From Fibrobacter succinogenes subsp. succinogenes S85 (lineage in GTDB: Bacteria > Fibrobacterota > Fibrobacteria > Fibrobacterales > Fibrobacteraceae), in contig NC_017448.1 of the NCBI RefSeq assembly GCF_000146505.1, forward strand, positions 1,020,001 to 1,052,000: a DNA stretch of 32,000 nucleotides. The letters run 5' to 3'. Of the stretch, positions 1-32,000 are shown one piece after another. The notes beneath the pieces are model-generated. The model saw only the letters and a list, made by a program, of their open reading frames with translations. It searched no databases and was not told the origin of the DNA. Position numbers and translations under genes: made by a program. Numbering within the stretch: position 1 is the first letter of the stretch; the number at the start of each line of letters is the position of its first letter.

Positions 1-263
1 TCGCGAAGACCGCTGAAGAAGAAGGCTTCACCGCTCTCGCCAAGAAGTTCCGCATGGTCGCCGCCATCGAAAAGATGCACGAAGAACGCTATCGCGCCCT
101 CCTTAAAAATGTGGAAACGGCCAAGGTCTTCGAAAAGAGCGAAGTCAAGGTTTGGGAATGCCGCAACTGCGGACACATCGTGGTCGGTACAAAGGCCCCG
201 GAAGTCTGCCCCGTCTGCGCTCACCCGCAATCCTACTTCGAGGTACATGAAGACAATTTCTAA
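1..263 (+). CDS. rbr: rubrerythrin, C-terminal part (5' end lies outside the window)
   Basis: The frame is open from the window edge ([30 protein letters not shown]...) and ends at TAA 261-263. It has a ferritin-like diiron ExxH motif (EKMHEE) followed by a rubredoxin-type CxxC...CxxC ([23 protein letters not shown]). Confidence 0.85.
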
Positions 264-322
264 GAGCCGAGTGTCGCAGCAAGATGCCGCGCAGCTCGTC
301 ACAATTAAATTCACAATACAGG

Positions 323-346
323 CACCGGAGAAATCCGGTGTTTTTT
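323..346 (+). terminator. rho-independent terminator after rubrerythrin
   Basis: Stem caccgga (323-329), loop gaaa, stem tccggtg (334-340), then T6 (341-346). The T-tract overlaps the stop codon of the convergent minus-strand gene. Confidence 0.6.
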
Positions 347-1385
347 ATTGCACTACTTTTACGAGTCTGCCGTTCTTGAGCGGCAGCGTTTTGGATTCAG
401 TGTGTAGGCCACGACCAACACGCGAACCATTAACGCGATAGATCTCAACAGGCTTTGAATCTGCACGGCGATTTTCTCGCCATAAACGTTTATTCAAGCC
501 AACACCGCCCGCGTTGTCAAGCGACACAGCGATAGAATCGGTTGAAACCGTAAAATTGTCAAATCGGATAAAGTTATCGTGTGTCGGAGCCCATTCAGCG
601 CTACTCCCGCCATGGAACGTGGAAAGATAGAACTTGTCCACATGCAAAGTATCATAATCGCGGAGCCTGAGCGTATCGACATCTAGCACGAGCTCGCCAT
701 CAAGCCACGCCTGCACACGACCGTTCTTGTCGCCCGCGCCAGGAGTCTTGACCGTATTCATCGAGACTTTATTGACTATGCGATGCCATTTGCCAATCGT
801 GAATTGCGCTTGCGGATTTTTACCACCGAGATCCCACTTGAAATCATCGCCGTATTCAGATTTTTGCCCCATGAAATAAATCAGCTGAACAGCGTTCCCG
901 CCCTTGCGCCACATAATTCGCGCACTCCAGCCATCCCCCGTTTCGGGCATCGCGTTCCCCGTGTAGCACTTACCGCCACATAGCCCCGGAAGCTTGCCTC
1001 CCAACTGGAATTCAAAACCGTCCTCGAAGAAAATATCGTACGCACTCCACATCGTATCGGCAGTTTTCACAAGTGGCTGGATGATTTGCGCCGCACACGC
1101 GGGAGTATCATTGTCATTCGGACCAACGCAGCCCTTGGGGTACTTGAGTTGCAACACATTGCCGTGCGCCACGCCGTCATAGACAATCTTGGAATTTTCG
1201 CCGTTGTTCTTGTCCATCGCATACCACCAGCTTTTATCCGTGGTGTTGCGCTTGAAATCTTCCTTAGCCTCCGCATTGCCATAAACACCAACTTCGCGAT
1301 TTTCGAAGTTGACAAACGAGACCGTATCTGCAGTTTGAGCAAAAGCCGCAGAAGCGCAAAGCAAGAAAAACGCGTACTTATTCAT
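345..1385 (-). CDS. secreted polysaccharide-lyase-like protein (PL14 / Polysacc_lyase-type fold) with basic C-terminal tail
   Basis: 346-aa ORF with signal peptide MNKYAFFLLCASAAFA|Q. The motif FEDGFEFQLGGKLPGLCGG resembles the GGKLPGL signature I associate with the Polysacc_lyase family. The Arg/Lys-rich last ~50 aa (KRLWRENRRADSK...GRLVKVVQ) resembles the basic C-terminal domains of Fibrobacter secreted enzymes. Coding status is solid; the family call comes from memory of the motif. Confidence 0.6.
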   Translation of the reverse strand: MNKYAFFLLCASAAFAQTADTVSFVNFENREVGVYGNAEAKEDFKRNTTDKSWWYAMDKNNGENSKIVYDGVAHGNVLQLKYPKGCVGPNDNDTPACAAQIIQPLVKTADTMWSAYDIFFEDGFEFQLGGKLPGLCGGKCYTGNAMPETGDGWSARIMWRKGGNAVQLIYFMGQKSEYGDDFKWDLGGKNPQAQFTIGKWHRIVNKVSMNTVKTPGAGDKNGRVQAWLDGELVLDVDTLRLRDYDTLHVDKFYLSTFHGGSSAEWAPTHDNFIRFDNFTVSTDSIAVSLDNAGGVGLNKRLWRENRRADSKPVEIYRVNGSRVGRGLHTESKTLPLKNGRLVKVVQ

Positions 1386-1401
1386 ATTCCGAAGAATGAA
1401 T

Positions 1402-1590
1402 TTAGGATTTTTTCGTCATTTTGCCACCGGCGATAAGCACTAAAAAGGCGGCACCGCCTACACCCACAATTTTCTTGATATCGCTCCAAAATTCGCGACG
1501 TTTTTCTTTGCAAGATTCGCAAAGTTTTTCAGAATCCTCAACTTTATCGCAGCCGCATTTTTTGCACTTATTCCACAATTTCTGAAGCAT
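1402..1590 (-). CDS. small zinc-ribbon protein with C-terminal membrane anchor (62 aa), function unknown
   Basis: CKKCGC-x9-CESC cysteine cluster followed by one hydrophobic helix (IVGVGGAAFLVLIAGG) and a KMTKKS tail. AAGGA lies about 8 nt upstream of the ATG. The ORF ends 16 nt before the lyase-like gene on the same strand. Confidence 0.5.
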   Translation of the reverse strand: MLQKLWNKCKKCGCDKVEDSEKLCESCKEKRREFWSDIKKIVGVGGAAFLVLIAGGKMTKKS

Positions 1591-1988
1591 AAAATGGTTC
1601 CTTATTCGTTGGAGGTGATCGTGAAGTCTTTTTAAAATACCATTTTTTGTTAGGAATGGGAGTAGTGGGGATCACACCGCTATGGATTCTTTTTTGTCAA
1701 AAAATCCAATAATTTGACAAATCAGGAATGGGATAAAGCAAATAAAATTCGCCAAATTTACGAGAAAACAGCTATAATGCATTATTATTTGACAAATAGT
1801 TAAAACGGCTGTATTCGGAAATAAATGATTCAGCCCCTGTCATTTCCAAACCATTTTTTAAGGAAATACGGAAAATGTTTAGATATTCCGAATTTGGTTG
1901 AAAAGTTTTTAAAGAAACGACTACAAATTTTAATATTTGTAGTTGTTTTATACAGATAAATTTTGTTAGGGATAGTGACCACGGTGTA

Positions 1989-2141
1989 GCGGAGACTTGC
2001 ACAAGCAAGGCTCCGTTCTAGGAGGTGAGCGGCGAGCGTAGCGAAGGCGGTTGCCCCTAGAATATAGCCCGACCTTGCCCGTGGGCAAGGGAACGCCCCA
2101 TACATGTCTCGTGCAAGGAGATTCCCCATCAAGTGGGGAAT
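1989..2141. repeat. intergenic GC-rich hairpin cluster with ATAGCCC box (copy A)
   Basis: Hairpins: cggaga-cttgc-acaa-gcaag-gctccg (1990-2015), ccttgccc/gggcaagg (2073-2090) and ttcccca/tggggaa (2122-2140). ATAGCCC sits at 2064-2070. It shares the 11-mer agcaaggctcc (2004-2014) and a gtgagcgg..gcg.a.cga stretch with copy B. Confidence 0.5.
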
Positions 2142-2301
2142 GACATGAAAGAAGTGCTCAGGAACAATGCAAAACAGGCTTGTTATGCGCCCAGCTCCGC
2201 ACGCAGCACGAAAAAGTTCCTACATTTTCCATCAGTAACATTCTCTACCGGGATCGCCATCCCGATGGATTAACTCTCAACAAATGAGGAACAAACAAAA
2301 A

Positions 2302-3576
2302 ATGGCAAGAGCATTGATTATCGGTTGTGGCGCCGTTGCCACAGTTGCTATCAAGAAGTGCTGCACCTGCAGCGAAGTTTTTAGCGAAATCTGCATCGCC
2401 AGCCGTCATCGCGAAAATTGCGAGAAGTTGGCTCAGGAACTCCGCCCGAATACGAAGACGGTCATCACGACTGCCGCCGTGGACGCTGACAAGGCCGAGA
2501 ACGTCTCTGCTCTTATTAGAGAATACAAGCCGGACCTGGTGATGAATATCGCTCTCCCCTACCAGGACCTCGCCATCATGGATGCATGCCTTGAATGTGG
2601 CGTGAACTACATGGATACGGCGAACTACGAGCCGGAAAACATCGACGATCCGGAATGGCGCAAGGTTTATGACAAGCGCTGCAAGGAAAAGGGCTTTAGC
2701 GCCTACTTCGATTACAGCTGGCAGTGGGCTTACAAAGAAAAGTTTGAAAAGGCAGGTCTCACGGCTTTGCTCGGTTCCGGCTTTGACCCGGGTGTTTCTC
2801 AGGCATACTGCGCCTACGCCTTGAAGCACCAGTTCGACACGATCGAAGAAATCGACATTCTCGACTGCAATGGCGGCGATCACGGTTACAAGTTCGCAAC
2901 GAACTTCAACCCGGAAATCAACCTCCGCGAAGTTTCTGCTCCGGGCAGCTACTGGGACACGGACGAGAACGGCAAGGGCCACTGGGTTGAAATCCCGGCC
3001 ATGAGCATCAAGCGTGAATACAACTTCGCACAGGTCGGCAAGAAGGACATGTACCTCCTCCACCACGAAGAAATTGAATCCCTCGCCCAGAACATTCCGG
3101 GCATCAAGCGCATCCGCTTCTTCATGACGTTTGGCCAGAGCTACCTCGACCACATGCGTTGCCTCGAAGACGTGGGCATGCTCAGCACGCAGCCGATCAA
3201 GTTCCAGGGTCAGGACATTGTGCCTATCCAGTTCCTCAAGGCTCTCCTCCCGGACCCGGCAAGCCTCGGTCCTCGCACGGTGGGCAAGACGAACATCGGT
3301 TGCATCTTCAAGGGCAAGAAAGATGGCAAGGACAAGACCTACTATCTGTACAACGTTTGCGACCACCAGGAATGCTACAAGGAACTCGGCAGCCAGGCTA
3401 TCGCCTACACGACTGGCGTTCCGGCCATGTGCGGTGCCATGATGGTGCTCACGGGCAAGTGGAACAAGCCGGGTGTGCATACGGTCGAAGAGTTCGATCC
3501 GGATCCGTTCATGGAAGCCCTCACTAAGTACGGTCTCCCGTGGAACGAAGATTTCAACCCGGTGCTGGTGGATTAG
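2302..3576 (+). CDS. carboxy(nor)spermidine synthase (saccharopine dehydrogenase family)
   Basis: I chose the start at ATG 2302, with GAGGA at 2286-2290 upstream; the track's ATG 2284 would add MRNKQK. The N-terminus is a Rossmann motif (MARALIIGCGAVATV). IALPYQDLAIMDACLECGVNYMDTANYEPEN is typical of polyamine-pathway CASDH/CANSDH enzymes. The gene lies directly upstream of speA. Confidence 0.75.
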   Translation: MARALIIGCGAVATVAIKKCCTCSEVFSEICIASRHRENCEKLAQELRPNTKTVITTAAVDADKAENVSALIREYKPDLVMNIALPYQDLAIMDACLECGVNYMDTANYEPENIDDPEWRKVYDKRCKEKGFSAYFDYSWQWAYKEKFEKAGLTALLGSGFDPGVSQAYCAYALKHQFDTIEEIDILDCNGGDHGYKFATNFNPEINLREVSAPGSYWDTDENGKGHWVEIPAMSIKREYNFAQVGKKDMYLLHHEEIESLAQNIPGIKRIRFFMTFGQSYLDHMRCLEDVGMLSTQPIKFQGQDIVPIQFLKALLPDPASLGPRTVGKTNIGCIFKGKKDGKDKTYYLYNVCDHQECYKELGSQAIAYTTGVPAMCGAMMVLTGKWNKPGVHTVEEFDPDPFMEALTKYGLPWNEDFNPVLVD

Positions 3577-3737
3577 AGGTTGTGAGGTTATGAGGTATGA
3601 GCACGCGACCTATGGTCGCTTTGGGGTTATGTTAGGTGCCTTCGGCACAATTTATAGCCCAGAGGGAGCAAGGCTCCCGACCTCAAAGTGAGCGGAGCGA
3701 ACGACCTCATAGCCCAATTCCTCAATCCGAAGGATTG
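3577..3737. repeat. intergenic repeat/hairpin cluster with two ATAGCCC boxes (copy B)
   Basis: It begins right after the TAG stop with the 7-8-nt periodic gaggttgt/gaggttat/gaggtat/gagcac. Hairpins: gcgacc-tat-ggtcgc, gtgcc-ttc-ggcac, gggagc-aa-gctccc and aatcc-gaa-ggatt. ATAGCCC sits at 3654-3660 and 3709-3715, and agcaaggctcc at 3667-3677. Confidence 0.5.
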
Positions 3738-3740
3738 TAA

Positions 3741-5639
3741 ATGAAAAAATGGCGCATTGACGATTCCCGAGATCTTTACAACGTAAAGGGCTGGGGCGTA
3801 AGTTACTTTGACATTAACGACAAGGGTCACGCGACGGTTTCGCCGATCAAGAATGGCGGTCCGAGCATTGACCTTTACGAGCTCGTGCAGGAACTTTCCT
3901 TGCGCGATGTTTCGACTCCTGTGTTGTTGCGCTTCCCGGATATTCTGGACAGCCGCATCGAAAAGATTCACGAGTGCTTCACGAAGGCGACGACTGAATA
4001 TGGCTACAAAGGTGGCCATTACAGCATCTTCCCGATCAAGGTGAACCAGCAGCGCGCGGTCTTGGAAGAAGTGGTGAGTCACGGTTCCAAGTTCAACATC
4101 GGCCTCGAGGCAGGTTCCAAGCCGGAACTCCACGCGGTACTTGCGAACATGGAAAATCCGGACGCGTTGATTATCTGCAACGGCTACAAGGACGAAGACT
4201 TTATCGAGCTTGCACTCCTCGCACAGAAGATGGGCAAGAAGATTTTCATTGTCGTCGAAAAGATGAACGAGCTTCACTTGGTTGTTGACTTGTCTCGTCG
4301 AATCGGCGTGCGCCCGAACATCGGCATCCGTATCAAGCTTGCAAGCTCTGGCAGTGGCAAGTGGGAAGAATCCGGCGGATACCACAGCAAGTTCGGTCTG
4401 AACAGTTCTGAACTTTTGGAAGCTCTCGACTACATCAAAGAAGAGAAGATGGAAGACTGCATGAAGCTCATCCACTTCCACTTGGGCAGCCAGATTACGA
4501 ACATTCGCCATATCAAGAATGGACTCCGCGAAGTGTCGCAGTTCTACGTTCAAATTAGAAAGATGGGCATGGGCCTTGAATTCGTGGACGTGGGCGGTGG
4601 CTTGGGCGTCGATTACGATGGCACGCGCAGTTCTAACGCAAGTTCCGTGAACTATTCCATCCAGGAATACGCAAACGACGTTGTGTACGCGATGTTCGAA
4701 GCATGCGAAAACGCCGATGTTCCTCACCCGAATATCATTGCGGAATCGGGCCGTGCACTTTCGGCTCACCATTCCATTTTGGTATTCAACGTTTTGGAAA
4801 CGGCTGGCCAGGCATTCTTTGACGAAAGCGTTCACGAGATTAGCGATGACGCGCCGGAAGCACTGAAGGACTTGTACGGCATTTACAAGAGCCTTTCTCC
4901 GAAGAACTTGCTCGAAAGCTGGCACGATGCCATGCAGATTAACGACGACACCTTGAGCGGTTTCAAGATGGGCGACGTGGATTTGCAGACGCGCGCTATG
5001 AGCGAACGTTTGTTCTGGAGCATCGCCCGCAAGGTGGACTTGCTCGCACGCGACTTGCGCCATCCGCCATATGAATTGAGCGAACTCCCACGCTTGCTTG
5101 CCGAAAAGTACTTCTGCAACTTCAGCCTTTTCCAGAGCCTCCCGGACAGCTGGGGCGTGGATCAGGTGTTCCCGATTATGCCGATCCAGCGTTTGGACGA
5201 AGAGCCGACGATTGAGACGACGATTCAGGACGTGACTTGCGATAGCGATGGCAAGATTGACATGTTCGTTCGCGGTGGCGAAGTGGCACGCACCATTCCT
5301 CTCCACCCGATCAAGAAGGACGAACCGTACTTTATCGCGGTTTACCTCGTCGGTGCATACCAGGAAATTCTCGGTGACCTCCACAACCTCTTTGGCGATA
5401 CGAACGCTGTGCATATTGTCTGCAACGACAAGGGCGGCTACGATATTGACAAGGTGATTGACGGTGAATCCGTGGAAGACGTGCTCGACTACGTGAACTT
5501 CAGCGACAAGGCTCTTGTCCGCAACATGGAAAACTGGGTCACGCGCTCTGTGAAGGAAGGAAAGATTACGCTTCAGGAAGGCAAAGAATTCTTGAACATC
5601 TATCGTTCCGGACTTTACGGGTACACGTATCTGGAGTAA
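3741..5639 (+). CDS. speA: biosynthetic arginine decarboxylase
   Basis: 632-aa ORF with the N-terminus YNVKGWGVSYFDIN. It carries the motifs FPIKVNQQ, HFHLGSQI, GGGLGVDYDG and ESGRAL of PLP fold-III SpeA enzymes. AAGGA lies 8 nt upstream of the ATG. Confidence 0.95.
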   Translation: MKKWRIDDSRDLYNVKGWGVSYFDINDKGHATVSPIKNGGPSIDLYELVQELSLRDVSTPVLLRFPDILDSRIEKIHECFTKATTEYGYKGGHYSIFPIKVNQQRAVLEEVVSHGSKFNIGLEAGSKPELHAVLANMENPDALIICNGYKDEDFIELALLAQKMGKKIFIVVEKMNELHLVVDLSRRIGVRPNIGIRIKLASSGSGKWEESGGYHSKFGLNSSELLEALDYIKEEKMEDCMKLIHFHLGSQITNIRHIKNGLREVSQFYVQIRKMGMGLEFVDVGGGLGVDYDGTRSSNASSVNYSIQEYANDVVYAMFEACENADVPHPNIIAESGRALSAHHSILVFNVLETAGQAFFDESVHEISDDAPEALKDLYGIYKSLSPKNLLESWHDAMQINDDTLSGFKMGDVDLQTRAMSERLFWSIARKVDLLARDLRHPPYELSELPRLLAEKYFCNFSLFQSLPDSWGVDQVFPIMPIQRLDEEPTIETTIQDVTCDSDGKIDMFVRGGEVARTIPLHPIKKDEPYFIAVYLVGAYQEILGDLHNLFGDTNAVHIVCNDKGGYDIDKVIDGESVEDVLDYVNFSDKALVRNMENWVTRSVKEGKITLQEGKEFLNIYRSGLYGYTYLE

Positions 5640-5740
5640 GAAGTAGACAGTAGGAAGTAGGCCGTAGACAGGACTGTAGGCGGGAAAATCCGCCCATAGC
5701 CCAAGGGCCGCAAGGCCCGAGCCCATACCCCACTCCCTTT
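5640..5740. repeat. intergenic repeat/hairpin cluster with ATAGCCC box (copy C)
   Basis: Directly after the speA TAA there are four 7-nt units gtagaca/gtaggaa/gtaggcc/gtagaca (TAG at 5644, 5651, 5658, 5665). These are followed by hairpin ggcgg-gaaaat-ccgcc, ATAGCCC (5696-5702) and hairpin gggcc-gcaa-ggccc. Confidence 0.5.
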
Positions 5741-5756
5741 AAGTCTTGAGATTACA

Positions 5757-6623
5757 ATGATAAAGAACAACTACAAGATTGCGGTTTTGCTGGCCACTTA
5801 CAATGGCGGCAAGTACATCTGGGAACAGCTTGAATCGCTGTTCCAGCAATCTTGTAAACAGTTCCATTTGTATGTTCGTGATGACGGTTCCTCGGACGAT
5901 ACGATGAAAATCGTCGAGCAATTTCACGGAATGTTTCCAGACAGAGTTACGATTTTAAAAGACTCGCAAAAGCACAGGGGTGCGGCGAAGTCTTTTATGT
6001 ATTTGCTCGAAAATGTGGATTCCGAGTATTACATGTTCTGCGACCAAGACGACATTTGGATGCTGGAGAAAATCGAGAAAACTCTTGCTCGGATGAAGGA
6101 AATTGAGAAGGCTGTAGCCAATGCCCCGAAAGAAGTCATGGGTGGAACAGCCGAGAAAAACGTGCCGATTCTCGTAGCGACGGATTTAGGCGTTGTTGAC
6201 GAACAACTTAATTTACTTTCGGAATCGTTCAACAAAGATTTGAAAATTGACGTTTTCCGCAAGCACCCAGAATTAATTAGTGTGCGCCACGTGGTCACCG
6301 GTTGCACGATGATGTTCAACCGCGCCGCAAAATTGGCAGCACTCCCGATGTCTCCTCGCGCTACCATGCACGACGAATGGGTCGCCCTTTGCGTCCACTT
6401 CAAAGGCGGCGTCATCTCGATTCTCGATGATGCGACGATTCTTTACCGCCAGCACACAAGCAATACGCTTGGCGCAGATCAAGCCCGCAAAGGCTTTTTC
6501 GCACGTGCCATCGCACGCGCAGGGCAAAAACAGTTCTTCCAAGTCGCAAAATTGCTCCACAAGGATTTCGGATTATCGTACTTAAAGTTCTTGATGTACA
6601 AAATTTTGTATAGTTGGTTCTAG
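5757..6623 (+). CDS. family-2 glycosyltransferase (rhamnosyltransferase-like), paralogue 1
   Basis: The N-terminus IAVLLATYNGGKYIWEQLESL, then VRDDGSSDDT and the DxD-type motif CDQDDIW, give a GT-A fold pattern shared with the next two genes. Confidence 0.8.
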   Translation: MIKNNYKIAVLLATYNGGKYIWEQLESLFQQSCKQFHLYVRDDGSSDDTMKIVEQFHGMFPDRVTILKDSQKHRGAAKSFMYLLENVDSEYYMFCDQDDIWMLEKIEKTLARMKEIEKAVANAPKEVMGGTAEKNVPILVATDLGVVDEQLNLLSESFNKDLKIDVFRKHPELISVRHVVTGCTMMFNRAAKLAALPMSPRATMHDEWVALCVHFKGGVISILDDATILYRQHTSNTLGADQARKGFFARAIARAGQKQFFQVAKLLHKDFGLSYLKFLMYKILYSWF

Positions 6624-6625
6624 GT

Positions 6626-7327
6626 ATGAGAAGAAGCATTTGCATGGCGACCTACAATGGCGCCAAATACATCAAGGAACAGCTGGACAGCATTATTCCG
6701 CAACTTAGAGAAGATGACGAGCTCATCGTTTCTGACGACGCCTCAAAAGACAACACTCTGAAAATCGTTGAAAGCTACAACGATCCTCGCATCAAAATTT
6801 TCCACAACGAAAATCACGGCGTAGCGCACAACTTTGAAAACGCCATGCGAGAGGCCACGGGCGACTTGATTTACTTTGCCGACCAGGACGATGTATGGTT
6901 GCCGGGCAAGCTCGACAAGATGGAAAAGTTCCTCACGGAAGGCGGCTATGACACGATTCTTTGCAACTGTTCGCTCGTCGATGCCAACTTGAACGTGATC
7001 AAAGAACGCCATTACGATGAAAAATGGCCGATGAAAAAATCGCTCTTGCGAAACATCATCAACAATTGCTGGCTTGGAGCTTGCATGTGCTTTACCAAGC
7101 AGGTGAAGGACGCTTGCATGCCGTTCCCGCCGAAAGTCGTCGCACACGATTTGTGGGTCTCGTACTATGCACAAAAGCATTTCAAGTGCGGCTACCAAGA
7201 CGAAGTTTTGCAGCTTTACCGCCGTCACGAAAACACCGTTTCGTTCACAGGCGGCAAGAGCACGAACAGTCTCTATTTTAGAATTGCATACCGCGCTTAC
7301 CTTGCGTGGCATATCCTTTGGCGTTAG
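6626..7327 (+). CDS. family-2 glycosyltransferase, paralogue 2
   Basis: ATG 6626 lies 2 nt after the upstream TAG; the track start 6614 is a TTG that overlaps the previous gene. Motifs: MRRSICMATYNGAKYIKEQLDSI, VSDDASKDNT, ADQDDVW. Confidence 0.8.
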   Translation: MRRSICMATYNGAKYIKEQLDSIIPQLREDDELIVSDDASKDNTLKIVESYNDPRIKIFHNENHGVAHNFENAMREATGDLIYFADQDDVWLPGKLDKMEKFLTEGGYDTILCNCSLVDANLNVIKERHYDEKWPMKKSLLRNIINNCWLGACMCFTKQVKDACMPFPPKVVAHDLWVSYYAQKHFKCGYQDEVLQLYRRHENTVSFTGGKSTNSLYFRIAYRAYLAWHILWR

Positions 7328-7336
7328 GCGTTGAGC

Positions 7337-8278
7337 ATGAAAATCTGCATCACACTCGCAACTTATAACGGCGAAAAGTATCTCGCACAGATGCTTGATT
7401 CTTTAGTCGCGCAGACGAAACAAGCCGATGTTATAATTGCGGTGGATGACGGTTCCAAAGATTCTACATGTGAAATCTTGGAACGTTACAAAGACAAGCT
7501 CCCGCTAGAAATCACAAAGTTTGAGAAGAACAGAGGTCATCGAGCATCATTTTCAACGGCATTGGAAAAAGCAAGCAAATTACTCGCTGACGATGATTTG
7601 ATTTTCCTTGCTGACCAGGATGATATTTGGCTCCCAAATAAATTGGAAGTGATGAGCCAGAAGATTGATGACAATTCCATGATTTTTGGCGATGCCGAAA
7701 TTATTGATGGAGATGGAGTCGTCACAGATTCATCTTGGCGCAAGAAGGCGTGCATTGTTGAGCACTTGAGCCAACAAGCGCTCCTTACAGGCTACACGAA
7801 TGTTACCGGTTGCATGGTTGCTTTCAAGGCTAGGCTTTTGAAGACGGTACTCCCGATTCCGCAAGACGTGCCAGTACATGACCAGTGGATTACACTTTGC
7901 GCAACCGCAGAAAACGGCTACCGTGCCATCGCAGACAAAGTTATTCAATACCGTATTCATGGCAATAACGCCATCGGCGAAGGCAACAAGACTTGGAGTG
8001 AAAAGTTACAGACGAATTTGCAATGGGCAAAGGCAGTAAGAGGCTCAAGCGTTTTTGAAAAACTGCCGGACGAGAGCCGCCGATTCTTGGACAAGTTCGT
8101 TCAGTTCCTGGAATTGCGCTTTAGCCATGCGTTTTTATCACCGCTTTGGTTTGTGTGGATTGTCCGTAACGCGCGCAACATCTACCCGCAGGTTCACAGC
8201 GCCCCCAAAATGATTGCACGAATTCTGTTCTCGTTCGTGGGCGTCTCGACCGCAAAAAAATTTTTCAATAAGAAATAA
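7337..8278 (+). CDS. family-2 glycosyltransferase, paralogue 3 (hydrophobic C-terminal extension)
   Basis: I chose ATG 7337; the track start 7331 is a TTG. Motifs: MKICITLATYNGEKYLAQMLDSL, VDDGSKDST, ADQDDIW. The C-terminus is hydrophobic (FLSPLWFVWIV...ILFSFVGV). Confidence 0.8.
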   Translation: MKICITLATYNGEKYLAQMLDSLVAQTKQADVIIAVDDGSKDSTCEILERYKDKLPLEITKFEKNRGHRASFSTALEKASKLLADDDLIFLADQDDIWLPNKLEVMSQKIDDNSMIFGDAEIIDGDGVVTDSSWRKKACIVEHLSQQALLTGYTNVTGCMVAFKARLLKTVLPIPQDVPVHDQWITLCATAENGYRAIADKVIQYRIHGNNAIGEGNKTWSEKLQTNLQWAKAVRGSSVFEKLPDESRRFLDKFVQFLELRFSHAFLSPLWFVWIVRNARNIYPQVHSAPKMIARILFSFVGVSTAKKFFNKK

Positions 8279-8285
8279 AAATCCT

Positions 8286-9116
8286 ATGATTCACGAAATC
8301 GCTCCGCACAAGTTAGATAACGAATTTAAAGACATCACCCCCAAGCCCACTGACTACTTGATTATTTTCAATGGCGAACAAACGCTTTTCAAGAAGGCTG
8401 GCGACAACTACGAAATTCCGCGTGTGAGCGAATTCCCGCAATGCGAATGCCATTACTTGATTAGCATTGATAGTGACGCTTATTTCTTGTGCAATTCGAA
8501 CTTGCCGGAAATTCCGGAAGGTTACGAATTCCGTGGCAATCGCACGTTCCGCACACTTGAAAGTCACTTGGAACGCCTCGGCGGCGCTACGTCTGCACAC
8601 ATTGCCAAGTGGGAAAGCTTGAACAAGTTCTGCGGTAAATGCGGATGTCTCATGATGCGAGGGCTCAAGGAACGTTCCATGATTTGCCCCAGCTGCAAGA
8701 ACACGGTCTACCCCAAGATTTCGCCGGTCGTGATTGTCGCTGTTCACAATGGCAACGAGCTTTTAATGGCTCGCAATTTGGACAATCCGGACAAGACGCG
8801 CATGTTCCTGATTTCTGGATTCGTAGAAATCGGAGAATCGCTCGAACAGGCGGTCAAGCGTGAAGTTCTGGAAGAAGCGGGAGTCCGCGTCAAGAACATC
8901 AAGTACTTTGGCAGCCAGCCGTGGCCGTTCTCGGAATCGCTCATCTCGGGCTACACTGCAGAACTTGATGGAGATCCGACGATTCACATGCAAGAAGCGG
9001 AACTCGCCTGCGCCACTTGGGTCAAACGCGAGGACATTCCCGAATACGACACGAGCGTGAGCATCAGCAGTTGCTTGATCGAAAACTTCCGCTCGGGATA
9101 TACGATTAAGGAATAA
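8286..9116 (+). CDS. nudC: NAD(H) pyrophosphatase / NAD-cap decapping Nudix hydrolase
   Basis: ATG 8286 lies 7 nt after the upstream stop; the track start 8214 overlaps the previous gene. Zinc ribbon: CGKCG...CPSCK. Nudix box: GFVEIGESLEQAVKREVLEEAGV. NudC-specific signature: SQPWPFSES. Confidence 0.85.
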   Translation: MIHEIAPHKLDNEFKDITPKPTDYLIIFNGEQTLFKKAGDNYEIPRVSEFPQCECHYLISIDSDAYFLCNSNLPEIPEGYEFRGNRTFRTLESHLERLGGATSAHIAKWESLNKFCGKCGCLMMRGLKERSMICPSCKNTVYPKISPVVIVAVHNGNELLMARNLDNPDKTRMFLISGFVEIGESLEQAVKREVLEEAGVRVKNIKYFGSQPWPFSESLISGYTAELDGDPTIHMQEAELACATWVKREDIPEYDTSVSISSCLIENFRSGYTIKE

Positions 9117-9117
9117 T

Positions 9118-9149
9118 GAAAAGCGCGGCCGAGAAGCCGCGCATTTTTT
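9118..9149. terminator. bidirectional rho-independent terminator between nudC and the convergent gene
   Basis: Stem gcgcggc (9123-9129), loop cgagaa, stem gccgcgc (9136-9142). An A-run lies upstream and T6 (9144-9149) downstream. Confidence 0.7.
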
Positions 9150-9152
9150 CAG

Positions 9153-9779
9153 TTACTTTTCCGAAGCTTTTTCGGCTTTCTTTTTCGCTTTGTTCGGAGA
9201 AGCTTTGGACGCTGCTTCAGGCTTGTTTGCAAGTACGACATATAACGTATCGTGAACAACGACCGTATCACGTACGACAAGCGTATCGTGGACAAAGACC
9301 GTATCGCGAGAGCAAACAACATTTGCAGCACTGCTTGCGGGAACTGCCGCAGACAAAATCGGCTTTGACGCACTCGAGCCTGCCGTATTCAGCAAAACAC
9401 TAGAGCTAGACTGCGCAGCGCTCGAAAGAGCGGCACTTGATTGCGCGACGTTCACCCCAGACGGCATTTTTTCAATCACTGTAATCAGCGAATCACGTAC
9501 ATTACGGAGGCTATCCAACTGCTTGCGGTAGCGCGTCTTATTGCCCGGACGGCGTTCTCTAGAATACTGAACTTCAATCTTATCGATTTGCGTTTCGACG
9601 CCCTTAAGTTCATCAAATATAGGACCTTCGCCTTGCACAGAACCACTCGGCGTAAAGAAGTTTACGAAACTATCAAAAAAGCCGCGTTTTGAACCGCCCT
9701 CGCTCCATGCAATGTTCGTCGAAACAAGACAAACGAGCGCCACTACGCCACAAACAGATTTAAACTTGAGATTTTGCAT
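9153..9779 (-). CDS. secreted protein with Ser/Ala-rich linker, four hexapeptide repeats and Lys-rich tail, function unknown
   Basis: Signal peptide MQNLKFKSVCGVVALVCLVSTNIAWS. Then a charged helical segment, a Ser/Ala low-complexity region, the repeats CSRDTV-FVHDTL-VVRDTV-VVHDTL, and a KAKKKAEKASEK tail. Confidence 0.7.
   Translation of the reverse strand: MQNLKFKSVCGVVALVCLVSTNIAWSEGGSKRGFFDSFVNFFTPSGSVQGEGPIFDELKGVETQIDKIEVQYSRERRPGNKTRYRKQLDSLRNVRDSLITVIEKMPSGVNVAQSSAALSSAAQSSSSVLLNTAGSSASKPILSAAVPASSAANVVCSRDTVFVHDTLVVRDTVVVHDTLYVVLANKPEAASKASPNKAKKKAEKASEK
9246..9317 (-). repeat. 4 x 18-bp tandem repeat inside the CDS (encodes x-V-[HR]-D-T-[VL] hexapeptides)
   Basis: Plus-strand units: cgtatcgtgaacaacgac (9246), cgtatcacgtacgacaag (9264), cgtatcgtggacaaagac (9282), cgtatcgcgagagcaaac (9300). 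Confidence 0.85.
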
Positions 9780-9850
9780 ATTTCAATAATAGAAAAAAAG
9801 AAGGCATACCTTTACAAGCCCCCTAATTTTACTAAATTAAGACTACCCAT

Positions 9851-9923
9851 GCGGGAGTAGCTCAGTTGGTAGAGCGCGACCTTCCCAAGGTCGATGTCGA
9901 GGGTTCGAGACCCTTTTCCCGCT
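9851..9923 (+). tRNA. tRNA-Gly (anticodon CCC)
   Basis: I folded a 73-nt cloverleaf by hand. Acceptor gcgggag/ttcccgc, D arm gctc-agttggta-gagc, anticodon arm cgacc-ttCCCaa-ggtcg, variable atgtc, T arm gaggg-ttcgaga-ccctt, discriminator U. The 3' CCA is not encoded. Confidence 0.9.
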
Positions 9924-9931
9924 CTAAGTTA

Positions 9932-9961
9932 AGAAACCACCTATTCGGTGGTTTCTTTTTT
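9932..9961. terminator. rho-independent terminator after the tRNA (shared with the convergent gene's end)
   Basis: Stem agaaaccacc (9932-9941), loop tattc, stem ggtggtttct (9947-9956), then a T-run to 9961. It overlaps the stop codon of the minus-strand ORF ending at 9960. Confidence 0.7.
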
Positions 9962-10754
9962 ATTCCCAATACATAGGAACTCCAAAATTCACATTCCACC
10001 CGTACCGCCATTTGATTTCTTTCATAATTTTTTCGAATTCCGGGCGAAACATTCCGTGGAACCGCTCATAGGGCAAAACAAACTCGACATTGCCGCAAGC
10101 ACCGCAATTAACCGCATACGTGTGCCACAAGAAAACAATCCCATCCGCAGAAGGATACACGCGATCAATTTCTTCAATGGTCCAACGCACACCACAATCA
10201 CGCTGATTGCTCGGTTCCACTCTCGCAAGATAACTAAGATACTCAATCATTTCCGCACGAGTGGTCGTAAAAATATCCTCATACGTTAAGGGTTTTGCAT
10301 GCCCTTTCAAAAGGACATAGACCGGATGATCAAACCATCCATGCGCAGCCCCGAAATTATACCCATTCGTTTGCACTTCATACGTTATCGTACTTGGCGT
10401 CTGCGATTTATATATAACCCAAATAGAATCATAACCGCCACTGAAGTCCTCTATCTCCCAAAAATCAAAGTCTTCCCGCAGCATTGCATACTTTACATTG
10501 CATTTATCAAAGCACCCTGCAATAGGATTCTCCCCTACCCCAATTTTACCATTACAATACAAGGTGGAATCCATCCATTCCTTTAGCGGTTCCACAACAC
10601 TAGAATCACCAACAGGATAATCGACATTTATATAAGAGTCATAATAATTGCAGCTACTCTGCGCTTCATAAGTCTGCACAGCCACGTTCGCAGCCAAAGC
10701 GGCCGACACCGCTAAAAAACAAATAGCAACAACACAAGAAAGGCGAATACGCAT
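9960..10754 (-). CDS. secreted DUF3298/RsiV-PdaC-like domain protein
   Basis: Signal peptide MRIRLSCVVAICFLAVSAALA. GGAGG lies 8-9 nt upstream of the ATG. The motifs FGAAHG and DGIVFLWHTYAVNCGACGNVEFVLPYERF resemble the DUF3298 pattern (GGAHG ... Y..apya.G...f.iPy). The family call is from memory. Confidence 0.5.
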   Translation of the reverse strand: MRIRLSCVVAICFLAVSAALAANVAVQTYEAQSSCNYYDSYINVDYPVGDSSVVEPLKEWMDSTLYCNGKIGVGENPIAGCFDKCNVKYAMLREDFDFWEIEDFSGGYDSIWVIYKSQTPSTITYEVQTNGYNFGAAHGWFDHPVYVLLKGHAKPLTYEDIFTTTRAEMIEYLSYLARVEPSNQRDCGVRWTIEEIDRVYPSADGIVFLWHTYAVNCGACGNVEFVLPYERFHGMFRPEFEKIMKEIKWRYGWNVNFGVPMYWE

Positions 10755-10829
10755 TTTTCCGGTCCTCCAATTGTATTATCGTTCATCTAGTGGAAAAGGT
10801 AAACTAGAAAATAAAAAAAATTTCAAGAA

Positions 10830-11798
10830 TTACGGTTCCAGATAATAATCCGGACGGATTCCGAGAGCGGATTCGTCAGCCTCCAATTCTGCAGCGGGAA
10901 CATTTCGACCGACAACAAGCGCGGAATCAAAGCCTGCAACTTTTGCGCCAAATACATCCGTTCCAAGCGTATCGCCAATCATCAGCACGCGAGAGCCCGA
11001 CGGAAGCGAAGCTTTGACACGTTCCCAAATCTGCGGGAAAGGCTTGCCCAAGTAATAAGTTTTGCAGCCCTCACCCCCATTGGCGTCGCAGATAGAATCA
11101 CGGCGCAAACGTTCCGAGAGAGCACCTGAAACAGATTCACGAACAGTCACGCCATTTTCATCTGGAATTTTTGGAGCCCAAGCATCCGAATTCAGCACGA
11201 GAAGGATTGCACCCGGACGTTGCAAAATCTTGACCGCGCGCGCATAAGTTTCTGGAGTATCCTTCGCCGAAGAAATCGCGACAATCGGCTCGGCAGGTTC
11301 TGCATCCATCGCAACTGCGGTAATTCCACAAGCTTTCAAAACATTCCTGCCCGTTTCACGACCGATGTAATAGACCTCGCGCAATTCAAGCGGCTTCGCA
11401 GCGTTTCCATCCGCGCATTCAACGCGACGCAGGCGCTCCACGAGCTTTCGCAATAGACATCCCGACGAAATAGTCTCTTCCGTCGAGAAATCAAAACCAC
11501 GCTTGTCCGCATCACGTGCCAAAACTTCATCAATATCCGAGGCTGCGTTCGTCACCAATCGGAGATGTTTCCCTACTCGGCGGAGCATCTGGAACCAGTC
11601 CATCGCACCAGGGTAAACAAAGCTCCCACGATTGTAGAGAGTGCCGTAGCCGTCAAAGCAAAAAGCATCGTAACGGTCCAACAAATCCGCCATATGAACA
11701 TGGCGCGTCTCGGGCATACACTCTTTTGGGGCGAGAGCGACCGAACTCTGTATAATTTGCTTGTAACGCAGGTAGATTTCTGTTTCGAATTTATCCAT
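10830..11798 (-). CDS. HAD-superfamily subfamily IIA hydrolase (hyp4-like)
   Basis: Motif I is FCFDGYGTLYNRG, where the second Asp of DxD is replaced by an aromatic residue, as in the D-x-W/Y-G-V subgroup. A cap domain follows, and motif IV is MIGDTLGTDVFGA. Confidence 0.7.
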   Translation of the reverse strand: MDKFETEIYLRYKQIIQSSVALAPKECMPETRHVHMADLLDRYDAFCFDGYGTLYNRGSFVYPGAMDWFQMLRRVGKHLRLVTNAASDIDEVLARDADKRGFDFSTEETISSGCLLRKLVERLRRVECADGNAAKPLELREVYYIGRETGRNVLKACGITAVAMDAEPAEPIVAISSAKDTPETYARAVKILQRPGAILLVLNSDAWAPKIPDENGVTVRESVSGALSERLRRDSICDANGGEGCKTYYLGKPFPQIWERVKASLPSGSRVLMIGDTLGTDVFGAKVAGFDSALVVGRNVPAAELEADESALGIRPDYYLEP

Positions 11799-11803
11799 AG
11801 CGA

Positions 11804-12448
11804 TTATGCGTCGCTACGGAGGATGCCGTAATCGCGACCTTCCACAGGAATCACGAGCTGTAACTTCGAAAGCGTATCAATATGCTTTTCAAAAACAACC
11901 TTGAAATCTTCGCCAAGTTCTTCTTCGTCATCGTGATCGAGATTGTAGGCCACATAGCTGCCATCCGCAAAAATCGAGATGCAGCAATCCCATGTGATAT
12001 CGCCTTCCTGCGGTTCTTCATCATCAGCGCGGTCCTTGCTTTCAAGCATCAGAATCGGGCGCGGAGCAGGAATTGGTTCGGCATGGCCGTTTTCAAAAAT
12101 AAAGTAATTGCGGCTCACGAGTTCATGTTCAAGAGCCATCGTGCTCGGCACACGAGCAAATTCACCACGCAAACGGTTGATGTTTCCAAGGTCATCTTCG
12201 TACGGGTCCTGGAAATCTTCGGGCAACACAATCTGGTAGTAGTCAAACTTTTTACCGCTAGCGGCATAGTTGTCTTGCCAGGACTGAGGCGGTTCCGGGC
12301 GGATCGTCAAGAAGTCTTCGAAGGCATCCAGAATATCGTTCAAACGGGAAGTCCAAGGTTCGTCCTTCAACTTCTGCACGAGTTCCATAAAACTGCTCAG
12401 GCTTTCTTCGCCCGTAATAGACTTCAATTCTTCTTCGTTTTCTGCCAT
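11804..12448 (-). CDS. acidic cytoplasmic protein, function unknown
   Basis: 214-aa ORF with no signal peptide and acidic runs (DRADDEEPQEGD, DHDDEEELGED). It ends 5 nt before the HAD gene start. I recognised no family. Confidence 0.55.
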   Translation of the reverse strand: MAENEEELKSITGEESLSSFMELVQKLKDEPWTSRLNDILDAFEDFLTIRPEPPQSWQDNYAASGKKFDYYQIVLPEDFQDPYEDDLGNINRLRGEFARVPSTMALEHELVSRNYFIFENGHAEPIPAPRPILMLESKDRADDEEPQEGDITWDCCISIFADGSYVAYNLDHDDEEELGEDFKVVFEKHIDTLSKLQLVIPVEGRDYGILRSDA

Positions 12449-12561
12449 ATCAGACCTCTAATTTTTACTGTACAAATGTAGAAAAAGAGAAATTCCGCGA
12501 CCCTCGCCACAGCATTTACTTTCGTCTCACGTCTACCAGCGAAGCGGGCTTTCGTCTAATC

Positions 12562-13470
12562 TTACCATTCTTCCACAGTTTTCACCGTGAGGCTCATGGC
12601 AATGTCTTTCTCGTAGTACGCGGGTTCGTTGATAAATATCGGGTAGACCGAGCGGCCGTCCGGTTCGCCATCGAACAAGATGTCCTTGCCATCAAACGTG
12701 CGGAAAAGCTTGTCGCCTTGTCTGAGTTCGCGGTAATCGTGACCATCCAATTCCGGGTGAATCATCGCCTGTATGGCGCCACCGCCCTGCGGCTTCGGGT
12801 AGCCCAGGTCGCGCAATTGCGTATAAACTTCAACCTTAATCGGGGCGCGCTTTTGCAACTCGCCACGGTTCCATTCCTCAGCGAGTTCCAAATAACGTTT
12901 CACAAGCTTTTCGGAGCGTTCAAAAATGGCGGCATTCAGCGTTCCATGCTGCTGCGGGCCAATTTCAATGCACACGTCCGCCTTGGCGACCGTTCCAAAG
13001 TACGGCGAAGCGCTACGTTCTTCGGGCTGGTAATAAATCCAGGCATCCTCGAATTCTTGCGTGAGCACAGCCGAAGCCTTCATCGTAAACGGGTCACGAG
13101 TCGAAAGAATCAGGCAATAGCCCATGTTCGAGCCCGTGTTGTGTACGTCCAAAATCAGATCGGTGCGCGTATTTTCGCCCTTAGGTCCATAAATCTTATT
13201 GAGTTCACGAGCACGGCGGAATTCGTACTGCGCAGGCTCCACGGACATATCCAAGCAAGTCTGAGCAAATGCGCGGTTCAAGTCATGGTCGCAGTAACGG
13301 CGATTAAGGCGAACCGCCTCCGGATTTGCAAGCACGACATCAACCGTCGCCGATTTACAAAGCGTGTTATAACATTCAGGATGAGCCTTCCACTTTTCGA
13401 CCAGACTCACGCCCGTGCGTTCGTTGCCATGCGTTCCACCAGCAATGACTATTGTATTTATCATACTCAT
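12562..13470 (-). CDS. aspartoacylase / succinylglutamate desuccinylase (AstE-AspA) family zinc hydrolase
   Basis: The N-terminus IVIAGGTHGNERTGVSLVEKWK contains the zinc-binding HxxE motif, as in aspartoacylases. The length is about 300 aa. Confidence 0.75.
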   Translation of the reverse strand: MSMINTIVIAGGTHGNERTGVSLVEKWKAHPECYNTLCKSATVDVVLANPEAVRLNRRYCDHDLNRAFAQTCLDMSVEPAQYEFRRARELNKIYGPKGENTRTDLILDVHNTGSNMGYCLILSTRDPFTMKASAVLTQEFEDAWIYYQPEERSASPYFGTVAKADVCIEIGPQQHGTLNAAIFERSEKLVKRYLELAEEWNRGELQKRAPIKVEVYTQLRDLGYPKPQGGGAIQAMIHPELDGHDYRELRQGDKLFRTFDGKDILFDGEPDGRSVYPIFINEPAYYEKDIAMSLTVKTVEEW

Positions 13471-13524
13471 ACATCCATATTATAGAAATTCTAAAGTTCA
13501 TCCACGACAAGTCGTAGCCAATAC

Positions 13525-15558
13525 ATGCGCATAATCCGCAAAAAAAGCCCCTATATCGTTTCATCTCTTTTGAACATTGCTTTTTTTACTATTTTCTCTA
13601 ACATGATTCAGAATTTTTTAAACAAAATAAAAGATCTTTTAGCGCCTTACAAAAACATCGCTTATATTTCGCTTGCCGTTTGGTGTACTCATATTGTTCT
13701 TCGCATATTATTGTTATTCCGCAACAATCCCTACGGTTTTCCATTCGTTTCAAAGCCCGACTGGTATATTTTCCATGCAATCACCTTAGACTTTCTTTGG
13801 ATTTGCAATTCACTCGTCGTCTTCATGATTATCGGCGCAGCATTCCAAGCAGCGACCAAGAAACGAGTCACAGCCGCAAAAACTTTGACCATCATATACG
13901 CAGTATTCCATTCTATTCTTTTGATAGCTACCATTTTTGACCATGAACTGATGCGATTCCTCGGTTGCCATCTGTCTTTCGGACTGGCGAACACCTACAA
14001 AGACGTTTCATCATTCCGCATGTTCTGGGACTATTCAGCCAATGACAATTCAATTCCATTTATTCAATTTTTCATGTTCGCGCTTGTCATTCCCATAACG
14101 TATTTCCTATACAAACTATATTTGCGCAAATTCACTTCGGTAAAAAAATTTTCCATTTTCATGGTCATCTTTTATGTCATTTCATATTTATTCATAAATG
14201 TTATCTGGACAGGACACGGACGACTGAAAAAATTACGTCCTGTAGTCAGCACGGTTTACCGCGAACTCTTTGAAATCCAAAAGAAAACTGAATTTTCCGA
14301 CGGCGAGCTCCTCGCCTACGGAAAAATGTACCAAGAACTTTGGCAACGCCTCGAAGGCGACAGCCTTTGGGAATTTTCATCTGCAAAGGAAAGCAACGGA
14401 CTCCCTCTCTACCGCATTCCAAAGCAGGAACTTCTGCAAAGCGAACAATTAAAGCAGCAACGATCACTCAAGCCAAACTTTATCTTGATTCTCATGGAAT
14501 CCGAGCGCGGTTTGAACGTCGGTTGCCTCAATCCGAATTTAAAGCCTTCGCCCACGCCATTCATCGATTCCATTGCCGCCAATTCGCGTCTTTGGGAACG
14601 CATGCACACAAGCGGGCTACCGACAACGGGAGGAGTCCTTACGACACACCTCGGCATTTCGGACCATTCCACACTTTCGGCGGCAACAGATCTCGTACAA
14701 CAAAATCTTCCGAGTTTTGCATCAACGCTTACGGATTCCGGTTACACTACGCATTACATGTCGGCGGCGGACCCGGCCTGGGACAATCTCGGCGTATGGA
14801 TGTCCAAATGGTACACAGCGCAACATTACGACCGCAGTCGCGAAGACGATTCTACGTTCATTGACCACGCCATCAGTTTCATCAGGGATACGCTCGGCTC
14901 ACAAGAAAAACCGTTCCTCGCAACGCTCATGACGCGTTCAAACCATTACCCGTTCAACTTTGCCGCAGGCATGACCGAAGAACAAAAGCAAAAACCGCTA
15001 ACGGAACGCATCAATTACACCATGGCTTACGCGGACAGGCAAGTATCAAGACTGATTCACGCCATCGAAAACAAGGACTGGTATCAAAATACATACGTCA
15101 TCATCATGGCGGATCACGGATTCCCGCTTGGAGAAAACGGTTCCTCGACAATGACTGGCTACGCATTTTCAAACGCCACCTGGATTCCGTTCCTCATCCA
15201 CGGTAAAGGCATTGAACCTGCACGCGATACCGCAACGGCTTCGCAAATGGATATCGCCCCCACGATTCTTGAGCTTGCCGGTATCGCAGTCCCGAACATT
15301 TTCATGGGCCACAACCTTCTGAGAGGTCACGGCGAGGGCTATTCGCTAGGGGCCTACACGGGAGTCAAAGCTATAGGTCTTGACAGTTACCGTCTCATTT
15401 CAAAGCCATCTACAGAAGAAAAATGGCTGTTTGCCGAAGGCGACACGCGCCAAGACAAAGAAGTTTCAAAAGAGCATGAGGATGTGGTCAAGCGCCTCCG
15501 CGGAAAACTGGACTCGCTCGTAAAACTAGCCGACTATTCGCTAGAGAAGGGACTTTAA
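13525..15558 (+). CDS. LtaS/OpgB-type membrane phosphotransferase (sulfatase-fold), paralogue 1
   Basis: Start at ATG 13525, with an alternative ATG at 13603. About 5 N-terminal hydrophobic helices precede an ectodomain with ILILMESERG (metal Glu), GLPTTGG (nucleophile Thr) and IIMADHGFPLGENG (Asp-His). There is no C/S-x-P-x-R sulfatase motif. Confidence 0.8.
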   Translation: MRIIRKKSPYIVSSLLNIAFFTIFSNMIQNFLNKIKDLLAPYKNIAYISLAVWCTHIVLRILLLFRNNPYGFPFVSKPDWYIFHAITLDFLWICNSLVVFMIIGAAFQAATKKRVTAAKTLTIIYAVFHSILLIATIFDHELMRFLGCHLSFGLANTYKDVSSFRMFWDYSANDNSIPFIQFFMFALVIPITYFLYKLYLRKFTSVKKFSIFMVIFYVISYLFINVIWTGHGRLKKLRPVVSTVYRELFEIQKKTEFSDGELLAYGKMYQELWQRLEGDSLWEFSSAKESNGLPLYRIPKQELLQSEQLKQQRSLKPNFILILMESERGLNVGCLNPNLKPSPTPFIDSIAANSRLWERMHTSGLPTTGGVLTTHLGISDHSTLSAATDLVQQNLPSFASTLTDSGYTTHYMSAADPAWDNLGVWMSKWYTAQHYDRSREDDSTFIDHAISFIRDTLGSQEKPFLATLMTRSNHYPFNFAAGMTEEQKQKPLTERINYTMAYADRQVSRLIHAIENKDWYQNTYVIIMADHGFPLGENGSSTMTGYAFSNATWIPFLIHGKGIEPARDTATASQMDIAPTILELAGIAVPNIFMGHNLLRGHGEGYSLGAYTGVKAIGLDSYRLISKPSTEEKWLFAEGDTRQDKEVSKEHEDVVKRLRGKLDSLVKLADYSLEKGL

Positions 15559-17480
15559 GGCATTAGCAAGTTGCTATAGACAATGTATCGCCAAGCAATG
15601 GCGGCAGCTTGCATCGTGCGGCCAATTTCCGATTTCATCGCAGCATCCATCGCAAAAGGCATTCCGGTTCCATACCCCGCCACAAGCGAGGACGTATTCC
15701 ATGTGGGCTTTAGATAGCTCTTGAAAACCATCACGGAATCCGAGATTGTGCATTGCGGGAGCAAATACGTGAGAGAATCTCGCCTCATGGCCATATCGCC
15801 AAAACGGAACGAGAACACAGGCGGGAAAGCACCTACAGCAGGCATCCCCTTCCCCAGCAAATCAACACCCATGAAATGATTGGACGCACTGATATCCAAG
15901 TATCCTAGCAGCGATGGCGCAAGATCCGCCTGCGAAACAGGATTTTCAATCACAGCAGGTTCAATTCCCGGCCCGTTAAAAATCAAGGACACCCATGTAA
16001 AGCCGTCAAAAATTTGGCCAAGCTTTTCTGTCAAGAGGGACTGCTTGCCGTTCAGAAGCGAATGATCACCCGTAAGAACAAACAACGTATTTCTAGCACG
16101 TGTTCCATTTTCAACTTCATCCAAAATAATGCCAAGAGAACTGTCCATATAAGCAGTCGCTTTCAGATACGCTTCGTCAAGGTCTTCCGGCTTCGGCCCC
16201 ATATCAGGCGGCAAGTCAAACGTTGTATGCATGCTGCGGCTCATCCAATGGAAGAACAGAGGCTTATCAGCCGGGCGTTCGCGGTACAGTTCAACAAAGC
16301 GCTTTGCTAAAGCGACATCGTTTTCATTTTCTGCATTGTACTCATAAAAATCAAACCATTTCTGGAACCAAACCAGGCTATTGTCAAAATTCGGTTCAGA
16401 ACCAATCAGGACTTCCGTGTAATAACCCGCTTCAGAAAGAATTTCAGAAATAGAGCGCATTTTTGTGTTCGGATAACTGTTCAAGAAAATGCCTTGCGGA
16501 AAACTGAAAACGCCCTGCATAATGCCCAGAAGGCCCTCAATCGACGGGAATCCAACACTATGTGTGTTAGGGTAATAAGCGCCTCCCCTTGCGAGCTTGC
16601 ACAAATTACGGAAGCGATTGCAACTTTCTTCAATTCGCATGTCAAGCGCCCATCCGCGAAGGCTTTCTATCGTCAAAACGATAATGTCCGGGCGTTCTTC
16701 CATCGGTTTAGCCTTGAAAAATTCCATCGAAGCTTTTTCGTCTTTCGCTTCTTTCCAGAACGGATATTTTTGGTCCGGATTTCCGCCCAAAGCAATAATG
16801 CCTTCACGGTAATGCTCTCCGGGATCGCTCATTTCAAACGTCTCAAAAACGTTTTCCACAAGCGTATAGGCGACAGGGCGAATACGGTCCCAGCGTCTGC
16901 TCGATGGATTGAACCACAAATGCGACGTGCAACCGACAACGGCAAGCACAAAAATCAAAGCGACAGCCCCGGCGGACTTTTTATCAAACGGCAAGCTGGA
17001 AGCTTCTGCAAGGTCGTATTTTTTTACGTACAAAATCAGCGCGACCATAAAAGCGACAACAATCAACGCCGAAAGAACAAAGTGGAATGCGCTACCTGCA
17101 AAAATAGTTGAAACAAGTCCCGTATCCGTAAACGCAAAGATATACGTTCTTATATACGAAAGCGTCAGTCGCTGGCTTATCCAGCGCATGATTTCGTCAT
17201 TCGTTGCACTGAGCACAAGATACAAGAAAGCAAGAACAAGCGAAACAACCTTGACCACAGTATAGCCCTTGCCCCGAACTATTTTCGAAACGCCCCAAAA
17301 GACGAGAGCCACGGCCATGACAAGGCCTATCTCGGAATACAGCGCATACCACAAGAAACGATTGAAATTCGAAACTAAAGGCCCTCCCAAAGGTGTATCC
17401 ATCATGTAAAGAGCACATAACTGAGCAAAACGCCCTAACGCCAAAATGAGCGCAAAGAAGAACCAATAGTAACGAAGCAT
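15555..17480 (-). CDS. LtaS/OpgB-type membrane phosphotransferase (sulfatase-fold), paralogue 2
   Basis: I chose ATG 17480; the track start 17489 is a TTG three codons upstream. A multi-helix N-terminal domain precedes VLTIESLRGW, GFPSIEG (Ser at the nucleophile position) and VLTGDHSLL. The ATG lies 9 nt after the MMPL stop codon. Confidence 0.8.
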   Translation of the reverse strand: MLRYYWFFFALILALGRFAQLCALYMMDTPLGGPLVSNFNRFLWYALYSEIGLVMAVALVFWGVSKIVRGKGYTVVKVVSLVLAFLYLVLSATNDEIMRWISQRLTLSYIRTYIFAFTDTGLVSTIFAGSAFHFVLSALIVVAFMVALILYVKKYDLAEASSLPFDKKSAGAVALIFVLAVVGCTSHLWFNPSSRRWDRIRPVAYTLVENVFETFEMSDPGEHYREGIIALGGNPDQKYPFWKEAKDEKASMEFFKAKPMEERPDIIVLTIESLRGWALDMRIEESCNRFRNLCKLARGGAYYPNTHSVGFPSIEGLLGIMQGVFSFPQGIFLNSYPNTKMRSISEILSEAGYYTEVLIGSEPNFDNSLVWFQKWFDFYEYNAENENDVALAKRFVELYRERPADKPLFFHWMSRSMHTTFDLPPDMGPKPEDLDEAYLKATAYMDSSLGIILDEVENGTRARNTLFVLTGDHSLLNGKQSLLTEKLGQIFDGFTWVSLIFNGPGIEPAVIENPVSQADLAPSLLGYLDISASNHFMGVDLLGKGMPAVGAFPPVFSFRFGDMAMRRDSLTYLLPQCTISDSVMVFKSYLKPTWNTSSLVAGYGTGMPFAMDAAMKSEIGRTMQAAAIAWRYIVYSNLLMP

Positions 17481-17489
17481 AATTATCAA

Positions 17490-20099
17490 TTACTTTTTCT
17501 TGAGCCAGCTACCGCAGAGGTACATGCTGAAGATGACACTTGTGATAAGGAACATGGCAATGCTGATGCAAGCAAGGTCTCCAATGCCCTTCAATCCGCG
17601 ATGTGTCGTGAAGAGGAATCCGACAAAACCTGCAATAGTCGTTGTGGAGCTAGCCATCACATTGCGGCCCGTCGTATCGAACAACTGACGAAGCGTCATG
17701 TCCTTGTTGGACTTGGAAGTCCAAGAGGTGACAAAATGAATCGTCGAATCGATGCCAATACCAAGCGCCATCGGAATCACAATCACATTATAAATACTGA
17801 TTTTTCCAAACTCAAAGAAATGCGTCAGACAGCCAAGAAGTCCAAGCGTAAGGAGCGTACCCATGCCAAACGAAATGCAACCCGCCAAGAAATATTTCGG
17901 CTTGCGGAACGAAATGACAAGCGTACCAAAAATGACGAGAATAATAACAAGAGCAAGTCTAAAGCTATCCTGCTTCACAGATTCTATCACATCGGACAAA
18001 ATAAACTGCGAAGAGAACGTCCGCAATTCCTCGCCATCGAAATTCCAATGAGCATAACGTTCCTGGAAGCGGTGCAAAGCCTTGGCATCCCAGCTCGGGA
18101 AGTCGCCATAAATAAAGCCAATTTTTCCGTAGCTTCCGTCTTTTTCACGGAGCAGGTCGATTGTCCAGGCTGGAACATCTTCTGCGGTAAACGTTTTTTC
18201 AACTTGAGCCAACTTGCGGAGCGTCGCCACGTTCACAGAGTCTTCACCTTCAGAGCGGTCAAACACGCGGGCTTCCACCAAATCGCGGATTTCCTCAATC
18301 ACTTCAAGGCGTTTTTCCTGCGAATCCGCCGGCGGAACAAAACTCTTCAGCGTAAGGAAACTCCCTAGCGTAGAATCGTGTTCGACATGCAAGCGCACCA
18401 TCAGTGTATCGTACAACTTGTCAAGCTGTTCGGGCGTGCTACCCATAACGGCAGCAGGTGTCGACGTCACGGCCTTATTGGTTGCACGAGTTACCTTAGT
18501 CGAAATGCCTCGCGGTTTCACCACCTTAGCCGATTGGACTCTGCGCAAGTTCTTCAAATTATGTTCAAAATCTACGTCTTGAGCATAATAGAGCGACACC
18601 GCCCCCAGAACAAACCCGATACAAGCCAGCACCTTGAAAAATTTCGTGATTTTCGCATCATCCCAAGAATTCGGTAGCAAGCTATTCTGCGGAGCAGCCG
18701 GGATGCCGCCCATGCACTTGATAAACACCGGAAGCACGAGCACCGACGTAAGCATACTGAAAATCACGCCCATCGAAGCGACAACACCGAATTCATAAAA
18801 GCCTCTGAAATGTGCTGCAAGCAACGTGAGGAACGCAGCGACCGTCGTAAAGCTCGCCAAAATAAACGGTTTGAGCATTCTGCGTTGAGCCGCTTCAAGT
18901 ACTTCTTCCAACGAAGCAAATTGATGCATCAGTTTCTGCGACGTTCCCAAAATATGGATGGAATAGTCAATACCGATACCAAGAATAATGGACGCTACAA
19001 AAACCGTGAACGGATTCAGCTTGCCATAGAAAAGCGCCGTAAACGCAAGCGTCGGAATACAAGCGTAAAGCACGGAAAGAGTCACGAGAATCGGACCTTT
19101 CACGCTTCTAAAGAAGAACATCGTAAGGAAAATAATTAGGACAAGGCTTATGCCGAAGGAGAATACGGAATCGTTCGCCACTTCGTCCACTTCCTTGAGG
19201 CCTTCGTAAGTTCCATCCACAGCAAAGCGCATCGGCGAAGAATAAGTCTTGCTTCTGAAATGCTGCAACAACGTATCAGTACGGGCTAGAATATGCGTTA
19301 CAAATTCATAGTCCGTCGAAGGCTTGATGAGTTTCGCATTGACAATTCCGTTGAACAGAATCTTTCCGGTACTGTCAGGTTGCGGGCTACCAATCAAACG
19401 GGACTTCAGGCTATCAGGTATTGTTGATTTCGGATTCCATTCCGTAGCATTGCCTGCAACTTTAACGGAATCCTTCTTATCTTTTTTGAAGAATGCGTCA
19501 AATGCACCGACAGCTTCTTCAGGAAGTCCAAGTTCCTGCGGCAAGTTCGCATCAAACCAGACACGTTCCTTTTTCGGAGCATTTTCTTGCAAACTATCGC
19601 CACTGGGGTCACTCAAAAGATCAACAACTAACGGACCATTTTTACGCCCCAGTTCCAATTGCAAGTCATCAAGATTATCGCGAATATTCTCCAAATGCTT
19701 TACAGGCAAATACAACAGCGCATTATCCTTAAAGAACTGGTTGTTGTTATCTACCTGGGTCGAGACAAAATCACCCTGCCAATTATTGTGAATATAGGCT
19801 GCAATGGAATCTTGCAAAGCCAGAACAAGATTCATGTCCTCGCTCTGTATAGCAATCGTAAAACGGTCAGTACTGCCGAATCTCGTAAACGATTCCTGCA
19901 AAGCCTTGACGCTAGGCGTATCCTCCGGCAAAAGATGCGAAAGATCCGCATCAAGCTTAAGCCCAGGCTTGTAAAGAATCAAGACAGACAGAAGAACCGC
20001 CAGCAGCAAATAAAAGGTAAGCGCCTTATATTGATGCCTACAGATTAAGGGGATATACCAGTTGGAAAAGCGTTCTACAAAAGTCTTTTTAGTAGTCAT
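17490..20099 (-). CDS. MMPL/HpnN-like RND-superfamily transporter
   Basis: I chose ATG 20099; the track start 20108 is a TTG. The protein has two 1+5 TM halves, each preceded by a large periplasmic loop. Asp-containing relay motifs GIGIDYSIH and GIGIDSTIH occur in the equivalent helices of each half, as in MmpL3/HpnN. Confidence 0.8.
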   Translation of the reverse strand: MTTKKTFVERFSNWYIPLICRHQYKALTFYLLLAVLLSVLILYKPGLKLDADLSHLLPEDTPSVKALQESFTRFGSTDRFTIAIQSEDMNLVLALQDSIAAYIHNNWQGDFVSTQVDNNNQFFKDNALLYLPVKHLENIRDNLDDLQLELGRKNGPLVVDLLSDPSGDSLQENAPKKERVWFDANLPQELGLPEEAVGAFDAFFKKDKKDSVKVAGNATEWNPKSTIPDSLKSRLIGSPQPDSTGKILFNGIVNAKLIKPSTDYEFVTHILARTDTLLQHFRSKTYSSPMRFAVDGTYEGLKEVDEVANDSVFSFGISLVLIIFLTMFFFRSVKGPILVTLSVLYACIPTLAFTALFYGKLNPFTVFVASIILGIGIDYSIHILGTSQKLMHQFASLEEVLEAAQRRMLKPFILASFTTVAAFLTLLAAHFRGFYEFGVVASMGVIFSMLTSVLVLPVFIKCMGGIPAAPQNSLLPNSWDDAKITKFFKVLACIGFVLGAVSLYYAQDVDFEHNLKNLRRVQSAKVVKPRGISTKVTRATNKAVTSTPAAVMGSTPEQLDKLYDTLMVRLHVEHDSTLGSFLTLKSFVPPADSQEKRLEVIEEIRDLVEARVFDRSEGEDSVNVATLRKLAQVEKTFTAEDVPAWTIDLLREKDGSYGKIGFIYGDFPSWDAKALHRFQERYAHWNFDGEELRTFSSQFILSDVIESVKQDSFRLALVIILVIFGTLVISFRKPKYFLAGCISFGMGTLLTLGLLGCLTHFFEFGKISIYNVIVIPMALGIGIDSTIHFVTSWTSKSNKDMTLRQLFDTTGRNVMASSTTTIAGFVGFLFTTHRGLKGIGDLACISIAMFLITSVIFSMYLCGSWLKKK

Positions 20100-20122
20100 A
20101 ATTCTCAATATAAAAAAATATT

Positions 20123-22051
20123 TTATCTAGGTTCCATGTTATCATTCCGGAGAAGCGAGCGCAACACCTTTGACGTAGAAACAGCACGCTTTTTCCAAGT
20201 CAACGAAACAGCATCCTTCACCTCTTTAAAAGATCCGTCTATATCGCTATAGACTTCTTCGTTATCGAGTCCCCCAGTGAGCACATGATCACGAAATCCC
20301 AAGAAATAAGCATTCTGCGAGAAGAAAAGCGATGGCTGTTCAGCCGGACGTTCTTCTGTTAACAAATCATACCCCCAAAAATGGTTTGGTTCGCGAACCT
20401 GAGCAAGATCCATCACCGTAGGCCCCATATCGAGCTGCGACGCAACATCTTCACGGACTGTAAGCCCATTGAACAAATTGCTATCCGGCGAGAAAATTCC
20501 CATGAAAATTCTCGAAACAGAAACACCCAGCGGCTGCGGCACCGCATAATCGACGGAATCCACAGGCGTGTCATGATCGCCAAGAACGACGATAACTGTA
20601 CGCTCGAAATCTGGACGAGACGAAAGTTTTTCAAAAAAACGGCCCAGTTGCTTATCCGTATAACGAATCGCATTGTAATAGCGGGCCATGGCATCGTCCG
20701 GCTTCGGCGCGAAATCATCGGGATACTCAAAGAACGGGATATGCGACGTAATTGTATTGAACGCAATAAACCAGGAACTATCCGTAGGCAGTTTCGGCAA
20801 ATGAGAAATAACCATATCAACACCAACGCTATCAATGATGGTGCCGTCAGTCACGTTCTGAGGAAAGCTCCAGTTGTTCTTATAAAACCTTTCTACAAAA
20901 GGTAAAGTATGGTCAAATATCGGATTAGAAACAGTAATGTAGAACTTGTGGTAATTCTTTAAATACTCGGGAATTCCCGTAAAATGGTTCGAAGAATAAA
21001 AACTCGGCAAGTCGCGATTCGGATGCGAAGGGAAACCTAAATAAGTAGCCATCGTCCCGCGAACCGTGGGATATCCCCCGCTGTAGCCATTCTTGAACCA
21101 GAGACCGCCACCACCATTCGTAAACATTTTTCCTGTCGCAAGATTCCACAAGTTCGGAGCAAGAGTCGTATCGCCCTCCAACATGCGGTTAAAAATGCGC
21201 CCCTTGAAAGACTCGCCCATGATAAACACGATATTGTAGGGCTGTTTAGCGCGATATTCATGTTTCGCGGCCGAGCGGTACACCGGGAAATCCTCAACAT
21301 TCGATCGATTCGCCACCATGTTTTCGGGGAGGAATGATTCCATGTCCTTGCGGATTTCGTCCGTAATCTTTTCGTTGTCGTAAAAGAACTCAAACGTTTC
21401 TTGCACAGCGATATGCAATACCGGAGCCGTCAACGTATATTTACCCAGAGTCATGCGCAAGTTTATATGCGTATGCGTAATCGGGAGATAGAGATCCCCG
21501 CGAACGCCACAGGCAAAGAAAATCAAAGGCAAAAGCAAGAAAGCGGCGCCCACAGAAATAAACACGACAGGGACTTTCCGGGCATGCTTTTCAGGCGAAA
21601 GGAAGAGCCCCGTGAGAACGCCCCTGGCAGCCCTCTTTCGCATTGTATAAACGACACAGAATACGATACTCGCAACAACACCCGCCAGAGCAAGTGAAAT
21701 ATACAGAATCGTTCCCTTGAGGTCCCCGCCAAGCGTTCCAATAGTCGTCGCATCCGTAATATTCGAAAAATGGAAATACGTCCTCAAAAAAGAAAAAGAC
21801 AAACGCTGATGCGAAAAGCGGAAAACTTCATAATCGGCGGTCGCCAGAACAAAATAGAATCCAAAAAAGATGGCCAATGCACGAGGCGCTTTCAGGAACG
21901 CAAAGATGGCGGACACGAACAAAATTGTGCCAAACGCCATAAGGACCTGCCAAAATATTTTACCTTCGAACAGTTCCGTAAGGGATAGCCCAAGCGGATC
22001 CGGCAAAGTATAGAACAGGACGAGCATAATCGTTTGCAGCAAAAACGCCAC
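20123..22051 (-). CDS. LtaS/OpgB-type membrane phosphotransferase (sulfatase-fold), paralogue 3
   Basis: Start at GTG 22051, with an alternative ATG at 22027. About 5 N-terminal helices precede VFIMGESFKG, GGYPTVRG and VVLGDHDTP. The gene ends 23 nt before the MMPL start. Confidence 0.8.
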   Translation of the reverse strand: MAFLLQTIMLVLFYTLPDPLGLSLTELFEGKIFWQVLMAFGTILFVSAIFAFLKAPRALAIFFGFYFVLATADYEVFRFSHQRLSFSFLRTYFHFSNITDATTIGTLGGDLKGTILYISLALAGVVASIVFCVVYTMRKRAARGVLTGLFLSPEKHARKVPVVFISVGAAFLLLPLIFFACGVRGDLYLPITHTHINLRMTLGKYTLTAPVLHIAVQETFEFFYDNEKITDEIRKDMESFLPENMVANRSNVEDFPVYRSAAKHEYRAKQPYNIVFIMGESFKGRIFNRMLEGDTTLAPNLWNLATGKMFTNGGGGLWFKNGYSGGYPTVRGTMATYLGFPSHPNRDLPSFYSSNHFTGIPEYLKNYHKFYITVSNPIFDHTLPFVERFYKNNWSFPQNVTDGTIIDSVGVDMVISHLPKLPTDSSWFIAFNTITSHIPFFEYPDDFAPKPDDAMARYYNAIRYTDKQLGRFFEKLSSRPDFERTVIVVLGDHDTPVDSVDYAVPQPLGVSVSRIFMGIFSPDSNLFNGLTVREDVASQLDMGPTVMDLAQVREPNHFWGYDLLTEERPAEQPSLFFSQNAYFLGFRDHVLTGGLDNEEVYSDIDGSFKEVKDAVSLTWKKRAVSTSKVLRSLLRNDNMEPR

Positions 22052-22274
22052 AGACGTAATTAAGATAAACGGATTTTTAAAAAACTGTTTGATAATAGTA
22101 CCCTACGTTTCAAGCCATGTAAAAATAAAAAATTGTAAAAACAGGGCATTTGTCAGCTGTTCATTTTGCGACCAATCGTAAATTTTCACGACGAAGCGCA
22201 AAAGCAGTCGCTCATTTTGCCCTAATGAGCACTACAAAATTTTCTGACAGGAAATTTTTACTACATTTCGAGCC

Positions 22275-24815
22275 ATGAATCAAGAAACACCCGATACTAC
22301 TCTAGGTTTATCTAACGTCAATCACCTAGAACGACTTTACGATGGTTGGTTCCTCGATTACGCCAGCTATGTGATTTTGGACCGTGCGGTCCCGTATTTT
22401 GAAGATGGCCTGAAGCCTGTTCAGCGCCGTATTTTGCATTCCATGTTCGAAAACCACGACGGACGCTACCAGAAGGTGGCTACGATCGTCGGTCGAACGA
22501 TGGCTTACCACCCGCATGGCGACGCCTCCATCGGCGATGCTCTTGTGGGCCTCGGTCAGAAGAATTTGCTCATCGACACCCAGGGTAACTGGGGCAACCC
22601 CTACACGGGCGACCGCGCTGCAGCTCCCCGTTATATCGAAGGCCGCCTCACGCCGTTCGCTGTCGATGTCGTGTTCAACCCCGAAACGACGGAATGGATC
22701 CCGAGTTACGATGGCCGTAGCGAAGAACCGGTCACGCTCCCGGTCAAGTTCCCGTTGCTTTTGGCTCAGGGCGTCGATGGTATCGCAGTCGGTCTCTCGA
22801 CTTCCATCCTCCCCCACAACTTCCGCGAACTCTGCGAGGCTAGCATCGCCTGTTTGCGCGGCAAGAAGTTTACGCTTTACCCGGACTTTTTCACGGGCGG
22901 CATTATCGACGTGTCGGACTACAACGACGGTCAACGCGGGGGCAAGGTCAAGGTCCGCGCGAAGATTGAAAAGGTCGATAACAAGACGCTCGCCATCCGC
23001 GAAATCCCGTACGGCACCACGACCGTGAGCTTGATTGAAAGCATTGTCAAGGCAAACGACAAGGGCAAAATCAAGATCAAACACGTGGACGACAACACGA
23101 GCCAGGGCGTTGAAATTCTCGTGCACTTGCAGCCGGGGACGGACCCGCAGGTCGCCATCGATGCGCTTTACGCCTTCACGGACTGCGAAAAGTCGCTCTC
23201 TCCGTGCACTTGCGTCATTATCGACAAGCACCCGAAATTTGTCGGTGTTTCTGACATTTTGAAGCTCAACACGGAACACACCGTGAAGCTTTTGGAATGG
23301 GAACTCGCCAACGAGCTCAAGCACCTCGAAGACAAGTGGCACATGACCACGCTCGAAAAAATCTTTATCGAGAAAGAAGTCTACGAGGTCATCAAGAAAG
23401 CAAAGGACCGTGAACAAATTATCCGCCTCGTTCGCGAAGGCCTCACGCCGTACCTCAAGCGTCTGCACCGCCAGACCGTTACGGACGAAGAAATCGGCAA
23501 GCTCATTGAAATTCCGATCCGCCGTATAAGCCATTACGACCGCGAAAAGGCCGACCAGCTTTTGCAGGAACTCGAAGAAAACATTGCAAAGTGCAAGTAC
23601 AACCAAGAACACATTATCGATTACGCCGTAAACCACTTCAAGAACATCTTGAAGAAGTACGGCGAAGGCAAGGAACGCCGCACGCAGATTGCCGAATTCG
23701 GTAAGGTGAACGCCGTACACGTGGCACTTGCAAACCAGAAGCTTTACGTGAACCGCAAGGAAGGTTTCGTGGGCACCGGCATGAAGAAGGAAGAATACCT
23801 CTTCGACGTGTCGGAATACGATGACTTGATCGTGTTCAAGGCCGACGGCAGCTTCAAGGTCGTGAAGGTCAGCGACAAGGACTTTGTCGGTAAGGATATC
23901 ATTCTCGTCGAAAAGTTCAACAAGGACGATGAACGCCATATCTATAACGTCATCCACCAGGATGGCAAGGACGGCTACGCTTACATCAAGCGCTTCAACG
24001 TCGGCGGCGTGACTCGCGACAAGGATTACTACATGGGCAAGAACAAGCCCGGTAGCAAAATCCTTTACATGTCGAGCAACATGAACGGCGAAGCCGAAGT
24101 GGTCGAAGTCATCTTGAAGCCGCGTCCGCGCATCAAGCTGAACTTTGAAGTGGACTTCAGCGAAGTCGAAGTCAAGGGCCGTGGCGCCATTGGCAATATC
24201 GTTTCGAAGTACCCGGTCAAGACAGTCAAGAGACTCCGCAAGGGCGTTTCGACGCTTGGCGCAAGAGTGCTTTACTTCGATGCTCCGAGCGGTATCGTCT
24301 CGACGCAGAAGAAGGGCGATTGCCTCGGTGAATTTGGCGAAAACGACAAGCTGCTCATCATCAAGCAAGATGGTAGCGCTCGCGTCCACACCATGGCAGA
24401 CCCGATTCTCGTCGGTTCGAACATCAAGTATCTGCACAAGTACGACCCTGCTCAGGTCTTTACGGTGCTCTACTTCGAAGGTTCGAATTTCAACTACATG
24501 GTCAAGCGCTTCAACCTTGAAGGCTGCCCCATGACGACGGAATTCAGCGTAGTCTCCGACCACAAGGACACGAAGCTCATCGAGCTCTTTGCAACTGATG
24601 ACGCCCGTGAACTGATGGAATACCAGGTCGGTCGCGAAGTCCAGAAGGAAGAACTCGACTTGACGGAAATTGCGGAAGTCAAGGGCTACAAGGCTCTCGG
24701 AAGCAAGTTCACCGCCAAGAAGATCAAGCGCGTGAGCCGCATTTCGCCGGCAGATCCGTTTAGCGACGGCAGCGGTGAAAGCGAAGGTTCTAACGAAGAT
24801 CCGAGCTTATTCTAA
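22275..24815 (+). CDS. parC: DNA topoisomerase IV subunit A
   Basis: WFLDYASYVILDRAVPYFEDGLKPVQRRILHSM, HPHGD, and the catalytic Tyr in AAPRYIEGRL. The 846-aa length and N-terminal pattern fit FCB-group ParC better than GyrA. Confidence 0.85.
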   Translation: MNQETPDTTLGLSNVNHLERLYDGWFLDYASYVILDRAVPYFEDGLKPVQRRILHSMFENHDGRYQKVATIVGRTMAYHPHGDASIGDALVGLGQKNLLIDTQGNWGNPYTGDRAAAPRYIEGRLTPFAVDVVFNPETTEWIPSYDGRSEEPVTLPVKFPLLLAQGVDGIAVGLSTSILPHNFRELCEASIACLRGKKFTLYPDFFTGGIIDVSDYNDGQRGGKVKVRAKIEKVDNKTLAIREIPYGTTTVSLIESIVKANDKGKIKIKHVDDNTSQGVEILVHLQPGTDPQVAIDALYAFTDCEKSLSPCTCVIIDKHPKFVGVSDILKLNTEHTVKLLEWELANELKHLEDKWHMTTLEKIFIEKEVYEVIKKAKDREQIIRLVREGLTPYLKRLHRQTVTDEEIGKLIEIPIRRISHYDREKADQLLQELEENIAKCKYNQEHIIDYAVNHFKNILKKYGEGKERRTQIAEFGKVNAVHVALANQKLYVNRKEGFVGTGMKKEEYLFDVSEYDDLIVFKADGSFKVVKVSDKDFVGKDIILVEKFNKDDERHIYNVIHQDGKDGYAYIKRFNVGGVTRDKDYYMGKNKPGSKILYMSSNMNGEAEVVEVILKPRPRIKLNFEVDFSEVEVKGRGAIGNIVSKYPVKTVKRLRKGVSTLGARVLYFDAPSGIVSTQKKGDCLGEFGENDKLLIIKQDGSARVHTMADPILVGSNIKYLHKYDPAQVFTVLYFEGSNFNYMVKRFNLEGCPMTTEFSVVSDHKDTKLIELFATDDARELMEYQVGREVQKEELDLTEIAEVKGYKALGSKFTAKKIKRVSRISPADPFSDGSGESEGSNEDPSLF

Positions 24816-24833
24816 GGAATACTAGTTCTAGGG

Positions 24834-24863
24834 AAAAATGCCCCGCGGAAGCGGGGCATTTTT
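24834..24863. terminator. bidirectional rho-independent terminator between parC and the convergent beta-barrel-like gene
   Basis: Perfect 13-bp stem aaaaatgccccgc (24834-24846), loop ggaa, stem gcggggcattttt (24851-24863). The A-run and T-run are on opposite sides. Confidence 0.8.
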
Positions 24864-24893
24864 GCATTCAAGAAAGGACGCTATTAAAAATCT

Positions 24894-25406
24894 CTATTCA
24901 TTAAAATTTCGGTTTAGCCACCCGAAATAAACTTTCAAATAAAATCGCGGACCCCTTTTAATATCGTAGGTATTCGTAGCCACATAAGCATACGATGCAG
25001 AAACTCTTAAAAGCATCAAATTAATATTCAAATCAGCATGTGGCCTGAAATAAAATTTATGACCAGGACTAAAAGCAAACCAATCCATCTTATAGCCAGC
25101 ACTCACCGATACGGGAACCCAGCCCTTCCAAAAGAAAAATTCCACAGTTGGATTCATCAAGAACAGAGTCCCTAAAAAAATTTTCATCGGAATTTCGTCT
25201 TCATAGTGACCATCACCATGCATTAGAATATACGGAAGAAAACCCAAAGTAACAAGTGAGTTTATTACAGATACTCTATATTCCAAATGACTCGTATCAC
25301 GTCTATCCGAAATAAAGTGTACACCAAACTCGGAATTCAAAGAGAGTTTTTTCAATATACTCTGTCCCGATTCAATGGAAAAAATCATATCATCTCGGCT
25401 GAACAC
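24894..25406 (-). CDS. mature-domain part of a putative outer-membrane beta-barrel protein (lacks its own signal peptide; see frameshift finding)
   Basis: 170-aa ORF starting at GTG. It shows an alternating hydrophobic/polar strand pattern with aromatic girdle residues (YKMDWFAFSPGHKFYFRP..., YLKVYFGWLNRNFNE). It is AT-rich. The frame stays open upstream through the A9 run. Confidence 0.55.
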   Translation of the reverse strand: MFSRDDMIFSIESGQSILKKLSLNSEFGVHFISDRRDTSHLEYRVSVINSLVTLGFLPYILMHGDGHYEDEIPMKIFLGTLFLMNPTVEFFFWKGWVPVSVSAGYKMDWFAFSPGHKFYFRPHADLNINLMLLRVSASYAYVATNTYDIKRGPRFYLKVYFGWLNRNFNE

Positions 25407-25413
25407 CCGATCA

Positions 25414-25536
25414 TCAATCCGTTTTTTTTTCCCAGAATGATGCGTCTATTCCAAAAAATCCCCCCGCCCATTCCTTTTCGCAAAAAGCCTGAGAACAGAA
25501 CACCACCAAACAAAATAAAAATACAAACCGTTTCAT
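25414..25536 (-). CDS. 40-codon ORF encoding only a Sec signal peptide plus about 23 aa; probably the detached 5' part of the downstream gene
   Basis: I translated it by hand: MKRFVFLFCLVVFCSQAFCEKEWAGGFFGIDASFWEKKTD*. The ATG at 25536 lies 25 nt after the ftsE stop, and the TGA is at 25416-25414, immediately after the A9 run. It is below the 60-aa cut-off of the ORF track. Confidence 0.5.
   Translation of the reverse strand: MKRFVFLFCLVVFCSQAFCEKEWAGGFFGIDASFWEKKTD
25422..25430 (-). repeat. A9 homopolymer (T9 on the plus strand) at the frame junction of the two ORFs above
   Basis: The plus strand reads g-ttttttttt-ccc at 25421-25433. Confidence 0.95.
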
Positions 25537-25561
25537 TCCCCCAACCTTCTACAAATGGCGC

Positions 25562-26251
25562 TTACAAAATATCGCGGTTTAAAAGTTCGCCGTGGCTGAG
25601 TTCAAGGCGGCGGAACGGGCTGTTCAGATAAAAGTCCGGGTTATGCGTAGCCATGAGGATGGTCGTACCGCGTGCATTGATTTCCTTGAAAATGCAGAAC
25701 ACTTCTTCAGCGTTTTTCGGGTCCAAGTTACCGGTCGGTTCATCCGCCAAAAGCAAATACGGGTTGTGCACCATCGCACGGGCAATCGCTACGCGCTGCT
25801 GTTCACCGCCCGAAAGCGTGTAAGGCATCGCAAAGCGCTTTTGGCTAATGCCCACGAGCGCAAGCGCGTCAAAGACCGCAGCATTAATCTTATTGCTCGG
25901 AGTCCCCACAATGCGGAGCGCAAGCGCCACATTCTCAAAAACATTGCGATCCGGCAACAGCTTAAAGTCCTGGAAAATAATTCCCATCTTGCGGCGGAGC
26001 GCCTGGATTCTATCGTCCGGCGTATTCTTGCTATCGTACAAGATGTTGTCCGAGAACTTGACCATCACCTGGCCACCGCGCTGTTCATCCGGACGTTCGT
26101 CCATGTAGATGAGTTTCAGCACCGTCGACTTTCCGGCGCCGGAATGCCCCGTCAAGAAAACAAACTCGCCTTTATTAATGCGGAAGGTGACGTTGTTCAA
26201 CGCCTTCCAGTTGGCTTCGTAAGATTTCGTGACGTGGGTAAAATGGATCAT
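25562..26251 (-). CDS. ftsE: cell-division ABC ATPase FtsE
   Basis: [48 protein letters not shown] is colinear with E. coli FtsE. Signature LSGGEQQRV and Walker [13 protein letters not shown] are present. Confidence 0.9.
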
Positions 26252-26252
26252 A

Positions 26253-27536
26253 TTATTCCGTCATTCTGATTTCGACGAGAACTTCCTTGCGCCACTTTTG
26301 GATGAGCTTCTGGAGCTTTTCATTTTCCAAGTGCGTTGCGGCCATAAGTTCAATCTTGCCGTAATCTTCTTCAAGAGTGAGTTCGCGCACCTGGCGGGAA
26401 TCATCAAGACGGAACAAGTGGTAAGCGCCATCGATCATGACCGGTTCAGAAATTTCACCGACGTTCAAGTTCGCGACCGGATCCACATAAGCAGGTTCCA
26501 TTTCGTTACGCTGGAACCAGCCAAGCAAGCCTCCCTGGAAGTTGCTGGACTTGTCTTCGCTGAACTTCTTTGCGGCCTTGGCAAATTCATCCTTCGACTT
26601 AATATTGTTGCGGAGAGAATCGGCGAGAGCCAATACCGCAGCGGAATCCTTTGCAGTCGGAATCGTGCGCAAGAGGATCTGTGCAGAGCGGACGCCATCT
26701 TCCTTACGGCCAAGCACGCGAGCAATATGCCAGCCCAAATCCGTCTTGACCGGAGTCGATGCATAATGACCGTTCTTCAAGCGTTCAATAGCCTTTTCGA
26801 AAGCAGGGTCCAAGAGACCACGCTTAAAGTAACCGAGGTCGCCACCCTTTGCGGCAGTGCTATCCTGCGAATGGCGCTGGGCCAAAAGTTCAAATTTGAT
26901 GCCGAGGTTGAGGCTATCAATCAACGCTTCAGCGACATGCTTCACCGAGTCCACAATCATGGAATCCGGCTTAATCGGGAGCTGGATATGGCTCAACAAG
27001 ACGCAGTTGAACTGGCGCGGGAGCGAATCCTTGTAATCCTTGTAGAAGACATCCACTTCTTTCTTGGTCGGGTGGATCGTGCCTACGTGGAGCTGGCGCA
27101 CGCGGGAAATTTCCATGTGACTACGGATTTGCTTACCAAGCTGTTCGCGGTACTGGATCATCGAAAGACCAAGCTGCGCGCGCACCGCCTTTTCGAGCGT
27201 CGCCATATCAATCTTCTGGCTTGCGGCAATAGACTGCAAATGAGAAGTCACGCGCTGGTCCACTTCGTTTTCCGAAATCACAATCGAGTCGCGGTCAATG
27301 CGGCTGAGCAAAACCTTTTCTTCAATCATGCGATTCAGCACAGCTTCTTTCTGTTGCTGTTCAGTCATGCTCGCAGCTTCGGGCGTGTCCTGGAACCTGT
27401 AAAGGTTGTTCATGAACTCCGAACGCATAATCGGCTTGCCATCGACAACAGCCGCAATCCCTTCCATCAAAACAGGCTCGGCAAAGCAGCCGACAGAGAG
27501 GGCAAAAACTAAAGAGGCAATTCGATTACTGATCAT
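26253..27536 (-). CDS. surA: periplasmic chaperone / peptidyl-prolyl isomerase with two parvulin domains (SurA-like)
   Basis: Signal peptide MISNRIASLVFALSVGCFA, followed by a SurA-N-like region. Parvulin 1: GGDLGYFKRGLLDPAFEKA...GWHIARV. Parvulin 2: GGLLGWFQRNEMEPAY...GAYHLFRL. The length of 427 aa is close to E. coli SurA. Confidence 0.75.
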   Translation of the reverse strand: MISNRIASLVFALSVGCFAEPVLMEGIAAVVDGKPIMRSEFMNNLYRFQDTPEAASMTEQQQKEAVLNRMIEEKVLLSRIDRDSIVISENEVDQRVTSHLQSIAASQKIDMATLEKAVRAQLGLSMIQYREQLGKQIRSHMEISRVRQLHVGTIHPTKKEVDVFYKDYKDSLPRQFNCVLLSHIQLPIKPDSMIVDSVKHVAEALIDSLNLGIKFELLAQRHSQDSTAAKGGDLGYFKRGLLDPAFEKAIERLKNGHYASTPVKTDLGWHIARVLGRKEDGVRSAQILLRTIPTAKDSAAVLALADSLRNNIKSKDEFAKAAKKFSEDKSSNFQGGLLGWFQRNEMEPAYVDPVANLNVGEISEPVMIDGAYHLFRLDDSRQVRELTLEEDYGKIELMAATHLENEKLQKLIQKWRKEVLVEIRMTE

Positions 27537-28339
27537 TATTTTTCCTTTTCACTAAATACATTTATCTTCGTAATTATGGGAATTCCCGTTTTCCATTCAT
27601 CCTTGAGGCGCTTCAAGACGACATTCTGGTGTTCCATCCATGCCTGCATGGAGACATCTTCAATCACTTCGTCAAGCGGACGCGCATCAGCGGAGTCAAG
27701 GCGATTTGTCACCACGGCAATCTTAGCGGCGCCATCGCAAACCTTCATCGGCGTAATGCGACCGACCACAGCACGGCGAATAGACGGAATCATGCACGGA
27801 TCCGGAGTCATATCGACACCATCAAATTCCCTCATGCGCTTTACCAAGCGGTGGTTAGGCGGAATCGATTCAAACTTGGTGTTCTTGAATTCCTTGTAAT
27901 ACAGCACGGCAGATTTCCAGTCGGCAAACGTGAGGATTGCGCCAGAAACCGAAGTTTTCCCGTTCAAGTACAGGTTCTGATTCTTATGGTAAAAATCAAT
28001 TTTTTCGACATCGCTTACGATCATCGTGTCAAGGAACGTCTGCATGAAATAGTCAGCGACAATTTTGCGCTTCGTGCGTTCAATCATGCGGATGAGCACG
28101 GAATCTTTCAACGCCCCCGCTTTCACAGCCTGCTGGTAGACAAGTTCTTCTTCAATCCAGTGCTGCAAAAAGAGAATACGCTCACGGTCGCCCCAGGAAT
28201 CCCAATCGGGAGCGTACGTATAAAGCTCCGACTGGTGCAACTTGGAATCGCCCACAGTAACAATAACAGGGTCTTTTGTCTTACAGCCGGCCATCAAAAC
28301 CAAACTGAAGACAAGCAATATGCGAATAAGAGATTTCAT
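27536..28339 (-). CDS. SurA-N/PpiD-like lipoprotein without a recognisable parvulin signature
   Basis: I chose ATG 28339 (MKSLIRILLVFSLVLMAG|C lipobox); the track start 28390 would overlap hrpA. The chaperone-like helical N-region is WIEEELVYQQAVKAG...RKIVADYF. Its stop TAA overlaps the surA ATG (TAATG). Confidence 0.6.
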   Translation of the reverse strand: MKSLIRILLVFSLVLMAGCKTKDPVIVTVGDSKLHQSELYTYAPDWDSWGDRERILFLQHWIEEELVYQQAVKAGALKDSVLIRMIERTKRKIVADYFMQTFLDTMIVSDVEKIDFYHKNQNLYLNGKTSVSGAILTFADWKSAVLYYKEFKNTKFESIPPNHRLVKRMREFDGVDMTPDPCMIPSIRRAVVGRITPMKVCDGAAKIAVVTNRLDSADARPLDEVIEDVSMQAWMEHQNVVLKRLKDEWKTGIPIITKINVFSEKEK

Positions 28340-28376
28340 CGCGACAAATTTAGCAAATTCGAGGCCGAGAGAGTAC

Positions 28377-31300
28377 TTAAAGCCTTCCAAAACGGCCTTT
28401 CAGCCTTGCTAAAGCGTCTTCTTCAACGATATCTTCGGCATCATTGCCCTTGCGCTTGTACTTGAGGATTTCGAAATCTTCAAGCAGAGCCTTCGCCTGC
28501 AAGTAAAGTTCCGCAAATTCCGGGTCATCCGTTGGCGTACGGTCAATTTTACCAAGAAGCTCGCGGGCATTTTTGAGTTCGTGGTCCTTGAGGTAACGCG
28601 CCTTGAGGTACGGGCGGAAATACTCACGGAGGGTATTAGCCGAAAGTTCAGTGTTTTCGAGAGATGCGCTGGAGTCGCGGGATGCGCTAGAATTGTGAGA
28701 TGCGCCGAACGGGAATTCTATGTTGAAAAGTTCTGCAAGAACGCGCAGACGTTCAAACAAAATAAGTTCTTTTTGGTATGCCGTATGAATCGCAATTATG
28801 GTTTTATTTTTTACGGTCGACTTGCCGTTTCCACTGCGCATTTCCACGCTGAAATCTTTAAGCAAATTCCAGTTCTTTACAAAAGCTTCAGCACCGATAA
28901 GACCCGATTCGTATGTGGCGCGCACAAGCGAGAGGCGGATTTCTTCATCTTCGCTACGGGTATTTGCGGCAAGGCTCTTGAAGTCGCGAATCTTTTTACC
29001 ACGCGAGAATTCAAGTCCTGTAAAGCGCACACAGCGAGTCGCATCAAGGCTATCTGCGGCAAGCGATTTTGCCACCCAAATTTTGAGAGCCGTTTCAAAG
29101 TTATCCGCAAAAACACCACCCATTTCGAGCAAGTTCAAGCGGTCGGCAATGAGCTGTTTTTTCTCTTCGGAGAATGAAGTCTTTTGCGGTGCGGGATGCG
29201 CCGCAGTTTCAAGATGCAGTGCTTTTTCGAGGCGCGCGCCTTCCACACGCTTGCGGAAAGCTTGCCAAAAACGGGATTCATCCGACACCATCAAAGCCGA
29301 CTGTCCAAGACGCCAGCCAAAGCGCATCCCCTCAAGCGGGAAGTCAATGCCAAACGTCACTAACGCCGGGCGAACCGCCAAGAACATGCGGTAAGAGCCC
29401 CATTCCGGAGAAATTTCGAGTTTATAAGGTTCCGGGAAACCAGGCTTTGAAACGACCAAATGCAGACGCAAATGATTTTCCTTGTCGGGATTCACCGTCG
29501 GAACGTCGATGCTAGCGCCGTTTGCACCCGAGCGGATTTCCTTTGTATTCGAAAGGACTTCGTAAAGCAACAAGAGCGGAGCTTTATGCGGGAAGTTGTC
29601 GAGCGCTGCAAAAAATTCATCGTCAATCGCGGTGCGTTTGGCTTCGAGCAATTTCTTGACGCTCTTGGGCATTTCGCGAATCACGGATTCAATCATCCAT
29701 TCGCGCCATTGCTGGATGCTCATCGCAAATTTTGCCGGAGAAATTTCAGTCAGCAAATCGTAAGGCAACGAGAGCGTAATGCCATCGCAATCGCGAGTGG
29801 CGTCAAAGACCATTTCACCTGTAACAACGCGCTCGCCAATGCGGAAATGCTCGATGGATCCGCCAAGAGTTGGGGCTATGGGGTCAGCACTACGCGCCTT
29901 TGAGGTTTGGGATTGCTTCGGCAAAAAGTCGGAAAGTTTCGTTCCAAACCCTCTCTCGTCCTTCGTCTGTAGAGAGCCCGCGAGCGTTCTCTCGTCTAAC
30001 AAATCCAACCAATACTTTTCATCGAATTTCAAGAACTGGTCGGTGTGCTCATAGATGTAGCTTTTGAGCGTCTTGATGGAATTGACGTTACCCGCTATTC
30101 GCGTGTAGTATTCCACGAGTGCATCTTCGCTCGGAGCAAGCCCGAACTGGCGTTTACGCGCTTCGAGAGCATGGAGATTTTCAACAACGTGATCGTTGTG
30201 CTTCATGAAATCGAAAGGCCTTGCCACCTCGCCCATCACTACCGCTTCGCGCCAGAAAATCTGAGCGCAATCTTCAGGATTCACGCGGGCGTAATCCACA
30301 CGATGGCCACGGCTAATCACAAGCCCTCTAAAGCTCACTTCTTCGACAGCTTCGACAAAGCCACGTTCCTTGTTCCACGTCGGTTCAAACCAGCGGCGTG
30401 TGCAGAACGGTTCTGCCACTTGCAAAATCCATTCCGGCTTGATTTCGGCAGCTTTCGTGAGGAACGTGCGGCTCGTTTCGCGCACTTCGGCACTGAAAAG
30501 CCATTCCACGCTCTTGGCGTACAAATCGCTGCCCGGGAACACATGCGTTTCGCGACCGCTCACCAAGCGGTAACAGCCGTTTTCAATATCGCGATGCGCA
30601 ATCCCGCCCAAGAATCCGGAAAGGAGCGCAATGTGCAAATTGTCGCGATGGAACGAATCGAACGGACAAACTTTATTTTCAAACTTTACTTCGAGAATGC
30701 GGCTAAACTGTTCGTACAAATCAACCCATTCACGCAAGCGCAAAAAGTGCATGCTGTTCTTATCGCAGAACTTGCGAAGTTTGTTCCAAGATTTTCCGTC
30801 CCAGTCCGTGCAGAATGCATTCCACATCGAAACGTAAACAAGAAAATCGCTCTTGTGACCGCAGAATTTTCGATGCAGCTGACGGATGCGGGTGCGTTCC
30901 GGCTCATCGTTCGGCACCACACGCGGGTCCTGAATGCTAAGCGCCGAGCACACGATAAGCGCCGGCTGCAAAACGCCCAAATCACGAGCACGCAAAAGCA
31001 CCGCCGAAAGCGACACGTCCATCGGGAGGCGCGTCATATCGCGGCCAAGCTTGGTCACATAACCGCTAGAATTGTCTGCCGTGAGTGCGCCAAGTTCAAA
31101 CAACGTCTTGTAAGCGCCACGGAATGCCGAATGCGGAGGCGACTGTAAGAACGGGAAGTTTTCGAGTTCCAGCCCGAGACTGCGCAACTGCAAAACGACA
31201 TTTGCCAAATTGCTACGGCGAATTTCTGGCTCCGTGAATTCATCGCGCTTTTCAAAATTCTCGGGAGAGTAAAGGCGAATGCACACGCCGGGCTTCACGC

Positions 31301-32000
31301 GCCCCGCGCGTCCAGTGCGCTGCCGCGCGCTGGCCTTCGAAATTTCTTCGACGGGAAGCCCCTGGATTCTCGCCTGCGCATTGTAGCGCGAGATTCGAGC
31401 CATACCCGTATCGACAACGTAAGCAATTCCCGGAATCGTGAGAGACGTTTCAGCAATGTTCGTTGCCAAGACCACGCGAGTCTTGCCCGTGTGCTTGAAA
31501 ATGCGACGTTGCTCGTCAGGGCTCATACGCCCGTAAAGCGGGAGCACATCAAAAGTCGCTGCATCCAGCTCGTGCGCAAGCTCACCCATCAAGTCCTGAA
31601 TGTCGCGTTCCGTCGGCAAAAAGCAAAGCAAATGGTCACGATGGCGCGTTTCCAAATCGAGAATCGCATCACGCGCTTCTTCGATTAAGCCAGAATCGCC
31701 CTTGCCCGAGATGTCACGGAGTGCGCTTGCCGAACCATAGTCCGAGAAATAATACTCGACATCCACAGGGTACGTGCGGCCTTCGGCCTCCATCACGCAA
31801 CTGTTGTCATAAAATTCTTCAAAAAGTTTTGCGTCAAGCGTTGCTGATGCAACGATTAACTTGAAATCTGGACGACGAGAAAGTACCGTCTTGAAAATGC
31901 CAAGCAAGATATCGATGTTCAACGAGCGTTCATGCGCTTCGTCAATCATGATAGCATTGTACTGCCGGAACAAGCGGTCCTTGCGGAACTCCTGCAACAA
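28377..32000 (-). CDS. hrpA: ATP-dependent RNA helicase HrpA (DEAH-box), N-terminus outside the window
   Basis: The ORF is open to the window edge. Motif II IMIDEAHERS, motif III SATLD, motif V LATNIAETSLTIPG, motif VI QRTGRAGR. These are followed by the HA2/OB regions and a long HrpA-type C-terminal region. Confidence 0.9.
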   Translation of the reverse strand: MLQEFRKDRLFRQYNAIMIDEAHERSLNIDILLGIFKTVLSRRPDFKLIVASATLDAKLFEEFYDNSCVMEAEGRTYPVDVEYYFSDYGSASALRDISGKGDSGLIEEARDAILDLETRHRDHLLCFLPTERDIQDLMGELAHELDAATFDVLPLYGRMSPDEQRRIFKHTGKTRVVLATNIAETSLTIPGIAYVVDTGMARISRYNAQARIQGLPVEEISKASARQRTGRAGRVKPGVCIRLYSPENFEKRDEFTEPEIRRSNLANVVLQLRSLGLELENFPFLQSPPHSAFRGAYKTLFELGALTADNSSGYVTKLGRDMTRLPMDVSLSAVLLRARDLGVLQPALIVCSALSIQDPRVVPNDEPERTRIRQLHRKFCGHKSDFLVYVSMWNAFCTDWDGKSWNKLRKFCDKNSMHFLRLREWVDLYEQFSRILEVKFENKVCPFDSFHRDNLHIALLSGFLGGIAHRDIENGCYRLVSGRETHVFPGSDLYAKSVEWLFSAEVRETSRTFLTKAAEIKPEWILQVAEPFCTRRWFEPTWNKERGFVEAVEEVSFRGLVISRGHRVDYARVNPEDCAQIFWREAVVMGEVARPFDFMKHNDHVVENLHALEARKRQFGLAPSEDALVEYYTRIAGNVNSIKTLKSYIYEHTDQFLKFDEKYWLDLLDERTLAGSLQTKDERGFGTKLSDFLPKQSQTSKARSADPIAPTLGGSIEHFRIGERVVTGEMVFDATRDCDGITLSLPYDLLTEISPAKFAMSIQQWREWMIESVIREMPKSVKKLLEAKRTAIDDEFFAALDNFPHKAPLLLLYEVLSNTKEIRSGANGASIDVPTVNPDKENHLRLHLVVSKPGFPEPYKLEISPEWGSYRMFLAVRPALVTFGIDFPLEGMRFGWRLGQSALMVSDESRFWQAFRKRVEGARLEKALHLETAAHPAPQKTSFSEEKKQLIADRLNLLEMGGVFADNFETALKIWVAKSLAADSLDATRCVRFTGLEFSRGKKIRDFKSLAANTRSEDEEIRLSLVRATYESGLIGAEAFVKNWNLLKDFSVEMRSGNGKSTVKNKTIIAIHTAYQKELILFERLRVLAELFNIEFPFGASHNSSASRDSSASLENTELSANTLREYFRPYLKARYLKDHELKNARELLGKIDRTPTDDPEFAELYLQAKALLEDFEILKYKRKGNDAEDIVEEDALARLKGRFGRL

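Follow-up and report, generated by a model that had tools for sequence, protein, structure and literature searches.

In a 32,000-nucleotide stretch of the Fibrobacter succinogenes subsp. succinogenes S85 chromosome (the window), we found a locus in which three genes for LtaS-like membrane proteins, called here paralogues A, B, and C, surround one gene for an MMPL-family RND transporter. Rather than a fixed machine, the locus is probably a variable one for surface decoration. The reading that we favor, with about even confidence, is that A, B, and C have an accessory role, decorating glycans or glycolipids of the surface in loose coupling with a lipid exporter, as opposed to forming an obligate three-enzyme polymerizing machine. 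We infer a transferase activity in which each enzyme would most likely act at the periplasmic face, removing a phosphodiester-linked head group from a membrane lipid, holding it as a covalent intermediate at the metal site (on Thr in A and C and on Ser in B), and then passing it to a hydroxyl group on a surface glycan or glycolipid, in the manner of LtaS, GacH, and OpgB. The cargo of the transporter is most likely a lipid or glycolipid bound for the outer membrane, and the protein may handle the lipid-anchored acceptor or product. We found no publication describing such an LtaS-like/MMPL-transporter locus in the literature. The parts of the locus are as follows.

13603 to 15558, plus strand: paralogue A, LtaS-like membrane transferase-like protein (Pfam Sulfatase, E = 3.4e-35)
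15555 to 17480, minus strand: paralogue B, LtaS-like membrane transferase-like protein (Pfam Sulfatase, E = 7e-22)
17490 to 20099, minus strand: MMPL-family RND transporter, 869 amino acids (Pfam MMPL, PF03176)
20123 to 22051, minus strand: paralogue C, LtaS-like membrane transferase-like protein (Pfam Sulfatase, E = 1e-20)
22052 to 22274, no strand: divergent intergenic region between C and the gene for gyrase/topoisomerase IV subunit A

All four open reading frames of the initial annotation were recovered at the positions given there. Paralogue C lies 23 nt upstream of the transporter gene and B lies 9 nt downstream of it, and both annotated gaps hold with ATG starts at 20099 for the transporter and 17480 for B. 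The transporter protein read from ATG 20099 is identical to the 869-amino-acid protein P0001. Paralogue A converges on B, with the overlap of stop codons (TTAA) that had been described, and since it is on the strand opposite to C, the transporter, and B, it belongs to a separate transcription unit.

For the neighborhood, we used 82 transporter genes from 79 species and counted as an upstream partner a gene on the same strand at a distance of less than 300 bp. An LtaS-like gene was directly upstream of 41 of the 82 transporter genes (35 C, 5 B, and 1 A), a frequency that suggests a loose functional link, and in Fibrobacter this gene is probably cotranscribed with the transporter. The transporter also shared a locus with 38 of the 41 Fibrobacter-type C genes that had enough flanking sequence. 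The number of LtaS-like genes per locus ranged from none to four. Among the 79 species, C alone was the most common state (25 loci), 21 loci had no LtaS-like gene within 10 kb, and A with C, B with C, and all three paralogues were found in 17, 5, and 5 loci, respectively, while the order C-transporter-B-A was seen only in the closest relatives of the window. Thus, an LtaS-like gene upstream of the transporter is widely recurrent in Fibrobacter, but the LtaS-MMPL-LtaS trio is not conserved. The differences in enzyme number and combination between Fibrobacter species would fit accessory decoration.

A possible, though not probable, alternative is that the adjacency is meaningless and that a housekeeping envelope-lipid transporter borders a hot spot of gained, lost, and shuffled surface-glycan genes, among them those for LtaS-like enzymes, Wzx, glycosyltransferases, LicD, and phosphonates. 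The transporter family was found only in the Fibrobacterota, where it is phylum-wide, and the gene is conserved and alone in more distant Fibrobacterota and in Fibrimonadales, so its core role needs no LtaS-like enzymes. In termite-gut and more distant Fibrobacterota, C and the transporter are unlinked, with the termite-gut C lying in a polysaccharide cluster that lacks the transporter. The alternative is also consistent with the highly variable content of the island, with the insertion of unrelated glycan genes at the same site, and with a synteny breakpoint exactly at the start of C in the window. In blastn comparisons with the closest relatives, L084 (98.9% identity) and L001 and L002 (about 90%), homology ends at 22096 to 22103, in the intergenic region. 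Local inversions and duplications could hold neighbors together without a functional link. However, the slot immediately before the transporter gene, on its strand and at a short distance, is taken by three different paralogues, and the duplicated transporters form partner-specific clades, with B-partnered copies apart from the C-partnered copies of the same genomes. The transporter is also divergent like the island and not conserved like the flanks, as the transporter-C segment is 68 to 75% identical to the DNA of relatives without A and B, compared to 80 to 96% for the flanks. In addition, the adjacency is also present in the early-branching environmental lineages L062, L063, and L066.

The genes found near C provide further context for the decoration of surface glycans that we favor. 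The C gene of termite-gut Fibrobacterota is part of a Wzx-type polysaccharide cluster, where it is flanked by two genes for GT32-like glycosyltransferases and one for a Stealth sugar-phosphate transferase; genes for a Wzx flippase, for a TagF-like enzyme, and for an epimerase are nearby. In some Fibrobacter species, the inserts between C and the transporter contain Wzx and GT32 genes, Wzx and LicD genes with a phosphonate cassette (PntC-Ppm, Ppd, and an aminotransferase), or LicD and GT4 genes. This gene content argues for glycan decoration and not for polymerization of a lipoteichoic-acid-like chain. PMC8942020, citing Vinogradov 2001, describes F. succinogenes as lacking LPS and its exopolysaccharide as bearing an aminoethylphosphonate derivative.

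Streptococcal GacH/SccH, which transfers glycerol phosphate onto rhamnose polysaccharides, is the best functional analogy for the termite-gut C of the polysaccharide clusters. GacH is an LtaS homologue within a polysaccharide cluster, has a Thr nucleophile and probably a phosphatidylglycerol donor, and decorates its glycan with glycerol phosphate without building a polymer (bioRxiv 10.1101/337519). It differs in having eleven transmembrane (TM) helices and in belonging to its own clade (10.1101/337519). Escherichia coli OpgB/MdoB (phosphoglycerol transferase I), which acts on periplasmic glucans, is an LtaS-type periplasmic enzyme of a diderm. Some C orthologues are labeled "phosphoglycerol transferase MdoB-like" by JGI; the OpgB model gave 35 bits for A and 28 bits for C against a cutoff of 572, and no opgGH-type genes were seen within the window.

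The transporter contains 12 TM helices and two periplasmic domains, with the Asp motifs GIGIDYSIH (18954 to 18980) and GIGIDSTIH (17736 to 17762) of the initial annotation in TM4 and TM10. These features are shared with the Burkholderia hopanoid transporter HpnN and with MmpL3, MmpL4, and MmpL5, the mycobacterial lipid and siderophore exporters, although identity to these proteins was only 15 to 16% in the fold alignment. The best Foldseek match of the AF2 model (pLDDT, 77) was HpnN (5khn; E = 6e-23), followed by MmpL4/5, NPC1/Patched, and MmpL3, and HpnN structures were also matched by the transporter sequence. The top NCBIfam match was HpnN TIGR03480, at 187.5 bits against a cutoff of 751.85, and a second HpnN model gave 107.9 bits against 1,100. 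Thus, the earlier term "HpnN-like" is apt for the fold and the best match, but the scores are below the equivalog cutoffs, and we describe the predicted fold as that of a lipid-transporter-type RND protein. MmpL genes typically cluster with biosynthetic genes for their own lipid cargo; among the genes of the window, none for hopanoids or mycolates was found near the transporter. In eight of the longer relatives of the transporter, we found no fusion with a sulfatase. In Staphylococcus, LtaS modifies a glycolipid after the flippase LtaA has brought it to the outer face. This is a conceptual analogy only, as LtaA is an MFS protein and not an RND protein, and the coupling in Fibrobacter is putative.

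The initial annotation had proposed a dedicated machine of a diderm, in which export of a lipid anchor is followed by the sequential action of a primer, an extender, and a modifier to make a lipoteichoic-acid-like phospho-alcohol polymer. We consider this very improbable, although the LtaS-type architecture and catalytic residues and the operon-like spacing in the window are consistent with it, Listeria and Bacillus use specialized LtaS paralogues, and LtaP (4uop) is among the structure matches. The steps of a sequential pathway would be expected to stay together, so the rarity of loci with A, B, and C counts against the proposal, as do the variable enzyme sets, the unlinked C and transporter genes of termite-gut and more distant Fibrobacterota, and the separate transcription unit of A. 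The NCBIfam LtaS equivalog gave 32 to 62 bits across the paralogues against a cutoff of 970, with the 51-bit match of B spanning residues 59 to 552, including the TM helices; by BLASTP, B aligned end to end (E = 2e-13) with an S. aureus LtaS sequence. The LtaS residues that we take to be its glycerol-phosphate contacts (H347, D349, W354, and R356) align to I, S, D, and S in B, and in these alignments the glycerol-phosphate-binding residues are not conserved in the paralogues. The Firmicutes lipoteichoic acid synthase and primase, LtaS and LtaP (2w5q, 4uoo, and 4uop), share with the paralogues five TM helices, an extracellular alkaline-phosphatase-fold domain, the Glu, Thr, and Asp-His metal/nucleophile set, and a His equivalent to H416. 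They differ in their low identity to the paralogues (16 to 23%), in the Ser nucleophile of B, in the host, a diderm described as LPS-lacking, and in the variable gene content of the Fibrobacter loci, as opposed to a fixed synthase. Overall, the LtaS-type enzymes and the lipid-transporter-type fold of the earlier interpretation were supported, and the obligate three-enzyme machine was not.

As had been annotated, A, B, and C are TM proteins with a sulfatase fold, each matching Pfam PF00884; A has five TM helices and a sulfatase-fold ectodomain, and five TM helices are also present in the AF2 model of C (pLDDT, 78.5). Among solved structures, the best sequence matches for all three were 3lxq, the Vibrio parahaemolyticus protein VP1736, and then LtaS/LtaP. 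Foldseek ranked 3lxq first for the C model, followed by PbgA/YejM, LtaP/LtaS, and arylsulfatases, with target-normalized TM-scores of 0.77 for 3lxq, about 0.7 for LtaS/LtaP, and 0.36 to 0.59 for arylsulfatases. These comparisons place the paralogues with LtaS, LtaP, PbgA, and VP1736 and away from arylsulfatases, in agreement with the earlier view that they are LtaS-type proteins. VP1736 is about 20% identical to the paralogues and has an N-F-D-N-type motif and, as in B, Ser at the nucleophile position, but it is an uncharacterized member of the alkaline phosphatase superfamily from which no function can be carried over. Among A, B, and C of the window, pairwise identity is about 20 to 25%, with about 25% in their three-way alignment; in 94 relatives (26 A-clade, 16 B-clade, and 52 C-clade sequences), it is 17 to 26% between clades and at least 47 to 58% within them, which identifies the three as old paralogues, as first thought. 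We place A, B, and C, as three ancient clades, in the LtaS/VP1736 branch of the alkaline phosphatase superfamily.

The annotated catalytic motifs were all found (LMESERG/TIESLRG/MGESFKG at the metal Glu, LPTTGG/FPSIEG/YPTVRG at the nucleophile, and ADHG/GDHS/GDHD for the Asp-His pair), with nucleophile codons at 14623 to 14625 (Thr, A), 16542 to 16544 (Ser, B), and 21065 to 21067 (Thr, C). The Glu, Thr/Ser, His, and Asp-His residues are invariant in all 94 relatives, and the nucleophile is Ser in all 16 B-clade sequences. The Pfam Sulfatase matches, weak matches to choline-sulfatase and arylsulfatase models, and a full-length fold alignment with PbgA/YejM that includes the TM domain would fit hydrolases anchored in the membrane (phosphodiesterases or sulfatases that release nutrients) or lipid sensors or regulators of the PbgA/YejM type, but we consider it very improbable that the paralogues are either of these. 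Arylsulfatases are structurally farther away than LtaS and 3lxq, and the YejM model gave 22 bits for A, 16 bits for C, and no match for B against a cutoff of 825. The nucleophile and metal site is complete and invariant, which would not be expected of a protein with only a regulatory role, and the five-TM anchor, with its conserved motif in a periplasmic loop, is consistent with a lipid substrate. The reported lack of a C/S-x-P-x-R motif, a further argument against sulfatases, is correct for the nucleophile position, but an SHPNR string occurs in C at residues 342 to 346, 13 residues past it. The common membrane motif was present in A (13945 to 13998), B (17142 to 17195), and C (21776 to 21829) but is not special to them, as its core (R...L-T/S) aligns with the matching stretch of an S. 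aureus LtaS sequence. In place of the LtaS contact residues, A, B, and C have a common P-x-[FW]-D-[NH] motif, which is also found in 3lxq.

The open reading frame of A begins at 13525, while its orthologues start at M27 (13603) in the A-clade alignment, so this Met is probably the true start, giving a 651-amino-acid protein with five TM helices. For C, the homologous N-terminal coding sequence runs to about 22096, where there is no canonical start codon; the ancestral ATG has been replaced by ACT at 22097 to 22099, and the sole canonical start, GTG at 22051, is 16 codons short of the orthologues. Because its ancestral start codon is lost, C may be impaired in this genome. A promoter-like site, identified as a consensus match only, lies on the minus strand at 22123 to 22095 in the intergenic region between C and the gyrase-side gene.

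We found that the four-ORF arrangement described in the initial annotation, in which a transporter of the MMPL family of RND proteins is encoded between two of three LtaS-like, transferase-like membrane paralogues (A, B, and C), is present in the window sequence, as are the motifs quoted there, the gap sizes, and the overlap of the A and B stop codons, which share a TTAA. The ORFs are as follows.

13525-15558, plus strand: A ORF, Pfam Sulfatase match (E 3e-35)
15555-17489, minus strand: B ORF, Pfam Sulfatase match (E 7e-22)
17490-20108, minus strand: RND transporter ORF, MMPL match
20123-22051, minus strand: C ORF, Pfam Sulfatase match (E 1e-20)

With ATG starts at 20099 for the transporter and 17480 for B, the gaps are 23 and 9 nt. 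The start at 20099 gives an 869-amino-acid (aa) transporter identical to a metagenomic Fibrobacter-type protein (P0001), with ~83% identity to proteins of named Fibrobacter genomes. Since M27 is the position at which A-clade orthologues begin in the alignment, A probably starts at 13603, which would give a 651-aa protein with five transmembrane (TM) helices. The ATG used by C orthologues is ACT in the window, and the sole canonical start of C is a GTG at 22051, 16 codons short. DNA homology to the closest relatives (98.9% and ~90% identity) ends at 22096-22103, exactly at the ancestral start codon of C. Directly upstream of C, beyond an intergenic stretch at 22052-22274, lies the window's gene for gyrase/topoisomerase IV subunit A; at the related locus L023, ~7 kb encoding a GH10 xylanase and a Fib_succ_major-domain protein lies between C and the topoisomerase gene, and at L002, one of the ~90% relatives, the genes upstream of C encode an SNF2 helicase, a flavin-binding protein, and a Listeria-Bacteroides-repeat protein. 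The point at which homology stops, together with the other genes upstream of C in L023, therefore places C on a rearrangement junction. The left-flank genes (three GT2, NUDIX, HAD, and aspartoacylase) keep their synteny with or without A, B, or C, so we regard them as backbone that lies outside the system. Promoter and terminator scans of the window gave counts near the shuffled expectation, and an Rfam scan found no regulatory RNA, the window's only RNA family match being a tRNA-Gly gene (anticodon CCC; 9851-9924, plus strand).

All three enzymes pass the gathering threshold (25 bits) of Pfam Sulfatase PF00884, a family of the alkaline-phosphatase superfamily, with 122.2 bits for A, 78.5 for B, and 74.7 for C, and their mutual identity in a three-way alignment is ~25%. 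When the window's three proteins were combined with 91 LtaS-like ORFs from 79 related genome loci, the 94 sequences split into three clean clades, with 17 to 26% identity between clades, which bears out the earlier view of old, diverged paralogues.

Clades of LtaS-like proteins (sequences; identity within the clade)
A clade: 26 sequences; at least 57%
B clade: 16 sequences; at least 47%
C clade: 52 sequences; at least 58%

All 94 sequences keep Glu325, Thr/Ser367, His474, Asp530, and His531 (A numbering), so that each protein has the LtaS-type active-site set of metal-binding Glu and Asp-His, nucleophile, and second His (the H416 equivalent). The nucleophile is Ser in every B sequence and Thr in every A and C sequence. 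Hydropathy analysis also gave an LtaS-type architecture, with about five TM helices at the N terminus ahead of an extracytoplasmic catalytic domain, and the AF2 model of C (pLDDT 78.5) has five long TM helices before residue 181. Residues 25 to 566 of B align with Staphylococcus aureus LtaS (a sequence whose ectodomain agrees with the alignment to the LtaS structure 2w5q), and the NCBIfam LtaS alignment covers B residues 59 to 552. The membrane motif reported for all three proteins is indeed present, and its Arg144 and Tyr158 (A numbering) are invariant in 94 of 94 sequences; it lines up with 'YFRFFSDFLTFS' of LtaS in the comparison of B with the same S. aureus sequence and is thus a feature of the family rather than of this locus. 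From the helix order of the model, the motif would be in the periplasmic loop that joins TM3 to TM4.

LtaS draws on phosphatidylglycerol to build a glycerol-phosphate polymer on a glycolipid anchor, and H347, D349, W354, and R356 of the S. aureus enzyme are reported to contact glycerol phosphate. In B these positions are I, S, D, and S, an assignment of moderate reliability given pairwise alignments at ~20% identity. A P-x-[FW]-D-[NH] motif replaces the LtaS pocket residues in A, B, and C and is also present in VP1736 of Vibrio parahaemolyticus (3lxq), an uncharacterized protein that is the best solved relative by sequence, followed by LtaS and LtaP. VP1736 was also closest in a fold search with the C model (TM-score 0.77, normalized to the target, as are the scores that follow); LtaP and LtaS scored ~0.7 and arylsulfatases were more distant, at 0.36 to 0.59. 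This search, set in advance as a possible refutation of the initial annotation, favors grouping the ectodomains with LtaS rather than with arylsulfatases. Alignment of the C model with full-length PbgA/YejM (6v8q and 6xlp) extends over both the TM and periplasmic parts. It is very likely from these comparisons that the chemistry of A, B, and C is LtaS-like; the group carried by these predicted transferases may be other than glycerol phosphate.

All three proteins score below the curated cut-offs of LtaS, OpgB, and YejM, and we reject their membership in these equivalog families. The LtaS equivalog NF053595 has a cut-off of 970 bits, and A, B, and C give 62, 51, and 32; for OpgB/MdoB (PRK12363, cut-off 572 bits), A gives 34.9, C gives 27.8, and B has no match; for the PbgA/YejM equivalog (NF038282, cut-off 825 bits), A gives 22.4 and C gives 16.3, the similarity of the full-length fold notwithstanding. 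Motif and fold together led us to reject placement with arylsulfatases or phosphonate hydrolases. The nucleophile positions read PTTGG, PSIEG, and PTVRG, with no Cys/Ser-x-Pro-x-Arg of formylglycine sulfatases. The earlier statement that this motif is missing holds at that position and fails for C as a whole, which has the string SHPNR at residues 342 to 346, 13 residues after the nucleophile position. Neither A nor B has this match to the formylglycine-signature pattern; in an alignment of ten C-clade sequences, its H, P, N, and R do not vary and its S is nearly invariant.

The transporter matches MMPL PF03176 in two stretches (66.3 bits; gathering threshold 20.5), and hydropathy and an AF2 model (pLDDT 77) both give 12 TM helices and two periplasmic loops. 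The motifs GIGIDYSIH and GIGIDSTIH place an Asp in each TM bundle (TM4 and TM10), as in proton-driven RND transporters; across the family, D378 is fully and D784 nearly invariant. In a fold search, the model was closest to HpnN (E 6e-23), then to MmpL4/5, NPC1/Patched, and MmpL3, and these lipid-handling RND proteins outranked AcrB-type pumps. The earlier label "HpnN-like" therefore stands for the nearest solved fold but not for family membership, because the HpnN equivalog cut-offs are missed (TIGR03480, 187.5 versus 751.85 bits; NF052374, 107.9 versus 1,100 bits); the HAE3 score is likewise under its cut-off. Within the gene neighborhoods of the window and four distant loci, we found no hopanoid genes (squalene-hopene cyclase or hpn-type domains). 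Full-length relatives make up a family whose identity grades down to ~30%. Every named member in a profile search belonged to Fibrobacterota, and outside the group scores fell sharply, from ~800 to ~490 bits. Eight of the longer relatives contained no transporter-sulfatase fusion.

Conservation of the arrangement was assessed by a transporter-anchored scan of one genome per species, with an alignment of seven transporter sequences as the query, which yielded 79 loci from Fibrobacter, other Fibrobacteraceae, and Fibrimonadales and 82 full-length transporter genes. An LtaS-like gene precedes 41 of the 82 on the same strand by less than 300 bp (35 C, 5 B, and 1 A) and lies within 3 kb of 8 further genes; one is found downstream of 31, mostly in convergent orientation. 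At least one LtaS-like gene is within 10 kb at 58 of the 79 loci. By content, 25 loci have C alone, 21 none, 17 A and C, 5 B and C, and 5 all three clades, so the expected conservation of an LtaS-MMPL-LtaS trio was not borne out. The exact order C-transporter-B-A is limited to the window's nearest relatives (L001 and L002, and metagenome loci L084, L086, and L087), other orders being A-transporter-C, transporter-C-A, and divergent B-transporter and C-transporter pairs. On one metagenome contig (L095:4035-9897), the B-clade gene is locally amplified, with three tandem copies upstream of a C-transporter pair and divergent from it. In a C-anchored metagenome scan (80 loci; counts require at least 1.5 kb of downstream flank), the transporter is in the same locus for 38 of 41 Fibrobacter-type C genes, directly downstream in 24, and is absent from the locus of all 15 termite-gut-type C genes (56 to 58% identity). 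The Fibrimonadales transporter loci have no LtaS-like neighbors, and four more distant Fibrobacterota orthologues have unrelated neighbors, a PMT_2 glycosyltransferase gene preceding one of them. The candidate neighborhood occurs at half of the transporter genes and is missing in these two outer groups.

Genes for glycan synthesis recur at these loci. The termite-gut C genes lie in a conserved cluster with a UDP-sugar epimerase, two GT32-like glycosyltransferases, and a Stealth sugar-phosphate transferase, together with a Wzx-type flippase and a convergent TagF-like glycerophosphotransferase. At L144:3935-20056, and similarly at L137, this cluster is followed by two tandem ORFs of ~760 aa, each with an N-terminal YidC/60KD_IMP domain and unusually long for YidC-type insertases. 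In several Fibrobacter species, the interval between C and the transporter contains other genes: Wzx and GT32 genes at L108 and L026, LicD and GT4 genes at L158 and L163, and, at L113 and L115, genes for Wzx, LicD, an aminotransferase, phosphonopyruvate decarboxylase, and a PntC-PEP-mutase fusion. At L113:11960-18579, and also at L115, a class-V aminotransferase, a TPP-dependent decarboxylase, and a cytidylyltransferase-PEP-mutase fusion make up a complete aminoethylphosphonate-type cassette transcribed divergently from the transporter. GacH, an LtaS homologue from a glycan cluster, adds glycerol phosphate to a polysaccharide via a Thr intermediate (10.1101/337519).

The likeliest reading, which we consider about as probable as all others together, takes A, B, and C to be accessory and mutually independent head-group transferases for surface glycans or glycolipids, often found beside a lipid exporter. 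Each enzyme would decorate its glycan or glycolipid at the periplasmic face; in Fibrobacter the enzyme genes are often co-located, and probably co-transcribed, with the HpnN/MmpL-like exporter, which may carry the lipid-anchored substrate or product of the enzymes. The main rival, plain adjacency at a glycan-gene hot spot, is possible, and we regard it as rather unlikely. Four observations bear on it. Where transporters are duplicated within one locus, the copies are 74 to 86% identical, one behind B and the other behind C. In a neighbor-joining tree, the B-partnered transporters (L006, L010, L036, and L065) group in a clade of their own that excludes the C-partnered transporters from those genomes. 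In the environmental lineages L062, L063, and L066, which branch early, C or A is directly upstream of the transporter. Finally, DNA identity to species without A and B is 80 to 96% for the flanking housekeeping genes, 73 to 75% for the transporter, and 68 to 74% for C; the transporter, being less conserved than the flanks, therefore diverges with the island and not with the backbone. These points strengthen the case for functional coupling, short of proof; however, local duplication and recombination within a hot spot could also produce each of the four.

A joint reading, which we hold to be doubtful, goes beyond accessory transferases to a coevolving module that builds the outer leaflet, in which the LtaS-like enzyme and the HpnN/MmpL-like transporter are exchanged as a pair. 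In this scheme, a glycolipid would be drawn out of the inner membrane by the transporter and loaded by a dedicated partner enzyme with a head group from a membrane lipid; because phosphonate cassettes are inserted at the locus, this group could be of the aminoethylphosphonate type, from a phosphonolipid. Species that swapped such pairs would in this way diversify their surfaces. In the text of PMC8942020 that cites Vinogradov 2001, F. succinogenes is described as lacking LPS, and its exopolysaccharide as bearing N-hydroxyethyl-aminoethylphosphonate. The dedicated primer, extender, and modifier machine proposed in the initial annotation is very unlikely because its three enzymes rarely occur together (5 of 79 loci). 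A hydrolase or sensor role for A, B, and C, whose predicted chemistry is that of transferases, is at least as improbable.

The enzyme and transporter families are known, and it is their association at the level of the genus that is undescribed in the literature searched: queries for LtaS with MMPL, for Fibrobacter with MMPL plus sulfatase, and for Fibrobacter with LtaS, OpgB, or HpnN found no description of the arrangement. Fibrobacter, a major fiber degrader of the rumen and hindgut, has a poorly understood envelope. If the enzymes decorate glycolipids in concert with the exporter, LtaS-type chemistry would extend to a diderm outer membrane; such coupling would also give a handle on lipid supply to an outer membrane without LPS and explain one source of the surface differences among strains that matter in interactions with phages, predators, and hosts. 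Under the conservative reading too, the three uncharacterized clades, with catalytic residues intact and a 3lxq-like pocket, are well-defined targets in the search for a new donor or acceptor specificity.

Elsewhere in the window, we observed four very long stop-free ORFs, each antisense to a well-supported gene, and these are probably shadow ORFs from codon bias; the two that were scanned had no Pfam match.

2245-3480, minus strand: 411 aa, opposite the saccharopine dehydrogenase gene
3627-5726, minus strand: 699 aa, opposite the arginine decarboxylase gene
22326-24563, minus strand: 745 aa, opposite the topoisomerase subunit A gene
26229-27512, plus strand: 427 aa, opposite the SurA gene

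An FtsE equivalog (25562-26251, minus strand; 266.4 bits versus a cut-off of 264.85) adjoins the SurA-like chaperone gene. No FtsX-like gene was recognized beside it; neither the downstream 170-aa ORF nor a 284-aa ORF upstream, beyond the SurA-like gene, has a Pfam match. At the left end of the window, a PL14 polysaccharide lyase gene (345-1385, minus strand) adjoins a stretch of low G+C content at 1001-2000 (0.40 versus ~0.50 elsewhere), and a PL14 gene is also found near the transporter orthologue at the distant locus L080.
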